From positions 12,488 through 76,487 of the forward strand of contig JAVCCK010000030.1 in the NCBI GenBank assembly GCA_030765525.1: 64,000 nt of DNA. The letters run 5' to 3'. Position numbers and translations under genes: made by a program. The DNA is from Candidatus Lernaella stagnicola (lineage in GTDB: Bacteria > Lernaellota > Lernaellaia > Lernaellales > Lernaellaceae). The notes under the pieces are model-generated. The model was not told where the DNA came from, ran no database searches, and saw only the letters and a list, made by a program, of their open reading frames with translations. Below, one piece after another: positions 1 through 64,000 of the stretch. How positions within the stretch are numbered: position 1 is the stretch's first letter; each line of letters begins with the position of its first letter.

Positions 1-495
1 GCGTGTCGCCCGCCCCACGCGCACAGGTATCGCCCACCAGGCCATGGGCAGTAGCGTGAGGATATCGCTGCGCAGATCTATGGCGAGATCGTAGCGCCGC
101 CGTCGCAATCGCCACAGCCAGCGCCAATCGACGCCGAGGCTCAACTCCCGGCGTACGGTGCGCAAGAAGCGGTAGCCCCACGGCGCGTAGGGCAGCACCT
201 CGTCGACATCTTCGATCATGCGCGCCACGTCCGCGGCCCACGGGCCGACCATCAGTTCGATGCGCGCATCGGGGAAACGTTTTCGCAGGCTGCGAAGGGC
301 CGGGGTGGATTCCACGAGGTCGCCGATGCCGTCGCAGCGGGTGACGAGAATTCGTTGCGGGTGGCGTGGGATGACGCGGCGACGCCATCGCCATCGCCAG
401 AGTGCGCTCCGGACGGCCCCGAAACGATCGATCAACCACAAAAAGAGTCGGACCCGCGGGCTGAGGGATTCATACTCGGCGAGTTTTGGCGGCAC
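1..495 (-). CDS. glycosyltransferase family 9 (heptosyltransferase-like), N-terminal part; gene continues past the window start
   Basis: Absent from the ORF track because there is no stop inside the window. My reverse-strand translation of about 1-440 reads ...RILVTRCDGIGDLVESTPALRSLRKRFPDARIELMVGPWAADVARMIEDVDEV..., a typical GT9 N-terminus. The frame opens right after the TAA (502-504) of the upstream gene. Candidate starts are GTG 495 and TTG 441/435, so the start is uncertain. Confidence 0.55.
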   Translation of the reverse strand, partial: MPPKLAEYESLSPRVRLFLWLIDRFGAVRSALWRWRWRRRVIPRHPQRILVTRCDGIGDLVESTPALRSLRKRFPDARIELMVGPWAADVARMIEDVDEVLPYAPWGYRFLRTVRRELSLGVDWRWLWRLRRRRYDLAIDLRSDILTLLPMAWWAIPVRVGRATR

Positions 496-501
496 CGGGG
501 G

Positions 502-2709
502 TTACATCTCGTCGGCCATGTCCGTGCGCACTTCGAGAATACGATCGCCGGGCACCAGGGCTTCGATGACGTCAAGCGAGGCGTCGTCGGTCACGAGCCC
601 GAAGGCTGTGTAGCGATCGTCCAAATGCGGCGTCGGCACGGCGGTAAAGAAGAACTGACTGCCGCCGGTGTCGTGGCCGCTGGTGGCCATGCCGATGGTC
701 CCGGCCGCGAAGCGCAGCATGCCCTCTTCCTCCCGTATGGCGTAACCGGGCCCGCCCCAGCCGAGTCGTTGCGGATCGCCGCTTTGGGCCGCGAAGGCAG
801 GCACGACACGATGGAAAACGAGATTGTCGTAGAATTCGGTGATCGACAACCGCACGAAGTTGTCGCTGCTCAGGGGCGTCAGGTCCCGGCGCACGGCGAA
901 GTTAATGGTGCCCTTCGAAGTGTGCATGTACATTTTGGTGACCGCGTCCCTGCCCTCCAAGAAACGGCGCGCCAGACTTTGGTAGTCGCCGATGCTTTTG
1001 CCGGTGGCCACGCCGAACAGTTGTTTTTTGTGAATCTCCCGCGTCAGGCGATGCATTACGCCCACCGAGCGGCGCCGCACGTCCAGACGCTTGTTATCCA
1101 GGCCCACGCGCGCCACTTCGCTTAACACGACTTCGGCGCTGACGTTGGCGTCCTTGCTCTTGGCCAACGATTCCAGCGCGTCGAACACCGCCATCGTGAC
1201 GTCGCTTTCGCGGTCGTCCTCGGCCCGCCGAGCGATTCCCACAAGCTTCTTGATGGCGTCGCGCTCGCCGGTCGCACCGAGCGAATCCACGGCCCTTGCC
1301 AGCACGAAGGGATCCTGATCCATCAGCCAACTCTCGTGCTTCTTGACGGCTTGGCCGTCCGGCTCGCCATTTTTATCGTAGGTCAAGGCAAACACGATGC
1401 GACGGCGCACCGGCTGACTCTTGACGAAGCGCACCGGCACGCTGGCTCCACCGGCCAACCAGTTCAGTTTGTCCCGCGCGTCGGCGGCGGCAAGCAATTC
1501 CACGTAATGCAACGCGTTCTCGTCATTGCCGGCGTAATCCGTCGGCATCAGCCCGACCACGTAATCGGCCGCTCCAGCCTCGGCGGCGGCGAGCTGCGCC
1601 AGCTTTGAATAGGGCGTGTTTTGTTCGGATATCTTCCACAGATCACGGCCGATATCGGGCCGGTCGAGTTTCGCCATGGCCGTCAAAATCGCCTGATGCA
1701 GGCTCGTAGCCTGTTCGATGCCCGCTTCGTTGAGCGCCTTTTTGAGCATGTCGAAGGCCTGCTCGGGCGTTTCGAGCACGGCGCAGGCTTCCGCGGCGGC
1801 GATTTTCTCCTGCAACGACCCGCTTATCAGCAAATCGCGGGCGGCGGCTTTGACTTCCACGTCTTTGATGCCGCGCCGAACCAGCGCTCGCAGCGCCTGG
1901 GCCCGAGTCCACGAGACAATCCGCGCGTTGCCATTTTTCTCGGTGTCGCGTTTCAGCAGATTTTTCAACTTAGCCGTCAACTCGAGTTTCGTCGTTTCTT
2001 TGCGGCCGGCGAAATACGCGGCGTAGTACACGATATCCCAGTCGGGGTGCGTCAATGCATACCCGAAAACGGCCTCGCGCTGGTTCTTTTTCTCGGTGAT
2101 CAGCGGCGGCGGTTCAAAAGGAAATTCCGCGCCCTCGGCAGCGGCAACGCGCACCGCGGCCCGGACCAACGGCTTGATATCGCCCTCGAATTTCCCGGCG
2201 ACGATACCGTCGATCACATCGCGTGCTTGCTTGTAGCCCGTGCCCGGTAACGCCAGGGCGACGGCTTCCAGCGCGGCGGCCCGCACGGCGGGGGATGAAT
2301 CTTTTTCCGCCACGGCAAGCAGTTCCTTGGCCAACACCGGCGGACGGCGGATGTGGTACGTGTTTTCCGGTGAGTTGGCCCACAGTAGGCCGATGTATTT
2401 GGCGATCAGGGCGCGGTCAAGACTCTCGTCACGCAGGGCCTTGAGCATTTGGGGCGAGGCGTCGACGTTGCCGATATGCGCCATGGCTCGTGCGGCTAGG
2501 TGACGTTCCAGGGTCGGTCGCTCCTTGTCCAGCAATACCTTGACCAGGAAGGCGTCAAATTGCAGCGAATCCTCCGCCTGGAGAATTTTCGCAATAGTGT
2601 CAACGTCTTGGGCCATTACGGGCGTCGCGCTCGTGACGCCGAGAACGACGCACGCGCCGCAAAGTAATGACACAATCAGACTTCTCGCCACAAAGCGACG
2701 TATTCTCAC
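502..2709 (-). CDS. exported helical-repeat (HEAT-like) protein with C-terminal cyclophilin-type peptidyl-prolyl isomerase domain
   Basis: 735-aa ORF with GTG start at 2709 preceded by GGAGGAG. Signal peptide MRIRRFVARSLIVSLLCGACVVLGVTSATPVMAQ, then a long Ala/Leu-rich helical repeat region. The C-terminus carries cyclophilin motifs FHRVVPAFAAQSGDP, GGPGYAIREE and GTIGMATSGHDTGGSQFFFT. Confidence 0.85.
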   Translation of the reverse strand: MRIRRFVARSLIVSLLCGACVVLGVTSATPVMAQDVDTIAKILQAEDSLQFDAFLVKVLLDKERPTLERHLAARAMAHIGNVDASPQMLKALRDESLDRALIAKYIGLLWANSPENTYHIRRPPVLAKELLAVAEKDSSPAVRAAALEAVALALPGTGYKQARDVIDGIVAGKFEGDIKPLVRAAVRVAAAEGAEFPFEPPPLITEKKNQREAVFGYALTHPDWDIVYYAAYFAGRKETTKLELTAKLKNLLKRDTEKNGNARIVSWTRAQALRALVRRGIKDVEVKAAARDLLISGSLQEKIAAAEACAVLETPEQAFDMLKKALNEAGIEQATSLHQAILTAMAKLDRPDIGRDLWKISEQNTPYSKLAQLAAAEAGAADYVVGLMPTDYAGNDENALHYVELLAAADARDKLNWLAGGASVPVRFVKSQPVRRRIVFALTYDKNGEPDGQAVKKHESWLMDQDPFVLARAVDSLGATGERDAIKKLVGIARRAEDDRESDVTMAVFDALESLAKSKDANVSAEVVLSEVARVGLDNKRLDVRRRSVGVMHRLTREIHKKQLFGVATGKSIGDYQSLARRFLEGRDAVTKMYMHTSKGTINFAVRRDLTPLSSDNFVRLSITEFYDNLVFHRVVPAFAAQSGDPQRLGWGGPGYAIREEEGMLRFAAGTIGMATSGHDTGGSQFFFTAVPTPHLDDRYTAFGLVTDDASLDVIEALVPGDRILEVRTDMADEM

Positions 2710-2773
2710 CGGCTCCTCCCAACTGTGATTACATCGTGAGTGTGCGGCCCCGAAGCCCCGCGGTCAAGCCGCG

Positions 2774-3406
2774 TCAGGGTTCTTCGTTCTCAACATACAG
2801 ATTCAGCACGAACGAATGAAGGTCGTTGACGTAGGTCAAAGAATGCCGGACGCGCTGTGCTTCAATCGCCGAAGACACGACGCCGCCGACCACCGCCACG
2901 CCGCACTGCACCTCCACCTGCAACTGGCTGGGGCGCACGCCGGGTACGCGCATCAGGCGGCGGATGACCGTCTTGCGCAGTTTTTCGTCGGCCGCGATTT
3001 GGATCAAACTTCGCCGGTCTCCGTGTGTGACCTGCGGGCGAAAACCGCTCTGCAGTTTGATTTCGCTTTTGACGCCGCGAACGCCGGGCAACGTGCGGGC
3101 AACGGCCTCGGCAAGGGCCTTCTCCTGGTGCGTGCGTACGGTGCCGCGCATCGTCACGACGCCTTTTTCCACCAGCAGGCGCACGCGCTGGACCTCGGGC
3201 CGTTTGGTTGCGGTCAGACCTTCCCGTACGCGCCTAGCGATGACCGGGTCGGGTACGGGCTTGACCTTGAACCTGTCCGGCTCGCCGGGATCCTTCAGCG
3301 GCTGGGGGGAAGCGTCGGGCGTGCCTTGGTCGTCACCCGTCGCATCGTCGGCCCAAGCGGGACAGGCGAACATCGCAATTACGACTATGGCGGCTAACCA
3401 ACGCAT
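2774..3406 (-). CDS. exported BON-domain protein (OsmY-like, two BON domains)
   Basis: Two BON-like segments: VEKGVVTMRGTVRTHQEKALAEAVARTLPGVRGVKSEIKL and VQCGVAVVGGVVSSAIEAQRVRHSLTYVNDL. I prefer ATG 3406 (MRWLAAIVVIAMFACPAWADD signal peptide) over the track's TTG at 3442. Confidence 0.75.
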   Translation of the reverse strand: MRWLAAIVVIAMFACPAWADDATGDDQGTPDASPQPLKDPGEPDRFKVKPVPDPVIARRVREGLTATKRPEVQRVRLLVEKGVVTMRGTVRTHQEKALAEAVARTLPGVRGVKSEIKLQSGFRPQVTHGDRRSLIQIAADEKLRKTVIRRLMRVPGVRPSQLQVEVQCGVAVVGGVVSSAIEAQRVRHSLTYVNDLHSFVLNLYVENEEP

Positions 3407-3511
3407 CGACGCCAGTGTGCCGCGACGGCCGCGCAATCGCAAGTGTTTCCGCCCTTTGCAAGCAACGCGGCATCTGCTAACACAAGGGGACTTTTTTTTC
3501 TGGGGTAGATT

Positions 3512-4342
3512 TTGTTTCGACGCACTTGGTTGATTTTTCTACTATTGCTCCTTCTGCCCGCCGCGGTTTGGGCGCAAACCATACCGACGCCGGGCGACCT
3601 GCCCACCGGGCGACGCCCCAACAGTTGGCACATTTTCAACGGCATGGCCGCCGGTTTGAACGGTCCCGTGCTGGGCGACGTACTCAAAGTGTATCGAAAA
3701 ATGCCCTGGGGCGTGGGCGACACGCTGCTCAATTGCGACAGCCATTGGCGCGCCGGCGGACAACTCATGACCACGCCCGCGTTTATCCGCCCTTCGGTGA
3801 TGGCGGGCTTTTCGCCCTGGCTATTCATGGATTTGGACGTTCACTACGGCACGGTCATCAATTTTACCGAGGTTAATTTCGATTCCTATAACGACAGCTA
3901 CGATGCCCAAAAGCCCGGCGAACCCGACCGTTATTTTACGTTGCAGCAACAAGCGCAGGCCAATCTCACTCTGAAAATGGCTGCCGGGCCCATCGCGGTG
4001 CTGCACTTCACCGATTTGGACTGGTGGCTTAGCGACGACTACTACTTCAACTGGGAGTTCGCGACCGTCGTCCGGGACGGGTTTTCGCTGCGCAACCGCA
4101 CGTTTCTTCTCTACGAGTTCATGAAAAACTGGCGAATCTTCATCAATTACGAGAACAACAACTACTTTGAATCCTATTACATGAACGAGTTGGTCTCCTC
4201 CGGCTTTGTCATCATGCATCCGCCTTGGAACAACTTCCTCTGGCTGTTCCAGCTCGGTTACCACGTCCACAACCCCGATTTCGAGGGTCTCAAGGTTTGG
4301 TCGGCGTTTGTGATGGAGTGGGATTTCCCCGACGCCGAGTAG
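3512..4342 (+). CDS. hypothetical exported protein, aromatic-rich (possible outer-membrane protein)
   Basis: TTG start. Signal peptide MFRRTWLIFLLLLLLPAAVWAQT. The rest is rich in W/Y/F/N with alternating patterns. No family recognised. Confidence 0.5.
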   Translation: MFRRTWLIFLLLLLLPAAVWAQTIPTPGDLPTGRRPNSWHIFNGMAAGLNGPVLGDVLKVYRKMPWGVGDTLLNCDSHWRAGGQLMTTPAFIRPSVMAGFSPWLFMDLDVHYGTVINFTEVNFDSYNDSYDAQKPGEPDRYFTLQQQAQANLTLKMAAGPIAVLHFTDLDWWLSDDYYFNWEFATVVRDGFSLRNRTFLLYEFMKNWRIFINYENNNYFESYYMNELVSSGFVIMHPPWNNFLWLFQLGYHVHNPDFEGLKVWSAFVMEWDFPDAE

Positions 4343-4467
4343 CGCTCTTTTTTTCAGCAATTATCGTGTTTATTGAGTATTTCGAGGGGGTTCTTTGTCG
4401 AAATAACCAGCCCCTTTCGGCGCTTTTTTCTGTAAATGAAAGGGGTTGGCGGGCGCGGCTTTTTATG

Positions 4468-4497
4468 TTGACGGATTCGCGTGGGCCACTATATATT
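4468..4497 (+). promoter_or_regulatory. sigma70-like promoter upstream of smc
   Basis: TTGACG (4468-4473), a 16-nt spacer, then TATATA/TATATT (4490-4497), in an unusually AT-rich intergenic stretch about 110 nt upstream of the smc ATG. Confidence 0.45.
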
Positions 4498-4606
4498 GTG
4501 GTGTCACACCAGGTGGTTTCAATAACTTGCGTTTGTCTCGTGTTTTGGCGGCTTGGTGTACATGCTAAGTGTATGCGCTAAACAGGTGCGCGAACAGGGG
4601 AATTGG

Positions 4607-7600
4607 ATGCGAATTAAGGAAATCGAGCTCGTTGGGTTCAAAAGCTTCGTCGACAAGACCAAAATGACCTTCGACGAAGGTATCAGCGGCGTTGTGGGAC
4701 CCAACGGTTGCGGCAAAAGCAATATCGTCGACGCCATCCGCTGGTGCATGGGCGAAATGAGCGCCAAGAGCCTCCGCGGCTCCGAAATGCAGGATGTCAT
4801 CTTCAACGGCACCGAATCTCGCAAGCCGATGGGCATGGCGCAGGCGTCGATCTTATTTTCGTGCGAAGACGGCGTATACCCCTCCGGGTATGAGGGAATG
4901 ACCGAGATACAGGTGACGCGGCGGCTGTACCGCTCGGGCGAAAGCGAATACCTGATCAACCGCCGGCCCTGCCGCCTGAAGGATGTCATCGACCTTTTCC
5001 TGGACACCGGCATCGGCAGCCGGGCGTATTCGATCATCGAGCAGGGGCAGATCAGCCGCATTATCGCGGCCAAGCCTCTGGACCGCCGCGTGCTGATCGA
5101 AGAGGCGGCGGGTATCAGCAAATACCGGGTGAAGCGCGAGGAAGCCGAGCGCAAGATCGAAGCCACGCGCACGAATCTCAACCGGGTTAATGACCTGCTC
5201 TTTGAGATCAAGCGCACCCTGAACAGCCTGCAACGGCAGGCCGGCAAGGCGCGTCGCTACCACGAATTCAAAGCCGAGCTACGCGAATTGGACGTCGAAT
5301 TGGCGGCGCGTGAAAAGCGTCACCTGGGCAACGAGTCCGAGCGCGTGCGCACCGACCTGGCCCGCCTTCGCGACCTGCGCGCCGAGGCCGCGGTGCAACT
5401 CGAAGCCGACGAAACCCGGCTGGCCGCGCTGCGTTTGGACGTGCTGGAGCAGGAAAAGGCGATCAACACGGCCGTGGAGAAAGTCGGCGGAATTCGCGAA
5501 AACGTGCGTGCCGACGAGTCGCGCCGTGAAATCCTCGCGCACGACATACAAACCCTCGAAGAGCAAATCGGCGCGTGGCAGGAAGATGTGGAAAACGCCC
5601 GCGGGCGCATCGAGGAAATGGATCAGCAGGTCGCGGCGGCCGTGACCGAAATGGAACAACTCGACGAACAGATTCTCGCTGCCGAGGCCGTGCTTGGCGA
5701 GCATCAAGCGCGACTCGAAGCTGCCCTGCTGCGCCGTGCCGAACTGGACAAAACCGCGGAGGCGGCCCGGAACGAATTGCTGGGGCTGGCCGGTCGCAAA
5801 GCGTCGCTCGAACGCGCCGTGCAAAACCACGCGGAGAATGTCACGGCCCGGCACGAGCGGTTGGAGCAGACTCGGACACGGCTGGCTGACACCGACAGCG
5901 CGTTGGTTGCCTCCGTGAGCGACAAGGAGAAGCTGCACGAGGAAATCGAGCGGCTTACCACCGAGCGCCGCCACCTGGAACAAAACCTGGGTGAAAAGAC
6001 GGCGCGTCTGGCCGAACTCAAAAGCAACACCGACGGTCGCCGGCACGCGCTCGATGAAAGCCGCGCGGCGTTTCAAAAGAAAAAGGTCCGCCTCGAAAGC
6101 CTGCAGGAGATGGCCCGCAATTTGGAGGGCTATCAGTTCGGGGTGCGGCGCATTCTCGAAGCGGCACGCAGTGATTCCGGCGCGCTCAACGGCAGCAGCA
6201 AATCGATTCTGGGCGTGCTGGCCGACAAGATTGAAATCAACGAGAAATTCGAGACCGCGCTTGAGGCCGTACTCGGCGAGCGCTTGCAGGCGGTGCTGGT
6301 CACCGACCAGGAAACGGGCGCGGTAGCGGCCGATTTTCTCAAGACCGAACACGCCGGGCGTAGTTCCTTCGTGCCGGTCGCGCCGCGATTGATTGAAGCC
6401 CACTACCCCGCCGCCACGGCCGGCCAAACGCTCGGCCCGTTGACCGAACACGTCAGCGTGGCATCGGAATTCGAAGATGCCGCCCACGCGTTGTTGGATA
6501 ACGTGTTGGTGGTCGACAACCTGGAGACGGCGCTTCGTCTGCACAAAGCCAACGGATACACGGGCGCGTTCGTCACGCTCGACGGTGAAGTTGTCGACCC
6601 CTCGGGCGCCATCACCGGCGGCCAGGTGGACGCGGTGACCAGCGGTTTGTTGCAGAAAAAACGGGAAATCGCCGCTCTCTCCGAGGGCATGGGCGACGAA
6701 GAAGGCGCGGTCAAGAAAGCGGAAGACGAGTACTACAAAGCCGAGGGCATGATCGCCCGCCTGCAGGACGTGGTCGCCCAGGTCCGCAAGGAACTGGACG
6801 AGAATCACATTGCGCTCTCGGAAAACCGCGGTGAACTGGGGCGCCTGGACCGCGAAATCGAACGGCTGAACACCGAGAACGCCCGTCTGGCGCAAGCGGC
6901 GCATCGCATCACCGAAGAGTTGGACGAATCGGCTCGCCGGCACGAGGCGGAGGGAACCGATCTCGCCCAGATCGAGCACACGCTGGCCGCCGCACGCCAC
7001 GCCACCGACGAAAAAACGGCCGCGCAACAGGCGCTCACAGCCGAAATCGACGGCATCCAGAACGCGGTGCGCGAGGCGATGCTGCGCGCGAACGAGTTGC
7101 GGCAGGCGAAGAACGCCGCCATGTCCCGGCGCGACAATTTCCAGCGGGCCAAGCAGGAAGCGCAGACGCTGGTCGCCCGTCGCGGCGAGCAATCCGAGGA
7201 GGCACGTACCAGGCAAAATGCGCACCGGGAACAGATCGGCGTGCTAACCAGCGGCTTGTCGGAGAAGCTCGACACGTTGGAGCAGGCCGAACGCGCCGCG
7301 GTGGAAGTGCGTGAAGGCGTGGACGAGAAAGTCACGACCGTCGAGCGGGCCGAAGCGGCGCTTAAGATGTTGCGGCGTGATATCGAAGGCTACGAGAAAG
7401 AGATTCACTCGTCGGATCTCAGCGCGTCGGAAATCAAGATGAAGTTCGAGCATCTGGCCGAACGCCTGATGGAAAAGTATGAGATGGCGTTGGAAGACAT
7501 TCCCGAACCGGCCGACGAGGCCGAAATCGACACCGAGGCGCTGCGGACGCGCGCGCGGGAAATCTCCCAGAAAATTTCGCAAATGGGCGAGGTCAACCCG

Positions 7601-8191
7601 AACGCGGTGGAAGAATTCGCCGAACAAAAGGAACGCTACGACCACTACGAAGCGCAGAAACTGGACCTCGATAACGCCATCGAAGAGTTGCGGCGCGCGA
7701 TTGCCAAGATCAACAAAACGAGCAAAGAACGCTTCGAGCAGACCTTCAATTTGGTCAACCACAAGTTCGGCGAAGTGATGCCCGTGCTCTTTGGCGGCGG
7801 CATGGCCCGCCTCGTGCTGACCGAACCGGATAAGCCGCTCGAAACCGGCATCGATATCGTCATCCGCCCCCCGGGCAAGCGTTTGACCAACGTGACGCTG
7901 CTGTCGGGCGGCGAGAAAGCGCTGGCTTCGATCGGCCTGATATTCTCGATCTTCCTGGTCAAGCCCAGCCCCTTCTGCCTGCTGGACGAAGTCGACGCGC
8001 CGCTTGACGACGCCAACATCTACCGTTTCAACAAACTGGTGAACGAAATGGCGGCGCACAGCCAGATCATCTTGATCACCCACAACAAGTCGACGATGGA
8101 AGTGGCCGACCGCTTGTTCGGCGTCACGATGCAGGAAAAAGGCGTTTCCCGCATGGTGAGCGTCGAGATGGTGAAGGACGAACTCGACTAG
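4607..8191 (+). CDS. smc: chromosome segregation protein SMC
   Basis: N-terminus MRIKEIELVGFKSFVDKTKMTFDEGISGVVGPNGCGKSNIVDAIRW (Walker A). Long coiled coils flank a hinge (GYTGAFVTLDGEVVDPSGAITGG). C-terminus has LSGGEKALASIGLIFSIFLVKPSPFCLLDEVDAPLDD (signature and Walker B). ATG 4607 chosen over the track's upstream start at 4553. Confidence 0.95.
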   Translation: MRIKEIELVGFKSFVDKTKMTFDEGISGVVGPNGCGKSNIVDAIRWCMGEMSAKSLRGSEMQDVIFNGTESRKPMGMAQASILFSCEDGVYPSGYEGMTEIQVTRRLYRSGESEYLINRRPCRLKDVIDLFLDTGIGSRAYSIIEQGQISRIIAAKPLDRRVLIEEAAGISKYRVKREEAERKIEATRTNLNRVNDLLFEIKRTLNSLQRQAGKARRYHEFKAELRELDVELAAREKRHLGNESERVRTDLARLRDLRAEAAVQLEADETRLAALRLDVLEQEKAINTAVEKVGGIRENVRADESRREILAHDIQTLEEQIGAWQEDVENARGRIEEMDQQVAAAVTEMEQLDEQILAAEAVLGEHQARLEAALLRRAELDKTAEAARNELLGLAGRKASLERAVQNHAENVTARHERLEQTRTRLADTDSALVASVSDKEKLHEEIERLTTERRHLEQNLGEKTARLAELKSNTDGRRHALDESRAAFQKKKVRLESLQEMARNLEGYQFGVRRILEAARSDSGALNGSSKSILGVLADKIEINEKFETALEAVLGERLQAVLVTDQETGAVAADFLKTEHAGRSSFVPVAPRLIEAHYPAATAGQTLGPLTEHVSVASEFEDAAHALLDNVLVVDNLETALRLHKANGYTGAFVTLDGEVVDPSGAITGGQVDAVTSGLLQKKREIAALSEGMGDEEGAVKKAEDEYYKAEGMIARLQDVVAQVRKELDENHIALSENRGELGRLDREIERLNTENARLAQAAHRITEELDESARRHEAEGTDLAQIEHTLAAARHATDEKTAAQQALTAEIDGIQNAVREAMLRANELRQAKNAAMSRRDNFQRAKQEAQTLVARRGEQSEEARTRQNAHREQIGVLTSGLSEKLDTLEQAERAAVEVREGVDEKVTTVERAEAALKMLRRDIEGYEKEIHSSDLSASEIKMKFEHLAERLMEKYEMALEDIPEPADEAEIDTEALRTRAREISQKISQMGEVNPNAVEEFAEQKERYDHYEAQKLDLDNAIEELRRAIAKINKTSKERFEQTFNLVNHKFGEVMPVLFGGGMARLVLTEPDKPLETGIDIVIRPPGKRLTNVTLLSGGEKALASIGLIFSIFLVKPSPFCLLDEVDAPLDDANIYRFNKLVNEMAAHSQIILITHNKSTMEVADRLFGVTMQEKGVSRMVSVEMVKDELD

Positions 8192-8214
8192 TTCCGCGCA
8201 ACGACAATCTCACG

Positions 8215-8241
8215 GCCCACCTCATTTGGGGTGGGCTTTTT
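8215..8241 (+). terminator. rho-independent terminator after smc
   Basis: GCCCACC (8215-8221), an 8-nt loop, GGTGGGC (8230-8236), then TTTTT. Confidence 0.7.
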
Positions 8242-8316
8242 CATTTGGTGATAAACGGAAAAAGCCGACCCAGTCGGGTCGGCTTGATAGATTCGTCGTC
8301 TTGTCAGTCGGCGTGT

Positions 8317-9051
8317 CTAGTCGAGGGCGGAATTGAGCAGCACATTCGTCGGCCGCTTGAACAAGACCGTGATTTCCACCTTCCGCCATTCGGGTATCGC
8401 CTTGCGCGAGGCATTGGCGCCGATGGCCCGCGTCGCCGGGGTTTTGCCCAGCGCCTGCATGTACACCTTGGAGCGGGAAATACCGTTTTTCGACAAGTAG
8501 TACCGCGCCACCAGCGCACGTCGGCCGGCCAGTGCGGTGTTGTCTTCCACGGTGCCGGGCGGGTCACAAAATGCCGAAATCAGCACGTAGAATTTGTGCT
8601 CCTTGGCCATGCCCTTCAAGAAGGCGATCGCTTTGTCGAGCTCGGCGCGCGATTCGGCGTTGATTTTGTTGGAGTTGTAGTCGAAGTAAATGACCGCTTT
8701 GAAATTCTTCAGTTCGTCAGGCGCGCCGTGAACGTTGGGCGCTTCGCCCCCGTGGACTTTGGCGGTCTCGGCGCATTTTTTCGCCAGATCAGCCAGATTA
8801 ACGGTCTGCCCCGCAACTATCCCGGCCTCGTCGTCTTCCTCGTCGGCCAACAGCAATTCGGCCTGCTTGAGTTTCAACTCGGCGCTCTGAAACTCTTGCG
8901 GACACCATTTGTCGGCACCCTGGTCCTGAGCGTCGGCCACGGCCAAACGAGCCGCTTCGACTTGGGGTCCGGCTCCCAACGGTTGGCTGGCGCATCCGGC
9001 CAACATCGCCAGAATGGAGACGGCAAACACGACAAAGATCATCCTTCTCAT
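8317..9051 (-). CDS. OmpA-family peptidoglycan-binding lipoprotein (second Pal-like protein)
   Basis: Lipobox MLAGC. Helical N-domain (AARLAVADAQDQGADKWCPQEFQSAELKLKQAE). C-terminal OmpA-like domain IYFDYNSNKI...DPPGTVEDNTALAGRRALVARYYLSKNGI. ATG preceded by GGAGGAAG. Confidence 0.8.
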   Translation of the reverse strand: MRRMIFVVFAVSILAMLAGCASQPLGAGPQVEAARLAVADAQDQGADKWCPQEFQSAELKLKQAELLLADEEDDEAGIVAGQTVNLADLAKKCAETAKVHGGEAPNVHGAPDELKNFKAVIYFDYNSNKINAESRAELDKAIAFLKGMAKEHKFYVLISAFCDPPGTVEDNTALAGRRALVARYYLSKNGISRSKVYMQALGKTPATRAIGANASRKAIPEWRKVEITVLFKRPTNVLLNSALD

Positions 9052-9151
9052 GGTCTTCCTCCCGGACGAAACCGTGCCGCCCGCACGAAAGGTTGGTATT
9101 CCTCTGATTTAGAACGCTTATACCGCGATTGCCGGTACCGTGCAAGTATTC

Positions 9152-9979
9152 TCAGCGCAAGCCTTTCAACTTCTTGCGGGCCACGATCGCTTCGCGGCTC
9201 TTGGGAAATGACGCGATGACTTTTTCGAAAAACAGCTTCGCGTCGGCCGGCTGCCCGACTTCGTAAAACGCCACGCCCATGTGCAAGTAGGTCGGCGCCA
9301 AGTGACTGCTGCGGGGGTAATCGGCCGACAAGGTGTCGAAGGCCAGAATGGCGTCCATCCAACGGCCCTGTTTGAAATGCGATTCGGCCAGATAGAACTG
9401 CGCCGTGTGGGCTCTTTTGCTCTTGGGATAGAGTTTCAGGAATTCCCGAAATTTCACCTTCGCGGTTTCCAAATTGCCCTGGTTGAACAGCGCGATGGCG
9501 GTCTTGAGAAGATCCTGCTCTTTCGGTTTCTTGCCAACATCGACTGGAGCAGTCGTCACGTTCGAAGTGAACACTTCGAGGTTGCCTTTGTCGACGTCCC
9601 GCAGGCGCGCCCGCTTTTCGAAGGTGACCAGGCGCTTGTCCAGGGCTTTAAACTGGCGGCCCAATTGCCGCCGCAGGAGGGTGATTTGCTCGGGTGAGAG
9701 CTGGCCGCCGCGCGCCATCTCGTCGAGTTTCCCCTGCAAGATACCGACTTCCTGCTGCAACTGTTCGAAACCCAGCACGGCGTCGCCGGCCATCTGCGAA
9801 CTGGCGTCGAAACGCGATTTGAGATCGGCGACTTGTTGTTCCAGCGTGTCGACTCGCGTATTGAGGCCCCCGACACTGGCTTCGAGTTGGTTGCCTTGCG
9901 AAGTCTTAATGGGGCAACCGGGAAGCATCAGTGCCATAAGTCCAAGAGCCAGCGCGGCCAAAAGCCATCGTTTCACCAT
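9152..9979 (-). CDS. cpoB: Tol-Pal system protein YbgF/CpoB (coiled coil plus TPR)
   Basis: Signal/lipobox-like N-terminus, a coiled-coil segment (LEQQVADLKSRFD...LQQEVGILQGKLDE), and a C-terminal TPR region (AIALFNQGNLETAKVKFREFLKLYPKSKRAHTAQFYLAESHFKQGRW...). Lies directly downstream of pal. Confidence 0.8.
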   Translation of the reverse strand: MVKRWLLAALALGLMALMLPGCPIKTSQGNQLEASVGGLNTRVDTLEQQVADLKSRFDASSQMAGDAVLGFEQLQQEVGILQGKLDEMARGGQLSPEQITLLRRQLGRQFKALDKRLVTFEKRARLRDVDKGNLEVFTSNVTTAPVDVGKKPKEQDLLKTAIALFNQGNLETAKVKFREFLKLYPKSKRAHTAQFYLAESHFKQGRWMDAILAFDTLSADYPRSSHLAPTYLHMGVAFYEVGQPADAKLFFEKVIASFPKSREAIVARKKLKGLR

Positions 9980-10011
9980 AACGCACCTCGTCTGTCGATT
10001 CGGTTCGGCGG

Positions 10012-10050
10012 TAAAGAAAAAGCCCGGGGGGCATGTGACTCCCCCCGGGC
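10012..10050 (-). terminator. rho-independent terminator downstream of pal
   Basis: 10-bp GC stem, GCCCGGGGGG (10022-10031) with CCCCCCGGGC (10041-10050). On the minus strand it is followed by TTTTTCTTT (plus-strand A-run 10012-10021). Confidence 0.6.
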
Positions 10051-10080
10051 GATGTACGCTATTGCGTTTGGCTATCCGTC

Positions 10081-10770
10081 TTATTTCGTCATCGCCGAAA
10101 TCTCGACGCGACGATTAAGCTGGAAACCCTTTTCGGTCAACGCAGCGCTGAACTTGGTGGTCTCGCCACCAGACTTCTTGGTCAGCCGGGCCGGAGCCAC
10201 GCCGGAAGCAACCAGGAAGTTGTATACGGTGGCCGCACGGCGTTCGCCCAAAGCAAGGTTGTATTCCTCGGTACCGCGGATATCGCACCAGCCGGTAAGC
10301 TGGAAACTCCACGCCGAGAACTTGCCCTTCAACTTGCCCGCTTCGTCTTTCAAACCAAGGATCTGATCCTTACGGATGCCGTACTTGTCATAGTCAAAGT
10401 ACGTGGTGTAGGTCTTTGGTTTTACGACCGGTTTGGGCGGAGCCGGGGGCGGCGGCGGAGGCGGAGCCTTCGCTGCGTCTTTTGCCTTGATGGCACACAT
10501 TTTGGCCACGTCGTACAGGTTTTTGGCCTGCTCGAACAGCGGCATAGCAATATCCCACTCTTCGGCAGCGTCAGCTTCCAACGCCTGTTTCATGGTCTGC
10601 TCGGCGGCAGCCCACTCCGTGGCACAGTACTCGTCAGCTTCGTTGGCTTTAGCGGCAGCTTGTGCATCAATGGCGTTCTGCTTTGCGACATCATAGCCTT
10701 CGGGAGGCCCGCAGCTCGCCACGAGGAACATGCTGACCAGAGCCAACAAGATGAACAAGGTCCTTCTCAT
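10081..10770 (-). CDS. pal: peptidoglycan-associated lipoprotein Pal
   Basis: Lipobox LVASC, helical N-domain, poly-Pro linker (APPPPPPPAPPKP), and OmpA-like C-domain YFDYDKYGIR...CDIRGTEEYNLALGERRAATVYNFLVASGV...NRRVEI. Follows tolB. Confidence 0.9.
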   Translation of the reverse strand: MRRTLFILLALVSMFLVASCGPPEGYDVAKQNAIDAQAAAKANEADEYCATEWAAAEQTMKQALEADAAEEWDIAMPLFEQAKNLYDVAKMCAIKAKDAAKAPPPPPPPAPPKPVVKPKTYTTYFDYDKYGIRKDQILGLKDEAGKLKGKFSAWSFQLTGWCDIRGTEEYNLALGERRAATVYNFLVASGVAPARLTKKSGGETTKFSAALTEKGFQLNRRVEISAMTK

Positions 10771-10878
10771 GATACCTCCCTTTCGTCACCTTGATAGTTT
10801 CTGAACAACGTTTCTTCACTCTGTCATTTGATCGCTTGCAATATAACTCACAAAAGCGTCAATGCAAACGCCCAAAAG

Positions 10879-12300
10879 TTAATTTAAGAGCCTAGGAGAC
10901 CACGCCGGATTCTTATCATCGACCCCTACTTTTGTCAAACGTTTTGTATAGCTTCCGTCGACATTGAAAATTCTTAAGGTCCTTCCGGCCCCTTCGCGCG
11001 TGGTCATCGCCAAAGCCCGGCCGTCGGGCGAAAAATGCGGGTATTCGCAGGCGGCAAAGCCGTGTCCCTGCGTGATGTTAATAGCATCGGTGCCGTCGGG
11101 AGCGATCATCAAAATGTGGTACTGCCCGCTCTCCCGCGCGCTGTAAACGATGCGCCCGCCCTTTTCCGTCGAGGCCCAGTCGGGGCTCTGATTGTACGCG
11201 CCGTGGTAGCTGGCGCGCTGCACCTCGCTGCCGTCGCTTTTCATCGTCCAGATTTGCGGCCCGCCGCTGCGGTCGGACACAAATGCGATACGGTCGCCCC
11301 GCGGCGACCAGGCCGGAAACAGTTCGATCGCCCGGCTGACGGTCAACCGTTTGGGTTTTCCCCCGCGTGCGGAAATCGTGTAAATCTCCATGTTGCCATC
11401 GTAGCTGATGGCCAGGGCAATGCGGCTGCCCGAGGGCGAGAAGCGCGGGCTGAGAATCAATCCCTTGACTTTGAACAACAACTTCGGTTCGCCGCCGCGG
11501 GCCGGTATCGAATAGAGGTAGTTAAAGAGATCCTGTTCGTTGCGGTTGTTTTCCCAGGCGAAGACGATTTGGCTGCCGTCGGGCGACCAAGTCGGGTTTT
11601 TCGCCTTGCCGAACATCGTGGTCAGCTTGCGCAGGTTCCGCCCGTCCAGGTCGATCACATACAGTTCCTGAGGCAGCGTCGTGTCTATTCCCTTGCGTGA
11701 GACGAAGGCGATCTTGGTGCCGAACACACCCTTCTGGCGTGTCAACTCGTACACGAGGTCGTTGCCCCACTTGTGCACCATCAAATACCAGTCGGCGGTC
11801 TTGCCGGTGTATTCTTTACCCAGCAGCATCATTTGTTGCGGCACGTGGTAGAGACGGAATTGCACGGTCACGCGGTTGCCGTCGAGCGCGAAATTGCCCT
11901 TGATCAAATACTCCGCCCCGATCGGTCGCCAATCATCAAAGCTGAAGGTGCCGGGCTTCACGCCGGCCGTGTGCGGATTCTCGACATACAGTGCGCGGTC
12001 GATCACGTCGAAGCGGCCCGTCATGCGCATGTCTTCGGCGGTTTCGTCCGCCAGCCTTTTAGCCAACCCCATCGTGTCGGCGCCCGTCCCGGTGTTTTTG
12101 AAAAAGGGAACGGCGATCGGGTCCTTCTTCACCGTCGGCAAGCCTCCGACATTACCGAAGATATCCACCGCGATGCCGTCGCCCTCCTGAGGCGGTGCGG
12201 GTTCCTGATCGAGCAAACCGGCCATGAGCGCCGGTGTGCCGAAAAACGCGGCAAGCGCTGCGAGGGTGAAAACGAATAAGGAAAGCTTGGACCATTTCAT
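10879..12300 (-). CDS. tolB: Tol-Pal system beta-propeller protein TolB
   Basis: Signal peptide, TolB N-domain, then repeated propeller blades (NPTWSPDGSQIVF, SPRFSPSGSRIAL, FPAWSPRGDRIAFVSDRSGGPQIW, NQSPDWAS, YPHFSPDGRALA, KNPAWSP). ATG 12300 (the track gives TTG 12303). Confidence 0.92.
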   Translation of the reverse strand: MKWSKLSLFVFTLAALAAFFGTPALMAGLLDQEPAPPQEGDGIAVDIFGNVGGLPTVKKDPIAVPFFKNTGTGADTMGLAKRLADETAEDMRMTGRFDVIDRALYVENPHTAGVKPGTFSFDDWRPIGAEYLIKGNFALDGNRVTVQFRLYHVPQQMMLLGKEYTGKTADWYLMVHKWGNDLVYELTRQKGVFGTKIAFVSRKGIDTTLPQELYVIDLDGRNLRKLTTMFGKAKNPTWSPDGSQIVFAWENNRNEQDLFNYLYSIPARGGEPKLLFKVKGLILSPRFSPSGSRIALAISYDGNMEIYTISARGGKPKRLTVSRAIELFPAWSPRGDRIAFVSDRSGGPQIWTMKSDGSEVQRASYHGAYNQSPDWASTEKGGRIVYSARESGQYHILMIAPDGTDAINITQGHGFAACEYPHFSPDGRALAMTTREGAGRTLRIFNVDGSYTKRLTKVGVDDKNPAWSPRLLN

Positions 12301-12321
12301 CAACGAAACCTCATTTTCCGA

Positions 12322-13089
12322 CTAAGGTTTTTTGCTTTTCGGGTGAAAACGGACGGTAATGCCCTTCTCACGCATGTCTTTTTCCAACAACTGGGGCGGC
12401 GGCGGCAGCGGGCTGGCTTTCGTAATGGCCGACAGGCAACTGCGGTCCAGCGGTTCGAAACCCGATCCCTTGGTGATGATCTTGTTCGTGATACTGCCCG
12501 AGGAAGAAACGTAGATCCGCACTTTGACCGTCGTGCGCAGATATTGATCCGGCAGGCCGCCGGGGAACGACCATACCGAAAGGATGCGCGATTGGACATT
12601 GGAAATGTATATGCCCAGCACTCCCTTCGTGTTGGTCGTGCCGGTGCCGCCCCCGCCGGTGGAATCGACCAGCGCCTGTTTCTCGCGGACGCGTTCGATG
12701 GCCCGCATGCGCGCCCGATCCTTCCAGCCCAGGCGATTGCTTGTAACATCCCGTTTTTTCGTTATTTTCACGGCATCGGCGCTGGCCTTCTGCCGGCGCT
12801 CCTCCATGATGTCCTTCGCCTTGCGTGGATCGGAGCGCCGCACCGCCTCCTGGTTGCGGTCGGGAGCCTTAGGCCCCAAACCCGGCCCCTTGGGCAGGTT
12901 GTAGGACAAGTCGACCTCGATCGCCTCCGGCAACGCTTTGTGTTGACTGCCCAATACGTCGGGAGCGAAGGCGAAGATAAGAAAGGCGGCGATGTGAAAC
13001 GCCAAGGAGATCGCGATCATTTCTCCCAGTAACTTTTCCGGACTGACTGAGAGAAGGTATCGAAGTCTGATCGGCGACCTCTTCAGCAT
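12322..13089 (-). CDS. tolA: TolA-like / TonB C-terminal-domain protein
   Basis: N-terminal TM anchor (IAISLAFHIAAFLIFAF), a charged linker, and a C-terminal TonB/TolA-type domain (ILSVWSFPGGLPDQYLRTTVKVRIYVSSSGSITNKIITKGSGFEPLDRSCLSAITKASPLPPPP). Sits between tolR and tolB. Confidence 0.75.
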   Translation of the reverse strand: MLKRSPIRLRYLLSVSPEKLLGEMIAISLAFHIAAFLIFAFAPDVLGSQHKALPEAIEVDLSYNLPKGPGLGPKAPDRNQEAVRRSDPRKAKDIMEERRQKASADAVKITKKRDVTSNRLGWKDRARMRAIERVREKQALVDSTGGGGTGTTNTKGVLGIYISNVQSRILSVWSFPGGLPDQYLRTTVKVRIYVSSSGSITNKIITKGSGFEPLDRSCLSAITKASPLPPPPQLLEKDMREKGITVRFHPKSKKP

Positions 13090-13090
13090 C

Positions 13091-13513
13091 TCATTTCTCT
13101 TGCGGCGGTTGGGTGATCATGGAAAGCTTCGTGGCGCCGGCCTGCTTCGCCAGGGCCATGGTTTGCACGACCACGCCGTAAGACACATCTTTGTCGGCGC
13201 GCAGATACAGGGTTTTGTCGGCTCGCTCCGCGAAGATTTCCTGCAACTGCTTGCTGAGTTGTTCCATGGGTACGGCGGTGCGCTTGATGCTCAAGCCGCC
13301 GTTTTTGTCCACTACCAGGATGACAGGCTCCTGCTCGTGTTGTTCCAGCGGTCCGGCTTTCACTTCCGGCACGTTGACCGACATGCCTTCCTGCAACATC
13401 GGCGCGGTCACCATAAAAATTATCAGCATCACCAACATCACGTCCACCAAAGGCGTCACGTTGATTTCGCTCATTAGGCGGCGATGGCCGCCCCCGCCGG
13501 TGCTTATGGCCAC
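13091..13513 (-). CDS. tolR: TolR / ExbD-family biopolymer transport protein
   Basis: MSEINVTPLVDVMLVMLIIFMV motif. 140 aa with GTG start preceded by AGGAG. Sits between tolQ and the tolA-like gene. Confidence 0.88.
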   Translation of the reverse strand: MAISTGGGGHRRLMSEINVTPLVDVMLVMLIIFMVTAPMLQEGMSVNVPEVKAGPLEQHEQEPVILVVDKNGGLSIKRTAVPMEQLSKQLQEIFAERADKTLYLRADKDVSYGVVVQTMALAKQAGATKLSMITQPPQEK

Positions 13514-13535
13514 GATCTATCTCCTTCGCCCGCTT

Positions 13536-14276
13536 CTATTTAAGAATGTGGCGTTCCAATATATTCATGAACTCGCTGGAGAAGCTCTCGATGCTGCCCT
13601 CCAGGCTGCGCAATTTCGCCGAAAAGTGATTGTAAAACACGACGGCCGGTATCGCGGCGAAAAGCCCGACCGCGGTGGCCACCAACGCTTCGGAGATGCC
13701 CGGCGCCACGACGGCGAGCGAAGCCTGCCCCGACGCGCCGATGCTCTGAAAGCTGTCCATGATGCCCCAGACGGTGCCGAACAAGCCGATGAAGGGCGCG
13801 GTGTTGCCCACGGTGGCCAGGAAGGGAATCGCCTTTTCCAGTTTGGCGATCTGGTCGGCCGCCGAACGCTGCAAGGCGCGGGCGACGTTTTCGCGCGCTC
13901 CGGCGACGGTGCTGCGGGTCATCGGGGCGGGCCCTTCGGTCGTGTAGGCGTCACCTTGCTGGCGAAAGCGCTTCAATTCCTCGAAGCCGGCGGCGAACAC
14001 TTCGGCGACCGGTGCGTGGATCAGTTGCTTGCTGTGCCGGTGAATGTCGTCCAATTGACGCGATTCCCAAAACGCCCGCAAGAAGATTTCGTTCTCGTTT
14101 TGCGCACGGCGCAACAAGAGCCACTTCAAGAAAATGATCGCCCAGCTCACAACGGAAAAAACAACCAACAGTGCCAGCACCGACTTAACGACCAAACCGG
14201 CATCCTTGACCAAGTCAATGACGTTGGCCGATTCGGCGGGTACCTGCGCGATGACACATAGAATTTGTTGAATCAA
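13536..14276 (-). CDS. tolQ: TolQ / MotA-ExbB-family proton channel
   Basis: Three TM segments and the conserved C-terminal region LATVGNTAPFIGLFGTVWGIMDSF...GISEALVATAVGLFAAIPAVVFYN. First gene of the Tol-Pal cluster. Confidence 0.9.
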   Translation of the reverse strand: MIQQILCVIAQVPAESANVIDLVKDAGLVVKSVLALLVVFSVVSWAIIFLKWLLLRRAQNENEIFLRAFWESRQLDDIHRHSKQLIHAPVAEVFAAGFEELKRFRQQGDAYTTEGPAPMTRSTVAGARENVARALQRSAADQIAKLEKAIPFLATVGNTAPFIGLFGTVWGIMDSFQSIGASGQASLAVVAPGISEALVATAVGLFAAIPAVVFYNHFSAKLRSLEGSIESFSSEFMNILERHILK

Positions 14277-14522
14277 AATGGTTCATCTCCCATAGTAGAA
14301 ATCGACTTTCGGTCGGCGTCAAAAGTATTGCACAATGTCCGGCAAGTCAAGATTTTCCACCATTTTCGATAGCTTGAGTAAGAAACACGATCTCGCGACA
14401 CGGCGTGCGAATCGTCTTAACTTCCTTGGAACCCCACTGCACACAAAAGGTTGCACGCCTCCTGGCCGATGACTCTGTTTTGAGTTAGATTAAGTTGTTT
14501 GGTCGGCTGCCGGGAGGAATGG

Positions 14523-15908
14523 ATGAGACTGATTTCGAAAATACTGATTTTTTTCGCGATTGCGATGTTAAGCGTCACGTTGGTTATCGTCTCCTGCGGC
14601 GACGATGATGATGACGACGACGACAATGACGAGCTCGAAGACGTGCCCAAGGTCTACGACACGACGATCGACGGATGGGCGTTCGGCGACGGCTTGTACC
14701 GCTACGCGCAGGGCCATTGGAACAAGGAAAGCCAATCGCCCTTCAACGTGCAGGTTATCGGTTCCGTGTTCACCGACCGCAGTTACGGCTTCGTTTACAG
14801 CGGTCAGCGCATATACCAGTACCGCGCCGGCGACTGGATTCCCGTCAACAATTCCAACTTCCCGCCGGGATCGATCACCGACGCCACCTTCATCCCCAAC
14901 GGCTCGGCCTGGTTCGCGGTCAATAACGCGTACGGCCGCGGCTCGCTGGTCGGCGTTACCGAAGATGCTCAACCGATGATCTTCGACTCGGAAGGAACGC
15001 TCGCCTCCGTACCCCTCAAGCTCTCGGCCCTCTTCCAGGTCCCCGAGGACAACGCGCTGCACCTGTGCGCGGTCGTGCCCGAGGCGACGGACTACTTCTT
15101 CCAACACCTCCGCTGGGACGGCACCACCGTGACCTCCGAGGTCATGTTCCGCATCGATTTCATGCCGGTCGATCCGCCCGCCGATGACGACGACACCACC
15201 ACCGACGACGACACGACCGCCGATGACGACACCGCCGGCGACGACGACCAACCCGAGTGGTTGCAGATGGTCGATATCCTCGACATGAAAACCGCGCCCG
15301 ACGGTACTATCTGGGCCGCCGGTTGGGATCGCGCCGATGATGCCACTCCGCGCGGCGCGCTCTGGCACCGCGTGGCCAACGGCGAAGAAATCACGTGGGA
15401 GCGCACGTTGCTGGAAACCTCCACCGGCTGCAAAACGACCATGGCGAAAAAATTCGTCTACGCCCCCGACACCGGACGCGCTTTCGTGATCGCCGATTGC
15501 GGCAACTCGCAGATCTATCGGCAAAACGACGACGGCTCTTGGTCGCAGATGCTACTGCCGGGCATCAAAGGCAGCACCTACCGTATCAACGACTTGTCCC
15601 TGGTCACCGAAACCAAGGGGTGGGCCGTGGGTTATACCTCCGACAAGAACGCGCCCCTGTTGCTGGTGCGCAGTACCGCGGGGTGGGAGATCGCCGACGC
15701 ACGTACCTTTGACGTCGGCGACGAGTTGTTCAGCGCGGCCCTCTATTCGGTGCAGTCTCCGGGCGGGTTCTCCGACGACGACACCACGGCCGACGACGAC
15801 ACCACCACCGATGACGACACCACCGGCGACGACGATACGACGACCGACGACGACACCACGGCCGACGACGACGACCTTGTGGGAGACGATGACACGGTCG
15901 GCAGCTAA
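14523..15908 (+). CDS. lipoprotein with three poly-Asp/(DDDxx)n tracts and a beta-propeller-like body
   Basis: GGGAGG then ATG 14523. Lipobox LVIVSC followed at once by GDDDDDDDDNDE. Internal tract DDDDTTTDDDTTADDDTAGDDD. C-terminal tract DDDTTADDDTTTDDDTTGDDDTTTDDDTTADDDDLVGDDDTVGS, with no terminal Cys. The body has GWAVGY/DDGSWSQ-type propeller motifs. Confidence 0.8.
   Translation: MRLISKILIFFAIAMLSVTLVIVSCGDDDDDDDDNDELEDVPKVYDTTIDGWAFGDGLYRYAQGHWNKESQSPFNVQVIGSVFTDRSYGFVYSGQRIYQYRAGDWIPVNNSNFPPGSITDATFIPNGSAWFAVNNAYGRGSLVGVTEDAQPMIFDSEGTLASVPLKLSALFQVPEDNALHLCAVVPEATDYFFQHLRWDGTTVTSEVMFRIDFMPVDPPADDDDTTTDDDTTADDDTAGDDDQPEWLQMVDILDMKTAPDGTIWAAGWDRADDATPRGALWHRVANGEEITWERTLLETSTGCKTTMAKKFVYAPDTGRAFVIADCGNSQIYRQNDDGSWSQMLLPGIKGSTYRINDLSLVTETKGWAVGYTSDKNAPLLLVRSTAGWEIADARTFDVGDELFSAALYSVQSPGGFSDDDTTADDDTTTDDDTTGDDDTTTDDDTTADDDDLVGDDDTVGS
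14601..14630 (+). repeat. Asp-codon run (poly-D directly after the lipobox Cys)
   Basis: GAC GAT GAT GAT GAC GAC GAC GAC AAT GAC, in frame. Confidence 0.9.
15183..15248 (+). repeat. 15-bp-period GAY-rich coding repeat ((DDDxx)n)
   Basis: Encodes DDDDTTTDDDTTADDDTAGDDD. Confidence 0.9.
15774..15893 (+). repeat. 15-bp-period GAY-rich coding repeat ((DDDxx)n)
   Basis: Encodes DDDTTADDDTTTDDDTTGDDDTTTDDDTTADDDDLVGDDD. Confidence 0.9.
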
Positions 15909-15950
15909 CGCAACGCGCCCGACCGGGCGAGCAAGGACCGACCCGGTGTC

Positions 15951-17228
15951 ATGAATCCGGCAACCCGTAAATACCTCGGCTTAAGCGTCCGCTTCTTGGC
16001 CGGCGGCTTTTTACTGAGCCTGCTGGTTTCGATGCGCGCTTACCAACTGCCCCACTTCCATTTCGGCTTAATCGCGGTGGTAATCGGCGGCTTCCTGCTC
16101 GCCCGACGACGTAATAACCGCGTGCTTTTATTGGACGCCGTCATCGCCTACCTGGCGTTATTTCTCATTCCGCCGGGCTTTATCGGGTGGTCCCTTTCCT
16201 TCGCCTGGACGTTTTCTTCCCTCACGCTGGCGTTGCTTGTCGGGCTGGCGACCTGGCGATTATCCGACAGCCGTTTTACGCCTTTTGTGGCGGCGGTAAC
16301 CGTCGCGGCCATCGCGTCGGCCGGGGCAACGGTCAACACCTTCCGCTTGCAACTCGCCGACATGCCCGTGGAGTGGGCGGGCGTTCCCACAATGATCAAC
16401 GACGCGGGCATCGACCGCGGCGCACCAACCTCGCGCATGCTGAAAGTCGCCCCACGCCGCAAGCTGGGCGAGTTGCCGCAACCGGTGCCCCACGGCGATC
16501 CGCCGGCCGGGCGTGTCGTCGGCCTCGTGGAGCGCGGCGACGCGGAGTTCTATGTCCGCGGCTTCGCCCATGCCTCGAGCGCGGAAATCACGCCCTCGCG
16601 ATTCGTGGTTCCGGAGTGCAATCCGGTGCGCGACATCGATTTCGATCGCGCCTGGCGCCAATGGCTGGTGTTGTGCGGCGCGGGCAAACAGCTCGTGTAT
16701 TACCAAGGTGACGCCAGGATCACCAAGCTGCTCGACCTGCCGGGCATCTGGCCCTTTCGGCTGACGGTGCACCAGGAACTCGAGCGCGTGTTTATCGTCG
16801 ATCCCGGGGGCGGATACCTGATCGAAGTGGCTTTGGAAAGCAACGAAATCCTACGCCAGCCGCACGTCGGCTTCGGCATCAGCGACGTGGAGATCACGCC
16901 GGACGGCCGCTTTTTGTACATCCCCCAACCCTATCGCTCGCGTATCATCGTCCTGAGCGTCACGGACCTGGAAACCGTGCGGGAAGTACCGCTTTCCTTC
17001 GGCGTCGCCCATCTGGCCGTCGACCGGACCCGCGGCCGGATATACGCCGTTGCCATGGGCAGCGGCAAGCTGTTTTCCCTCGATCCGCAAACGCACGAAA
17101 TCGTCGGCGAGGGCGACCTCAACAGCCCGGTGCTCGATGCCGAGTACGACGACGCCGCGGCGCGTTTGTACTGGACGACGCCGCGCGGGTACCGCTGGTC
17201 ATCCATCGACTCACTGTTGACCAAATAA
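15951..17228 (+). CDS. polytopic membrane N-domain fused to a YVTN/YncE-like beta-propeller
   Basis: Roughly 130 aa with about four hydrophobic helices (FLAGGFLLSLLV, LIAVVIGGFLLA, AVIAYLALFLIPPGFIGW, LALLVGLATW, FVAAVTVAAIASAGA). These are followed by repeats such as FLYIPQPYRSRIIVLSVTDLETVREVPL and GRIYAVAMGSGKLFSLDPQTHEIV. Confidence 0.65.
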   Translation: MNPATRKYLGLSVRFLAGGFLLSLLVSMRAYQLPHFHFGLIAVVIGGFLLARRRNNRVLLLDAVIAYLALFLIPPGFIGWSLSFAWTFSSLTLALLVGLATWRLSDSRFTPFVAAVTVAAIASAGATVNTFRLQLADMPVEWAGVPTMINDAGIDRGAPTSRMLKVAPRRKLGELPQPVPHGDPPAGRVVGLVERGDAEFYVRGFAHASSAEITPSRFVVPECNPVRDIDFDRAWRQWLVLCGAGKQLVYYQGDARITKLLDLPGIWPFRLTVHQELERVFIVDPGGGYLIEVALESNEILRQPHVGFGISDVEITPDGRFLYIPQPYRSRIIVLSVTDLETVREVPLSFGVAHLAVDRTRGRIYAVAMGSGKLFSLDPQTHEIVGEGDLNSPVLDAEYDDAAARLYWTTPRGYRWSSIDSLLTK

Positions 17229-17260
17229 AAAAAGACCGGCACCCGCAGGCGCCGGTCTTG
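17227..17260. terminator. bidirectional rho-independent terminator between convergent genes
   Basis: A-run (17225-17233), GACCGGC (17234-17240), a 10-nt loop, GCCGGTC (17251-17257), then TT. Read on the minus strand, the stem is followed by a 7-9 nt T-run. Confidence 0.65.
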
Positions 17261-17281
17261 GTGGCTTGTTTTTCCCCTGAA

Positions 17282-18694
17282 TCAGCAGCCGCAACCGCTA
17301 TCGTCATCGTCGTCGTCACCGCCGATCGGTGCCGTATCGTCGTCGGTGGCGTCGTCGTCGGTGGCGTCATCGTCGGCCGCGTCGTCGTCGGCCGCGTCGT
17401 CATCGCCGGTGTCGTCATCGCCGGTGTCGTCATCGCCGGTGTCGTCATCACCGGTGTCGTCATCGCCGGTCGTATCGTCGTCGCCGGGAGCCGTCACGGT
17501 AACCGTGAAGGCTTGAGTATCGGTGCCTTTTGGGGTGTCGCCGTCATCCACGCTTACTTCCACATCGTAATCATCGGGATCCACGTCGGTGGTATCCCAA
17601 GTGATCTCGCCGGTTACGGAGTCGATCACCATTCCCATCGGACCATCCAGCAGTTCGAACTCCAGCTCATCGTAAAAGTCGATGTCGAACGCTTCGACAT
17701 CGTACTCGTACAAGTCGTCCGCAACCACTTCGGTCACCGCGTCGGACGTGATTTCCGGATCCGCGTTGGCCATCTTCAGGTAGTACGTGGTCGTGTTCTG
17801 TCCGGCGGTAATGCGACCGCCGCCCGCGAAAAGATAGTTTTCGGCGTTCACGGCCCACGCTCCGGCGACCGCCACCGGCAGGGAGTCAATTGCCGTCCAC
17901 GTTCCCTTAGCCGGTGCGAAAGTATACACGTCGTCAAGGAAATCATCCCATCCGGCGAAGCGACCGCCGAGAACGTACAGTTCGTCGCTGTACAACGCGC
18001 AACCGTGGTCCCATCGCCCCAGCGGCGCGACAGGCGACAAGGTCGACCACGTCCCGGCGCCGATATCCAAGGCTTCGGGCGTTAAAGGAGGCGGGCTGAA
18101 TATCAGCGAGTCGACACCACCGGCCACGACGAGATCGCCGCCGATCACGCCGCCGCACGTCAGGAAATCCCCGCCCGGCTGGGTCGCCACGTCGCTTTCG
18201 AAAGTATCGGTTTCCGGGTCATAAACCTTAGTCGGCAGGCCGCGTCCCCAGGTGTAGATATATCCGGATACCGGGTCGAAAGCCGCTTGTACGCCTTCCG
18301 CCAAAGTAACCGCCGCGCCGGTCGACCAGCTATCGGTTGCCGGATCGTAAATGTTCACGACGGTAGTGCTGGCGCCGTCATCTATCCCGAAGATGAAATA
18401 GATTTTCTCGCCGTCGGTTGCGGCGGCGTAACGCGTCAGCTTAATGGGCGCGGTCGCGCCGCTGGTCCACGTGTCGGTCACGGGATCGAATATCCGCACG
18501 GCGTCACTAAATGTGAAGGTTGCGGAATCGAAGCCGCCAATGGCGTAGATTTTGCCGTCGATAAAGAACGCCTTGCCGGCTTCATTGCCCGGGCCGGGCA
18601 TGGTAGAGCCCGAAGTTTCCCATTGCGCCGCGGCGACACCGCAGAACGCGATCAGAAACGCGCCCGCGAGAATTCCAATTAGCATTTTTTTCAT
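17282..18694 (-). CDS. exported Kelch-repeat protein with cadherin-like Ig domain, (DDDxx)n tract and C-terminal CGC
   Basis: GGAGG then ATG 18694 (MKKMLIGILAGAFLIAFCGVAAAQ signal peptide). Kelch-type repeats: IYAIGGFDS, IYFIFGIDDG, LVVAGGVDS, LYVLGGRFAG. He_PIG/dystroglycan-type segment: YEYDVEAFDIDFYDELEFELLDGPMGMVIDSVTGEITWDT. Tail: PGDDDTTGDDDTGDDD...DDDATDDDTAPIGGDDDDDDSGCGC-stop. Confidence 0.85.
   Translation of the reverse strand: MKKMLIGILAGAFLIAFCGVAAAQWETSGSTMPGPGNEAGKAFFIDGKIYAIGGFDSATFTFSDAVRIFDPVTDTWTSGATAPIKLTRYAAATDGEKIYFIFGIDDGASTTVVNIYDPATDSWSTGAAVTLAEGVQAAFDPVSGYIYTWGRGLPTKVYDPETDTFESDVATQPGGDFLTCGGVIGGDLVVAGGVDSLIFSPPPLTPEALDIGAGTWSTLSPVAPLGRWDHGCALYSDELYVLGGRFAGWDDFLDDVYTFAPAKGTWTAIDSLPVAVAGAWAVNAENYLFAGGGRITAGQNTTTYYLKMANADPEITSDAVTEVVADDLYEYDVEAFDIDFYDELEFELLDGPMGMVIDSVTGEITWDTTDVDPDDYDVEVSVDDGDTPKGTDTQAFTVTVTAPGDDDTTGDDDTGDDDTGDDDTGDDDTGDDDAADDDAADDDATDDDATDDDTAPIGGDDDDDDSGCGC
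17285..17482 (-). repeat. 15-bp-period Asp-codon coding repeat ending in TGC GGC TGC
   Basis: Includes five near-perfect tandem copies of GTCGTCATCGCCGGT at 17396-17470, flanked by related 15-mers (GTCGTCGTCGGCCGC, GTCGTCGTCGGTGGC). Confidence 0.9.
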
Positions 18695-18876
18695 TGTAGA
18701 AACCCTCCTCCAGTTTGTTTCGATTATCCAATGCTGCACAACCTAGTCGCATAAGGTCCCCATGGACACACTCAAATAAACATCGTTCACGAGCTTTTGG
18801 CAAGCGTCTTGAGAAGAATTCATATTACGCCTGGGTGGCGCAGGTGTACGAAAGCGAAAACCTAAAAGATATGTGG

Positions 18877-20127
18877 TTAGCAGCCGCAGAACATGTCGTC
18901 GTCGCCGGACGTGTCGTCATCGCCGGCCGTGTCGTCATCGTCGGCCGCTTCGTCATCGTCGGTCGCGTCGTCGTCGCCGCTCGCGTCGTCGTCGCCCGGA
19001 CCCACGTCGTCGTCGGAGGCATCGTCGTCGGTCGCATCGTCGTCGTCATCACCTCCCAGGTCGGGAAGGCCGGATTCGTCGCCGCGCGCCACAAAGAGCG
19101 GGCTCGGGTGCGCGCCCCGGTAGGCAATCGTCACCACGCCCGCGCTGTCGACGGCCAACGAGCAATCGCGCCCGGCCGCGTCGTCTACTTTGTAGATGTG
19201 CCACCAGCCCTTGTCGTTGAGGTTGGCGTAGAGCAACGCGCCGCTGGCTTCATGAACGAAACAAACGTGCGGATTGCCGTCGCCGTCGAGGGACTGGTCG
19301 AAGGACGTCCCGACGCCGGTGACCATTTGGTCCGTATGCAAATTGTTCCATGTACCGCGCGCGTAGTAGAGCGCGCCTTTGTCTTCGTTGAGGTAAACGA
19401 GGTGGATGCCGCCGGTCGCGTCCACCTGCACGTCGCTATACCTGCCGATTACGTCCCACGATTCGTCGCCGTCGACGAGTTTGAAGTCCCACCCCGCTGT
19501 GTGCCCGCGGGCCAACCACATGGCACGACAGTTGGTATCCGGATAGTACCACGACACGATTGACTGACCGTCCGGCGTCACTGCCAGGCCTAGCGCCTCG
19601 CCGCCGATAGTATAGAGATCGCCACCTACGTATTTCGTGTGTGGACCGATCGCATTCATGTAGGTATAAGCGATCTCTTCAACGTTGGTCTGGACCGACG
19701 CCGTGCGCAACCAGTAGTCCCCGTCGTGCGCGACGGCCAAGCCGGTACCGGTGGGGAATGCTTTATCAATAACTCGGATATTCCAGGAATCGCCGTCCCA
19801 CGCCGCATACCGCACTTTCCCGTCGCCGTCGTCACGATAGGCCATGTGTGGATCATCGGCGGCATCAAAGAAAATCCCGCAGTTCGAACCCACATTGCCG
19901 TCAGCATCGACGGTTTCGGTTTCCCAGGCCGCGCCGGTCCATTCGGCGTAATGGGCCGCGTAATTATCCTTGTTGAGATAACAAATACCGGGGCGGTCGT
20001 CGCTGGTTAGCGCGATTTCGGTAAAATACCCGGTATCGCCTTCTTCGACCGTATCGATCACAAATCCGGCGTGGGCAACCGCTGCCATCGCCAATACAAA
20101 AACTACCGCATAGATCATTCGCTTCAT
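18877..20127 (-). CDS. exported repeat (propeller-like) protein with (DDDxx)n tract and C-terminal CGC
   Basis: GGGAGGA then ATG 20127 (MKRMIYAVVFVLAMAAVAHA). About six repeats of the pattern D..G.PH.AY.D...G.(V/L)(R/Y)YA...G..W....VD. Tail: GGDDDDDATDDDASDDD...DDDTSGDDDMFCGC-stop. Confidence 0.8.
   Translation of the reverse strand: MKRMIYAVVFVLAMAAVAHAGFVIDTVEEGDTGYFTEIALTSDDRPGICYLNKDNYAAHYAEWTGAAWETETVDADGNVGSNCGIFFDAADDPHMAYRDDGDGKVRYAAWDGDSWNIRVIDKAFPTGTGLAVAHDGDYWLRTASVQTNVEEIAYTYMNAIGPHTKYVGGDLYTIGGEALGLAVTPDGQSIVSWYYPDTNCRAMWLARGHTAGWDFKLVDGDESWDVIGRYSDVQVDATGGIHLVYLNEDKGALYYARGTWNNLHTDQMVTGVGTSFDQSLDGDGNPHVCFVHEASGALLYANLNDKGWWHIYKVDDAAGRDCSLAVDSAGVVTIAYRGAHPSPLFVARGDESGLPDLGGDDDDDATDDDASDDDVGPGDDDASGDDDATDDDEAADDDDTAGDDDTSGDDDMFCGC
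18880..19050 (-). repeat. 15-bp-period Asp-codon coding repeat
   Basis: Runs of GTCGTC/ATCGTC with 15-bp periodicity encoding DDD[AT][SGTD] pentads. Confidence 0.9.
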
Positions 20128-20315
20128 CGAATGTCCTCCCATTAGATATTCGTTATCAGGAATATGCCGAAAGATAGAATACGACTGCTCTCAATTCCCG
20201 TAAAGGGAATATTCTATTTTTCAGCAAAAAGTGTCGGGAGATACGGAAATACTTTAAGGGCCTAGTAGATAACCAAAGGGCTAACGTGCCGGTCGGTAAC
20301 TATTTTTCCGAAAAA

Positions 20316-21575
20316 CTAGCAGGCGCAACCGCCGCCGTCGTCGTCGTCGTCATCGTCGCCCGCGGCCGTATCGTCGTCGGTCGCATCGTCGTCAGTCGCA
20401 TCGTCGTCAGTCGCATCGTCGTCGGACGCATCGTCGTCGGACGCATCGTCGTCGGTCGCATCGTCGTCGTCGTCGCCCGTGGTATCGTCGTCGTCATCGC
20501 CGATCGCGCCGCCGTACTGCGGCAAACCCGAAGCGTCGCCCCGCGCCACATAAAGCGTGCTTGGCTTGGCGTCACGGTAGGTCATGGTCACCAAGCCGCT
20601 ATCGTCGACCACCAGCGAACACTCCAACCCGGCGCCGTCGGCCACTCGGTAGGTGCGCCAGCCCGGCGTGTCGCGATAGGCGTAACGCAGCATGTCTTCG
20701 GCGGCGTCGTAATAACAGGCGTGGGGAGTCCCGGCCGCGTCGAGGGTCAAATCGAGAGAGCTGCCCGCGTCGCCGTCACCATCAAGCAACTCGACGGAGA
20801 AATCCGTCCACGTACCCGCCGCATAATACAGCGACCCTTCGGTTTCGTTGTAATAAGCGATGTGAAATTCGTTGCCCTCGAGCGCCAAGGCCAGGTCGGT
20901 ACCCAACTGGTCCGTGGTTTCGTCGCCGTCGATCAACAAAAACTGCCAGGCGTCGTCGTGACCGCGCGTCAGCCAAATATCATTCCATTCCGTTTCGTGA
21001 AACGCGATGTAGGAAACGTCGCCGCTATTGACCGCCAAACCCGTGGCGCGCCCGCCGACGGTTTGCCAATCCGATACATAGGTCGTGTACGCGCCGCCGC
21101 CGTCCATCCAGCTATAGGCCACTTCGACGTAGTCTTCCTGCACCGAGGAGGTCCGCGGCCAGCCCAGGCTGTCGCGCGCCACGCTCAGGCCCAAGCCGGT
21201 GGGCGCGGTGCCATCGAGCGTGATAATCGTCCAGGAGTCGTCGTCCCGATAGGCATAGCGCACGAACTTGTCGCCGTTGTCGCGATAGGCGACGTGCGGC
21301 TCGTTGTCACCGTCGAAAAACACGCCGCAATAGGAGCCGACATCGCCGTCACTATCGATCGTGTCGATATCCCACGCGTCACCGGTCCAGTGGGCGATTT
21401 TGGCTGAGTCGTCGGTTTCGTTGGCGAAGCAAATACCCGGACGCGATAGGCCGTCCAGGGCAATCTCCGGCGTGTAGCCGGTATCGCCGGTTTCGACGGT
21501 TTCAACAGTGAATTCGGCAACCGCGGTCGCGGCAAACGCCACGACGACCACCACGATCAGCAACAAACGGCGCAT
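20316..21575 (-). CDS. exported repeat (propeller-like) protein, paralogue of 18877-20127, with (DDDxx)n tract and C-terminal CAC
   Basis: GGGAGGA then ATG 21575 (MRRLLLIVVVVVAFAATAVAEF). N-terminal alignment with the neighbour is obvious by eye: TVETVETGDTGYTPEIAL...RPGICF...AHWTGDAWDIDTIDSDGDVGSYCGVFFDGDNEPHVAYRD versus IDTVEEGDTGYFTEIAL...RPGICY...AEWTGAAWETETVDADGNVGSNCGIFFDAADDPHMAYRD. Tail: IGDDDDDTTGDDDDDATDDDASDDD...DDDDDDDGGGCAC-stop. Confidence 0.8.
   Translation of the reverse strand: MRRLLLIVVVVVAFAATAVAEFTVETVETGDTGYTPEIALDGLSRPGICFANETDDSAKIAHWTGDAWDIDTIDSDGDVGSYCGVFFDGDNEPHVAYRDNGDKFVRYAYRDDDSWTIITLDGTAPTGLGLSVARDSLGWPRTSSVQEDYVEVAYSWMDGGGAYTTYVSDWQTVGGRATGLAVNSGDVSYIAFHETEWNDIWLTRGHDDAWQFLLIDGDETTDQLGTDLALALEGNEFHIAYYNETEGSLYYAAGTWTDFSVELLDGDGDAGSSLDLTLDAAGTPHACYYDAAEDMLRYAYRDTPGWRTYRVADGAGLECSLVVDDSGLVTMTYRDAKPSTLYVARGDASGLPQYGGAIGDDDDDTTGDDDDDATDDDASDDDASDDDATDDDATDDDATDDDTAAGDDDDDDDGGGCAC
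20319..20498 (-). repeat. 15-bp-period Asp-codon coding repeat
   Basis: Tandem GTCGCATCGTCGTCA/GGACGCATCGTCGTC 15-mers (about 20385-20460) within a longer GAY-rich tract. Confidence 0.9.
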
Positions 21576-21685
21576 CGCATCCTCCCAATGATTTCCCTGT
21601 ACCAGCCACGCGCGCACTTCTCCGGTGACTTCCTGTTAATCATTTCTATCGGCGTGAGGGGCGTCGGACTCAAGGTCCGCCGGAG

Positions 21686-22942
21686 CTAAAAAAGCCACAC
21701 GAAGCAGAAAATCATCTCCAACGACGTTTGCGAATCCACCGCGCAATGCAGACCGTCGGTGATAAACGTCTTCACGTCGGCCATCGGCGGATCTTCGAAG
21801 AACGCCGCGATATCGGCCTCGCTGGAAGGAATCAACGGCGGCAGGCCCAGATCCTCCAGCAGCAGGTTGAAAACGGCCGTGTCGAAGGTTTGATAGGTCA
21901 GTGGATAAGCGTCGATTGGTGTGCTTTGGGCGAACGAGGTGTGCAACTCGTCCAAAACAGCCGTCAGCGACGGCACGAAGTCGTTCAACAAGGCGCTGTA
22001 TTCGGCACCGAGAAAATAGAAAGACTCGCCGTCATCCATTTGCCCGTTACCGTTTTCGTCCAGATAGCCCAGCACGTCGTCTTCTTGCGGATCGGTTTCC
22101 GCGGCGGCCGTGCGCCATACCTGTGAGCCGTACCGCGCCGCGAGTGCAAACGCCACCTGCGCCTCCTGAAGACGCTCAAAACCTTCGGGCAGCGGCAGCA
22201 GGAAGTGCGTTTTTTCGGGATCTTCCAGAATCACCAGCATTGTCACGGCGACTTCTTCCAGCAACTCGGCGATCTCGACCGGCTGCCCGGATATCAGCTT
22301 GCGCAGCGAATTCATCGCCAATAGCGGGCCGATGTCGAAATCCAGATCGATCGATTGCACGAAATCGATGCCGCCCTTCAACGTACACGCGAAGGAGGCA
22401 AACCACAGAGCGTCGGCGGCATCCCATTCACCGCCCAAATTGAGCAACTCTTCGCCCTGCAACGTCAGCGGCAGCGAGGGCACGTTGAGCACGAGGTCCG
22501 GATCGGACGCCGCAAGCTGGGCAGCCGGAACCATCTCATCGATCACGGGACCCATGATGTACTTGATGAAGTGGTGCAACGTATCGCCCAGCGTCGATCC
22601 CGGTTCCAGACCGCCGGGATTGTGCACGGCCTTCGCCAACGCCGGGGTTTCTTCGGCGGTGAAGTCGGCCAGGAAGACCAGCAGGCCGTCGACCAGTTCC
22701 ACCATGGCCTGCGCGTCCGACAGTGCGACGCCCAAGGCAGCGGCCGCGTCCTCGGGCCGTACCTTTTGCGCCCGCACGAAGCTGTCGTGGGCCGTGTCGC
22801 TGTCCCCGTCACCCAGGGCGGCGACGCCGGCGGTCATCAACTCGTCGTAATTCTCCTCGGCCTCGATGCCGTACTCGACAGCGCAGGCAGTGAGAGCCAA
22901 GCAGAAAAACACCACGATAATACCGAAATATAGGCGTTTCAT
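21686..22942 (-). CDS. hypothetical lipoprotein (mostly helical)
   Basis: ATG 22942 and lipobox LALTAC. 418 aa, acidic. Ends in the hydrophobic/aromatic stretch EMIFCFVWLF. No family recognised. Confidence 0.6.
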   Translation of the reverse strand: MKRLYFGIIVVFFCLALTACAVEYGIEAEENYDELMTAGVAALGDGDSDTAHDSFVRAQKVRPEDAAAALGVALSDAQAMVELVDGLLVFLADFTAEETPALAKAVHNPGGLEPGSTLGDTLHHFIKYIMGPVIDEMVPAAQLAASDPDLVLNVPSLPLTLQGEELLNLGGEWDAADALWFASFACTLKGGIDFVQSIDLDFDIGPLLAMNSLRKLISGQPVEIAELLEEVAVTMLVILEDPEKTHFLLPLPEGFERLQEAQVAFALAARYGSQVWRTAAAETDPQEDDVLGYLDENGNGQMDDGESFYFLGAEYSALLNDFVPSLTAVLDELHTSFAQSTPIDAYPLTYQTFDTAVFNLLLEDLGLPPLIPSSEADIAAFFEDPPMADVKTFITDGLHCAVDSQTSLEMIFCFVWLF

Positions 22943-23022
22943 AATCGCTCATCTTAAACGGAAACCATGGGGTGTCAAGCGCTCGGGTTGCGCGCGCCGC
23001 AACCGAAAGGTAGCCTGCATAC

Positions 23023-23412
23023 ATGCGACGCGCAGCCTATTTTTTGGCAACCCTTATCCTGTTCGCCTCGGCGTCTTTGCTTCTGGCCGAAGGTTCGGAG
23101 GGCGAACTGCGCGTGTTTCTGATTCTCTCCCAGCGCAGCGGCCCCGACATGCTCAATAAAGTCATTGCCGACATCGGGCCCACTCAGCCGGTGCAGGAAG
23201 TGTGGGGCCGCAAACAAACGCTCATCAAGAAAGTCGCCGCCGATCACTACGTGCTCGCCGTGCGCAACGTCGAAGCCTGCCATTTCGACAAATGTGTCCC
23301 CTGCCCCGATCAGAGCCGTGACATACACGTGCTCGCCAACCAACGCACGGATGTCATCTTCCGCTTCAAGGCCAAGTACGACCGCGCCGAACATAAGTGG
23401 GTGTGTTACTGA
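23023..23412 (+). CDS. small hypothetical exported protein
   Basis: Signal peptide MRRAAYFLATLILFASASLLLAEG. 129 aa with a CHFDKCVPCP Cys cluster. Coding status rests on the signal peptide and a clean intergenic fit only. Confidence 0.45.
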   Translation: MRRAAYFLATLILFASASLLLAEGSEGELRVFLILSQRSGPDMLNKVIADIGPTQPVQEVWGRKQTLIKKVAADHYVLAVRNVEACHFDKCVPCPDQSRDIHVLANQRTDVIFRFKAKYDRAEHKWVCY

Positions 23413-23424
23413 GCGAAAAACGTC

Positions 23425-26010
23425 TTAAGGCGTATGCCTGGCCACCGTGACCGGCGCGCAGGCGCAGTTTTCCAATAAGCGACCAACCGGGAATTCTTCG
23501 AAATGGCTCGGGGCGAAAACCAGACCGCGCGCCAATCGCGGATTGAAGCGCAACGGCACGTCCAACTCCACGTTATCCCGCCCCACACACACGATGTCGC
23601 CTTCGGCCAATTCCCGGTCCGCCGCATCTTCCGGATGCATCTCGAGCCACGGCGCAGCGCACACCTCGGCGATCGCCGGGGAATACGTTGACAACGTGCC
23701 GTTGTGATAGAGAACCGGCCCGCAAACGAGAATCAGGTCGCCTTCCATCGCTTCGATGGGTTCGGGGATTTTGCCGAAATCGAGTTTGACGTCCTCGTCG
23801 AGTTGCAGCCGCGGCAAGAGCGCGCCGCGTCGTCCGTCGCTTTTCGCCGCCGCCGCCGCTAAATCGGGCACGTCGACCGACACTTTGTCCCACAGTTCCG
23901 CCAGCGTCTCGCCGGCCGGCTCGCCGTCAAGCAAGCGCGCCAATTCGGCCAAGATGCGCCACTCGGTCCACACCCCTTCGGGCGGCTCGACGGCACGGCG
24001 CAGCTTAAGCACCCGCCCCTCCGCCGACACATACGTACCCGAACGCTCGGCGGCCGCGGCCACCGGTAAAAAGAGGTGCGCCTTGCGGGCCGTGGCGGTC
24101 AGGAAGGTGTCGCACGCCACAACGAAGCCGGTCACTTCCATCGCCTTGCCCAGCGGCTCGGCTTTGGCCGCCTGCACCAGCGGGTTGGCCCCAAAGGTGA
24201 TCAGCGCGGACAGACGCCCGGCCATGCCCGCCTCGATGATCCCCTCGTAACCCATACCGGGCTCCTCGGGCAGACGCGGCCAACCCTCCGGAACGTGCTC
24301 GTAGGTCGCCAAACCCGGTCCACGCCCGGGCACCAAGCCCGCCAGCATCGAGCCGTACAGGTTGCTGCGATCGGTCGAGAGCAGCAGGCCTTTGCCGACC
24401 TTGCCCAGCACCATCAGCAAATCGATGGCAAGCCCGCAGATGTCCCGCGCCTGCCGGCCGCTGAGCGCCTGCGCCCCCAGCACAACCACCGGGCGCTCGG
24501 CTGCGGCTAAAATGCCCGCCGCATGCGCGACGGCGTCCAAATCCAACCCCGCCTGTTCGGCCAAGGCTGCGGCGTCCAGGCGGTCCAGCGCCGACTTGAA
24601 CGCGGCGAAGCCCTTGGTGTTCTTGTGAATGAAACGCACGTTCTGCAGCTTGTTTTCGACCAAAGACTTAAGCAGCAACACGAGCAGATTCCGTTGCGCG
24701 CCGGGACGATAAGGCAGTTTCACCGTCGCGAAATCATCCAACTTCGTGGGCACCGGATGCGCTTGGATGAGCCGCGCGTCGTCTTCCCGCACCGCGGCGA
24801 TGACATCCAGGTGCGGCACGGGCATTTCGGCGGCGAGGTCCGAACCGAAAATGAACACCGCGTCGGCGCGACGCAGGTCCGCGAAGGTCGCGGTGGAACC
24901 GGGCCTGCCGAAGCGATCGTGCACGGTCTTCATCGCCTCGCCGTATTCGTCCTGTCCCGAAATCGCCACCCGTCGCGTGCCGATGACGGCGCCGAAGGTG
25001 TACGCGAGCGCGTAGGCGTCTTCGACCGGCAACCGGGACCCGGCGAGCGCGCCGACAGCTTCCGGACCGCCGGTGGCCAGCGCGTGCCGAATGCCCTCGG
25101 CCATCGATTCGAGAGCCTCTTCCCAGGAAAGCGGTACGAGTTCGCCGTCGCGGCGAATCAACGGCGTGGTGGGCCGGTCTTCGCGGCGAAGGATATCCCA
25201 CCCAAAGCGACCGCGAATGCACAGGCGGCCCCAGTTCGTGGTCGTGTCCACGTCGCTGGTGACGCGAAAGACCTTGTTGCGCCGCACGTGCATTTCAATT
25301 TGGCAGCCCGCCCCGCAGTAACCGCAGACGGTCTCAACGGGCTTTAGATCCCACACCCGCGCCGTGTTCTTGAATTGCTTGGTCAGCAACGCGCCGACCG
25401 GGCAGATCGCAACGCACTGACCGCAGAATTCGCAATCGAGCGGTCCGCCATCAAACGTGTTGATGCGCGTGTTGTAGCCACGACCCTCAAAGACATACGC
25501 GCTCACAGCCTGCACTTCGCGGCACACGGCGACGCAACGCCCGCAACGGATGCAGCGCTCGTCGTTACGCTCGATCAGGGGGCTGAGGGTGTCGATCTTC
25601 TGCTCGCCGACGCGCGCCCGATAGGGCACGTTTTCGACGCCAAGCTCGTACGTCAGATCCTGCAACCGGCATTCGCCGGCCTTGTCGCACACCGGGCAAT
25701 CCAGCGGGTGGTTGAGCAAAATGAACTGTAGTTGCGTCTGCCGCATGCGGTGCAGTTCGTCGTCGTAGGTCGTGACGACCATGCCCTCGTTCGCCATCGT
25801 CGTGCATGAGGCGACGGGTTTCTCCAGGCCCTCCACCCGCACGATGCACAGGCGGCAGGAGGCCAGGCGGTGAATCCACGGGTGTTCGCACAACGTTGGG
25901 ACGTGAACGCCCAAACCACGCGCGGCGTCCAGGATCGACGTGCCGTAGGGCACCGTCGTTTCTTGACCGTTGATCGTGAGGGTTACCGTCGCCGGATCGG
26001 TCGTCTTCAT
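23425..26010 (-). CDS. NuoG/formate-dehydrogenase-alpha-like iron-sulfur molybdopterin-fold oxidoreductase subunit (SfrA-like)
   Basis: 2Fe-2S N-domain (TLTINGQETTVPYGTSILDAARGLGVHVPTLCEHP...CRLCIV). NuoG-type HPLDCPVCDKAGECRLQD. Two ferredoxin-type clusters (CIRCGRCVAVC, CEFCGQCVAICP). MopB 4Fe-4S motif CGYCGAGCQIE and GRLCIRGRFGWD. Start ATG 26010 overlaps the upstream stop (ATGA). Confidence 0.85.
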   Translation of the reverse strand: MKTTDPATVTLTINGQETTVPYGTSILDAARGLGVHVPTLCEHPWIHRLASCRLCIVRVEGLEKPVASCTTMANEGMVVTTYDDELHRMRQTQLQFILLNHPLDCPVCDKAGECRLQDLTYELGVENVPYRARVGEQKIDTLSPLIERNDERCIRCGRCVAVCREVQAVSAYVFEGRGYNTRINTFDGGPLDCEFCGQCVAICPVGALLTKQFKNTARVWDLKPVETVCGYCGAGCQIEMHVRRNKVFRVTSDVDTTTNWGRLCIRGRFGWDILRREDRPTTPLIRRDGELVPLSWEEALESMAEGIRHALATGGPEAVGALAGSRLPVEDAYALAYTFGAVIGTRRVAISGQDEYGEAMKTVHDRFGRPGSTATFADLRRADAVFIFGSDLAAEMPVPHLDVIAAVREDDARLIQAHPVPTKLDDFATVKLPYRPGAQRNLLVLLLKSLVENKLQNVRFIHKNTKGFAAFKSALDRLDAAALAEQAGLDLDAVAHAAGILAAAERPVVVLGAQALSGRQARDICGLAIDLLMVLGKVGKGLLLSTDRSNLYGSMLAGLVPGRGPGLATYEHVPEGWPRLPEEPGMGYEGIIEAGMAGRLSALITFGANPLVQAAKAEPLGKAMEVTGFVVACDTFLTATARKAHLFLPVAAAAERSGTYVSAEGRVLKLRRAVEPPEGVWTEWRILAELARLLDGEPAGETLAELWDKVSVDVPDLAAAAAKSDGRRGALLPRLQLDEDVKLDFGKIPEPIEAMEGDLILVCGPVLYHNGTLSTYSPAIAEVCAAPWLEMHPEDAADRELAEGDIVCVGRDNVELDVPLRFNPRLARGLVFAPSHFEEFPVGRLLENCACAPVTVARHTP

Positions 26011-27965
26011 AGCGCCACCCCCACCAGACGGTAGCAGCGCAGGCAACGGGCCGCTTCGGTTGTGGCGTTGCGCGCGCTCATAACCGCCTCCACCTCGTCG
26101 AAATTCGTGATGCGTGTCTCGACCGGCAGATGGTCGAAGCCCCGTCGGTGCATGCCCTCGGGCAGGTTGATGACCTCGTCGGGATCGTAGGTTTTGACCG
26201 AGGCCAACACTCGCTCCATGCGCTGGTAGTGATCCAAATCCACGATCTCGCCGCGCAGAAACCGGTCGATGCTGATCGCCGCGCGATTGCCCGCCGCCAC
26301 AGCCTCGATCAGCGTCGCGGCGCCGGTGACGCAGTCGCCCCCGGCAAACACGTTGGGCAGCGCCGTCGCCCCGGTGTACTCATCGGCCACGACGGTATTC
26401 CACCGCGTGAATTCCAGGCCCTCCGCTTTGGCCAAAAAACCCAGGTCGGGCGATTGGCCGATGGCGGGGATGACCACGTCCACTTCCATCATGAACTCAC
26501 TGCCTTCCATCGGCACCGGCCGGCGGCGTCCCGACGCGTCGGGTTCGCCCAGTTCCATGCGAATGAGTTCGATCGCGGTAAGCCGGCCCTCGTCGTCGGC
26601 GATAAGCTTGGTTGGGTTGCACAGGAAATTGAACGTGACCCGCTCTTCATGCGCGTCGCGGATCTCCACATCGTCGGCGGGCATTTCTTTTTCGGTGCGA
26701 CGGTAGACGATGTTGACGTCCTCGAAACCCAGCCGCATGGCCGTGCGCACGCAGTCGATCGCCACGTTGCCGCCGCCGACTACGACGATCTTCTTGCCCT
26801 CAGGCGTTTCCTTCCCCTCGGCCACGGCCCGCAGAAAATGCACCCCGTGAATGAAGCCCTTGTAGCCTTCGTCTTCGCCTTCGCACCGCAGTTTGTTGGA
26901 ATGGTGTGCGCCCACGCCGATGAAAACCGCGTCGTAGCCCAGCTTGTGCAGCAAGTCGTCCCACGCGGGTCCGTTTTCGCCGATGCGCTGCTGGTAAAGG
27001 ATATCGACGCCCAATTCCTGAATGAGTTCGACTTCCCGACGCAATACCGCGCGCGGCAGGCGGTAATCCGGAATGCCCACCGCGGCCATGCCGCCGCCTT
27101 CGGCCAGCGCCTCGTAGATCGTCACCGCGTGGCCCATCTGCGCCAGCTTTTCCGAGGCGGCCAACCCGGCGGGACCCGCGCCGAGCACCGCAACCTTCTT
27201 CCCGGTGGGCGGCTGAAGAACGCGTCCGCCCGGCCGGTGGCCGTGCAGCATTTCGTAATCGGAGGCGAAGCGCTTGAGGTCTTTGATTTGAATCGCCTCG
27301 TCCACGTTGGCGCGGCGGCAGTGCGACTCGCAGGGGCGCACGCACACGCGGCCCAGCACGGCGGGCATCACGCAGTTCGCGCGCGCAACGTCGCTGGATT
27401 CCAGGTAGCGCCGCTTCTTGATGTTCTCCACATAGAGGGGAATATCCAGGTGCGCCGGACATGCTTCGGTGCACGGGGCCGCCATGCGGGTGAGTAGTTC
27501 GACCGGTTCGATTCTCCGGCCGGACCCGACGCAGGCATTGAAGGTGTCCGCATAATGTTCCAGCGCCTTGAGCACCGGGCGCGGAACCGTCTGCCCGATC
27601 TGACACTTGGAGGCGTTCGCGACGCTTACCAACACGTCGCGCAATTGCTGCAAGTCCTCGGCGGTGGCGTTGCCCTCGCACAGCTTCTGCAACAATTCGG
27701 CCGCGATGTGCGTGCCTACGCGACAAGGAAAGCACTCGCCGCAACTCGCCTCGCTCTGCGCCGCTTCCATGTACGCGCAGCACAACGCCACCACGTTCAC
27801 CGATTCATCGGCGATGAAAAACCCGTCCCAGCCAATGAACGCTTTGATGTCATCCGGTTCGCGGTAGGTGAACGGCAGTTTGAGGTCGTCGGGCGCCTCG
27901 ACGGGCGCTTTGCCGCGGTGGTCGATCAAGCGATCCGACCAGCAACCGAAAGCTACTTTGCCCAT
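26007..27965 (-). CDS. NuoF-C-terminal 4Fe-4S domain fused to GltD-like NAD(P)H-dependent FAD oxidoreductase (SfrB-like)
   Basis: Start ATG 27965 (MGKVAFG...). NuoF-type SCGECFPCRVGTH. GltD-type Cys clusters (CTEACPAHLDIPLY, CVRPCESHC). Dinucleotide folds VAVLGAGPAGLAAS and VVVVGGGNVAIDC. Translationally coupled to the downstream alpha-like subunit. Confidence 0.85.
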   Translation of the reverse strand: MGKVAFGCWSDRLIDHRGKAPVEAPDDLKLPFTYREPDDIKAFIGWDGFFIADESVNVVALCCAYMEAAQSEASCGECFPCRVGTHIAAELLQKLCEGNATAEDLQQLRDVLVSVANASKCQIGQTVPRPVLKALEHYADTFNACVGSGRRIEPVELLTRMAAPCTEACPAHLDIPLYVENIKKRRYLESSDVARANCVMPAVLGRVCVRPCESHCRRANVDEAIQIKDLKRFASDYEMLHGHRPGGRVLQPPTGKKVAVLGAGPAGLAASEKLAQMGHAVTIYEALAEGGGMAAVGIPDYRLPRAVLRREVELIQELGVDILYQQRIGENGPAWDDLLHKLGYDAVFIGVGAHHSNKLRCEGEDEGYKGFIHGVHFLRAVAEGKETPEGKKIVVVGGGNVAIDCVRTAMRLGFEDVNIVYRRTEKEMPADDVEIRDAHEERVTFNFLCNPTKLIADDEGRLTAIELIRMELGEPDASGRRRPVPMEGSEFMMEVDVVIPAIGQSPDLGFLAKAEGLEFTRWNTVVADEYTGATALPNVFAGGDCVTGAATLIEAVAAGNRAAISIDRFLRGEIVDLDHYQRMERVLASVKTYDPDEVINLPEGMHRRGFDHLPVETRITNFDEVEAVMSARNATTEAARCLRCYRLVGVAL

Positions 27966-28146
27966 GATTCCCCCAGGCTGACGCCGGCGAGCGCATGCCG
28001 GCCCACCGGGTGATCGCTGTACCGACGCCGACGCCGGTGAACTGCCAGGGGCGCGGCGTATGCCGGTCGCGCTTGGGTGTAGCACTCAGGCGGCAAAGCG
28101 TCAAGATATTGCATGGTTTCGCCGCACGACCGAGCGCGGGCGCTAC

Positions 28147-28998
28147 TTAGTAGTTCGTGGTTTGGTCGATCTTGCCGTGGCGCTTGGCGAGTTCTTCAAA
28201 AAAGTCGAAGGCCTTCATACCCCCGGCGGCGGTCACGACGGTCAACGCGAGTAGAACCAGCAGCAACAACTCGGTGGGCAGCCAGGCGAGGTTGGCGTCA
28301 AAACCCGTAACGCCGAACGCGCGGCGGCATCCTTCGATCCAGTACGTGACCGGCGAAAGCAACGCCAGGGGCCACAGGAAACCGGGCAGGAAGGTCGTGG
28401 GATACAACACGCCGCAAAGAAGCATGAACATGCCGCCGACGCCTTCGGCCAACAGCAGCGAATGCCGCGCGGTCACCAGCAGCATGCCGGCGAAAAACAA
28501 ACCGAGCGCCAGCGTGGAAATAACGCCCAGCACCGACGTGATCATCAGCAGCGGCCAGTTGATTTGCGCCAAGCCGATGGGCAGGTCGAGCGTCAGCCGG
28601 CCGACCACCAGCACGATCACCACGCTGGAGAGCGCCACGATCAAGAAGGTCACCGCACGACCCATGATGTTAAGCTTGAAGGGCGCGGGCGCAATGTAGA
28701 CGTAGCGGATCAGTTGATAGTGTTCGCGATCGGAAATCACGGCCCAAGAGAGTGACGAGGCCATCGTGCCGAAAATCGTGAAAAACGCGTTGCCAACGAA
28801 CACGGCGACAAAACGGGGGTCGTCGGCCGGTGTGGCGCTGACCACCTTGAATAAAAAGTAGAGCAGCAAACACAACGCCAGCGGCCGCACCGCCGCATAC
28901 AGCAAGTACAGCGGCCACTTGGTCCAGTTGGATTCGATTTCCCAACCGATCCTCATCGCCGCCCAGAAGGCGCGCAGGTGTTTGGTTTTCACTGCCAT
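28147..28998 (-). CDS. ABC-2 type transporter permease
   Basis: 283 aa with about six TM helices. Overlaps the upstream permease by 10 nt. Confidence 0.75.
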   Translation of the reverse strand: MAVKTKHLRAFWAAMRIGWEIESNWTKWPLYLLYAAVRPLALCLLLYFLFKVVSATPADDPRFVAVFVGNAFFTIFGTMASSLSWAVISDREHYQLIRYVYIAPAPFKLNIMGRAVTFLIVALSSVVIVLVVGRLTLDLPIGLAQINWPLLMITSVLGVISTLALGLFFAGMLLVTARHSLLLAEGVGGMFMLLCGVLYPTTFLPGFLWPLALLSPVTYWIEGCRRAFGVTGFDANLAWLPTELLLLVLLALTVVTAAGGMKAFDFFEELAKRHGKIDQTTNY

Positions 28999-29810
28999 CT
29001 CAGCGTCATCGTCCCGTCGTGTTTGCCCTTGATTTCCAGCGCTTTCATCAGCTTCATCGCGCCGATGGTGAACACGATGGTCATGACCAGCAAAATGGCC
29101 GCTTCCACCGGGGGCGCCAGAAAACCGATTCCCTTCGCGTCGGGAATCATCAATTGGCGCACGCCGTCCAGGCCGACGGTCAGCGGCAGCAGCGCGGCCA
29201 GAGTCAGCAGCACCTTGCCGAACTTATTGACCGGAAAGAACAGCCCGGAGAGAAAATAGACCGGCTCCATCAAAATCATGTTCAGCTTAATGCCCACGCG
29301 CCCCACCATGAAGTAGACGCTGGAAGCCGCCATGCCCATGGAAAACAGCGCCGTGAGAGTCAGCACAAAAATGACCGCCAAAAGCAGCGGCTGCCGCACC
29401 GTGAAATCGACGCCGAAGATCAACACGCCGAACACCAACACGCCCGCCGCCCGCACCGTGCTCATGAACATGCCGCCCAACGCCATGCCCAACAGCAGCC
29501 ACACCGGTTCCATCGGCGAGGCCATGTACAAATCGAGGTTGCCCATCTCCTTCTCCCAGTAAAACTGGGATGCCATCGACCACAATACGCCGAGCCAGAA
29601 GGGGATCATCGCGCCGCCGAGCACCACGATCGCCTCGTAACGACTCGGCGCGCCCAGGCTGCGATAAATGAAGATATAGGCCGCCAGCGCAACGATCGGC
29701 AGCAACACTTCGCCAAGGAGCCATGAGATCTCGCGGTTGGCCCCCACGATGCGCACGTAGGCGCGGGCGCGGATCGCCCGCAGGGCATGCCGTAGTCTAC
29801 TCGTGCTCAT
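28989..29810 (-). CDS. ABC-2 type transporter permease
   Basis: 273 aa with about six TM helices. Overlaps the ATPase gene stop by 14 nt. Confidence 0.75.
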   Translation of the reverse strand: MSTSRLRHALRAIRARAYVRIVGANREISWLLGEVLLPIVALAAYIFIYRSLGAPSRYEAIVVLGGAMIPFWLGVLWSMASQFYWEKEMGNLDLYMASPMEPVWLLLGMALGGMFMSTVRAAGVLVFGVLIFGVDFTVRQPLLLAVIFVLTLTALFSMGMAASSVYFMVGRVGIKLNMILMEPVYFLSGLFFPVNKFGKVLLTLAALLPLTVGLDGVRQLMIPDAKGIGFLAPPVEAAILLVMTIVFTIGAMKLMKALEIKGKHDGTMTLRWQ

Positions 29811-30777
29811 GCAACCGCCGCCCCACGACCTTCAGAAACAGGTCTTCCAAATCGGGTTGGCTTTTAGCGAAGCTCTGCACATGGTAACCCCTTGCCGCGG
29901 CCGCCGCGAAGATGTCGGTCAGCTTCTGGTCGTCGTCGAGCACGAACCGCAATTCGTTGCTCTCGCCGCTCGGACCTTCCTTCAAATACGCGTCGGTAAC
30001 GCCGGGAATGCCGTCGACCAGCGACGTGTCGGTTACCGCGGGAGTCAACTGCAGAATGAACGAACCGCCCTCGCCGACCTTCTTGCGCAACGCGGCGGGC
30101 GTGCCGGTCAACACCAGCTTGCCGTTGTCGATGATGCCGACGCGGTCGCAAAGCTGCTCGGCCTCGGCCATGTAGTGCGTGGTGAGCAGCAGCGTGCGGC
30201 CCGCTTTCTCGGCGACCCATTCACGAATGTACTTGCGCACCTCGCGCGCCACATGCACGTCCAGGCCCAGCGTCGGCTCGTCGAGAAAGAGAATCTGCGG
30301 GTCGGTCACAAAACCGCGGATGATGTTCATCTTCTGCCGCATGCCGGTCGACAAGCGATTGACCTTCGTGCCCGCGTCCTTGGTCAGCCCGAAGCGATCG
30401 AGAAACGCGTCGATGCGCTTTTTGGCGACCGCTCCGGGGATGCCGTAGAATTGGCTGAACATCCAGATGTTTTCCCGCACGGTCAAAATGCCGTATCCGC
30501 TGGTCTCGCCGCCCGAGACCATGTTGATCAGCGGCCGCACGGCGTCGGCGTCCTTCACCACATCATGACCGGCGACAAACGCCTGGCCCGCCGACGGGTA
30601 TAGCAGCGTAACCAGGATCTTGATCAGCGTCGTTTTGCCCGCCCCGTTGGGACCGAGCAGGCCGAACACTTCCCCCGGCGCCACCTGCAAATTGACCTTA
30701 TCAACCGCCGTAAACACGGCGCTTTTTTTCTTCTTGAAAGTGCGAACTAGGTCTTTGGTCTCAATAGCATGCGTCAT
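29797..30777 (-). CDS. ABC transporter ATP-binding protein
   Basis: Start ATG 30777 (MTHAIETKDL). Walker A GLLGPNGAGKTT, signature LSTGMRQK, Walker B ILFLDEPTLGLD, H-loop TTHYM. Confidence 0.9.
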   Translation of the reverse strand: MTHAIETKDLVRTFKKKKSAVFTAVDKVNLQVAPGEVFGLLGPNGAGKTTLIKILVTLLYPSAGQAFVAGHDVVKDADAVRPLINMVSGGETSGYGILTVRENIWMFSQFYGIPGAVAKKRIDAFLDRFGLTKDAGTKVNRLSTGMRQKMNIIRGFVTDPQILFLDEPTLGLDVHVAREVRKYIREWVAEKAGRTLLLTTHYMAEAEQLCDRVGIIDNGKLVLTGTPAALRKKVGEGGSFILQLTPAVTDTSLVDGIPGVTDAYLKEGPSGESNELRFVLDDDQKLTDIFAAAAARGYHVQSFAKSQPDLEDLFLKVVGRRLHEHE

Positions 30778-30952
30778 ATCGGCATCCCTGGCCTGTGGAG
30801 CAGACAAACTAGTGACTCGGCCGAAATGTGTCAAACCAGCCGCGGCGGGGATACGAAGATACGGCTTAAAAAAATGAGGCCGATAAGCGACCGTTTATCC
30901 TGTGTTTACGGCACCGCCGTCTTTTGTCGAGTTTATTTCTGGACAAAAATCG

Positions 30953-30980
30953 TTGACAAGGCCAACACACTGCTTATCTT
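30953..30980 (+). promoter_or_regulatory. possible sigma70-like promoter for the DUF4397 lipoprotein gene
   Basis: TTGACA (30953-30958), a 16-nt spacer, then TATCTT (30975-30980). GGAGGAG lies 5 nt before ATG 31052. Confidence 0.35.
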
Positions 30981-31051
30981 CACGTCGTGACCGAGAAAAA
31001 ATAAAACAACTTAGTGAGAAGTGAAAACTGAACTGTCCGAAGGAGGAGAAA

Positions 31052-31924
31052 ATGAAAAGCTTGACTCGATTCAATTTCTTGTTCGCCATGATGCTCGCCC
31101 TGGTCATGGTCATGGGCGTGTTAGCCGCATGCGATGACGATGACGATGACGATGATGATGATGCCGGCGACGACGACGCCACCGACGACGACACCACCGA
31201 CGACGACGCCACCGACGACGACGCCACCGATGACGACGACGATGATGACGACGACGATGATACGGCTCCCGGTAATGCGCGCATCCGCGCTCTGCACCTA
31301 AGCCCGAACGCGGGCATCGTTGACATTTGGGTCGACAACACCCTCGAATTCGTGGCCGACGTTGACTTCACCGAGGGCTCGACTTACGGCGAAGTGCCCG
31401 CCGGCATGTATACGATTAACATCGTGCCCGACGGCGGCGACCCGGCCACTGATAGCGTGTTCGACATCCCCGTCGATCTCGCGGCCGACACCGATTACAC
31501 CGCCGTGGTGTACGGTGAGATCCCGATCTCCAAAGAAGACAGCGGCCTGGCCGCCTTGCTGATCATCGACGACGCCTCGGCGGCGATGGACCCGGCGAAC
31601 TTCATCCTGTTCGTGGGCCACACGGCTGACGCCGCGATTCTCAATCCGGTAGACGTGTACGCCATCCTCGACGGCAGCGACGATTTGCTGTTGATCGACG
31701 AATTTGCGTACGGCGGCGGTGAGTTCTTCGAACTGGCTCCCGCCAGCTACGACATCGGCTTTGACTTGAACGAAGACCCGTCCGACTACGACGCCGCGTT
31801 CACGACGCCCGATCTGCCCGGCGGCGCGCAGTACAACGTCTTTGCGGTCTACGACGATCCGGACATCTTCCTGATCGCCCAGTTGCCTGACGGCACCACG
31901 GCCCGCATCGACCCCAACATGTAA
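31052..31924 (+). CDS. DUF4397-like lipoprotein with an N-terminal (DDDxx)n tract directly after the lipobox Cys
   Basis: Lipobox GVLAAC, then DDDDDDDDDAGDDDATDDDTTDDDATDDDATDDDDDDDDDDDTAPG. The body matches the DUF4397 pattern (ARIRALHLSPNAGIVDIWVDN..., YTAVVYG, NVFAVYDD). Confidence 0.8.
   Translation: MKSLTRFNFLFAMMLALVMVMGVLAACDDDDDDDDDDAGDDDATDDDTTDDDATDDDATDDDDDDDDDDDTAPGNARIRALHLSPNAGIVDIWVDNTLEFVADVDFTEGSTYGEVPAGMYTINIVPDGGDPATDSVFDIPVDLAADTDYTAVVYGEIPISKEDSGLAALLIIDDASAAMDPANFILFVGHTADAAILNPVDVYAILDGSDDLLLIDEFAYGGGEFFELAPASYDIGFDLNEDPSDYDAAFTTPDLPGGAQYNVFAVYDDPDIFLIAQLPDGTTARIDPNM
31133..31261 (+). repeat. Asp-codon coding repeat
   Basis: GAT/GAC runs with 15-bp GACGACGCCACCGAC units. 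Confidence 0.9.
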
Positions 31925-31949
31925 AACCCACAACAACTAGTCCGCAAAA

Positions 31950-31973
31950 GGCGCCCTTCGGGGCGCCTTTTTT
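31950..31973. terminator. rho-independent terminator between convergent genes
   Basis: AAAAG GCGCCC TTCG GGGCGC CTTTTTT, a perfect 7-bp GC stem with a tetraloop. Confidence 0.8.
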
Positions 31974-31995
31974 ATTGCATTCGTTTGGCGCGCTC

Positions 31996-32424
31996 TCACT
32001 CCGCCATGGCGGCTTCCAGCGTTTCTCTACACTTTTTGAATTTCGCCTTGTCGTCAAAACGGAGCGTGATGGGGCCGGCGATCTGTTCGCCGTCGTGTTC
32101 AATCGTGACTTCGCCGAGGAAAACGCCCGCAGACGCCAAAGCCAGCGCATTCAACGTACTAAGATTGACGATCGACAGGTCAGGCCCCCACGTCATGCCC
32201 CGAATGGCAGAATAGGGTATGCTTCGCGCGCCGCCGTTGTCCCCGCGCCAGAGGATGCCCGACGTGGAGAAGAACACCCGCATGCCCGGCCGTGAATTCC
32301 CGCTGGAGCGATCGTGGTAAACCAGCGTGCAGGTGCATTTCCACACGACGGCCTCCCCTTGGCCGAGCATCGACGGAACGGCCCGGCCAAACGACATCTG
32401 GTCGAAAAAGGCTTTCAATCCCAT
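31996..32424 (-). CDS. hypothetical protein (possible PH/GRAM-like fold)
   Basis: Trimmed to ATG 32424 (MGLKAFFDQMSF...). The upstream 61 codons of the track ORF look non-coding. No motif recognised. Confidence 0.4.
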   Translation of the reverse strand: MGLKAFFDQMSFGRAVPSMLGQGEAVVWKCTCTLVYHDRSSGNSRPGMRVFFSTSGILWRGDNGGARSIPYSAIRGMTWGPDLSIVNLSTLNALALASAGVFLGEVTIEHDGEQIAGPITLRFDDKAKFKKCRETLEAAMAE

Positions 32425-32630
32425 GGTTTCCCCTTCGCCGGTGAACCCGTGTTTCGGCAAGTCGAATTTTGAAGCCCGAACTCCGCAATGAATGGCAACG
32501 GTGGGAGAAATCTTTGGTGCGCTGCGGAGATGTCGTTGATCGTACACTTTACCCAAGCGAAAGGTCAAAGAAACCGATTCGCCCCATGCCCGCGTCGCGC
32601 CCCCCAAAAAAAAGGGGATGGAGATGCCGA

Positions 32631-33467
32631 CTACGCGGAGTCCGCCGTCACGCTGTCGGCCAAGCGCTTGACGATCGCCGCCACCACGCTGCGCGGCGCG
32701 AGGCGCACCGAAAAGGCCAACAGGTTGTTCAAAAAGCCGGGGATGACCGAAAGGCGCCGGTCGAACATGGCGTCCAGACCGATTTGTGCCACGGTGCCGG
32801 CGGACATGCGGAATTTCTTGGACATCGGCCCGGCCTCGCTGACTTCCATCCCGGCCGCGTCGAAAAAGCCGGTGTCGGTCGCGCCGGGCGAAAGCACGGT
32901 GACGCTCACGCCGTAGTCTTCCAACTCTTTGGCCAGCGCCTCGCTAAAGTTGAGCACGTACGCCTTGCTCGCCCCATAGGCGGCGATCCGCGGCATGGGC
33001 TGGTAGGCCGCACCCGAGGCCACGTTGAGAATGTAACCGCGACCGCGCTGCTTCATGTCCTTACCGAACAGACCGCATAAGGTCGTAAGTGCCACAACGT
33101 TGAGCCCGAGCATCTGTTCGACGCGTTGCGGATCCTGTTCCACGTGGTCGCCCCACACGCCGAAGCCCGCATTGTTGACCAACACATCGATGGCGAATCC
33201 GCGCCGCGTGATTTCGTCGTACAGGAACCGGGCCGCTTCGATGCCGGTCAGATCCACCTGGATGGCAACGACTTGCGTGCCGCTTTCGGCGAAGCGATCC
33301 CGAATTTCGTTCATGCGCTCCAGATTGCGGCTGGCCAACACGAGGTCGTAGCCGCGCCGGGCGAGGCGGTCGGCCATTTCGTATCCGATGCCCGAGGTGG
33401 CGCCGGTGATCAACGCGATGGGCCTCGAGGATGAAGTCGGTTCGGTCGTCGCATCAACGTGAGACAT
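32631..33467 (-). CDS. short-chain dehydrogenase/reductase (SDR) family oxidoreductase
   Basis: Trimmed to ATG 33467. Has TGATSGIGYEMA (TGxxxGxG), NNAG, and YGASKAYV (YxxxK). Confidence 0.88.
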   Translation of the reverse strand: MSHVDATTEPTSSSRPIALITGATSGIGYEMADRLARRGYDLVLASRNLERMNEIRDRFAESGTQVVAIQVDLTGIEAARFLYDEITRRGFAIDVLVNNAGFGVWGDHVEQDPQRVEQMLGLNVVALTTLCGLFGKDMKQRGRGYILNVASGAAYQPMPRIAAYGASKAYVLNFSEALAKELEDYGVSVTVLSPGATDTGFFDAAGMEVSEAGPMSKKFRMSAGTVAQIGLDAMFDRRLSVIPGFLNNLLAFSVRLAPRSVVAAIVKRLADSVTADSA

Positions 33468-33600
33468 GCGTTCCTCCCTGCGTGTGAATCTGCTGCCGGT
33501 GGTCGTTGGTAACACGGAATATAAGTCGATTGAAGAGAAAATGCGCGTTTGCGGCGGCTTCGGCTTTGCCCCTACAATCGCCCAAACGCAGGAGAATAGG

Positions 33601-33900
33601 TTGGGCGACAAACAACGACGACGGTTTTGGTGGCGCACTCTGGGGCTGGGTCTGGCGCTGTCGCTCGTCCTGCACGTGATACTTTTCTTTTTGGCCACGG
33701 CGGTTTACCACCATTTCCGGCCCCCCTCAGACCAGTGGGACACGATCGACATCGACCTGACCGAATACACCTACGAAGAACTCATGGACGTAGCGCGGCG
33801 CATCGTCACGCGAGACGAGACGAGCGACCCCACATCCGTGCCCGAGGAGCCGAAGGAAAACGACGAACTCGACGCCGAGTCCTCTCCACCGCCGGATTAA
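33601..33900 (+). CDS. small membrane-anchored acidic protein resembling the N-terminus of the downstream TonB-like protein
   Basis: AGGAG then TTG 33601. TM helix LGLGLALSLVLHVILFFLATAV, then WDTIDIDLTEYTYEEL, parallel to ETIDFDLADMAALE in the next gene. The start is uncertain. Confidence 0.4.
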   Translation: MGDKQRRRFWWRTLGLGLALSLVLHVILFFLATAVYHHFRPPSDQWDTIDIDLTEYTYEELMDVARRIVTRDETSDPTSVPEEPKENDELDAESSPPPD

Positions 33901-34119
33901 CGCGGCATTTCCCCTCTGAACGCCCCGCTCTTCCGTTTTGCAAGAAACCGCCGGTCGGCCGACTTGCGCGGTGGCTATATTTGATTGAACAAGGGCGCGC
34001 CGTGACGGTCTAATCACCGAGGCGGGCCGTTGCTTGGTAAGCGCGCTTGTCGTATACAGGGCTTGGCGCCCATTTGGCGACCGGAAGGAGAGTTGTTGCC
34101 CGAATCCTGGCGCGATCAG

Positions 34120-35049
34120 ATGCGACGATATCGCGACCGTTGGATCGTCGGTGTGGCGGCGGTGCTATCGCTATTGCTGCATGTAGGCCTCGGCTTGCTC
34201 TTTTTCGGCGGCGTGATGGATTTCAACGCTCCCACGGACACATCTGAGACGATCGATTTTGACCTGGCCGACATGGCCGCGCTCGAAGCGGCTCTCAAAG
34301 ACCCCAACAACCCCGACCGCTACCTTTTCCAAAAACCGCCTGCCAACCAGAAAACACCCGACAAAGCGGATGCTTGGGGCTATGAAGACCACGACGCCGG
34401 ACCGCCGAGCCACCTAGCCGACAGGCCTATCAACGAAATCGATCGCGCGCCCGGTCCCCGCGGACCAGGGCGCGGTACGCGACCCGGCGGCGCTTCGGCT
34501 CCGGGCCGCAGAACGCCGTCCATACCCGATATCGGCCAAGGGGTGCCGAACCCCCGTGGTGCGGGCTCGCAAACGGCGGTTTCCTCCCGCACGCCGGGCG
34601 GAAGTCGAACGGGGCCGAAAAGTGTGGACCAACTGCTGGCGCGCACCGGCATGGATGCTCCGGGCGGCGGGGAGGACGGCGTCAATCCGTACAATCCGGA
34701 CGTGGGCGCGCCGGGCAAATCGGTATCGATTTCCACCAAGAAGCTGCGCTACATGGGCTACTTCAGCCACATGCGGGAGAAGATTTACCTCGCGTGGGTG
34801 TATCCGCAGGCCGCGCAGCGTTCCGGTCAGCAAGGCGTGACCTTCATGCGCTTCACTGTGGAACGCTCGGGTAAAATCAGCGACGCCCGCGTGCTGCAAA
34901 GCAGCGGGTTTCGCCTGCTGGACAATTACGCACTTAAGGCCGTGCGCGAATCGGGGTTCAATCCCTTCCCCTCGCACTGGCCCGATGACAAGCTGACTGT
35001 GTCGGCCAGTTTCCATTACCGCCTCATCGGCGCGCGCGCGATTTATTAG
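34120..35049 (+). CDS. TonB-family protein (C-terminal TonB domain)
   Basis: TM anchor IVGVAAVLSLLLHVGLGLLFFGG, a Pro/Gly/Arg-rich linker, and a C-terminal domain YFSHMREKIYLAWVYPQAAQRSGQQGVTFMRFTVERSGKISDARVLQSSGFRLLDNYALKAVRES. The start (34120 versus 34030) is uncertain. Confidence 0.7.
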   Translation: MRRYRDRWIVGVAAVLSLLLHVGLGLLFFGGVMDFNAPTDTSETIDFDLADMAALEAALKDPNNPDRYLFQKPPANQKTPDKADAWGYEDHDAGPPSHLADRPINEIDRAPGPRGPGRGTRPGGASAPGRRTPSIPDIGQGVPNPRGAGSQTAVSSRTPGGSRTGPKSVDQLLARTGMDAPGGGEDGVNPYNPDVGAPGKSVSISTKKLRYMGYFSHMREKIYLAWVYPQAAQRSGQQGVTFMRFTVERSGKISDARVLQSSGFRLLDNYALKAVRESGFNPFPSHWPDDKLTVSASFHYRLIGARAIY

Positions 35050-35133
35050 CGCCGATTCGCTTGACAACAAAAACGCGGTCGGTATGTTCATAAGGCTAAT
35101 TTTGAACATTGTTATCCACCGGGAGGGAAAACC

Positions 35134-36042
35134 GTGGCAAAAAAAGTATTGATCGTATTATTCGCATTCAGCGTGCTCTTTTTGGGCTTCTCGGTCGGCC
35201 GCTTCACAAGCATTATCCCGACAAGCAAAATGAGCTACGCCGCGAAACAGAATAAGCAGTTCAAAGAACTCGACGAAATGAACCAGGCTCTGGCTTTGGC
35301 GATCGCCGCCTCGAGCCCCACCATCGCCGAGGAAATGGTCAAAAACCTGAAGAAACAGGAAAACCTGCCGCGCGAAGCCTTCACGACCTTGGTCGCCTTG
35401 GCCAAAGGCGTACAGGGCAGCGGCAAAGGCAAGCAGGGCCAGCGGCCTCAGCGAACCGCCCCGTCCAACGATCCCAAAGACGTATTCAAGCAGGAAAAAG
35501 TCACGCTCGACGTTCCCCAGGGCTCATACTCCGTCGGCAATAAAAACGCCCCGGTTCAGATCGTGACCTTCACCGAATTCCTCTGCCCGTATTGCGCCCG
35601 TCTCGACCCGTCCATTCGTCAGTTACAGGAAGAATTCGGCGCCGACAAAGTGCATGTCACCTTCCAGTCGCGGATCGTCCACGGTGAACGCGCCGAGTTC
35701 TATCACCGCGCCGCCGCAGCCGCCGGATTGCAGGGCAAGTTCTTCGAATTTGTCGACGCGCTGTTCAGCACCCAAAAGGACTGGATCCGCACACCGCCGG
35801 AAAAAGCCTTCGACGAAGTCATTGCCCCGAAAGCCAAGGCGCTGGGCCTGGACGTGGCGAAGCTGAAAAAAGATATGGACGGCGACAAAGTCAAAGCCCA
35901 GGTTGGCGCGGAAGACGCGCTGGGACAAAAGCTTGGTGTCCGCGGCACGCCGACTTCCTTCGTCAACGGATACATGGTGCGCGGCGCCAAACCGAAGGAA
36001 TTCTTCAAAGGCGTGATCGAGATGGCGCTTGAGAAGAAGTAG
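35134..36042 (+). CDS. DsbA-family thiol:disulfide oxidoreductase, membrane-anchored
   Basis: GTG start and N-terminal TM anchor. Thioredoxin fold with VTFTEFLCPYCARLDP (CPYC) and a C-terminal GVRGTPTSFVNG cis-Pro loop. Confidence 0.85.
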   Translation: MAKKVLIVLFAFSVLFLGFSVGRFTSIIPTSKMSYAAKQNKQFKELDEMNQALALAIAASSPTIAEEMVKNLKKQENLPREAFTTLVALAKGVQGSGKGKQGQRPQRTAPSNDPKDVFKQEKVTLDVPQGSYSVGNKNAPVQIVTFTEFLCPYCARLDPSIRQLQEEFGADKVHVTFQSRIVHGERAEFYHRAAAAAGLQGKFFEFVDALFSTQKDWIRTPPEKAFDEVIAPKAKALGLDVAKLKKDMDGDKVKAQVGAEDALGQKLGVRGTPTSFVNGYMVRGAKPKEFFKGVIEMALEKK

Positions 36043-36071
36043 TTTAGCCGTAGCCTGACCAGGAGCGAACG

Positions 36072-37544
<1,473 letters not shown>

Positions 37545-37567
37545 TAGAAAGCAAATAGGTTCGAACG

Positions 37568-37597
37568 ACGACCGGGTTCGCCCCGGTCGTTTTTTTT
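37568..37597 (+). terminator. rho-independent terminator after cysS
   Basis: ACGACCGGG (37568-37576), a 5-nt loop, CCCGGTCGT (37582-37590), then TTTTTTT. The T-run overlaps the stop codon of the convergent radical SAM gene. Confidence 0.8.
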
Positions 37598-38996
37598 AAC
37601 CCCGTACGATGTCGCCGGCGCGGCGGGCGATCGCCCACAGGTTGCGCGGAGTGAGGCGCCTGGCTTGCCGCCAGATCGGCGTCGGACGCAGGTAGAAACG
37701 CCGATAAGCGCGGCGCAGTTCGCGGTACAACACGGCGGGCGTCAGAAATTCGGTCCAAACCGGCGGCTGGAACGAGGAATCCGGATGCCGGGCGAACGAC
37801 CGCCACACCTCGGGATCGATCAGCCCCCGCGCGACCGCCACCTCGAAAAGCGGCGTCCCCGGGTACGGCACCAACACGTTGAACACCGCGTAATCCGGAT
37901 CGAGTTCCACCGCGAATTCAACCGTCCCGCGAATATCCGCCACCGCGCGATCGGTCGGCAGGCCGATCATGAAATACGCCGCCGAGGGCACGCCCGCCTC
38001 CCGCAGCAGCGCGACGGCTCGCCGGGCGTCATCGGTCGTGATGCTCTTGCCCAGCACTTCCAGGGCCTCGGGCGTGGCGGCTTCGACGCCGAGCTGCACG
38101 CGCACGCAACCGGCCGGTTTGAGCAGCCGCGCCAGTTCCGGCGTCAACCGGTCGAGGCGGGCGCGACACGTCCAGGTAAGCGGCAGCTTGCGGCGGATGA
38201 GCTCCTCGCACAGCGCGGCGGCCCGCTCGGGTTGCAGGTTGAAAGTGTCGTCAACGAAATACACCTCGCGGAAACCCTGCCCGGCCAACTCCTGCAATTC
38301 TTCGGCGACGGCCTTCGGGTCGCGCAGGCGCACCGGCGGACCGGGCGTCGAGCAAAAAGTGCACGCAAAGGGGCAGCCGCGGCTGGTTGATACCGTGGCC
38401 AGCGGCCCCGCGCTCACGGCGACGTCGCCATACAGCGAGCGATCCAGCAGCGAGCGATCGGGAGTCGGCAGTTCGTCCAAGTCCTTTGGCCGGCAAACCG
38501 GCTCCCCACGCACCAGCTTGCCGTCGCGCATGAACAGCACGCCCGGCGGCGCCGTTTCCGGCAACCCGCCCTTCCACGCCGCCAAAAACGCGGGCAGCGA
38601 TTCGTCGGCTTCATCCAGGAAAGCTGCGTCAACTTCCTCCAACCCGGCCGCTTCGACCGCGAAGGCGTTGACGTGCGGCCCGCCCAGGACCCGCAGCGCC
38701 TCCGGCCGCTGTTGCTTCACCGCGGCCAGCACGTGCACGGCGTCGACGAGTTGATAGGTCGTGGCCGTCACACCCACGACATCGGGCGCGAATTCCTGCA
38801 CGTGCAACAGTACCTCGCGCACGCCCGCGCCGCTGTTGCCCGCATCGAAAAAACGTACCTCGTGCCCGGCCCGCTTGAGCGCCGCGGCGACGTACAGCAA
38901 GCCCAGCGGCGGCAGCCTGCCCCCCTCGCGCACGACGTCGGGAATTTCCCCGGAAATCGCGTTGTCGCCCGGCGGGTTGATCAGCAAGACCTTCAT
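37596..38996 (-). CDS. B12-binding-domain (class B) radical SAM protein
   Basis: Trimmed to ATG 38996 (MKVLLINPP...), which overlaps the upstream stop as ATGA. N-terminal Rossmann/B12-like domain and a CPFACTFC (CxxxCxxC) cluster. Confidence 0.8.
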   Translation of the reverse strand: MKVLLINPPGDNAISGEIPDVVREGGRLPPLGLLYVAAALKRAGHEVRFFDAGNSGAGVREVLLHVQEFAPDVVGVTATTYQLVDAVHVLAAVKQQRPEALRVLGGPHVNAFAVEAAGLEEVDAAFLDEADESLPAFLAAWKGGLPETAPPGVLFMRDGKLVRGEPVCRPKDLDELPTPDRSLLDRSLYGDVAVSAGPLATVSTSRGCPFACTFCSTPGPPVRLRDPKAVAEELQELAGQGFREVYFVDDTFNLQPERAAALCEELIRRKLPLTWTCRARLDRLTPELARLLKPAGCVRVQLGVEAATPEALEVLGKSITTDDARRAVALLREAGVPSAAYFMIGLPTDRAVADIRGTVEFAVELDPDYAVFNVLVPYPGTPLFEVAVARGLIDPEVWRSFARHPDSSFQPPVWTEFLTPAVLYRELRRAYRRFYLRPTPIWRQARRLTPRNLWAIARRAGDIVRG

Positions 38997-40078
38997 GACA
39001 CCAACCCTGCGAGACGGCGGATGTCGGCTTCGCTCCGCGGCGAGCGGCGACGCGACATGCCGGCGGTCTGCAGCCGCACCTGATCCCACATCGCGCCCGG
39101 GTCTACCGCCAGCAGCGCGACTTCCGCCCAGCAAGGGCGCAGGCAGTCGGGGCAAGACGCCGTTTCCCGGCGGATGAATTCTTCGGTCCATCGCGCGGCG
39201 ATCTGTTCGACCTCCACCGCGTCAATGGTTTCGAAATGGTGGCAAAGGCTGGCCTTGCCGTCGGGCCGCAACGACAAATAGGCCCGCCCCGCCAGGCAGC
39301 GCCACGTCGTGCGGCCTTCGAGAAGGTAGCCGGGGATTTCAGCGAGAAAGGCTCGCGAGTTGGCCACGTGCCCGCGACGCTTTTTGTCGGCCACGGCTTC
39401 GTTCACGAAGGCCCGCAGCGCATCGGCCTGCTCGGGCGGAAAGGCGTGCGATGCGTCGCTGCCGAAAAAGGCGTCGCCTTCGACGTCGGCTAGATGCACC
39501 GGAATAAAACTCACCTGCGCGCCCAGGTTGTAGGCCAGGTCGGAAATGCGCGGCAGGTCGGCCAGGTTCTTGGCGCTGACGATGGTGTTGATCAACCACC
39601 CGGCCGTGTGCGGCAGGGTTTGCGTCAACATGGCCAGGTTGGCCAGTCGTTTATCGAGCCCGCCGGGCAGGCCGTCGAATTCTTCCTGCACCGCCGCGTC
39701 GAGGCTGTCGAGCGAAAACGACAGGTCGGCCATGCCCGCGGCCAAACAGGCGCGCACCTTCGCCTCGTTGACGGCCACGCCGTTGGTCAACACGCGCACG
39801 CGAAAACCGTGATCGGCAAACGCGGCGACGACCTCCGCCACATCCTCGCGCACAAAGGGTTCGCCGCCGCCGAGACTAATTGTCGTGGCGCCCCGCTCGG
39901 CCAGCAAGCGAGCGATCTCCCGCCAGCGCTCCGGCGTTGCTTCCTCGAGCTCCCCCGCCCGCTTGTAGACGCCGCACATGCCGCATCGCAGGTTGCAGCG
40001 GTGCGTGATCCCGGCGTGCACGTAGGTAAGGTTTCGGCGCAGCAAATTGACGGCGGTGCGTATCACGCGCGGCGTCAT
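38993..40078 (-). CDS. radical SAM protein with C-terminal SPASM/twitch-like Cys cluster
   Basis: Trimmed to ATG 40078 (TGATG overlap with the upstream stop). Has GITHRCNLRCGMC (CxxxCxxC), GGGEPF, and C-terminal Cys residues WRCLAG...LCHH...CPDCLRPCW. Confidence 0.75.
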   Translation of the reverse strand: MTPRVIRTAVNLLRRNLTYVHAGITHRCNLRCGMCGVYKRAGELEEATPERWREIARLLAERGATTISLGGGEPFVREDVAEVVAAFADHGFRVRVLTNGVAVNEAKVRACLAAGMADLSFSLDSLDAAVQEEFDGLPGGLDKRLANLAMLTQTLPHTAGWLINTIVSAKNLADLPRISDLAYNLGAQVSFIPVHLADVEGDAFFGSDASHAFPPEQADALRAFVNEAVADKKRRGHVANSRAFLAEIPGYLLEGRTTWRCLAGRAYLSLRPDGKASLCHHFETIDAVEVEQIAARWTEEFIRRETASCPDCLRPCWAEVALLAVDPGAMWDQVRLQTAGMSRRRSPRSEADIRRLAGLVS

Positions 40079-41490
40079 CAGGCGCTCCGTTGGTCGCGGC
40101 CGAGTATCAGGTAAAGCACCAGGCGAATCGCTTCGAGGTACCGGCGCACGTCCCGCCAACCATGGATGTTCCTCAAGTGCCGCCACCACAGCTTGGGCCG
40201 CAACAGGAAGCGACGATAAAAGCGGCGCTGCGCCGCCATCAGGCTTTCGCGCGTCCAACCGTGCGGTACGAACACCGGCTCCCAGAAAGAAAAATCGGTC
40301 GTATCGTGACCGGTCAGCGACCCCCACGACGACCACTGCTCGTATTGCGGCGTGCCGCGCATGGGCGTGTTGATCTGCACGGTCACTTCCATCAACGGCA
40401 GACTCAGCGCGAATTCGATCGATCGCCGCACCGACGCGTCGGTCTCGCCGAAATGGCCGAGCATGAAAAACGCCTTCATCTGGATGCCCTGCTTATCGCC
40501 CCATTCGGCGGCCTGCCGAATCTGCTCCGTCTTCACGTCTTTATCGATGCGCCGCAGAATCTCCGGATCGCCCGACTCGATACCCAGGCGCGCCCGCCAG
40601 CAGCCCGCCTCGCGGAACAAGGCGAACATCTCTTCGTCCACCGTGTCGGCGCGTAGGGTGCAGGTCCACTCAGTTTTGATGCCGCGGGCGATCATGCCGC
40701 GCGCGATATCCTTGGCGCGCTCGTCGAGGGTGGCAAAGGTGCTGTCCAAAAAGGCGATGCCCCGCGCGCCGTGTTCCGCAATGCAGTGCTCCACCTCGTC
40801 CAACACGCGCTCGACGCTGTGAGCGCGCATGCGCCTGCCGAACACGTTCTTGTCGCAAAAGATGCAGCCGTGCGGGCAGCCGCGGGTGGTGATCATCGGG
40901 ATTTTCGGCAACTCGCGGTAATCGGCGGGGATGGGCCGGTACAGTTCTTTTTTCATCAGGTGCCGCGCCGGATACGGTAGTTCATCCAGGTGCGAGACGA
41001 CTTCGGCCGGGCCCGTGTTTCGCAGCCGGCCGTCCTCGCGCACCAACAAACCGGGAATTTGCGGCCACGGCTCGCCGGCCAGAATCCGCGCGAAGGCCGT
41101 CTCGCCCTCGCCGAGCACGCCCGCATCGAAGGGTGTATCGCTCAGCGCGTCCTCACGCCACGCGGCCAGGTGCGGCCCCCCCACAATTAAAGGTATCGAC
41201 GGCCACCGTTGCCGGAAGGCGTTCGCGGTGGCGACGCTCATCACCCAACTGGTCGTCACGCCGGTCAGGCCAATGAGGTCCGGCCCGAACTCGCCGGTAC
41301 GCCGCATCAGTTCGGCCATCGTGAGGCGCTCGACCGCGGCGTCGATAATCATCGCCTCGTGCCCGTCGCGTTCGGCGATGGCGGCTAGGTAGCCCAGCCC
41401 CAGCGGCATGCTGTTGTAAAACAGCCGGGCCACTACGGCGTTGCCCCTTTCCCGCGGGGCAATCGGCGGATTGACGAGCAATACTTTCAT
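40078..41490 (-). CDS. B12-binding-domain (class B) radical SAM protein
   Basis: Trimmed to ATG 41490 (MKVLLVNPP...). Has a CPHGCIFC cluster. Paralogous in layout to 37596-38996. Confidence 0.8.
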   Translation of the reverse strand: MKVLLVNPPIAPRERGNAVVARLFYNSMPLGLGYLAAIAERDGHEAMIIDAAVERLTMAELMRRTGEFGPDLIGLTGVTTSWVMSVATANAFRQRWPSIPLIVGGPHLAAWREDALSDTPFDAGVLGEGETAFARILAGEPWPQIPGLLVREDGRLRNTGPAEVVSHLDELPYPARHLMKKELYRPIPADYRELPKIPMITTRGCPHGCIFCDKNVFGRRMRAHSVERVLDEVEHCIAEHGARGIAFLDSTFATLDERAKDIARGMIARGIKTEWTCTLRADTVDEEMFALFREAGCWRARLGIESGDPEILRRIDKDVKTEQIRQAAEWGDKQGIQMKAFFMLGHFGETDASVRRSIEFALSLPLMEVTVQINTPMRGTPQYEQWSSWGSLTGHDTTDFSFWEPVFVPHGWTRESLMAAQRRFYRRFLLRPKLWWRHLRNIHGWRDVRRYLEAIRLVLYLILGRDQRSA

Positions 41491-41542
41491 CTTGGGAAAG
41501 ATACCAGGGTAGTCCCGGTCGCAAAAGAGCGAAGGGGGGTTC

Positions 41543-41968
41543 TCAGTTACGGATCGCTTTTGACAACGAATACCCGGCGCCGCCGAACAGGATCGTGCCG
41601 GCAACCAGCAGGATAATGATTCCGGAAATCGGCGGCGAGGGAAAACGCACCGCGATGTTGGTTGTGACCTTGGCGTCTTTGGTCGGGCCCTGCGCTTTGA
41701 TTTCCACGAGACCCGAAGCCGTCGGTAGCCACCGCAATCGACCGTCGGCGGCGGGCGGGCCGAGCTGGTTGATTTGCGCCGTGGCGGAGTTGGGCCGGTA
41801 GGTGACCACGAACGACCAGGCGGTCGGGTCTTCGACGTCACTTAGGGTGACGAACACTTCCTGTCCCCGAATCGGAAACTCGGGCTCGCATTCGATTTTC
41901 GCGGCCCAAGCCGGCGCAGTCAGGGCCAACACAAATACCGCCAGCAAAATCGTCGCCGTCGTTTTCAT
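41543..41968 (-). CDS. small exported Ig-like protein with C-terminal TM anchor
   Basis: Signal peptide MKTTATILLAVFVLALTAPAWA, a beta-rich body and a C-terminal helix ISGIIILLVAGTILFGGAGY. Its ATG overlaps the transporter stop (ATGA). Confidence 0.6.
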   Translation of the reverse strand: MKTTATILLAVFVLALTAPAWAAKIECEPEFPIRGQEVFVTLSDVEDPTAWSFVVTYRPNSATAQINQLGPPAADGRLRWLPTASGLVEIKAQGPTKDAKVTTNIAVRFPSPPISGIIILLVAGTILFGGAGYSLSKAIRN

Positions 41969-43500
41969 GCCGCGCCTCCTTTCTCACGCCGGTTGCGGAA
42001 GAACATAAACACGCCCGCGCCGCCCAGCGTAAAGGTCAACCAGCAGATCACAACCGACCAGTGCATGAAGCCCTGGTACGGACCGGCCTTGAAATCGTGA
42101 CCGTAGAGCCCGCCCGTGATTTCCTTGTAGATCCCCGAGCCGACGACCAGGATGATCAAGCTCGGCAGCACGTAACGCAGCAGCACTTTGAACCACGCGC
42201 CGAGTTTGATCGAACTGTGCCGGTTGATGTGGGCGATCAGCTTGTCGGTGTCGAAAAGCCAGCCCAGGAAAATGCACTCGATCAACCCGCCCAGCAGCAG
42301 CCCGTAAGAAAACGCCCAGTGGTCGAACATGTCCAGCAGCGTTAAGCCCAAGGTGCCGTTGTTATCCAACCCCTTGTCGATCACCTGCGGCATGGCGAAG
42401 GAAATCGAACCGATGGCCCCCAAAAACGCCACCGCGACCACCACTCTTTTGCGCGTAAAGCCAAAGGCGTCGATGATCGAAGACACCACGGTCTCGACCA
42501 GGCTCACCGCGCTGGTCAGCCCCGCGGTCAGCAGCAAGACGAAAAACAGCACGCCGAAGGTGCGCACCCAGAAGGGCATCTGCGCGAGGCCCTCGGGGAT
42601 AACGAAGAACATCATCCCCAACGTGCTGGCCTTCGGGACGATGGCAAAGGCGAACAGCAACGAGAAAATCGCCACGCCCGCCAGGTACTCGAAGCCGCAG
42701 TTCATCAACGAGATGGTCAGGGCGCTTTGCACGTCGTCGTTCTTTTTCGGCAGATAGGATGCGTACGTAGCCATGATGCCGAAGCCCAGCGACAACGTGA
42801 AGAAGATTTGGCTGATGGCGCCGAGCCACACCTCGCTGCTTTTCATCACGGCCCAGTCCGGCGTGAACAGCAGGTACACGCCCTCGAGCCCGTTGTCCAA
42901 GGTCAGCCCGCGGAAAATAAGGACGATCATAAACAGCCACATCGCCGGCACGAACACCTTGACCACGGTCTCGATGGATTTCGTTCCCCAAAGCACCGTG
43001 AAGATGTTCAACATCCATACGAGCACGACGAACGCCAAGGCGTCGTAACGGCTGATCATGTCGAAGAAATGGCTCATCGAATTCGACAGCGTTCCCGCCG
43101 CCAACCCGAAGGCCTGCACGTCGGTCGGCGTCCACAACGGCCCGATGGAACGCAGGAGCATGCCGACGACCCAGCCGAGAATCGTGATGTAGTACATCGT
43201 GATGACGCCGGCGTTGAGCACGCCGAACCAGCCGAAATACTCGCCGCGCTTGCCGCCGATTTCCCGCATGGCCAACGGAAACGCCTTGCCGGTCATCCGC
43301 CCCAGGCCCAACTCGACGATCATCAAGGGTATGCCGATCACGATCAGCGCGAGGAAATAGGGCAGATAAAACGCCCCCGCCCCAAACCGGTAGGCGTTCG
43401 CACCGAAAAACACGATGTTACCCAAACCGATGGCGCTGCCCGACGCGGCCAGGATGAAGCCTATCTTGCTACCCCAGGCTCCCCGTTTAGAGGCTGCCAT
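41965..43500 (-). CDS. sodium-dependent transporter, NSS/SNF family
   Basis: Trimmed to ATG 43500 (GGGAGG upstream). Has GFILAASGSAIGLGNIVFFGANAYRFGAGAFYLPYF and about 11-12 TM helices. Confidence 0.85.
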   Translation of the reverse strand: MAASKRGAWGSKIGFILAASGSAIGLGNIVFFGANAYRFGAGAFYLPYFLALIVIGIPLMIVELGLGRMTGKAFPLAMREIGGKRGEYFGWFGVLNAGVITMYYITILGWVVGMLLRSIGPLWTPTDVQAFGLAAGTLSNSMSHFFDMISRYDALAFVVLVWMLNIFTVLWGTKSIETVVKVFVPAMWLFMIVLIFRGLTLDNGLEGVYLLFTPDWAVMKSSEVWLGAISQIFFTLSLGFGIMATYASYLPKKNDDVQSALTISLMNCGFEYLAGVAIFSLLFAFAIVPKASTLGMMFFVIPEGLAQMPFWVRTFGVLFFVLLLTAGLTSAVSLVETVVSSIIDAFGFTRKRVVVAVAFLGAIGSISFAMPQVIDKGLDNNGTLGLTLLDMFDHWAFSYGLLLGGLIECIFLGWLFDTDKLIAHINRHSSIKLGAWFKVLLRYVLPSLIILVVGSGIYKEITGGLYGHDFKAGPYQGFMHWSVVICWLTFTLGGAGVFMFFRNRREKGGAA

Positions 43501-43699
43501 GAATCCTCCCGTCACATCTGCACTTGGATAATGAAAAATCAGGCTAAAAGGCGCGTTGCGCCAAGTCAAGCAAGGTCACGATCGGATACCGGCCGGCGCG
43601 ACCAGTGTGTTTTCGTTAATGTGGGCGGCGGCGGCCCGCGCTACGGCGTCCAGGTGCTGGGTGGGGCAGACGAAAACGACCAGGCGTTCGCGCGCGGCG

Positions 43700-45544
43700 T
43701 CAGCGGGCGGAGTAGATGTCGCGGATCGCCTCTTTGGCGGCACGGCAATCCGGATCGATTTCCAGGGCTTTGACGAAATACAACTCCGCCATGCTCGTAT
43801 CGCCCGCCTCCTTGTGAATGCGGCCGAGGTAGACGTAGGCGGTGGTGTTGCGCTGGTCCACTTTGAGCGCTTCGCGCACGCGGGCCGTCGCATTCTGCAG
43901 CGTTTCAGGAGTTCGTTCGTGGGTTTTGAAATACGCCCATCCCAGGTACACGTGCAGACTGGGCTCGGCGAAACCACGTTCCTGAGCGATGTTCAACGCT
44001 TCGAAACCGCGTTCGAATTCTTCCTGTTCCAGAAGAGCCACGCCCATGCGATAAATTTGATCGGCAGGATCATCGGCTGCGAAATCAAGATGGTCCGGCT
44101 CCATATCTTCCCCCATCGCCAACTCGTCCGGCGCGTCGAAGTCGATGTTCAACCCGTCGTCTTCGGCCGCAGCCACGTTGGTGCGGTCGACCATTTCGCC
44201 GAAATCGTCGTCGGCATTTTCGGCGTCGATATCCGGCAGCTCGCCGATATCGAAATCGTCGAGTTGATCCAGTCCGATTTCATCCGGTTCCGCCTGCCCG
44301 TCGTCGGCATCGGCCAACCGGCCTTCGATAATCTGCTGAAACTCTTCCGCCACGTGCCGCGCGGCGTCCGATTCGACATCGTCCGCCGACGTCTCCGTGG
44401 GAGTCACGTCAGCCGGTCTTTCGTGAATGCTTTGTTCCGCTTCCTCAACGTCGCCGGCCCGACCGCCCCGTACTTCCTCAAGCCGTTGCTTGATTCGCGC
44501 ACGCAGCAAGACCGCCAGAGATTCGGTGGAATCGGCTTGCCGCAAATCGGAGATGTCGACACCCTGCTCGGCCGCTCGGCGCAGAATCTCCGCGGCGAGC
44601 TTCATACTCTCGGCATGGTGGTGTTCGTCCTGACCCGCCGCCGCCGGCTCCGGTTCGGGTTCCTGGGCGACTTCCTCGTGGATACGATCCACGCTTTTTT
44701 CAGCCTGCCGGAACGCCCATTCCCATTTTCCCTCTTCGGCCGTGGGCGCGGCGGTTTCGGTTTCGCCGCGTTTTTTCTTTCGAGAGACGCCGCTGCGGGC
44801 GAATTTCGCGCATTCGATGGTCAGCAGGCCGAAAATCAGGGCGCGCACGTCCGGCGCATCTAGTTCCGACTCCGCGACGATGTCCCCCGGCGTCTTGCCC
44901 TCGCGAATCCATTGGCCGATCTGCTTTTCGGCGTCGGTGACCAACACGTCATCAAGGTCGATCAGCGCGTCCTTGAAGGTTTTCAAGGGCGTCGCGGAGC
45001 GTTTGCGTAACCGATCCTCGATCATCCCGGGGTGATAATATTTGCGGATACCGTCGATCAGCCAACGCAGCGTGCGCTGGGGGTCGGGTAGCTCCTGAGA
45101 ATCGGGCATCTCCTGCTCGTAAAACGCGTAATCGCCGCTGCGCCAGTTGAACAAGCCCATGATATTGCGTTCGTAATAGATGCCCGCCAGACGACGAATT
45201 TGCCCGTACTGGACCATTTTCTGTTCGATCATCAGGTGCAGCGCGGTGGTCTCTTCCGCCTTCGCCTTCGCGCCGAAATTCTGTAACTCTTCACTGGTAA
45301 TGACACCGTGGTGCACTAAAAACAAACCGAACTCGGGCTCCTCGAACAGAAACCGCTCACACAGCACCAAACAGCCTTCGTTCAGGTAGAGCCGAACGCG
45401 GGTCGGATCACCGTCGAAAGAAAGCACACCCCGTTTTTTGGCCTTGAAGAATCCATAAATTAACCTAGCGGGATGAATCTGGGTTAAACTACCCTTAATA
45501 GCGGGCGTTTCTAAGGGGCGAGTGTCGTGATTAATAGGCATCAT
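43700..45544 (-). CDS. DUF4388 (PATAN-associated) N-domain protein with acidic linker and C-terminal TPR repeats
   Basis: N-terminus GSLTQIHPARLIYGFFKAKKRGVLSFDGDPTRVRLYLNEGCLV fits the DUF4388 pattern. A second similar segment follows, then a long acidic region. C-terminal TPRs: YRMGVALLEQEEFERGFEALNIAQERG, AYVYLGRIHKEAGDTSMAELYFVKALEIDP. Confidence 0.6.
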   Translation of the reverse strand: MMPINHDTRPLETPAIKGSLTQIHPARLIYGFFKAKKRGVLSFDGDPTRVRLYLNEGCLVLCERFLFEEPEFGLFLVHHGVITSEELQNFGAKAKAEETTALHLMIEQKMVQYGQIRRLAGIYYERNIMGLFNWRSGDYAFYEQEMPDSQELPDPQRTLRWLIDGIRKYYHPGMIEDRLRKRSATPLKTFKDALIDLDDVLVTDAEKQIGQWIREGKTPGDIVAESELDAPDVRALIFGLLTIECAKFARSGVSRKKKRGETETAAPTAEEGKWEWAFRQAEKSVDRIHEEVAQEPEPEPAAAGQDEHHHAESMKLAAEILRRAAEQGVDISDLRQADSTESLAVLLRARIKQRLEEVRGGRAGDVEEAEQSIHERPADVTPTETSADDVESDAARHVAEEFQQIIEGRLADADDGQAEPDEIGLDQLDDFDIGELPDIDAENADDDFGEMVDRTNVAAAEDDGLNIDFDAPDELAMGEDMEPDHLDFAADDPADQIYRMGVALLEQEEFERGFEALNIAQERGFAEPSLHVYLGWAYFKTHERTPETLQNATARVREALKVDQRNTTAYVYLGRIHKEAGDTSMAELYFVKALEIDPDCRAAKEAIRDIYSAR

Positions 45545-45649
45545 GTACGAAAATTTGTTCGAGTCTCTGGTTGCGTGTCAAGCCACGTGCGAATTTTCCA
45601 CTATTTTCGCCACGTTGGAAAGACTAAATTCCAATTTGTCGAAAAAAAA

Positions 45650-46498
45650 ATGTCCTGCCTGCTGATTATTGCCGCCATATCGGCGCTCTTCGCGGTCTCC
45701 ACATTCGCGGCCGACGACGTTGTCGTGCTGCAACCACGCCACCGGACCGCCCAAAGCCTCCTGCCCGCCCTGGAGGCGGCGGCCGGAAAAACCGCCACCA
45801 TCGGCATCGATTCGCGCACCGGCCGCATCATCGTGCAGGGCGACCAGGCCGCTATCGCCCGGGTCAAAAAAGTCCTGCAGCAACTCGACGTTCCCCTGCG
45901 CAACGTGCTTGTCGAATGGCAGCGCGTCGGCCAAACCGAATACGAAAACCTCGGCATCGACGTCACATGGCGTGTCGAAGGACGCGGCTGGCGCGTGGGC
46001 ACCCTGCCCTTGGAAGGCACCGAACGAGGTGGCCTCGTCGGCACCCGAGGCGGCGTCACCAAACGCATCCACCGCAGCACCGACGCCTCCCGGCAAACCG
46101 TCCGCGTGCTGGAAGGGGGCACCGCCGCCCTGGTGACCGGGCGCAAGCAAGGTTTCTCGCCCGATCGAGTCGCTGTCGGACGTGGGCGGCGCCCGCTGGT
46201 CGCCGGAAGCATTCAAGACGTTCAGGTCTCGTTGATGGTGCGCCCGCGCGTGGTGGGCGAGCAGATTGAGCTGGCCGTGTTCCCGCAGACGGTATGGTTC
46301 ACCGACGCCGGGCGGCAAGTGCAAGTCGCCGAAGATTTGGCCACCGTCGTGCGAATTCAAAGCGGCGAACAGTTCCTACTCGGCTCGGTGACCGGGCAAT
46401 CGCAAACGACGATATTGCAGGGAGTCTTCGAACAACTGGAGCAGAACCACGCGGCGACCGATACCGTCTATTTGATGCGGGCGACCATCGAGCCCTAA
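45650..46498 (+). CDS. short secretin-like protein (secretin N-type domain plus degenerate secretin core)
   Basis: Trimmed to ATG 45650. Signal peptide MSCLLIIAAISALFAVSTFA. VVVLQPRHRTAQSLLPALEAAAGKTATIGIDSRTGRIIVQGDQAAIARVKKVLQQLDVP matches the secretin N / NolW-like short domain. Later segments (TVRVLEGGTAALVTG, VSLMVRPRVVGEQIEL, TVVRIQSGEQFLLGS) resemble the secretin core, but at 282 aa the protein is far shorter than canonical secretins. Confidence 0.5.
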   Translation: MSCLLIIAAISALFAVSTFAADDVVVLQPRHRTAQSLLPALEAAAGKTATIGIDSRTGRIIVQGDQAAIARVKKVLQQLDVPLRNVLVEWQRVGQTEYENLGIDVTWRVEGRGWRVGTLPLEGTERGGLVGTRGGVTKRIHRSTDASRQTVRVLEGGTAALVTGRKQGFSPDRVAVGRGRRPLVAGSIQDVQVSLMVRPRVVGEQIELAVFPQTVWFTDAGRQVQVAEDLATVVRIQSGEQFLLGSVTGQSQTTILQGVFEQLEQNHAATDTVYLMRATIEP

Positions 46499-46501
46499 CG
46501 G

Positions 46502-47767
46502 TTAGGGTATCGGTTGCTTGGCGCGGCGGATTTTCGCGCCCAGCGCGTTGAGCTTGTCGTCCAGGCGTTCGTAGCCGCGATCCAAATGATAGATCCGCAG
46601 CACTTCGGTCACGCTGTCGGCCGCCAGCCCGGCCAACACCAAACTCGCCGACGCGCGCAAATCGGTCGCCATCACCGGCGCGCCGGACAGCAGCGGCACG
46701 CCGCGCACCAGGGCGGTGTTTCCTTCGATGCTGATTTGCGCCCCCATGCGCTGCAATTCCGAGACGTGCATGAAGCGATTCTCAAAAATCGTTTCGGTGA
46801 TCACCGAAAGCCCGTCGGCCAGGCACGCCAGGGCCATCAATTGCGCCTGCATATCGGTGGCGAAGCCCGGATAGGGGCGCGTCTTGACGTCGACGGCGTG
46901 TATGCGGTGCGGACCGATCACGCGCAGGTCGCCGTTTTCCGGCTCGATCGTCAGGCCCGCCTGCCGCAGCTTTTCCACGACGGTCTGCAAATGGTGCAGC
47001 GGCGCGTTTTTCAGCAGGATATTCCCCCGCGTGACGCCGGCGGCGACCATCAGCGTACCGGCCTCGATGCGATCGGCGATCAGGGTTTGTTCGACACCGT
47101 GCAATTCGCTCACGCCCTGAATGCGAATCACGTCGGTGCCGTCGCCCTCGATGCGCGCGCCCATGCCGCGCAGCCAATCGGCCAAGGCGGTGATTTCCGG
47201 TTCCCGCGCCACGTTTTCCAGCACCGTTTCGCCTTCGGCGAGCGCGGCGGCCATCATGAGATTCTCGGTGCCGCCGACGGTGACGAAGTCGAAACATACC
47301 GTGTTGCCGCGCAGACCGTGCGGGGCCGACGCTTCGATGTATCCGTGCTCCACGGTGATTTTCGCGCCCAGCCGCTGCAAACCCCGCAGGTGTTGGTCCA
47401 CCGGTCGCGCGCCGATGGCGCAACCGCCGGGTAGCGAGACGCGGGCCCGGCGCAACCGCGCCACAAGCGGCCCCAAAATGAGCACGCCCGCGCGCATGGT
47501 TTTGACGATTTCATACGGCGCTTCGTGGCCGACCAAGCCGGCCGGATCGACGCGGATGTCGCCGTTCTCGCCGCTCAGCTTCACGCCAAGGCCTTCCAGC
47601 AGCCGTTTGACCGTGCGGATATCGTGCAGTTGCGGCACGTCGCGCAAGGTACTGGGCGCTTCGGTGAGAATCGTGGCGCACAACATCGGCAACGCCGCGT
47701 TTTTCGCCCCGCTTACCCGCACTTCACCCAGCAGCCTCTCGCCGCCGGTGATGACCATTTTTTCCAC
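46502..47767 (-). CDS. murA: UDP-N-acetylglucosamine 1-carboxyvinyltransferase
   Basis: [20 protein letters not shown], the active-site loop [16 protein letters not shown], and [23 protein letters not shown] 47767 is preferred (GAGGAGG 6-7 nt upstream). Confidence 0.93.
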
Positions 47768-47784
47768 AACCGCCTCCTCGCCGC

Positions 47785-48636
47785 TTAGCTGCGGCGTCCG
47801 ATCACTACTCGCTCGATGCCCGCCAGGTCGCAACGCCTCTCGACGCCGTCAAAGCCGCCCGCCGCGAACAACTCGGCTACCGCGTCGGCCTGCCCCGCCC
47901 CGCACTCCACGACCAGCCAACCGGCCGGTTTGAGCGCTTCACGCGCCCGGGGTACGAGCTTGCGAATCACATCCAAACCATCCGGGCCACCGTCCAACGC
48001 CAGGGCGGGATCATACTGCGCGACCTCGGGCATCAGCGTCGCCAAGTCTCCCGAGGCAATATAGGGCGGATTGCTCAGCACGGCGTCGAATCCGCCGGCC
48101 TCGGCATCCAGCAAGCTTACCTCGCACACCTCAACGCGGTCTTCCACCTGGAGCCGCGCAATGTTCTCGCGCGCCAGGTCGGCCGCCTCGGGCGACACTT
48201 CGGTGGCCGTTACGCGCCACGCGGGGCGTTGCTTGGCCAGGCTGACGGCCACGCACCCGCTGCCGGTGCCGACCTCGCACAGCGCGGCGTTTGTTTCCGG
48301 CAGTAACGCGAGCGCCGTTTCCACAAGCAGTTCGGTCTCGGGCCGTGGAACCAGCGCGCGGGCGTCGCAAAGAAAAGACAACCCGTAGAACTCCCGGGTT
48401 CCTACCAAGTGCGCCACCGGTTCGCGGCACCCGCGGCGCCGCACCCATTCGCGCATCGTCGCCAGTTCGCCGGCCTCCAGCGGTTGATCGAAGCGCAAAT
48501 ACAGCCCCACGCGGTCGCAGCCCAATACCTTCGCCAACAGCACTTCGGCATCGAGCCGGGCGCTTTCAATTCCCTTGCCCGCGAAATAGTCGCGACACCA
48601 ATGGAGCAGTTTTAGAACAGTCCAGGTTTCATTCAT
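47785..48636 (-). CDS. prmC: peptide chain release factor N5-glutamine methyltransferase
   Basis: Trimmed to ATG 48636 because the track ORF runs over the tRNA. Has the SAM motif LCEVGTGSGCVAV and the catalytic VLSNPPYI (NPPY). Confidence 0.88.
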   Translation of the reverse strand: MNETWTVLKLLHWCRDYFAGKGIESARLDAEVLLAKVLGCDRVGLYLRFDQPLEAGELATMREWVRRRGCREPVAHLVGTREFYGLSFLCDARALVPRPETELLVETALALLPETNAALCEVGTGSGCVAVSLAKQRPAWRVTATEVSPEAADLARENIARLQVEDRVEVCEVSLLDAEAGGFDAVLSNPPYIASGDLATLMPEVAQYDPALALDGGPDGLDVIRKLVPRAREALKPAGWLVVECGAGQADAVAELFAAGGFDGVERRCDLAGIERVVIGRRS

Positions 48637-48655
48637 GATCGTCTTTCGACTCGAT

Positions 48656-48729
48656 TCGGGGCGGCCGGACTCGAACCGGCGACCCCCGGTTCCCAAAACC
48701 GGTGCGCTACCAGACTGCGCCACGCCCCG
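48656..48729 (-). tRNA. tRNA-Pro (anticodon UGG)
   Basis: Hand-folded cloverleaf: CGGGGCG-TG-GCGC-AGTCTGGTA-GCGC-A-CCGGT-TTTGGGA-ACCGG-GGGTC-GCCGG-TTCGAGT-CCGGC-CGCCCCG-A. The 7-bp acceptor, D, anticodon and T stems all pair. The T-loop is TTCGAGT. CCA is not encoded. Confidence 0.9.
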
Positions 48730-48847
48730 AAAAATGACACCGGAAAATAGCACGCGGCCACCGCCGGCTCAAGACGAACGATGGGGCCGGCCCCAAGAAA
48801 AAGCGCGGCGGAAACCCGCCGCGCTTTTATGTTTCAATGCTACTCGA

Positions 48848-50605
48848 TCAGCAACCGCAACCGTCGTCGTCGTCGTCATCGTCGTCGGCGCCGTCGCCGC
48901 CGTTGTCGTCGTCGCTGCCGGTCGTGTCATCATCGCCGGTCGTATCGTCGTCACCGATCGTGTCGTCGTCGCCCGTGGTGTCGTCATCACCAACGGTATC
49001 GTCGTCGCTGCCGAACACGGTGATGGTCACCGTGTCGGTGTCGGCATCGGTGCCGTCGTCGACGGTCAGCGTCACGATGATGTCGCCCGCCGTACCGGCC
49101 GTGAAGGTCGTCGCCACGGCAGTCGCGTCATCAAAGGTCACGCCGTCGGCTTCCCACAGGTAGGTCAACGGGTCTTCGTCGGCGTCGGAGGAGCCGCTGC
49201 CGTCCAGGGCCACGGTGTCACCGAGGTCGACTTCTTGATCATCGCCCGCGTCGGCAATCGGCGGGTCATTAAGCTGCGTGTACTTGTAAACCGCCAAGTC
49301 GAACGCGGCGGCATAACCGAGCTTGTTGCTGCCCCAGCCGAAACCGAGTATCGGGTGGCCCCACGGCACGACGGTGTCTTCCTGTTGCCAGGTCAAGCCG
49401 CTGTCATCGGAATACATGATCAGCGCTTTGTAGCTGAAGCTGTTACCGGCCGCGCCGCCCAGGAATCCGATTTGGCCGCTGGGCTGGAAGGACATCGCGC
49501 CCAGCGCGTAAGACGGAGCGCCCGGAATGTTGGGCTGCGGCACGCGGGAAGTCACATCTTCCCAGGTGTCGCCGGCGTCTTCGGAGACCCACAGGTTGTA
49601 GGGATGCGTCGTGTAGACGTGCGGATCGCCCATCACCCAGATGGTGTCCTCATCGACCATTTCGACCCACATGTAGCCATCGCTGGGTGTATCTTGCACT
49701 AGTTCCCAGGTCTGGCCGCCGTCGTGGGTGCGGTAGATTTGGCCGTCGGTGTACTTGCCACCCATCAATTCGGGGTGCTCTTCACGATACTTCAAGCGAT
49801 ACATCGGGTCGTGTTGATACAGCGCGCGATGTTTGGCGCTGCGGTACATCGCCATGGCCTCTTCATAGGTCATTTCGCCCTTGGCCTCGGGTTCGTCTTC
49901 CATCGAGCCGGTGATGATGAAACCGTACTCCGGCGTGATGAAATCGACGTCGTTGAAGTAAGTCTCGTTGTTGCCCGGCGAGTTGATGCGGTTCCAGCTC
50001 GCGCCGCCGTCCTGCGTCCGAATGATGTACTGCGGGCCGCCGACCGCGTACCCGATGGTGTCGTCGGCGTAATCCATCGCGGTGGCCATGTTCATCATGC
50101 TGGCGCCGTTAATCTCGGCCACGGTCCAGTTGATGCCGCCGTCGTTGGAGTACTCAATCATGGTCTGCATTTGGAGCATGCAAACGAACATGCACGCCGG
50201 GAACGGCGTCTGCTCGAGGCATTCCGGGTTGATGCCGAAGCCGATGAGCTGCACGTTGTCCGGACCCGTCGAGTCGACCTGCAGGAACATGTTCATGATC
50301 TGCAGCATCATGCAATCATCGGTTATGTAGGTCATGTCCAATTCGTGAATCGGTACGAATGTCTGGCCGCCGTTGTGCGTGGCCCAAGCGTGCTGAATCG
50401 ACAGCGCGCCACTCTGATACATGCCCACCGTGTAGGCCGTGTCTTCATCCGGCACCGTAATGCCCATGACCGCGGCGTTGGACAAACCCGGCGGGTACGG
50501 CAACGGATCCCAGACTTCTTCCCAGACTCCGTATTCGGCCATCGCCGGCATGGCCCATAGGGCAGCCGCCATGCACAGTGCCAACAAAATACTAACTTTC
50601 TTCAT
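48848..50605 (-). CDS. exported BNR/Asp-box beta-propeller plus PKD-like domain protein with (DDDxx)n tract and C-terminal CGC
   Basis: AGGAGG then ATG 50605. Signal peptide MKKVSILLALCMAAALWAMPAMA. Asp-boxes: SNDGGINWT, TQDGGASWN, THDGGQTWE, SDDSGLTWQ. PKD-like segment: PPIADAGDDQEVDLGDTVALDGSGSSDADEDPLTYLWE. Tail: SDDDTVGDDDTTGDDDTIGDDD...GADDDDDDDDGCGC-stop. Confidence 0.85.
   Translation of the reverse strand: MKKVSILLALCMAAALWAMPAMAEYGVWEEVWDPLPYPPGLSNAAVMGITVPDEDTAYTVGMYQSGALSIQHAWATHNGGQTFVPIHELDMTYITDDCMMLQIMNMFLQVDSTGPDNVQLIGFGINPECLEQTPFPACMFVCMLQMQTMIEYSNDGGINWTVAEINGASMMNMATAMDYADDTIGYAVGGPQYIIRTQDGGASWNRINSPGNNETYFNDVDFITPEYGFIITGSMEDEPEAKGEMTYEEAMAMYRSAKHRALYQHDPMYRLKYREEHPELMGGKYTDGQIYRTHDGGQTWELVQDTPSDGYMWVEMVDEDTIWVMGDPHVYTTHPYNLWVSEDAGDTWEDVTSRVPQPNIPGAPSYALGAMSFQPSGQIGFLGGAAGNSFSYKALIMYSDDSGLTWQQEDTVVPWGHPILGFGWGSNKLGYAAAFDLAVYKYTQLNDPPIADAGDDQEVDLGDTVALDGSGSSDADEDPLTYLWEADGVTFDDATAVATTFTAGTAGDIIVTLTVDDGTDADTDTVTITVFGSDDDTVGDDDTTGDDDTIGDDDTTGDDDTTGSDDDNGGDGADDDDDDDDGCGC
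48851..49006 (-). repeat. 15-bp-period Asp-codon coding repeat ending in TGC GGT TGC
   Basis: GTCGTCATCGCCGGT-like and GTCGTCGTCACCGAT-like 15-mers. Confidence 0.9.
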
Positions 50606-50697
50606 TTCGAAAAACCTCCTGAAATATTATGACGCCGCCAAGCGGGATCCGTTCATCCTTATCCGCGGCTTCGCGGGCCGTGATTCCTCAGCCCCTG

Positions 50698-50727
50698 ATA
50701 CTAGAACGGCCTTATGGAGAGTGTCAA
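50698..50727 (-). promoter_or_regulatory. possible sigma70-like promoter for the 48848-50605 gene
   Basis: On the minus strand: TTGACA (50727-50722), an 18-nt spacer, then TAGTAT (50703-50698). Confidence 0.3.
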
Positions 50728-50741
50728 TCTTTCCGCGTGAC

Positions 50742-51560
50742 TTAATATTGGACATTGGTTCCCAACAAAAGCATCGTCCCTTGCGAGATATTACGACCGT
50801 AGGCGGGATAAATCGCCGTAAAGTCGAAACTCCAGTGGTTACCGGCCTTGATCCCGACTTGAATGTGAGTATAGCCCGCGTCGTAATCCGGGCCGCGCTG
50901 CCAATAGACGGTTTGGGCGTCGTCGGCTTCGTTGCCCACCGAGGAGTGGCCGTCCAGCCGCAGCGTGCCGTAAACGATGTTGTAAGCAAATCCGATTTCC
51001 GCGCCGTACACGTACAGATCGGCCGGATCCTCATCCCGATATCGGTAACCGACGTCAACGCCCACCGTGAACAGAGAGATCTTCACGCCGCCCAGCACGC
51101 GCCCCTCGAGGTCAAGCTGACCGTCGCCCGGCGGTAGCGGCTTGGTTTCGTCGTAAAAATAAGGCAGCTTCACCTTCGCCGACACGCCCAGCGCCGCCCG
51201 GTGACCTCCGATGATCCGCCACAACGTGTCCAACTCCACATCGCCGAGCGCCGTTTCGTTTTCCTCGTCGAATTTGTCGTTGATGTATTGGTTGATCACG
51301 TGAGCCGCGAAACCCAGTTCCACCTTGTCCAGCACCGCCCAACGCAACGTCAAATGACCCCCGATTTCGCGGTAAAACGCCTCGTGCAGATGATGGCGGT
51401 CGCCCTCGCCGTCCAGGTAGTTGCTCGTCACGTAGTAACTCAGGCCCAACCTTCCCATAAGCTGCCGCTCGGACATCGTGAAAGCCGTATCGGCCAGCGC
51501 CGGCACGGCTCCCGCCGTGCACAACACCAGTGCAAAAAGAAAAACGGTAGCTTTTCTCAT
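50742..51560 (-). CDS. outer-membrane beta-barrel protein (family not recognised)
   Basis: Signal peptide MRKATVFLFALVLCTAGAVPALA. Alternating hydrophobic strands throughout. C-terminal beta-signal-like LLLGTNVQY ending in an aromatic residue. Confidence 0.65.
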   Translation of the reverse strand: MRKATVFLFALVLCTAGAVPALADTAFTMSERQLMGRLGLSYYVTSNYLDGEGDRHHLHEAFYREIGGHLTLRWAVLDKVELGFAAHVINQYINDKFDEENETALGDVELDTLWRIIGGHRAALGVSAKVKLPYFYDETKPLPPGDGQLDLEGRVLGGVKISLFTVGVDVGYRYRDEDPADLYVYGAEIGFAYNIVYGTLRLDGHSSVGNEADDAQTVYWQRGPDYDAGYTHIQVGIKAGNHWSFDFTAIYPAYGRNISQGTMLLLGTNVQY

Positions 51561-51765
51561 CTGAAGCTTCCCCTGCTATGTGAATGTCGCACCGCGTCAC
51601 GCATACCACAGCCACATCGGTAATTCAATTTGTTTCCCGCGCGGCTGCGATCCGATCTTACCGGCCCGCCGGGTGAAAACTTGACGCGAGTGAGCCGCTG
51701 CCGTAATCTGCGGTTTCGTGTTTGGTAAATACCCGGGCTCGACAGCCCCTTAAGGAGAAACTCCC

Positions 51766-53514
51766 ATGCAACGAATTTCCGTGGCTCTCATTCTCACTTT
51801 GCTGCTCGTATCGGCCGCCTGGGCCGGCCAGGGTGAGTGGGAATACCTCGACGCCAGCGCGGGCGCGATTAGCTCCGGCTATCTGGCGGTTTCGGCGGTG
51901 GACGACAACAACGCGTTTACCATCGGCATCAACCAATTCTCCGCCTACGGCGCCCAGTGGGCCTGGAAAACCGAAAACGCCGGTGAAACCTGGACCTCCA
52001 TTTTTCAGTTCGAAGGCACCGGCGACGATTGTGACATGGTGAGTTTCTTCACCTTCATGCTCGACGGCGATTGGTACGACATGGACCACGGCGTCGTCGT
52101 GGGCATGGCCGTTCCGGACGAATGCCTGGAAGAGTTCCCCGACATGCCGCAATGCATGTTCGCCTGCATGTTCCGCATGCGCTCGTTCATCTGGACCGTC
52201 ACCGACGGCGGCGAAACCTTTGTGGAACACGACGGCGGCGGCAACATGACCAAAGTCGCCATGGACCTCAAGATCATCGGCGAAACCATTTACGCGGGCG
52301 GCTCGAACGGCTATTTCATCAAAAGCATGGATTTCGGCGACTCGTGGGTAAGCCTGCCCTCACCGGAAACCGGCCTCAATTCCTCCATCACCGACATGTG
52401 GTGGCTGACCCCCGACCTGGGCTACGTGGCCACCGGCGCCCCCGGTGAAGCCGACAAAGGCGAGCCGGCCGACGACGACGAAGCGAAAAGAACCTACTAC
52501 GCCATGCGCGATTACCTCGACTACTTCCGCAACCCGATTCGCCGCATGCAGATGCTCGAAGAGGGCTACGACCCGACCAAGAACGCCGGCGACAAGGCCC
52601 AGTACGGCAACTTGTACAAGACGGTCGACGGCGGCCATAGCTGGGAGAAAGTCTACGACGGCGACGGCGTCTACTCCATTTATCGCTTGCAGTTCCTCGA
52701 TGAGATGAACGGCGTAGTCGTCACCGACGAATGGGCCAGCTCCCACGCCGAAAACACCATCAAGATGACCCACGACGGCGGCATCACCTGGCAGGCGGGC
52801 TCGATTCCCGACACCGGCCCCGACAACTCGAAGTACATCATCAGCGACATCCGCATGCTCACCCCGAGCCTCGGCTACGCCGCGGCGGCGCACCAGCGCG
52901 GCATCGCTGCCTCCTCCCTCGTGCTCGTGACCACCGACGGCGGCGCAACCTGGACCTTCGACACGATCGGCTCGAATCCCGGCTACACCGGCGATCCGCG
53001 CGGTTACGGCTTCATGGCCATGGACTTCGCCAACAACACCCGCGGCTACGGCGTGGGCATGAACCTTTCCGTGGCGCGCTACGCGGGCACCAATGCCGGG
53101 CCGGTGGCTGACGCGGGCGATGACATCGCGGCCGACGCGAATACCGTGGTCACCCTGGACGGCAGCGGCTCCAGCGACCCGGACGAAGACTTGCTGCTCT
53201 ATCTGTGGACCTTGGTTGACGGCCCGGCCGATGTGACCTTGGACGGCGAATTCACCGCCGCGCCGACTTTCACGGCAACCGTGGACGGCGACTACACCTT
53301 CGAACTGCAGGTCTCCGACATCGAATACCAGGATACCGACGAGATGATCGTGACGATCTCCGGCGGAACGCCCGTCGACGACGATGACGACGACACGGTC
53401 GGTGACGACGATACGACCGACGACGACGACACCACGGCGGGCGACGACGACGACGCAAGCCCCGACGCCGGTGACGACGACGACGATGACAACGACGACG
53501 GCTGCGGCTGCTAG
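51766..53514 (+). CDS. exported BNR/Asp-box beta-propeller plus PKD-like domain protein with (DDDxx)n tract and C-terminal CGC (paralogue of 48848-50605)
   Basis: AAGGAG then ATG. Signal peptide MQRISVALILTLLLVSAAWA. Asp-box-like motifs: TENAGETWT, VTDGGETF, TVDGGHSWE, THDGGITWQ, TTDGGATWT. Shares the Cys motif PDECLEEFPDMPQCMFACMF with the paralogue's PECLEQTPFPACMFVCML. PKD-like segment: GPVADAGDDIAADANTVVTLDGSGSSDPDEDLLLYLW. Tail: VDDDDDDTVGDDDTTDDDD...GDDDDDDNDDGCGC-stop. Confidence 0.85.
   Translation: MQRISVALILTLLLVSAAWAGQGEWEYLDASAGAISSGYLAVSAVDDNNAFTIGINQFSAYGAQWAWKTENAGETWTSIFQFEGTGDDCDMVSFFTFMLDGDWYDMDHGVVVGMAVPDECLEEFPDMPQCMFACMFRMRSFIWTVTDGGETFVEHDGGGNMTKVAMDLKIIGETIYAGGSNGYFIKSMDFGDSWVSLPSPETGLNSSITDMWWLTPDLGYVATGAPGEADKGEPADDDEAKRTYYAMRDYLDYFRNPIRRMQMLEEGYDPTKNAGDKAQYGNLYKTVDGGHSWEKVYDGDGVYSIYRLQFLDEMNGVVVTDEWASSHAENTIKMTHDGGITWQAGSIPDTGPDNSKYIISDIRMLTPSLGYAAAAHQRGIAASSLVLVTTDGGATWTFDTIGSNPGYTGDPRGYGFMAMDFANNTRGYGVGMNLSVARYAGTNAGPVADAGDDIAADANTVVTLDGSGSSDPDEDLLLYLWTLVDGPADVTLDGEFTAAPTFTATVDGDYTFELQVSDIEYQDTDEMIVTISGGTPVDDDDDDTVGDDDTTDDDDTTAGDDDDASPDAGDDDDDDNDDGCGC
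53377..53511 (+). repeat. Asp-codon coding repeat ending in TGC GGC TGC
   Basis: GAC/GAT-dominated tract, in frame. Confidence 0.9.
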
Positions 53515-53798
53515 CGCAACGTAAACCTGTAGGCGCGCTTTTGGTTTGCTAAATGTCGTCGCATGGATAGTTAATTCACTATATGCGGCGGGGTGAGGCA
53601 AAGGGGGCGTCGTGGATTCAAAAGGGCGTTTGGGCCGATCTGGCTGAAAACGCTGAGAAAAGGCGCAGAAACAGCGTCGGAGACTCCAACAGAAGTCGCC
53701 GGCGCTGTTGATTTATTAGATTTTCAAACACCGTCTAAAGGGGGATTATCGGCCGTTTCAATGGGCCTGTAAAAAAATGAAATAAACCGAAAAAACAC

Positions 53799-53827
53799 TT
53801 GACAACGTAAGGCGTCCACCCTATATT
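53799..53827 (+). promoter_or_regulatory. near-consensus sigma70 promoter, apparently producing a leaderless mRNA
   Basis: TTGACA (53799-53804), exactly 17 nt of spacer, then TATATT (53822-53827). The ATG of the next ORF is at 53834, 6-7 nt after the -10 box, and no Shine-Dalgarno sequence is present. Confidence 0.55.
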
Positions 53828-53833
53828 ATACCC

Positions 53834-54433
53834 ATGATGACAAACGGAACAAACAACGGGGCAAACGGAAGGGGGCGGGTCATGGAACGGTTCATGCCGA
53901 CAGAAGCTCAGGTCGCATTCGCCCAAAGATTAGTGGTTGGCGCGATCCAGGCTGGATTGGTCGCCGGCGAGGAAGCAGCCGGGATGGTCCACGGCGTGCG
54001 GGAAATGGGAATGGCGAGCCGACGCGAAAGCGTTTGCCGGGAGACCCAGCACACCCGCCGGGTAGCAAGCAGCATCATCGATGATCTTATTGGTTTGGGG
54101 GCGGAGCCCGCTGACGGGCCGCTTCCGAGCGAAGAATCGCTTTGCCCGGCCGCGCCGCAAACCCCCATCACCCGCCTGGACGGTCTTGAGATTGACGATT
54201 TGACAGAGTTCGTACCGGCCGAAGTGGCGGAACGGTTTGACCGTTTCGGGATCGGGGCTGACGTTCGGACGTTTGGCGGCTTCCCGACTGATTCAGGCCC
54301 CGCGCCGGTTCAAATCATCGTAGAGGTTGGCGGAGAGAGGGTGGCGCGGGTTCCGGCGGCGGAGTTGGACTTGGCCCAAAGCCACGACGACATCATTCGT
54401 CAGATTCTCTTAGCAGCGAATGAGCAAATCTAA
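53834..54433 (+). CDS. hypothetical protein (prophage-border gene)
   Basis: 199-aa ORF with no recognisable motifs. Supported by the promoter geometry and tight spacing to the next gene. Confidence 0.45.
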   Translation: MMTNGTNNGANGRGRVMERFMPTEAQVAFAQRLVVGAIQAGLVAGEEAAGMVHGVREMGMASRRESVCRETQHTRRVASSIIDDLIGLGAEPADGPLPSEESLCPAAPQTPITRLDGLEIDDLTEFVPAEVAERFDRFGIGADVRTFGGFPTDSGPAPVQIIVEVGGERVARVPAAELDLAQSHDDIIRQILLAANEQI

Positions 54434-54450
54434 CCACCGGCCAAGCCGGG

Positions 54451-54963
54451 ATGGAGGGGGCAATGGCGACGATGACGATGGGCGAGTGGTCTACACTGAA
54501 AGAGGCAGCGGACCTGCTGGGGGTGTCCCCTAAGACCCTTCAGGCACAGTCCAAGAAGGGGAAGATCGCCGCTGTCAAACGAGGGCGGGATCTGTGGATT
54601 TCCGCCGATGAAATCGAGCGGTATCGGCGGGAACATTTAGGTACGCGCCGGGGCGGCTGGCTGACCTCGGAAGAGGCAGCGGTGGCGCTGCTACCGCGAA
54701 TCGCAGCGGTTGGCGAGTTCGTTGACCCAGCGATCCAAACCACATTCAGCGGCGGCGTGTTCCACTTCGCCGTGCCTTGGACGCCGCCCGAATGGCTTTA
54801 CGGCAAGCGCGGGCGGCTGGACAAGACGACCGCCGCACGGGACGGGGAGCGGTATCGAAGGGCCATGAAGCGCAAGCTACGGCTAGCCCTCAAAGCAGCC
54901 AAGCTTGACTACGTGCGCACGAGCGCGCACGTGGAATTTACGCCCCCCGACCGATCTGAGTAG
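54451..54963 (+). CDS. excisionase/MerR-type helix-turn-helix DNA-binding protein
   Basis: EWSTLKEAADLLGVSPKTLQAQSKKGKIAAVKRGRDLWISADEIERYRRE is a typical excisionase-family HTH. The start may instead be the internal ATG 54463 (GGAGG upstream). Confidence 0.6.
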   Translation: MEGAMATMTMGEWSTLKEAADLLGVSPKTLQAQSKKGKIAAVKRGRDLWISADEIERYRREHLGTRRGGWLTSEEAAVALLPRIAAVGEFVDPAIQTTFSGGVFHFAVPWTPPEWLYGKRGRLDKTTAARDGERYRRAMKRKLRLALKAAKLDYVRTSAHVEFTPPDRSE

Positions 54964-55010
54964 ATCAGCAGCCCGCCTCGTCGTGGGCTATTACCTCCGC
55001 CCTCGATTTC

Positions 55011-55050
55011 GGCGGCGACGCGTTTGCTTTCGGGTCGCCGCCGCTTTTAT
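55011..55050 (+). terminator. rho-independent terminator between convergent genes
   Basis: GGCGGCGAC (55011-55019), a 14-nt loop, GTCGCCGCC (55034-55042), then GCTTTTATTT. Confidence 0.6.
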
Positions 55051-55074
55051 TTAATTATCAAAGAGCAAAACCGC

Positions 55075-55662
55075 TCAGGCGGCCGGGGGTCGGCGGATGT
55101 CGAGGACACGGTCTTTCGAGTAGCGGGCGACGGTGACGCAGTCGCCCTGGTTGCCGCCAAGCAGCAGCAGGTCGCCGTTTTCCTCCCCTGCGTAGAACGC
55201 GGAGTGGCCGGTCCAATGGTCCGGAGCGATGCGCCAAAGGACGACGATATCGCCCACGCGCGGCGTGTCGGCCGGCTCGCCATATGCGAGGAAAGAGCGG
55301 GCGTTAGGCCGCTCCGTGCCTTCGAGGCCCGCCTGCTGCAGGCACCAATTCACAAAGGCGGCACACCAGGCGGTTTCGTCGGCCACGTACATTAAGCCGC
55401 TCGAGGCGAGGTATTCCTGGATTCGCGGGTTGTGATCCGGCCCGGCGATTTCCGCCTGGCCGAGCTCGGCCAGCGCGACGCCATACCACGCGGGAACGGC
55501 CGGCTCGGTTTTCGCCAGCAGCGCCTCCGGCCGCAGGGCCACGGGCGGCCGTGCCCGCTTTGGTGACGGCAGCGGCGGCGTGATTCGTCGTTTCGGGCAC
55601 GTAGCCATTCCATACATCCGCCCGAGCCACGCCGCGAATTTGAGCCACCAATTCGTTTTCAT
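55075..55662 (-). CDS. TIGR02594-type (NlpC/P60-CHAP-like) cell-wall hydrolase, putative phage lysin
   Basis: Trimmed to ATG 55662. Has HNPRIQEYLASSGLMYVADETAWCAAFVNWCLQQAGL...ARSFLAYGEPADTPRVGDIVVLWR...GHSAFYAGEENGDLLLLGGNQGDCV. N-terminus is a hydrophobic segment MKTNWWLKFAAWLGRMYGMATC followed by a Pro-rich linker. Confidence 0.75.
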   Translation of the reverse strand: MKTNWWLKFAAWLGRMYGMATCPKRRITPPLPSPKRARPPVALRPEALLAKTEPAVPAWYGVALAELGQAEIAGPDHNPRIQEYLASSGLMYVADETAWCAAFVNWCLQQAGLEGTERPNARSFLAYGEPADTPRVGDIVVLWRIAPDHWTGHSAFYAGEENGDLLLLGGNQGDCVTVARYSKDRVLDIRRPPAA

Positions 55663-55670
55663 GATCTCCC

Positions 55671-56879
55671 CTATGCTTGGTCGCCACCGAACACGGCGAC
55701 GCTGAAGCCGGCGTCGGTCGCAGCGCCGGCCAAATTGACCGTCGTGACGGTGAACCCGGCGATGTTCCACGCGCTCGAGTTTGCGACCGCCGGGCCGCTG
55801 TTGGCCACGGGTGTCACCGCGTAATTCGCCGCGGCAAAATTCCGCTGGAATGTCAGGGCGTAAACCCCGCTGAGGGCGACGTGGTTGACGGCGTTGACAT
55901 TGAGCGAGGCGAGGATCGTCCCGTCGGAATGGACCAGTGCCCACGCCTTGGCGAACGACGCGCCGGTCATCTCGTTTTGCGCCGGCGACGCCGCGGGCGG
56001 GTCGCCGTCTTCCCACTGCATGGTCGAGCCGTCCATGAGCATGAGTTGGCCGCCGTCATCGACGACGACGACGCCCTCGTCGACGAAGAGCCACGCGCCG
56101 TCTTTGATGTAATTGAGCGAGCCGTCATCGAGGAGTAATTGGCCGAAGACCTGAATGTACGCGGCGGCGTCGCACACCAGCGAGGCGTTCGCGCCGGCCA
56201 GTTCAATTTGCGCGTTCGTACCGAGCAGGACGGTGGAGTTGATGCCGAGGTCAATCGACAGGTTCCCGACGTCGGCGATGATTTCGGCGGCGCCGATAAA
56301 ATTGATTGCCGCGTTTTCATCCACCGTCACGTCGGCGAGCTCGTCGATCCAGGCGCCGCGATCGCTATCGGCCAGCACCGCCGCAAATTCATAGCCTGCG
56401 CCTACGCGCGGCACGTCCACCGTGCCGTGTAGATCCGTTCGCACGGTCGGCACGACGGTGATGCCCGCGCCGTCCCAGACCATCGCGCGGCCCAGGACGA
56501 GGTAGATCGTCTCGTCGAGGGAGCCGGTCGCCGCAAAGCGCAGCCACGCGCGATATTCCATCGCGCCGCCGCCCGCGTCGACGGCCTTTGCGTCGATATA
56601 AATATCGTAGGTGCCGGCGTCGACGGGCCCGCCGGCCTCGCCCGCGGTGAGCAAATTGATCGTTTGCGAATACCACGTGTCCATCGTGGCGATGGCGGAG
56701 TAGAGTTTCGCGTCGCCCAAATCGCCCGCCGTAACGGTCGTGCCGGTCCAAATGAGCATCTCGAACCCGGTCCAGTCATACGCGCCGGGCGTGAGCGCGC
56801 CTTGAAAGTTTTTCCCGATCGCGTCCGCTTCGGCGGCGTAAAGCCACGTCACGGCGTCATGCCAATTCTTCACAAGCAT
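55671..56879 (-). CDS. putative tail fibre / receptor-binding protein
   Basis: Sits directly after the gpI/XkdU-like gene (TGATG overlap). Gly/Ala/Val/Asp-rich beta-type sequence with no enzymatic motifs. The call is by synteny only. Confidence 0.5.
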   Translation of the reverse strand: MLVKNWHDAVTWLYAAEADAIGKNFQGALTPGAYDWTGFEMLIWTGTTVTAGDLGDAKLYSAIATMDTWYSQTINLLTAGEAGGPVDAGTYDIYIDAKAVDAGGGAMEYRAWLRFAATGSLDETIYLVLGRAMVWDGAGITVVPTVRTDLHGTVDVPRVGAGYEFAAVLADSDRGAWIDELADVTVDENAAINFIGAAEIIADVGNLSIDLGINSTVLLGTNAQIELAGANASLVCDAAAYIQVFGQLLLDDGSLNYIKDGAWLFVDEGVVVVDDGGQLMLMDGSTMQWEDGDPPAASPAQNEMTGASFAKAWALVHSDGTILASLNVNAVNHVALSGVYALTFQRNFAAANYAVTPVANSGPAVANSSAWNIAGFTVTTVNLAGAATDAGFSVAVFGGDQA

Positions 56880-58258
56880 CAGCCTGCCTCCTTCGTCACA
56901 AAGTCGCGGCCGACGCACGACGCGCCGACGATGAAGCCCGCATGCCCGACGGCCGGGCGTGCCCAGCCGGGGCCGGCGCCGCGCAGCATGCGCTCGATCG
57001 CCGCGTGCGCCATGCGGTCGAGCTCGTTGGGCTCCGACTCATAAATTTGGTATTGCCAGATCATGTTCCCGAAGGCGGCGTACGGCGCGTTCTCCGTGAT
57101 CTCCGCGTCCGCCTTCACGGCCTGCGCCAGCGCTTCGAGATACGGCACGCTGAGTCGCGGCTTCATCGTCGCCATCAGAATCACCAGGTCACGACGCTCC
57201 TGCAGCGTGTGGCCGGTCGCGATCGGCAAGCCGTACTGCCGCTCGTGCCGGTGGATGAGCCCGATCGTGGTTTCCGGGTGAATTTCCTCGTTTTTCAGCG
57301 CGACAATCGCCGCATCGAGCCGGTCGAGTTCGAGGCCGAGGGCCGCGAGGAACACGTTGAACAAATTGGCCGTGTCGTCGGTGTAACGTTGCGGCGGCAG
57401 CAGCGCGCGCAGCAACCGATAGCCGACACCGGTCGCACGAAGGTCGCCCAGGGTGAACAGAGGGCCTGCCATGTGCGGGCGCACCTCGAGCCGCCGCCAG
57501 CCCGGCGTGGTCTGCACGGGCGTGACGATGGTCAATTCGCTGCTGGACACGACCGTCGTCGCGCAAACAGCGTCGCCGGCAGGCGAGACCAACGTGGCCG
57601 TCGCGCCGGCGGCGAATCCGCTGCCGTACACTCGAATCGTGTTTGCCAGGTGCTGGCCGAGCAGGCGCGAGTTGATGCGGCCGACGTGGGTCTCGTCGCT
57701 GGTGTAGGAGAAGTCGGCCCAGGCGGCCGTGCCGGAAGGCTCGGTCGAATACAGCGTCATCGAAACCAGCGCGTAGGTCTCGGTCCAGTCCGTGACCGTC
57801 GCCTTGACGACGAACTCGCCGTCTTCGATCACACCGAACTCCACACGCGCCGCCGATTGCCGCCGCACCGCGAGCCTCGTGTCGCTGCCGTCGTGGGCTT
57901 CGCTAAACAGGCCGACGGCTCCGCCATACAGGAAGAGGGAGTAACCCGTGCTTTCCCGCGCGAGGCTCCACGACATCTGCACGTCGGCGTCGGCACCGGA
58001 AAACAACAGCCCGGCGGCGATGTTGTTGGCGCCGGCCGGCAGTGCGAAGCTGATCGACACGTCGACGGCCACCTCGCAGCGTGTGGCGTGAAACCAGTCG
58101 AGGCTGCGGTAGGCGAGCGCTGCGCCCGTAACGGCCATGTGGCACACGCCGCCGTCTTCTTCGACGGTCCCCGCGCCGCCGTCGGTCCATTCATCGTCGG
58201 CCACGCCGTCGGCGAAATCGTCGGTGAACGCGGGATAAATCGGGTAGTCGGTCAGCAT
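56879..58258 (-). CDS. baseplate protein, Mu gp48 / P2 gpI / XkdU (DUF2313)-like C-domain with N-terminal LamG-like and IPT/TIG-like extension
   Basis: Trimmed to ATG 58258. The C-terminal YRLLRALLPPQRYTDDTANLFNVFLAALGLELDRLDAAIVALKNEEIHPETTIGLIHRHERQYGLP fits DUF2313. Preceded by IRVYGSGFAAGATATLVSPAGDAVCATTVVSSSELTIVTP (IPT-like) and a jelly-roll-like domain of about 170 aa. Confidence 0.65.
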   Translation of the reverse strand: MLTDYPIYPAFTDDFADGVADDEWTDGGAGTVEEDGGVCHMAVTGAALAYRSLDWFHATRCEVAVDVSISFALPAGANNIAAGLLFSGADADVQMSWSLARESTGYSLFLYGGAVGLFSEAHDGSDTRLAVRRQSAARVEFGVIEDGEFVVKATVTDWTETYALVSMTLYSTEPSGTAAWADFSYTSDETHVGRINSRLLGQHLANTIRVYGSGFAAGATATLVSPAGDAVCATTVVSSSELTIVTPVQTTPGWRRLEVRPHMAGPLFTLGDLRATGVGYRLLRALLPPQRYTDDTANLFNVFLAALGLELDRLDAAIVALKNEEIHPETTIGLIHRHERQYGLPIATGHTLQERRDLVILMATMKPRLSVPYLEALAQAVKADAEITENAPYAAFGNMIWQYQIYESEPNELDRMAHAAIERMLRGAGPGWARPAVGHAGFIVGASCVGRDFVTKEAG

Positions 58259-59640
58259 CAGCTTGCCGTCTGCAGAATGAGCGTGCCGATGCGCAGCGCC
58301 TGCACGGTCGTTTCGTCGACCAGCGCCGTGACATTGCCCGTCGGCGATTGCGTCGCGTCGAGCACTTCGAATTGATTTGTCAGGGTGGCGCGGCCCTTTG
58401 ACTCGTAATAGCTCGCGCCGATCCGGATCTCCGCAAAGTATGTTTCGATCGCCTCCGCGAGCGTGTCGTATGTGGGGCAACCGGGCATTACCAAATCGCC
58501 GGAGCTTGGCGCGACCGGCTCACCATCCGCGTCCAGCAACGGCGTCGCCAGCGTGAGCGTGTCCGCCGTTGCGTCGACCGCACTGATTTTCCGGGCGCGC
58601 CGCAGGTCGCGAAACGCAACCCACTGGCCGACCTCAAAGCCTGTCGTATCGATCAGGCGAATCGTCCGGCTGCTGCTGCCCTCCTGCACGGTGGCCGAGG
58701 GCGTGTCGCTGAATTCGTACCCCTTGGCCATGTTCAGGCCGAAGGTAAAGTCCACGTCCGTCAGCACCGGATGGACCGCCAGCGGCTGTTCCAGCGGCGG
58801 CGCCGCGTCCGGATCCCCGGCGGCGCATACCGGCCGGTTTTCATCCAGCGCGTCCTGCACGGCCGAAAGCACCGCCGCCGTCACGTTGTCGCCTTCCATA
58901 TCCAGCACCGCCACGTCGCAGGTGCCCACGTCGCGGCGGTACGGGAACGCCTCGGCAAAGCCCACGCCCTCGACGCCCAGCGCCCAGTTCTTGAAGTCCG
59001 CCGCAGTGCCGCCCGCGGCCGGATTCTCGATCGACAAATGGTAGCGATCGAGGTAGTGCGCCTGCTTCTCCGCGTCCGTGCCGCCGGTCATGTTGCCGTT
59101 TACCGTGGCCGTGGCCGCGATGCCGACCGGCTGGCTTTCCCACAACACCGCCTCGCCGGTGGCCAGCGCCCCCGCGTCGCCGGCGACGATGGCCTCGACC
59201 GGGACGTACGCCGCGCCGGTGCCGTCACCCGCGTCGACGAGTTCGCCGCCCGCCGTCGCCTCGTAGCGCTGCGCCGTTTCTTGATGAATGAAGGTGTCGC
59301 CATCCGACCAGGTTGCGGCGATCGTGCCGGTGACGTAAAACGCGCCGGCGCCGGCGACCAGGCCGACTGCCTTGGTTGCGGCCAGCGGGTCGCCGATATG
59401 GCGGCGCGCGTGGCGCACCAGGTTGTCGTAGGACGCGGTATCGGGAAACGCCTCGTCGGTCGCCGCCTGCAGGTGCCCGTAGGCTTCCTGCAACGCCGCG
59501 GCCTTGCCCGTCGCCAGGTCAAACACGTCATCGCCGGCGGAGTCGGCGCGCACGCCTTCGAGCGTATTACGGACGGCCGCGCAGATATCGTCGCGGATCT
59601 CGGCCGTCGGCTTCACGGCATAATCAGAGTGTCTCGGCAT
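58258..59640 (-). CDS. baseplate J-like protein (Mu gp47 / P2 gpJ / XkdT)
   Basis: N-terminus IRDDICAAVRNTLEGVRADSAGDDVFDLATGKAAALQEAYGHLQAATDEAFPDTASYDNLVRHARRHIG is typical of baseplate J. 460 aa. Synteny supports the call. Confidence 0.8.
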   Translation of the reverse strand: MPRHSDYAVKPTAEIRDDICAAVRNTLEGVRADSAGDDVFDLATGKAAALQEAYGHLQAATDEAFPDTASYDNLVRHARRHIGDPLAATKAVGLVAGAGAFYVTGTIAATWSDGDTFIHQETAQRYEATAGGELVDAGDGTGAAYVPVEAIVAGDAGALATGEAVLWESQPVGIAATATVNGNMTGGTDAEKQAHYLDRYHLSIENPAAGGTAADFKNWALGVEGVGFAEAFPYRRDVGTCDVAVLDMEGDNVTAAVLSAVQDALDENRPVCAAGDPDAAPPLEQPLAVHPVLTDVDFTFGLNMAKGYEFSDTPSATVQEGSSSRTIRLIDTTGFEVGQWVAFRDLRRARKISAVDATADTLTLATPLLDADGEPVAPSSGDLVMPGCPTYDTLAEAIETYFAEIRIGASYYESKGRATLTNQFEVLDATQSPTGNVTALVDETTVQALRIGTLILQTAS

Positions 59641-60002
59641 TACAACAACCTCACAAACTCGCTGAGCACGTGCGGTTTCTTGTGCTCGTCGAGGAAAAAG
59701 ATTTTTACGTGGCGACGCTTGCGGTTCGTCGTTTCCAACACCTGCACGTCGAGGCCGGAGATCTCGCCGCGGCGCACCATCGGCAGCAACAGCTCGAACG
59801 CCCGGTCGCCGACGATCACGTCAATCGCGTCAACCGATTTCGGCGGCCGCGGCGGGTCGCCCCGCTCCGGATCGCTCCACACCGGGCCCCACAACGGCCG
59901 CAGTAGGCGCCGCGCTTTATCGACGATCGACGTGGCCCGCTGAATTTGGCCCGCCGGAGAAACGCGCCAACCGGCACCGAAATAGGCAAATCCGTACGTC
60001 AT
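59640..60002 (-). CDS. small baseplate wedge protein (gp25/gpW/XkdS-like position)
   Basis: 120 aa, directly upstream of baseplate J with a TAATG overlap. Called by size and synteny. Confidence 0.5.
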   Translation of the reverse strand: MTYGFAYFGAGWRVSPAGQIQRATSIVDKARRLLRPLWGPVWSDPERGDPPRPPKSVDAIDVIVGDRAFELLLPMVRRGEISGLDVQVLETTNRKRRHVKIFFLDEHKKPHVLSEFVRLL

Positions 60003-60418
60003 GGTAATGGCACCCCCTCGACGCTCAGCCCGCCTTTGATATCCACGCCGGTCGGCGTGATGACCATGCCGCCGGTGCCCGCCACCGGATCGACGATCAC
60101 GATGCCGCCGCCGGCAGCCTGCGCCTCGATTCGCCAGGCGATCATCGCCTTGGCCGCCACGGGCGAGGGATTGCCGGCGACCACCAGCGGGTCGTCGGTC
60201 GCGTTCGCGATGATCACGCTGCAGCCGGGCGGCACGACGACGGCGCAGCCGGGGAACGGCGCGACGATTGCGGGCTCCGGACTCGGCACGCCGTCGAGGC
60301 CGACGAAATACGTCTCGACCGCGCCGCCGGTAACCGGGTCTGAAACGGCGCTTATAGCGTGTTGATACGCCTGTTCAAGGCGTGCTAGACGGCGTTCGAG
60401 TTCCCGCAGGGTGGCCAT
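59999..60418 (-). CDS. baseplate spike/assembly protein V-like (Mu gp45 position)
   Basis: Trimmed to ATG 60418 (TAATG overlap). Short coiled coil LRELERRLARLEQ, then a Gly/Val/Pro-rich beta region ending GGMVITPTGVDIKGGLSVEG. Called mainly by synteny. Confidence 0.45.
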   Translation of the reverse strand: MATLRELERRLARLEQAYQHAISAVSDPVTGGAVETYFVGLDGVPSPEPAIVAPFPGCAVVVPPGCSVIIANATDDPLVVAGNPSPVAAKAMIAWRIEAQAAGGGIVIVDPVAGTGGMVITPTGVDIKGGLSVEGVPLP

Positions 60419-61488
60419 TACATCACCCCCGGTTCGACCAGCGTGAGCCGTGTGCGGCTGCCGCCGCTTAGGTCTTGCATCAGGCGCCGCGCGATGACGA
60501 ACATCGGCCCGGCGACGCCCTTGTGTGGGATCGACACGAGTACCATCTGTGCAACCTGCCACGGCAGGCCGGTCTCGGTCGTGAACCCCGCCACTTCGAG
60601 TTCGATCTTTGTGCCCTGCAGGCGGCGCAGCGCGACCTCGCGCATCGCTTTGGCTTGCGCCTGGGCAATCGACTTCGCGTCTTGATCGACGAGTACCAGC
60701 GGGCGGTAGACGCCGCGCGAGATCAACTCGGGATCCACCGCCATGCCGAGCGCCGGCGCGCCGAGCATGCCCGTGGCGATGGTGCCGTGGCGGGCGCGTT
60801 GGCCGCCGCCGCCCTGGACGACGATGTGCGAGAACCGCGCCTCGACGTCGTCGCGCAGCGTGTAGCTGGTGATGTTATTTGCCGCCGCCTGCGGGCCGCT
60901 GGGCATCGACGCCAGCGTGGCGACGGGCGGGATCGCGTAATAGGGCAAGAGCGATTCAATGCGCAGCACGCCCGTCGCGTCACACCACATCGTGCAGCCG
61001 CACTCTTTCGCGATCGGCTCGAGGATCGACCACACCGGCTGTGAGGGCGACGCGCTGGTCGTTTGCGCCCGCGGGATCTGCGCGGCGGCGTCGACCACGA
61101 CCGGCACGGCGAGTTGGCCGCAAAGCTCGGCGGCAAAGGTCGCCAGGCTGCCGGCCGGGCGGCGAAAGCGAATAAGCGGCGGGCTGTCGACGAGCACCTT
61201 CGCGGCGTCGCAACCCTCGATGGCGATTTGGTCGCCCGTCTGTGATACCTCGTTGGTCGCGCTGCTGCGGTTGCCGGTGAATATCGGCACCGGGCCGAGC
61301 GTGGCGATCAGGCGATTGCAGCGCGCCAGGAGCGGCCACGCCATCGGCACGCCGTCCTGCGTGCTGGGCCCGACCAGGTGCAGCATGTCGCTGGGCACGA
61401 GCATGTCGCTGTCCAGATCGATCGACTCCCACGCCGCGAGTATCCCTGCAACGTCGGTGGTCAAAATCAATGGCAGCGGTACGGGCAT
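60418..61488 (-). CDS. phage late control D / baseplate hub protein (Mu gp44-like)
   Basis: 356 aa, positioned between the DNA-circulation protein and the V-like gene. General gpD-like composition. Called by synteny. Confidence 0.6.
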   Translation of the reverse strand: MPVPLPLILTTDVAGILAAWESIDLDSDMLVPSDMLHLVGPSTQDGVPMAWPLLARCNRLIATLGPVPIFTGNRSSATNEVSQTGDQIAIEGCDAAKVLVDSPPLIRFRRPAGSLATFAAELCGQLAVPVVVDAAAQIPRAQTTSASPSQPVWSILEPIAKECGCTMWCDATGVLRIESLLPYYAIPPVATLASMPSGPQAAANNITSYTLRDDVEARFSHIVVQGGGGQRARHGTIATGMLGAPALGMAVDPELISRGVYRPLVLVDQDAKSIAQAQAKAMREVALRRLQGTKIELEVAGFTTETGLPWQVAQMVLVSIPHKGVAGPMFVIARRLMQDLSGGSRTRLTLVEPGVM

Positions 61489-61497
61489 TTTCTTTCC

Positions 61498-62766
61498 TTA
61501 TGCGGCCGGAACGCGCAGGTCGGTGCCGGCCGGCAGGCGGTTCCAATCACCGCGCACGTTAGGGTTGAGGGCTCTTATTTCGCCGGCGCGATTTGCCGCG
61601 CCCAGCCAGTCGACGGTCCAAAGCACGAGCGGACGATTGTCGCGATCCAGCGTTTCACGCCGCACCTGCAGACGCGGTGAGCGGATCTGCGCCAGCGTGC
61701 GCACGAGGCTGTCGCCCACGCGCGAGAGCTGCGTCACTGCCGGGCCGGCGTAGTACGGGTTTGTCGCCGATTGCAGCGCGATCGTGTTGCGGATGCGCCG
61801 GCGCAAGAACACGGCCGCGGCGTCGGCCGCCACGGCGTCGAGCGTTCCCGCCCGCGCTGCCGCCTGCACGTGCGCGATCAATTGATTGGCCGTGTATGCC
61901 GCCGCGGCGGTCTCCCACTGCGCTACCGCGACCAGCGCCGCGTGCTGCGAAGCCGGCGGCGAACTCACGCCCGGCGCGGTCGGCGCGCCGCCCGCGTACA
62001 CGCCCGGATCGTAGCTGTAGGTGCCGTCGAGAATGCCCTGGTAAACGGCCTCGCGCAGGCCCAGCGCTTTGCGCGTGTCGCGGTTGATCTGGTCGACGAC
62101 GTCGTAACGCGCCTTCACCAGGTCCTCGGTCGGCGAGTCGATGTCGAAGGGGTCGGCCAGCTTGCCTTCGAACCACGACTGCAGGCTGTCGGCCAGGCTG
62201 TCGATCGATCGGTCGATCATGGTCGGCAGGTCGCCGGCGATGCGAACGAGCATCATAATCGCGGCCAGCGCCGCCGCGTTCCAGCCCGTAATAAAGGCGA
62301 GCGACGCGAGGTAGCGGCCCAAATTCGGCGCCAGCACGATCAGGTCGAACAGGACCGGCACGCCCACGCCGAACTCGGCGGTGATTTCCGGCGCGATGGC
62401 GTGGCGTCGGAACGTGACGCTGATGGTGGCGCACAATTCGCGGGCGTCGACTTCTTCGGTATAGCGCAGCGGGTACACCTGCTGCATGCCGCGCGTGGGG
62501 TGAATTAAGATGCCGGGTTTCATCGGCACGATCGCGCCGTCGAGCAGGCGCGCGAAGGTTTTGTGGGCTTCGAAGTTCGTGCCGATAAAAACGAAGGTGA
62601 GGTCGAACACGCGGCTTTTTGCGCCGAGCGGCTCGTTCACTTCGCCGAGGCGGCCGACGGCTCCGTGCGCGGCGGTATTGAATTCGTAGGTTTGCCGGGC
62701 GCTGGCGGCGAACAGCGGGAAGCCGTCATAGAAGGCGGGGACGGAGTTTTTCAGCCAAATATTCAT
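61498..62766 (-). CDS. Mu gp43-like DNA circulation protein with LysM/tail-X-like C-terminus
   Basis: N-terminus WLKNSVPAFYDGFPLFAASARQTYEFNTAAHG...EPLGAKSRVFDLTFVFIGTNFEAHKTFARLLDG...GILIHPTRGMQQV fits the DNA_circ_N pattern. The C-terminus GEIRALNPNVRGDWNRLPAGTDLRVP is LysM-like. Confidence 0.7.
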   Translation of the reverse strand: MNIWLKNSVPAFYDGFPLFAASARQTYEFNTAAHGAVGRLGEVNEPLGAKSRVFDLTFVFIGTNFEAHKTFARLLDGAIVPMKPGILIHPTRGMQQVYPLRYTEEVDARELCATISVTFRRHAIAPEITAEFGVGVPVLFDLIVLAPNLGRYLASLAFITGWNAAALAAIMMLVRIAGDLPTMIDRSIDSLADSLQSWFEGKLADPFDIDSPTEDLVKARYDVVDQINRDTRKALGLREAVYQGILDGTYSYDPGVYAGGAPTAPGVSSPPASQHAALVAVAQWETAAAAYTANQLIAHVQAAARAGTLDAVAADAAAVFLRRRIRNTIALQSATNPYYAGPAVTQLSRVGDSLVRTLAQIRSPRLQVRRETLDRDNRPLVLWTVDWLGAANRAGEIRALNPNVRGDWNRLPAGTDLRVPAA

Positions 62767-64000
62767 TGGCCTCTCCGGTGCAGCTTCGCCGTGCTGCGCG
62801 TGCCTTCCTGGTCGATCGTTACCTTGACGTCGATGGTGTCGGGCATTTTCGCGGCAGCCGCATCCATTTTATCCGCCGCCGCTTGTTGCTTCGCCGCGAC
62901 GCCGTCGTCGCCGCCGAACACGGCCGTCCACGACTTTTTCGCGCCTTCCCACCAGTTCGACCCGAGGCCGTCATATCCCTGGGCGACCTTGCCCTGGGCT
63001 TGGTAGCCGGCGATCGTCGAGCGAATCTCGGCCTGCATCCGTTCGTCGTTCCAGCCCAGGCGCTCGGCCGCCTGCCGTTTTGTTTCGGTGACCGTCTCGA
63101 CGAGGCTGCCGTGACCTTTACGCCGCGCGAGTTGCGCGTCGGCCACGGCGCGCGCGGCCTGCGCCTCTTTCGCCGTTTTGTCGACCCCATAAATCGCGGC
63201 CCCGCCGGCCGCGACGACCGCGGCCGTGGCGGCGACCGCCGCGCCGCCGGTCAACGCCGCGCCTTTGCCGAGCGTTCCCGGCAACGAGCGGTTTTTCGTC
63301 AGCCGCGCCATGAGCGAGGCGGACTGGACCGCGTCGCGGCCCGCCGTGCCGGCCGCGCCGCCGCCTCCGAACATGCCTTGGAAGTCGGACACATTGACGA
63401 CGCTCACCGGCTGCACGCCGGCGATTTTCTCCAGCGATTTAGCTTTGACGAGCGCCGCGGCGTCGCTGCCGAGAAGGCCTTTCATGCCGCCCGCGGCCTT
63501 CCAGCCCTTGACGCCCTTGGCTATCCCGCGGCTGCCGAACACCGCGGCCGCGATTATCGCCGCGCTGCCCACAATAAGCGGCGCCGCGCTCATCCCTGTT
63601 TGCGCGCCCTCGCTGCCCTGGATTTTGGCCGCCGCCGGCGACACGAGCAGCTCGTTTAGTTTGTTCACCGCGCTCGTCGCCCAGCCCTCGGCGGGCAGGA
63701 AGGCGTTTTGCATGCCGGTCGTGAACGTGCCGGTCATGGCGTCCCACGCCTTTTCGAACGTGCCCGACTTCAGCCGGTTTCGCTCCTCGACGGCCAACCG
63801 GCCGAGCATATCGGCCTGCACCTTGGCGGCGTCGGCACCGCCGAGCAGCGCCTGGGCGAATAGCGACCCTTCGCTACCGAAAACTTCGTTTAGGATGCGC
63901 AACTGGTCGGCGCCTTTGCGGCCGCCGAGGGCCTGCTGCAGCACGCGCTGGACATCGGGTAACGACCTGATCGAGCCGCTTTGTTTGTCGATGATTTGGT
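62763..64000 (-). CDS. tail tape measure protein, C-terminal part (gene continues past the window end)
   Basis: I checked that the frame stays open upstream of the track's GTG 63944 through to position 64000. Ala/Gly-rich with hydrophobic glycine-zipper stretches (AAPLIVGSAAIIAAAVFG, GAALTGGAAVAATAAVVAAGGAAIYG). Its stop overlaps the next gene's start (ATGA). Confidence 0.75.
   Translation of the reverse strand, partial: QIIDKQSGSIRSLPDVQRVLQQALGGRKGADQLRILNEVFGSEGSLFAQALLGGADAAKVQADMLGRLAVEERNRLKSGTFEKAWDAMTGTFTTGMQNAFLPAEGWATSAVNKLNELLVSPAAAKIQGSEGAQTGMSAAPLIVGSAAIIAAAVFGSRGIAKGVKGWKAAGGMKGLLGSDAAALVKAKSLEKIAGVQPVSVVNVSDFQGMFGGGGAAGTAGRDAVQSASLMARLTKNRSLPGTLGKGAALTGGAAVAATAAVVAAGGAAIYGVDKTAKEAQAARAVADAQLARRKGHGSLVETVTETKRQAAERLGWNDERMQAEIRSTIAGYQAQGKVAQGYDGLGSNWWEGAKKSWTAVFGGDDGVAAKQQAAADKMDAAAAKMPDTIDVKVTIDQEGTRSTAKLHRRGQ

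Follow-up and report, generated by a model that had tools for sequence, protein, structure and literature searches.

The Asp-rich, Cys-terminated tail shared by five signal-peptide proteins of the window (the 64-kb stretch of DNA analysed here) is read as an anchoring signal of the MYXO-CTERM type that depends on Cys, has no helix and is already "cleaved" as encoded, a reading to which a probability of roughly 60% is assigned. Through the C-terminal Cys of its GCGC end, the tail probably gives proteins a new, helix-free tether to the cell envelope.

The five genes, A to E, out of roughly 45-50 in the window, all specify proteins with a signal peptide and a (DDDxx)n tract, after which come GCGC, FCGC or GCAC and the stop codon. 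Three adjacent tailed genes had been reported in the earlier note; the tails of A, B and C were confirmed, while the count rises to five with D and E. The N-termini of A, B and C, judged by eye from sequence features, display n, h and c regions with AxA-type sites, and their tails are 68-74 residues long, with 45-51% Asp and at most one Lys or Arg, encoded by DNA with an imperfect 15/18-nt periodicity. The C-terminus of C reads ...DDDDDDDGGGCAC, followed by TAG. B and C, described earlier as paralogous propellers, share 48% identity, and in the AlphaFold2 model of C residues 21-350 form a seven-bladed propeller with blocks mostly at pLDDT >90, the tail from residue 357 onward being of low confidence (pLDDT 45-54) and without secondary structure.

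Table. Positions of tagged genes, tails, terminator-like elements and lipobox genes in the window
Feature	Position	Strand	Description
Gene F	14523..15908	+	Lipobox IVSC then directly GDDDDDDDD; interdomain Asp tract; C-terminal Asp tract ending DDDTVGS, no Cys
Hairpin + T-run	17227..17257	-	Intrinsic-terminator-like; directly 3' of stop of A
Gene A	17282..18694	-	Signal peptide, Kelch propeller, He_PIG Ig domain, Asp-rich tail; end SGCGC-TGA (...DDDDDDSGCGC)
Tail of A	17285..17506	-	74 aa, 36 Asp, no Lys/Arg; final codons encode GCGC
Gene B	18877..20127	-	Signal peptide, seven-bladed propeller, paralogue of C, Asp-rich tail; end ...DDDMFCGC-TAA
Tail of B	18880..19092	-	71 aa, 32 Asp
Gene C	20316..21575	-	Signal peptide, seven-bladed lectin-like propeller, Asp-rich tail; end GGGCAC-TAG
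Tail of C	20319..20522	-	68 aa, 35 Asp; length polymorphic (two pentads fewer in L122 and L123, end unchanged)
Lipobox gene	31052..31924	+	Lipobox LAAC, then ~45-residue Asp-rich linker, DUF4397; no C-terminal Cys
Hairpin + T-run	48795..48828	-	3' of stop of D
Gene D	48848..50605	-	Signal peptide, BNR/sortilin-type propeller, PKD domain, Asp-rich tail; end DDGCGC-TGA
Tail of D	48851..49030	-	60 aa, 27 Asp
Gene E	51766..53514	+	Signal peptide, BNR-type propeller, PKD domain, Asp-rich tail; end DDGCGC-TAG
Tail of E	53353..53511	+	53 aa, 26 Asp

The MYXO-CTERM signature is a GCGC motif with one invariant and often a second Cys, and cleavage by myxosortase is proposed to take place just distal to the last Cys; the myxosortases MrtX, MrtC and MrtP belong to the CPBP family, and the signal corresponds to NCBIfam model TIGR03901 (10.1101/2023.06.07.544157; PMC11980579). 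For the Cys of MYXO-CTERM itself a thioether-linked lipid is so far a proposal (PMC11980579). In 5/5 window genes a Cys motif (GCGC, FCGC or GCAC) lies at the extreme C-terminus of a protein whose features indicate a signal peptide. The stop directly follows the last Cys, no hydrophobic segment was found in the downstream frames examined, and the whole tail contains 0-1 Lys/Arg in place of a terminal Arg cluster. Neither the whole proteins nor the isolated tails match TIGR03901 at E <= 10, because the transmembrane helix and the Arg/Lys cluster are absent. This negative is meaningful, since the same tool detects true MYXO-CTERM tails: with the cutoff at 20 bits, the tripartite tail of L048 scores 28.8, and another five tripartite tails reach 23-31.5 bits, their source MAGs being labelled mostly Myxococcota (two 'Rickettsiales', one 'Deltaproteobacteria').

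Tripartite versions such as L048 also occur in the MAGs of the lineage that bears the tail, and on L093 a stop-terminated gene has a tripartite one as its immediate downstream neighbour. In a matrixin family with conserved synteny, a GCGC-type motif followed by a helix and a basic cluster is found in the query and in 14 orthologues; the orthologues L126 and L127 stop right after GCGC, with the next gene 50-60 nt on. A MYXO-CTERM type of signal had been excluded in the earlier note, yet GCGC is the published MYXO-CTERM signature and this orthologue switch shows the tail ending at the proposed cleavage site. As far as its sequence can tell, the tail is a MYXO-CTERM signal that ends at that site, so that the protein would be encoded in the proposed post-myxosortase form.

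The enrichment of Asp-Cys ends at stop codons, which the earlier note had suggested counting in related genomes, clearly exceeds chance: D4-GCGC was matched 125 times when GTDB species genomes were scanned, and a stop comes directly after the motif in 69/125 against an expected 3/64 (binomial 2e-57). All 69 stop-terminated matches (69/69; at least 69 proteins) are located in seven related MAGs of uncultured bacteria. Loci outside the lineage contain no real-looking ORF with a GCGC end, and the in-frame D4GCGC matches in Myxococcota-labelled MAGs run on into a transmembrane helix and RRR and pass TIGR03901. The host lineage is labelled 'bacterium', 'Deltaproteobacteria' or FEN-1099 rather than characterised Myxococcota, its taxonomic placement being unsettled. 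No nucleotide-level match was found between the window and the fetched GTDB loci, and the only close relative found is the metagenome contig L121, with 69-78% nucleotide identity. A profile of the five window tails gave 0 matches among 1.84 billion representative proteins, which is uninformative on distribution because low-complexity correction removes the signal. The literature on Asp-rich, C-terminal-Cys tails and on Lernaellota/FEN-1099 surface proteins yielded no description of the tail. Tagged proteins are now named 'hypothetical' or by their passenger domain alone.

Among 83 lineage tails, in loci chosen by the motif itself and with non-index estimates resting on ~21 tails, the consensus at positions -4 to -1 is G (77), C (77), G (76) and C (74). 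Contrary to the earlier claim, the C-x-C end is not invariant, for the lineage also uses GGGCA, GGCA, GGCS, SCGS, GCCG, GCCGL, GCGGC and GCGGCSLI, and GGGCA is conserved in three species. Loss of the terminal Cys from orthologues, named in the earlier note as a reason to doubt the tag, was not encountered: the orthologue of C on L121 (58% identity) ends in GGSCGC, and orthologues of D in three MAGs (37-40% identity) keep the tail. The Cys end is under selection, being kept at 37-58% orthologue identity and across varying Asp-tract length, with the GGGCA variant likewise retained. The 48 tagged proteins carry 41 Pfam families, bearing out the earlier view that a tail shared by unrelated passengers is a sorting or anchoring module; the cargo is diverse, as is typical of surface-sorting systems.

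The tag is the terminal Cys motif; the Asp tract serves this lineage as a generic linker. The (DDDxx)n tract had previously been counted as part of the tail signal, an assignment that does not stand, as Asp tracts also occur after the lipoboxes of gene F and of the gene at 31052-31924(+), and between domains in gene F. Gene F possesses three such tracts, after its lipobox, between its domains and at its Cys-less C-terminus, and combines a lipobox with an Asp tail without the terminal Cys. The lipobox pattern [LVI][ASTVI][GAS]C does not occur at the signal-peptide ends of A-E, whose signals are AxA-type. Across the lineage, a crude home-made signal-peptide rule applied to uncurated ORFs finds a lipobox-like signal in 1/55 C-tagged proteins versus 27/130 other signal-peptide ORFs (Fisher p = 5e-4), and the sole C-tagged case looks like a false positive. 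Within the family of C the anchor type varies between Asp-Cys tail, lipobox with polyAsp, and T9SS C-terminal domain. Passengers also pair across anchor types, C-tagged L076 with the lipobox proteins L012, L101 and L103, and C-tagged L092 with L115, which bears MYXO-CTERM.

The proposed module would comprise two parts: a disordered, strongly acidic spacer, serving as the lineage's general tether and interdomain linker, and a terminal small-residue/Cys motif, usually G-C-G-C-COOH, acting as the actual tag. After Sec export, signal peptidase I would remove the N-terminal signal peptide and the terminal thiol(s) would be covalently modified, most likely with a thioether-linked lipid by analogy with that proposed for MYXO-CTERM. 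The passenger, whether protease, phosphatase, lectin-like propeller or another, would then be held at the membrane or cell surface on a 50-70-residue polyanionic tether, the mirror image of the lipobox-Cys-Gly-polyAsp lipoproteins that these organisms tether by the N-terminus, and stop-terminated substrates would need no intramembrane cleavage step. Against anchoring, nothing obvious brings so acidic an end to a membrane enzyme once the helix is gone, and the motif has no lipobox at -3/-2. A bolder version, put forward tentatively and judged somewhat improbable, is a mirror-image lipoprotein pathway in which the free C-terminal Cys of a translocated, soluble, polyanionic tail is S-lipidated without a membrane-spanning signal or intramembrane protease, anchoring a large share of the exported proteome by its C-terminus.

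Nearly all window genes were annotated with Pfam and NCBIfam in a search for a partner enzyme, revealing Tol-Pal, SMC, CysS, a DsbA-like lipoprotein, three radical-SAM genes, an ABC transporter, formate-dehydrogenase-like genes and a Mu-like prophage. The window and ~0.9 Mb of related DNA, too small a sample for a meaningful negative, yielded no myxosortase/CPBP protease, Lgt-like enzyme or other candidate partner. A CPBP motif regex run over all fetched DNA gave no match in the lineage and matched only in an unrelated Singulisphaera locus.

Among the alternatives, non-lipid thiol chemistry survives best and is nonetheless unlikely. Here CXC and polyAsp would bind metal, cations or mineral, act as a redox-active CGC unit, or form disulfides, either with a partner protein or among tagged proteins in a surface lattice. 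Peptides with CGC are redox-active mimics of protein disulfide isomerase, the tails are ~50% Asp with two vicinal thiols, and the window and L126 both contain DsbA-like genes of the thioredoxin fold. The occurrence of Asp tracts after lipoboxes and between domains, however, means that they are generic linkers here and that polyAsp is not a dedicated binding handle; conserved single-Cys ends (GGGCA, GGCA, GGCS, SCGS) argue against the need for a CXC chelate or redox pair, and anchoring is the better fit to a tail equivalent to the MYXO-CTERM motif and to lipobox tethers. A disulfide may still join the tail to an anchored partner.

A little less probable still is release, in which loss of the helix and Arg cluster frees MYXO-CTERM-type proteins as soluble secreted or periplasmic products, GCGC being only a leftover or an element to be recognised, by type II secretion for instance. 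The tail does retain nothing hydrophobic, the matrixin switch shows that the tripartite form can give rise to the short one or the reverse, and TraA forms without CTERM are found in the medium of M. xanthus. A leftover should decay, yet in 69 genes from seven species the Cys motif is followed at once by the stop, and the motif outlasts both orthologue divergence to 37-58% identity and in-frame changes in tract length. Lipobox avoidance and the swapping with lipobox tethers on homologous passengers point to anchoring, and gene F shows that a Cys-less Asp tail is possible when another anchor is present.

That the stop after GCGC is an assembly or frameshift error in GAC repeats, or is read through or recoded into a helix, can practically be dismissed: such repeats are slippage-prone, tract length differs between assemblies and TGA is the commonest stop after the tail (50/77 genes), but all three stop codons are used, double stops are common, hairpin and T-run terminators (3' of 28/77 tagged genes) or the next gene follow within 50-90 nt, no helix with a basic cluster exists in any frame downstream of L126 or L127, and independent assemblies agree. 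The protein of B is identical in two of them (L122, L123), both of which carry C minus two pentads with the end GGGCAC kept, so that the GAC-tract artefact feared in the earlier note is rejected. Recoding or readthrough was likewise rejected on the three stop codons in use, the close terminators and the missing downstream helix.

If helix-less proteins are still anchored, modification of the Cys requires neither helix nor myxosortase, and this lineage supplies dozens of already "cleaved" substrates per genome. The mirror-image pathway, if true, would separate the Cys-modifying enzyme of MYXO-CTERM from myxosortase and reduce the sorting tag to only four residues. For annotation, no existing model recognises the tail; for engineering, four anchoring residues placed after a charged spacer could serve as a display handle.

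Bacterial and archaeal C-terminal sorting signals are defined as tripartite, each needing a dedicated membrane protease, and the Asp-Cys tail departs from this layout. NCBIfam and Pfam scans of whole proteins and isolated tails gave no sorting-domain match, and models of PEP-CTERM, GlyGly-CTERM, LPXTG, JDVT-, Synerg- and CGP-CTERM found nothing at E <= 10, the tail having no helix and no basic end; the earlier exclusion of PEP-CTERM, LPXTG, GlyGly-CTERM and any described model is upheld. With GlyGly-CTERM/rhombosortase, PEP-CTERM/exosortase, LPXTG/sortase and the T9SS CTD it shares the placing of one C-terminal module on many exported passengers of unrelated kinds, but the first three are tripartite with a helix, which the tail lacks. 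The T9SS C-terminal domain (PF18962 and relatives) is a folded beta-sandwich of ~80 residues, whereas the tail is predicted to be disordered; no Pfam match was obtained and the C tail has pLDDT 45-54, as the earlier note's dismissal of a folded CTD would lead one to expect. Homologues of protein C in other phyla bear a T9SS CTD in the tail's place.

CaaX and Rab CXC prenylation resembles the tail in placing Cys at or a few residues from the C-terminus, both CXC and C+3 ends occurring (GCGGCSLI in P0005). The Rab likeness raised earlier is formal only, as tails ending in a single Cys followed by Ala or Gly-Ser are conserved, among them the three-species GGGCA, and the substrates carry Sec signal peptides and are not cytosolic. 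Prenyltransferases are cytosolic and would not meet Sec-exported proteins; the window showed none. MYXO-CTERM has its cognate proteases in the Rce1/CPBP family, as in CaaX processing with Rce1.

Bacterial N-terminal lipoproteins (Lgt/Lsp) are closer, as those of this lineage, ...[G/A/S]-C-G-D-D-D-D..., mirror the tails, ...D-D-D-D-G-C-G-C, and homologous passengers carry a lipobox or a C-tag, seldom or never both; the Cys of the tail is, however, C-terminal without an adjoining signal-peptide h-region, and its positions -3/-2 are Asp instead of hydrophobic or small. The tail differs from MYXO-CTERM in occurring in an uncultured lineage and not in characterised Myxococcota, and in offering an intramembrane protease no substrate, without obvious inner-membrane retention before modification. 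It resembles MYXO-CTERM in its C-terminal position on Sec-exported proteins, in the disordered linker before the motif and in the number and diversity of passengers in each genome; genuine tripartite forms are found alongside it in tail-bearing MAGs and among orthologues, and the encoded end of the tail equals the proposed mature end of a MYXO-CTERM protein after cleavage.

The three adjacent minus-strand genes A, B and C have N-termini of the exported type and a common tail, as the earlier note had described: an Asp-rich (DDDxx)n spacer, a terminal Cys motif (usually GCGC) and a stop. Their passenger domains also agree with that description (Kelch and He_PIG Ig in A; B and C paralogous, with 48% identity). 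The N-termini follow a basic/hydrophobic/AxA, signal-peptide-like layout, and the tails comprise 68-74 residues with 45-51% Asp and at most one Lys/Arg, encoded by DNA of imperfect 15- and 18-nt periodicity. In an AlphaFold2 model, C forms a confident seven-bladed propeller at residues 21-350, to which the Photorhabdus PLL/PHL lectins are the closest solved folds, followed by a low-confidence, structureless tail. A six-frame scan identified two tagged genes beyond these three, D and E, and hairpin plus T-run terminators lie 3' of A and D.

Tagged genes and other features of the window
Feature	Position	Strand	Description
Gene A	17282-18694	minus	Signal-peptide-like N-terminus, Kelch and He_PIG Ig; end ...DDDDDDSGCGC-TGA
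Gene B	18877-20127	minus	Signal-peptide-like N-terminus; end ...DDDMFCGC-TAA
Gene C	20316-21575	minus	Signal-peptide-like N-terminus; end ...DDDDDDDGGGCAC-TAG
Gene D	48848-50605	minus	BNR-type propeller and PKD; end DDGCGC; six-frame scan
Gene E	51766-53514	plus	BNR-type propeller and PKD; end DDGCGC; six-frame scan
Gene F	14523-15908	plus	N-terminal lipobox and polyAsp, ...SC-GDDDDDDDD
425-aa protein	15951-17228	plus	Between F and A; several N-terminal hydrophobic segments, C-terminal propeller-like region; sole match (weak, partial) to lactonase-type NosZ propeller
Lipobox protein	31052-31924		Lipobox Cys then Asp tract, ...AC-DDDDDDDDDD
DsbA-like protein	35134-36042	plus	Thioredoxin fold, adjoins cysS; partial match to Rcas_1661 thioredoxin-like lipoprotein family
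Radical-SAM genes	37596-41841	minus	Three adjacent genes, two with B12-binding domains
272-aa protein	50742-51560	minus	Directly upstream of D; signal peptide, end ...GTNVQY, outer-membrane beta-barrel look; no match in Pfam or NCBIfam
Mu-like prophage genes	55075-63944	minus	Right end; tail/baseplate genes (Baseplate_J, Gp48-like, gp44-like hub, CHAP domain)

The 272-aa protein next to D has counterparts (38% identity) in the same layout beside D orthologues at two related loci, L056 and L106.

Asp tracts are a general feature of the lineage: they directly follow the lipobox Cys in F, in a second window protein and in many further cases at related loci, among them seven lipobox-Cys plus polyAsp proteins within 20 kb of one contig (L125, 306-18809); F also has an interdomain Asp tract and a C-terminal one that ends without Cys. 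The spacer is therefore generic and the end is the specific element. Counted in 83 tails, the residues at -4 to -1 are G in 77, C in 77, G in 76 and C in 74. The 21 tails not chosen via the search pattern end in GCGC, SCGC, FCGC, ACGC, GCAC, GCGGC, GGGCA, GGCA, GMCA, SCGS, GCGS, GCCG or GCCGL, and GGCS, GCGCGSVNL and GCGGCSLI were found in addition. The last of these, with three residues after Cys in a CaaX-box-like arrangement, occurs on L125, a contig from a different organism in the sample that also gave L121, a relative of the window. The GGGCA end is kept in orthologues of three species. The C-x-C that the earlier note had held to be invariant is thus not strict, as ends such as GGGCA, GGCA, SCGS and GCCG occur; what is invariant is at least one Cys in the last few residues, with Gly before it and only small residues after it.

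Relatives of C carry this tail, an N-terminal lipobox plus polyAsp tether, or a T9SS C-terminal domain. One C-terminally tagged protein (L076) shares about 29-31% identity over 240-440 residues with lipobox plus polyAsp proteins at L012, L101 and L103, and another (L092) has a MYXO-CTERM homologue (L115). A lipobox is found in 1 of 55 C-terminally tagged ORFs, probably a false positive, versus 27 of 130 other signal-peptide ORFs (Fisher p = 5e-4, by a simple signal-peptide rule). The cargo is diverse, with 41 Pfam families on 48 tagged proteins, including PKD, subtilases, M14 and C25 peptidases, Kelch/BNR/SBBP propellers and phosphoesterases. These sequence relationships are evidence that the tail probably acts as an anchor-type module; its encoded end is conserved, is specific to a single lineage and exchanges with lipid-anchor signals.

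In the published working model of MYXO-CTERM (TIGR03901; Cys motif, helix and Arg cluster), proteins are exported by Sec and retained through their C-terminal helix, a lipid is attached to Cys, and type II secretion delivers them to the surface (Haft 2023, 10.1101/2023.06.07.544157; Guo, Haft & Wall 2025, PMC11980579). The window tails match none of the NCBIfam sorting models even at E <= 10, as is expected if they hold only the first four model positions. Tripartite versions are present too in tag-rich MAGs. A matrixin gene at L048 ends in ...DDDDDDGCGC-VVGGEGGDAALVWLLLTLATAFLLLRKKATR and scores 28.8 bits against MYXO-CTERM (cutoff 20), and at L093 a stop-terminated gene is followed directly downstream by one ending in ...GGCGG, helix and RRKK. 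A search with the matrixin protein returned 16 orthologues (42-88% identity), 14 of which have the Cys motif (mostly GCGC), helix and basic cluster. The other two, P0154 and P0157, end in ...NGGCGC and ...GGGCGC, and their contigs L126 and L127 confirm real stops, TAG and TGA. Both contigs share with L048 the order of two upstream genes, matrixin and a carbamate-kinase-like gene, which in L126 and L127 begins 50-60 nt past the matrixin stop; no helix-coding frame follows that stop in either. At the level of gene sequence, this is direct evidence that the short tail is the tripartite signal cut short at the proposed cleavage site. Its encoded terminus coincides with the mature terminus proposed for MYXO-CTERM proteins. 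The exclusion of a MYXO-CTERM type in the earlier note does not hold as worded, as the GCGC motif is common to both and two matrixin orthologues stop at it. L126 also encodes (6967-7641, minus strand), at a distance of about 4 kb from its matrixin gene with the truncated tail, a 41%-identical homologue of the DsbA-like protein of the window.

The terminal thiol or thiols would be covalently modified, most plausibly by lipid. An Lgt-type thioether would be the favoured chemistry, since it can proceed without periplasmic ATP. The proposed rhombosortase-type transamidation draws its energy from peptide-bond cleavage, and is less favoured because such cleavage is absent in stop-terminated tails. 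The weak point of a lipid anchor is that an extremely acidic, helix-less end would have to meet a membrane enzyme, and neither the window nor the related DNA that was sampled yielded a candidate modifying enzyme. The best partial matches of the three radical-SAM genes are to HpnJ/BchE/lipid-biosynthesis types, well below curated cutoffs, and no link of these genes to the tails was found. The strength with which the end is conserved weakens the case for soluble release with a vestigial motif. A thiol, metal or disulfide function of the Cys is likewise weakened, by the conservation of single-Cys ends and by the generic occurrence of Asp tracts in the lineage.

Artefact or readthrough is effectively excluded. 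The DNA of one genome per GTDB species was scanned for D-D-D-D-G-C-G-C without demanding a stop; among 125 matches listed, 69 have a stop immediately after the motif, with 3/64 expected (binomial 2e-57). Among the matches listed, these 69 occur only in seven assemblies (20 in DAIMDW, 20 in DAIPLW, 15 in DAINPV, 5 in JAOSJX, 4 in CAZPJD, 3 in CAYSHR and 2 in CAXXWT), which hold just two matches without a stop; none of the 54 listed from other taxa is stop-terminated. In-frame matches in Myxococcota-labelled MAGs, among those listed, read GCGC, about 10 residues, helix and RRRR, and passed TIGR03901. All three stop codons are used after the tails, double stops are frequent, and a strong hairpin plus T-run lies within 90 nt downstream in 28 of 77 tagged genes. 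Two independent metagenome assemblies (L122, L123) reproduce the B protein exactly and leave the GGGCAC end of C unchanged, with two DDDxx pentads fewer. The Asp tract of C (window 20319-20522; L122:542-1771; L123:357-1586) thus shows an in-frame spacer length polymorphism between near-identical strains. The terminal Cys is retained over larger distances, in the C orthologue (58% identity, end GGSCGC) of L121, a syntenic relative with 69-78% nucleotide identity, and in D orthologues of three MAGs (37-40% identity), which keep the tail. Taxon labels of tagged genomes and close relatives of window proteins disagree ('bacterium', 'Deltaproteobacteria bacterium', 'Myxococcales bacterium', 'Myxococcota bacterium'); the isolate name under the Deltaproteobacteria label is FR-FEN-1099-1, and FEN-1099 is Candidatus Lernaellota.

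Two sequence elements accompany tagged genes. An element of about 45 nt, ACGATTGAGCG(A/C)AGCGAAATCCCGCCAACGGCGGGA, carries the hairpin CCCGCC/GGCGGG and lies directly 3' of the stop of an Asp-GCGC gene, followed by a second, incomplete copy (13-47 nt) of the tail end with its stop. In about 0.9 Mb it occurs 5 times, each time in this context (L010, minus strand, about 1047; L014, +204; L056, +2659; L093, +584; L112, minus strand, about 2498). A small insertion event, with a variable target duplication, could account for it, as could tail capture via GAC-repeat recombination. Heptamer-like (CGGAATG / CGAATG)n runs stand just past the stop of many tagged genes in CTOTU MAGs (L002, L006, L016, L035, L037, L051, L070, L085, L088, L106, L114, L119).

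Full-text literature searches, which returned MYXO-CTERM and Lernaellota papers, gave no description of stop-terminated Asp-rich GCGC tails, and source names for tagged proteins are 'hypothetical' or give the passenger domain only. The tail has its motif, position and evolutionary continuity in common with MYXO-CTERM, but it lacks the helix and basic cluster that define the class and falls short of the model score, and is therefore not a member of that class as currently defined.

Follow-up and report, generated by a model that had tools for sequence, protein, structure and literature searches.

Organization of the locus

Three open reading frames were found at 48848–50605 (minus strand), 50742–51560 (minus strand) and 51766–53514 (plus strand) of the window, i.e. 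the whole stretch of 64,000 nucleotides of Candidatus Lernaella stagnicola DNA that was analysed. The outer two encode proteins of 585 aa (BNR/PKD-A) and 582 aa (BNR/PKD-B), whose paralogy, proposed in an earlier note on this DNA, is borne out by 33% identity in the family alignment (tblastn E=1.8e-42) and by common domains. Each matches BNR/PSII_BNR/Sortilin-type propellers and carries a K319L-like PKD domain above the Pfam gathering scores (BNR/PKD-A: PSII_BNR 46 bits, K319L-like_PKD 43.7 bits, PKD_4 42.9 bits; BNR/PKD-B: K319L-like_PKD 59.6 bits). BNR/PKD-A comprises a signal peptide (MKK...AMPAMA, followed by EYG), a propeller (aa ~27–443) with a helical insert at aa 247–281, a PKD domain (aa 457–531) and a C-terminal tail; BNR/PKD-B has the same architecture behind its own signal peptide (...SAAWA, followed by GQGEW). 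Both are probably Sec-exported surface proteins.

The AF2 model of BNR/PKD-A (pLDDT 79.7) had Ycf48 as its best Foldseek match (TMt 0.74–0.77). The paralogues share the propeller fold and Asp-box repeats with the seven-bladed BNR propellers of the Ycf48/HCF136 type, but differ from them by the helical insertion, a four-Cys motif and the extra PKD domain, and there is no photosystem II link here. The unusual Cys motifs described previously were located in both paralogues, on four cysteines (C98, C129, C138 and C142) that are invariant in an alignment of 18 family members. Distant BNR-propeller homologues from other phyla are likewise exported and carry PF18962, which we take to be the T9SS sorting domain, at their C-terminus. 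The cargo is thus alike and the tag different: BNR/PKD-A and -B end in poly-Asp-GCGC, whereas the T9SS BNR-propeller proteins of Bacteroidota end in a folded CTD.

The gene between the paralogues (OMP; 50742–51560, minus strand) is co-directional with BNR/PKD-A and divergent from BNR/PKD-B, in agreement with the earlier description. Its 272-aa product has a signal peptide (...VPALA, followed by DTAF), an aromatic C-terminal residue (...NVQY) and no cysteine in the mature protein. The 136-bp spacer between OMP and BNR/PKD-A (50606–50741, minus strand) contains a sigma-70-like TTGACA-18-TAGTAT element at 50727–50698 (10/12 match), which is weak evidence for a promoter, sigma-70-like sites in the region being no more numerous than in shuffles. 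A consensus scan of the divergent intergenic region between OMP and BNR/PKD-B (51561–51765, coordinates from ORF calls) yielded no convincing promoter consensus.

Sequence and conservation of the C-terminal tail

Both paralogues end in a poly-Asp tract and a Cys motif, as claimed before, and read ...DDDDDDDDGCGC or ...DDDDDDNDDGCGC directly before the stop. The BNR/PKD-A tail (aa 535–585; 48851–49003, minus strand) consists of degenerate DDDxx(x) repeats followed by D8-G-C-G-C and a TGA stop codon (48848–48850). It is predicted to be disordered (AF2 pLDDT about 35), and its DNA is made of degenerate 18/36-nt repeats with 72–80% matches. The BNR/PKD-B tail (53362–53511, plus strand; stop codon 53512–53514) has Asp-rich repeats followed by DDDDDDNDD-G-C-G-C, encoded by degenerate 30-nt repeats. 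Directly 3' of the BNR/PKD-A stop lies a putative intrinsic terminator (48798–48824, minus strand), a GC-rich hairpin (GCGCGGCGG-GTTT-CCGCCGCGC) followed by a T-run, which was read directly from the sequence and is absent from the consensus-scan list. A further cluster of three consecutive tailed genes is situated at 17282–21635 (minus strand) and encodes a Kelch/He_PIG protein ending in GCGC and two paralogous proteins of no recognised family ending in FCGC and GCAC.

Of the window's six-frame ORFs with a length of 100 aa or more, only five have a C-x-C end, and each of these contains 12 or more Asp among its last 40 residues. Poly-Asp and the terminal CGC are moreover kept in all 15 full-length orthologues of BNR/PKD-A (P0010–P0024; 38–65% identity). 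A chance pairing of C-x-C with poly-Asp is excluded by these two results, and the concern raised in the earlier note that the tails might not be conserved in orthologues is removed down to 38% identity. The tail occurs in the window, in four MAGs and, according to a DNA-pattern scan, in at least 120 metagenomic stretches, and the tail pattern gave 386 matches in genome representatives; abundance estimates are biased because the loci were mostly chosen for containing tails, and the gene calls are heuristic. The bodies that carry it include Kelch, PKD, BNR, FG-GAP, subtilase (S8), C25/M14/M28 peptidase and phosphatase (Metallophos) domains. The proposal that the tail is a transferable functional module is supported by its conservation in orthologues and by these many unrelated architectures: the tail is modular and under selection.

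The tails conform to the logo D(n)-[DGS]-G-C-G-C, with Gly at position -4 in 100 of 122 tails although this position was left free by the search pattern. They are followed by TGA (73), TAG (25) or TAA (24), and downstream of the stop codons of these 122 tails there is no consistent reading frame or TM segment. Since all three stop codons are in use, no TM segment follows and a putative terminator hairpin lies behind the BNR/PKD-A stop, the GCGC end is the true protein C-terminus. The preceding tract differs in length between orthologues, and its repeats vary freely in length and sequence, in the manner of a spacer.

The variable tract length, together with DNA composed of degenerate 3-, 18-, 30- or 36-nt repeats, would fit a non-functional low-complexity expansion, in which slippage-prone GAC-rich DNA at gene ends gives rise to poly-Asp and CGC is a by-product of composition. 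This explanation is extremely improbable and is effectively refuted by the conservation data, because the terminal CGC is invariant across the orthologues and across unrelated families, Gly -4 is conserved, C-x-C ends occur in the window only with poly-Asp, and all three stop codons are used. The repeats are also degenerate at the DNA level (67–80% matches) and hence old and maintained.

The barrel gene and its neighbourhood

The AF2 model of OMP is a 12-stranded beta-barrel (pLDDT 75.6, pTM 0.72). Its best structural matches in Foldseek were the COG4313 channel 4rl8 (TM 0.70, E=1.6e-8) and FapF (5o65/5o67, TM about 0.64). OMP itself has no direct Pfam or NCBIfam match and is tied to PF13557 by remote sequence links through family members, as its homologue P0007 (1.8e-5) and 10 of 57 distant relatives match this family; at E≤1e-3, the homologues amount to 1178 representative clusters. 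OMP is an outlier within the COG4313/PF13557 channel superfamily, and its fold is FapF-like. It resembles both the COG4313/PF13557 ('Phenol_MetA_deg') channels (Pput2725, PDB 4RL8) and the FapF amyloid-subunit transporter (PDB 5O65) in its 12-stranded barrel of about 250 residues. In contrast to these comparators, its model is devoid of an N-terminal plug helix or coiled-coil, and its gene lies outside any fap or aromatic-degradation operon, in a conserved module of its own.

OMP adjoins BNR/PKD-A, the orthologue kept downstream of it in relatives, in 9 distinct contigs, while a three-gene insertion separates the two in locus L147. An untailed lipoprotein, X, is encoded upstream of OMP in all seven orthologous relatives with upstream sequence (L001, L007–L009 and L144–L146) and also in L147, and is the most constant neighbour of OMP; in the window, the position that X has in relatives is taken up by a Mu-like prophage. 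X (with a poly-Asp stalk), the 12-stranded barrel and BNR/PKD-A, in this order, form a separate conserved three-gene module. The bracketing of OMP by two tailed genes, which was checked on orthologous loci, is unique to this genome. In other genomes, the subfamily-B members with which BNR/PKD-B groups (P0026, L017 and L114) do not adjoin an OMP; there, the paralogue comes after genes for DUF6754 and other membrane proteins.

The earlier note regarded OMP as recurrent and as the candidate partner for secretion or anchoring. Its link to tailed genes stands for BNR/PKD-A, but there is no OMP paralogue at the first tail cluster, and the family that does recur is that of X. X2 (21686–22942, minus strand) is a lipoprotein without poly-Asp stalk that lies beside that cluster and was recognised as a paralogue of X (25–26% identity) by tblastn, blastp against X and L142_416, and alignment. 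Moreover, an OMP homologue is missing from the available flanks of 107 of 118 non-redundant tail genes, and OMP accompanies only the BNR/PKD-A orthologue group, its tandem copy and the BNR/PKD-B of the window. Relatives of OMP occur in other contexts: a 48%-identical one (P0006) is followed by the gene for an N-terminally anchored poly-Asp lipoprotein and has the paralogue X2 and a VIT/VWA gene upstream, and a 30%-identical one (P0008) lies among P450 and glycosyltransferase genes. Because most tail genes have no OMP nearby, X is untailed and OMP relatives occur elsewhere, OMP is not the general partner of the tail, and the barrel gene is not machinery for the tag. Within the module, the barrel is probably a channel or translocon, or a membrane partner, for its two stalked neighbours; a function as an ordinary small-molecule channel like those of COG4313 is just as possible.

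These data also bear on the reading, close to that of the earlier note, that the tail is a secretion signal only. An outer-membrane translocon (the FapF-like barrel at this locus, T2SS or another route for the rest) would recognise the acidic tail and CGC, and the protein would be released rather than anchored. The resemblance to a polypeptide transporter, the conserved adjacency of OMP and BNR/PKD-A, a cargo list typical of secreted hydrolases and a secretin-N protein conserved nearby argue for it. Opposed to this are the disproportion between one OMP and many tails, the untailed state of its constant partner, the tail-free contexts of its relatives, the even better fold match to a small-molecule channel, and a model showing neither the coiled-coil nor the plug of FapF. 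We consider this reading unlikely.

Lipoproteins carrying the mirror image of the tail

Within a protein, tail and lipobox exclude each other: a simple regular expression detected a lipobox in 1 of the 79 tail proteins that have a signal peptide, compared with 48 of 224 untailed secreted proteins (Fisher p=3.7e-6). Of these 48 lipoproteins, 29 have poly-Asp directly after the lipobox Cys, commonly as C-G-D(n)-(DDDxx)n (e.g. C-G-DDDDD), which is the mirror image of the tail. The mirror is literal in the X orthologues, whose alignment shows that they begin with G-C-[TA]-C-G-DDDDD. Two examples lie in the window, a lipoprotein at 14499–15908 (plus strand; lipobox ...VSC, then GDDDDDDDD) and a DUF4397 lipoprotein at 31052–31924 (plus strand; lipobox ...AAC, directly followed by DDDDDDDDDD and (DDDxx)n). 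The former also has a C-terminal (DDDxx)n tract without terminal Cys (...DDDTVGS), and a small 'double poly-Asp' family carries poly-Asp without adjacent Cys at its N-terminus after signal-peptidase-I cleavage. Hence the acidic tract also serves a function that does not depend on Cys, which counts against the tail as a purely Cys-based signal.

In a competing account, poly-Asp would bind Ca2+, Mg2+ or mineral surfaces and CGC a soft metal or metal sulfide; the protein would have neither a lipid nor a covalent anchor and would be held to LPS, an S-layer, particles or extracellular polymers by non-covalent contacts. Ca2+ binding is typical of acidic repeats, and the two cysteines of C-x-C are known to act as ligands for Cu or Zn. 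The 20–35 Asp in the last 40–80 residues of the tails, the tracts that lack an adjacent Cys, and the anoxic, sulfidic lake water and digesters from which the lineage has been reported (PMC9324843, PMC13248872) are consistent with this account. It leaves unexplained the strictly terminal position of the Cys pair with its Gly residues at -4 and -2, the mutual exclusion of tail and lipobox, and the recurrence of the D(n)-G arrangement next to the lipidated Cys in N-terminal lipoproteins; the free, spacer-like variation of the repeats also speaks against it, and its probability is judged to be low.

Alternatively, the tail could be a flexible arm with a redox-active C-G-C dithiol, for which Erv2 with its C-G-C arm and the CXC mimics of protein disulfide isomerase serve as models. 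It would aid oxidative folding of the body, or form intermolecular disulfides that join tail proteins to a partner or to one another in a surface layer. A disordered terminal tail suits a swinging arm, four cysteines are invariant in the body of the BNR/PKD proteins, most tail proteins contain several (an even number in 65, an odd number in 39), and a second Cys capable of pairing follows the lipobox (C-x-C) in some X lipoproteins. Against this, the tail cysteines are the only ones in 8 of 104 tail proteins, OMP cannot be the disulfide partner because its mature form has none, and the lineage has been described mainly as an inhabitant of anoxic zones. Neither the lipobox exclusivity nor the need for 40–80 acidic residues would be accounted for. 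A redox function is distinctly improbable.

Comparison with known signals and proposed mechanism

A Cys anchor adjoining an acidic run and then a folded body is also found in the lipoprotein export signal (LES) of Bacteroidota (C-SDDDD / C-x-K-(D/E)2), where acidic residues just after the lipidated Cys are a proven surface-export signal; this has been demonstrated only in Bacteroidota (Lauber et al. 2016, PMC5080379). The many lipobox-Cys-poly-Asp lipoproteins of the present lineage, which mirror the tail, strengthen the likeness. Unlike LES, the tail is reversed in orientation, is placed at the C-terminus, has no lipobox or signal-peptidase-II site and contains an acidic run 10 times longer.

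GCGC is the published signature of MYXO-CTERM (Haft 2023 bioRxiv 10.1101/2023.06.07.544157), the invariant-Cys motif (TIGR03901) of the myxosortase (MrtX) system of Myxococcota. Processing and display at the surface depend on its Cys residues, and lipidation has been predicted (Haft 2023; Guo, Haft & Wall 2025, PMC11980579). Like the tail, it is C-terminal on Sec-exported proteins with many unrelated bodies; it occurs on dozens of proteins per genome and the tail on 5 of ~53 window genes. The mature MYXO-CTERM protein is predicted to end at the lipidated Cys, exactly where the tail proteins end. The tail differs by lacking the defining tripartite architecture, as neither a TM helix nor an Arg-rich cluster comes after the motif, by needing no cleavage step and by its long poly-Asp stalk before the motif; furthermore, the host belongs to a little-known bacterial lineage that appears to be FEN-1099 (Ca. 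Lernaellota) and not part of Myxococcota. Neither a bona fide myxosortase nor any other candidate sorting enzyme was identified; the only CPBP protease nearby (L001, 4825–5568) was rejected, as it scored below all curated myxosortase cut-offs and has no counterpart in the window. To our knowledge, all known C-terminal anchoring signals (LPXTG, PEP-CTERM, PGF-CTERM, GlyGly-CTERM, MYXO-CTERM) include a TM helix by which the substrate is kept at the membrane for the sorting enzyme, and its lack in the tail counts against an anchor.

Eukaryotic proteins with Rab-type CXC or CaaX prenylation likewise have a flexible hypervariable linker and, behind it, a Cys-x-Cys at the extreme C-terminus. In Rabs, both cysteines are lipidated and anchor the protein. 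Rab/CaaX proteins are cytosolic and modified by cytosolic prenyltransferases, whereas the tail proteins have signal peptides and are exported; we know of no bacterial extracytoplasmic prenyltransferase.

The best explanation of the whole, including the module, is that the tail is a Cys-based C-terminal anchoring or sorting signal on an acidic stalk, to which we assign an even chance of being correct. The two paralogous BNR-propeller and PKD proteins would be exported by Sec and carry a (DDDxx)n-D5-8 stalk, disordered and strongly acidic, with G-C-G-C-COOH at its end. This tag would be functionally equivalent to, and is possibly derived from, the MYXO-CTERM GCGC signature, but would be 'trimmed' from the outset, as the genes encode neither a TM helix nor an Arg cluster for removal. 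After export, one or both terminal Cys thiols would be modified, most likely by lipidation, or otherwise covalently tethered, and the protein would then hang from a membrane, probably at the cell surface, on its poly-Asp stalk, in parallel to the N-terminal lipoproteins of the lineage, in which poly-Asp (commonly G-DDDDD) comes after the lipidated Cys that holds them. The tail is a lineage-wide tag on many unrelated secreted proteins and looks like a new, stripped-down cell-surface anchoring tag.

Proteins of the locus

The three open reading frames claimed in the earlier note were recovered with exact coordinates and strands. They encode BNR/PKD-A (48848-50605, minus strand, 585 aa), a barrel protein (OMP; 50742-51560, minus strand, 272 aa) and BNR/PKD-B (51766-53514, plus strand, 582 aa). 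Both large proteins carry cleavable-looking signal peptides of the Sec type (…AMPAMA|EYG in BNR/PKD-A, …SAAWA|GQGEW in BNR/PKD-B), end in GCGC and match propeller families of the BNR/PSII_BNR/Sortilin type and the K319L-like PKD domain above the gathering scores (cut-offs in brackets): PSII_BNR 46.1 (27), Sortilin-Vps10 45.8 (33) and K319L-like_PKD 43.7/59.6 (27). They are paralogues, as had been proposed, with 33% identity over the full length (tblastn E=1.8e-42), and the cysteine motifs that had been pointed out correspond to four residues (C98, C129, C138 and C142) that are invariant in 18 family members. In Foldseek comparisons, Ycf48 was the nearest match of the propeller (TMt 0.74-0.77), ahead of weaker matches to GH74 enzymes and sialidases. 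The AlphaFold2 model of BNR/PKD-A has a confident body (pLDDT 79.7) and a disordered C-terminal segment (residues 535-585, pLDDT about 35). The TGA stop codon of its gene is directly followed by an apparent terminator, consisting of a GC-rich hairpin and a T-run.

Occurrence and conservation of the tail

The C-terminal tail consists of a poly-Asp tract, (DDDxx)n, that runs into GCGC or, more generally, C-x-C and the stop codon. In a six-frame census of the window (ORFs ≥100 aa), only five ORFs ended in C-x-C (17282-18742, 18877-20190, 20316-21635, 48848-50605 and 51766-53514), out of about 53 genes. All five have at least 12 Asp among their last 40 residues, which shows that the tail is not a chance occurrence. 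When BNR/PKD-A was used as a query against 5.8 billion proteins, 15 of 15 full-length orthologues (38-65% identity) were found to end in poly-Asp plus [SGA]-C-G-C; a more distant BNR/PKD relative, the database protein P0026, ends in …GGCNF. The most conserved pattern picked by a genome-collection scan was the tail itself, with 386 stretches in 185,579 species representatives. Sixteen of these stretches belong to BNR/PKD relatives, spread over four unclassified MAGs that each have 3-5 paralogues; in these loci the tail is also present on a 225-aa protein and a 1257-aa subtilase/FG-GAP protein.

Metagenome searches with the DNA pattern D4-x3-C-G-C-stop returned at least 120 stretches. Among the matches listed, about 95 were long ORFs with a signal peptide and an Asp-rich tail, and a few ORFs of 11-30 aa were chance matches. 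A Pfam census of the 64 non-redundant full-length tail proteins among the matches listed yielded PKD (10), Kelch (9), BNR/Ycf48-like (7), FG-GAP (5), Peptidase_S8 (4) and calcineurin-like/purple acid phosphatase (4) domains as well as C25, M14 and M28 peptidases (2 each). A cargo of this kind is typical of a system dedicated to surface or secretion sorting. The idea that the tail is a transferable module, put forward before any database search, is thus strongly supported by its conservation in orthologues and its presence on many unrelated protein bodies. Distant BNR-propeller homologues in other phyla (Bacteroidota-type) carry at their C-terminus PF18962, the T9SS sorting domain. The sorting tag on like cargo therefore differs from phylum to phylum, in keeping with a sorting role of the tail.

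Sequence and true end of the tail

All 122 collected non-redundant tails end in C-x-C, with C-G-C in 120 of them. Their logo reads D(n)-[D/G/S]-G-C-G-C, and the Gly at position -4, which had been left free by the search pattern, is present in 100/122 tails. The stop codons comprise TGA (73), TAG (25) and TAA (24), and the frames 3' of them are short, unrelated and not hydrophobic. Given three different stops and such downstream frames, stop recoding, selenocysteine incorporation and read-through into a hidden TM helix are excluded, and the second Cys is truly the C-terminus. The DNA repeats that encode the tract are degenerate (67-80% matches), so they are maintained and not a product of recent slippage.

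Variant ends were also observed: GCAC, GCGS, GGCNF and GGCF at 20316-21635 of the window, L006 3242-4240, L139 10001-11767 (P0026) and L147 17784-19403, respectively (L-numbers denote related loci), as well as CCGC, ACGC, SCGC, DCGC, RCGC and VCGC among the metagenome matches listed. A lone Cys with just one or two residues after it (CF, CNF) is reminiscent of CaaX-type ends in short form. A family of small proteins with two poly-Asp tracts (about 205-250 aa; L020, L021, L036 3570-4181, L062, L077, L102, L113 in two copies, and L117) carries one tract directly after the signal-peptidase-I site and the other before GCGC. In L021, L036, L062, L077 and L102 its gene adjoins a member of one recurrent neighbour family; the member that was scanned, a large protein with TPR, is that of L036 (925-3288).

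Fold and family of the barrel

The OMP sequence had no match in Pfam or NCBIfam and none in the PDB by profile sequence search; PF13557 was not matched even at E≤10. Its AlphaFold2 model contains 12 long strands (pLDDT 75.6, pTM 0.72), and its best Foldseek matches were the COG4313 channel Pput2725 (4RL8, chain 4rl8_A, E=1.6e-8, TM 0.70) and FapF, a polypeptide transporter for functional amyloid (TM about 0.64). A profile of the OMP family collected 1178 representative clusters; PF13557 was matched by 10 of 57 distant profile relatives and, at 1.8e-5, by the homologue P0007 (30% identity). Together, the structural matches and the PF13557 links via relatives suggest that the OMP is an outlying branch of the COG4313/PF13557 channel superfamily. 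The model is a 12-stranded β-barrel like Pput2725, whereas the likeness to FapF is confined to the barrel fold: FapF has an N-terminal coiled-coil/plug and is encoded in the fapA-F operon with amyloid subunits, while the OMP model lacks any helix beyond the signal peptide and its gene neighbours are the lipoprotein gene X and BNR/PKD. The barrel may serve its stalked neighbours as a translocon, a role hinted at by the likeness to FapF, or it may be an ordinary channel fed by the surface proteins. The database copy of the OMP, P0001, differs from 50742-51560 by one residue (VCGAE vs VYGAE), indicating strain-level variation.

A conserved three-gene module

The OMP has few close homologues (9 clusters). 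In every relative with a visible neighbourhood (L001/L002, L007, L008, L009, L010, L080, L144 and L145), the order is X, OMP and a tailed BNR/PKD-A gene; L147 carries a three-gene insertion between the latter two, and L146, a fragment with the arrangement of L147, stops short of the BNR/PKD gene. A second tailed BNR/PKD gene follows in L008, L009 and L080. Where the contig reaches further (L001, L008, L080, L144 and L147), prmC and murA come next, in agreement with the window order murA-prmC-BNR/PKD-A-OMP. X encodes a lipoprotein of 435-483 aa with a poly-Asp stalk of 60-70 residues, an otherwise unassigned domain of helices and an amphipathic C-terminus that is conserved. No significant Pfam or NCBIfam match was obtained for X, its window paralogue X2, the 382-aa neighbour of BNR/PKD-A described below or the 225-aa tail protein, and X showed only one TPR-like motif.

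In the window, the place of X upstream of the OMP gene is taken by the divergent BNR/PKD-B gene and then a Mu-like prophage/tail module; the sole counterpart, X2 (21686-22942, minus strand; 25-26% identical to X), lies beside the first tail cluster (17282-21635, minus strand). In other genomes, the B paralogue comes after DUF6754 and small membrane-protein genes, which form a conserved set that lacks an OMP gene. The arrangement with a paralogue on either side of the OMP, described in the earlier note, is thus particular to this genome: relatives have X, OMP and one or two genes of the A type, with B elsewhere.

The OMP had further been suggested as a recurrent partner of the tail. Its linkage to tailed BNR/PKD-A genes is indeed conserved, but an OMP homologue lies within 8 kb of only 11 of 118 non-redundant tail genes, all 11 of them BNR/PKD genes. 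Of the OMP relatives, P0006 (48% identity) has as its downstream neighbour a lipoprotein with poly-Asp after its lipobox, and P0008 (30% identity) is located among P450 and glycosyltransferase genes. A role as general tail partner is ruled out by these linkage counts and tail-free contexts; the barrel belongs to the three-gene module and not to the tail system.

Several neighbouring features were recorded in addition. The prophage/tail module (53834-64000) includes an HTH_17 excisionase-like gene (54451-54963), Mu Gp48 (56879-58480), a gp44-like baseplate hub (60418-61488) and DNA_circ_N (61498-62766); it starts right after BNR/PKD-B, at the site where the gene order shared with relatives (X, sigma-54 activator, aminotransferase) is lost. 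A Secretin_N protein of 271-323 aa with a weak secretin match, too short for a canonical secretin, is encoded next to murA (window 45527-46498, plus strand; L001 15470-16285). Directly downstream of BNR/PKD-A, on the opposite strand, one sub-lineage has a gene of up to 382 aa that is absent from the window (L007 5587-6735, L008 11954-13102, L010 2732-3508 and L080 2705-3700, the last two shortened by contig ends or heuristic start calls); the L008 copy, which was scanned, had no Pfam match. B12-binding radical-SAM paralogues occur in the window (37596-39191 and 40078-41841) and in L040, L061, L076, L103, L108 and L111 (seven tail-selected loci). They were rejected as a tail partner, as they probably represent an abundant family of an anaerobic lineage.

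Mirror-image lipoproteins and proposed terminal anchoring

Lipoboxes ([LVI][ASTG][GA]C at the signal-peptide end) were compared across about 1 Mb of related loci with 791 heuristic gene calls. A match, even a weak one, was found in 1 of 79 signal-peptide-bearing tail proteins vs 48 of 224 other secreted proteins (Fisher p=3.7e-6); BNR/PKD-A and -B have signal-peptidase-I sites of the A-x-A type without a lipobox. In 29 of the 48 lipoproteins, poly-Asp immediately follows the lipobox Cys, with C-G-DDDDD-(DDDxx)n as the commonest form. The window has this arrangement in the products of 14499-15908 (plus strand; VSC-GDDDDDDDD) and 31052-31924 (plus strand; AAC-DDDDDDDDDD). Three X orthologues open with G-C-[TA]-C-G-DDDDD, the literal mirror of DDDDD-G-C-G-C. 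The gene at 14499-15908 (six-frame ORF 14484-15908) combines two devices, its N-terminal motif and a C-terminal (DDDxx)n tract that ends in ...DDDTVGS without Cys; this C-terminus may be a decayed tail or an acidic repeat with its own function.

Acidic residues directly after the lipidated Cys (C-SDDDD) suffice for surface targeting of lipoproteins in Bacteroidota (PMC5080379), and disordered linkers beside the lipid anchor are reported to matter in lipoprotein sorting in E. coli (bioRxiv 10.1101/2021.01.05.425367). On the simplest reading of the sequences, a poly-Asp stalk with a Gly-flanked Cys would be the generic membrane-hanging device of the lineage, with the tail as its C-terminal version. 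We give terminal-Cys anchoring an even chance of being the mechanism of the tail. A purely intramolecular redox role, in which the tail cysteines would act within their own protein, is disfavoured by the 8 of 104 tail proteins that have no other Cys; pairing with the OMP by a disulfide bond is contradicted by the absence of Cys from the mature OMP, which is therefore not such a partner. More tentatively, and with odds somewhat against it, terminal-Cys anchoring may form part of a hitherto undescribed, protease-independent 'mirror-image lipoprotein' pathway. In Lernaellota-like bacteria, an exported protein would end in poly-Asp-G-C-G-C-COOH, without a TM helix or cleavable domain; its terminal cysteine(s) would be lipidated or otherwise covalently tethered, and the protein would be displayed at the cell surface on its acidic stalk.

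Lineage of the tail

The window MurA (46502-47833) shares 74-83% identity with proteins from unclassified 'bacterium' MAGs, as against about 60-67% with Desulfobacterota proteins. A 76%-identical MurA (P0135) is encoded in assembly JAAYVF01 at locus L147, which has the same cassette and a GCGC-tailed BNR/PKD. This MAG is labelled 'Myxococcales bacterium' at NCBI; the GTDB genus JAAYVF01 is assigned to phylum FEN-1099, proposed as Ca. Lernaellota (PMC13248872, 2026). The window therefore probably derives from a Lernaellota-like organism. The Ace Lake description of Lernaellota does not mention these tails (PMC9324843), and literature searches on Lernaellota surface proteins yielded no description.

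Comparison with known sorting systems

No description of an Asp-rich/CGC terminal signal was found in NCBIfam, Pfam or the searchable literature. To our knowledge, LPXTG, PEP-CTERM, PGF-CTERM, GlyGly-CTERM and MYXO-CTERM are all built from three parts (motif, TM helix and basic cluster), and each has its own membrane protease or transpeptidase. MYXO-CTERM is a short motif in the C-terminal region with an invariant Cys, often within GCGC (PMC11980579; Haft 2023, 10.1101/2023.06.07.544157). Both surface display and cleavage by myxosortase, a CPBP protease, have been reported to depend on the motif cysteines; lipidation of the Cys by an Lgt-like enzyme has been proposed, with cleavage just distal to the lipidated residue and the T2SS as carrier to the surface (PMC11980579). 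The tail shares the Cys signature near the C-terminus, and its last residue coincides with that expected of a mature MYXO-CTERM protein on the model of Guo, Haft & Wall, so that by analogy it may work like the end product of MYXO-CTERM. In contrast, it lacks a TM helix after the motif, stopping at the second Cys, and an Arg-rich cytoplasmic cluster at the extreme C-terminus; it has an added poly-Asp stalk and apparently occurs outside Myxococcota. When seven window tail proteins were scanned against NCBIfam, no curated CTERM model was matched, and the sole 'myxo' match reflected PKD-domain homology to NF038112. On the missing helix and Arg cluster, the absence of a CTERM-model match and the phylum, the tail is not a MYXO-CTERM member. 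We class it as a variant among Cys-containing C-terminal sorting signals in another phylum, in which GCGC is kept, the tripartite architecture is gone and a poly-Asp stalk is added.

Tripartite ends (Cys motif, hydrophobic helix, RR/KK) were seen twice in about 1 Mb of related loci (L028 9004-10779 and L132 232-1290), both on contigs with GCGC tails, so both kinds of signal may coexist in the lineage. In L001 (3512-5568), a Peptidase_C25 lipoprotein gene (lipobox and Asp-rich stalk) lies immediately upstream of a gene for a CPBP/Rce1-like protease (4825-5568), about 5 kb from the X-OMP-BNR/PKD cassette. The best curated matches of the protease were the sorting-associated models MrtS (47 bits, cut-off 130), MrtJ (40, cut-off 75), Mrt_core (29, cut-off 100) and MrtC, all well below cut-off, and it has no counterpart within the 64-kb window. 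The two proteins are a possible processing pair; as sorting machinery they were set aside as a weak lead for both reasons.

Type I secretion was ruled out because tail proteins have clear Sec signal peptides and DDDxx repeats, unlike the GGxGxDxUx nonapeptides of RTX proteins, and no RTX Pfam matches. Assignment to the T9SS C-terminal domains, which are folded and about 80 aa long, was rejected, as PF18962 was neither matched in the seven window tail proteins (Pfam) nor among the 25 most frequent of 50 families on the 64 metagenomic tail proteins among the matches listed. Rab-like prenylation was likewise considered and rejected.

Significance

If the tail truly anchors proteins, it would break the tripartite motif-TM-basic rule of C-terminal sorting signals, in that it keeps the Cys signature alone and replaces all else by a poly-Asp stalk. 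Should the mirror-image lipoprotein pathway hold, the tail would be a Cys-based signal for C-terminal sorting in its most reduced form, and a substrate reduced to the bare motif would offer a direct handle on the unknown enzyme that modifies the MYXO-CTERM Cys. With its three genes, the X-barrel-BNR/PKD module is tractable enough to test how stalk-anchored proteins cooperate with a FapF/COG4313-like barrel. The presumed host lineage is a barely studied candidate phylum of anoxic lakes and digesters, for which the tail provides a simple sequence rule to recognise the secretome. Carried by 5 of about 53 window genes and by a large, hydrolase-rich exported set in metagenomes, the tail would in that case shape the entire surface of these bacteria and their capacity for extracellular degradation.
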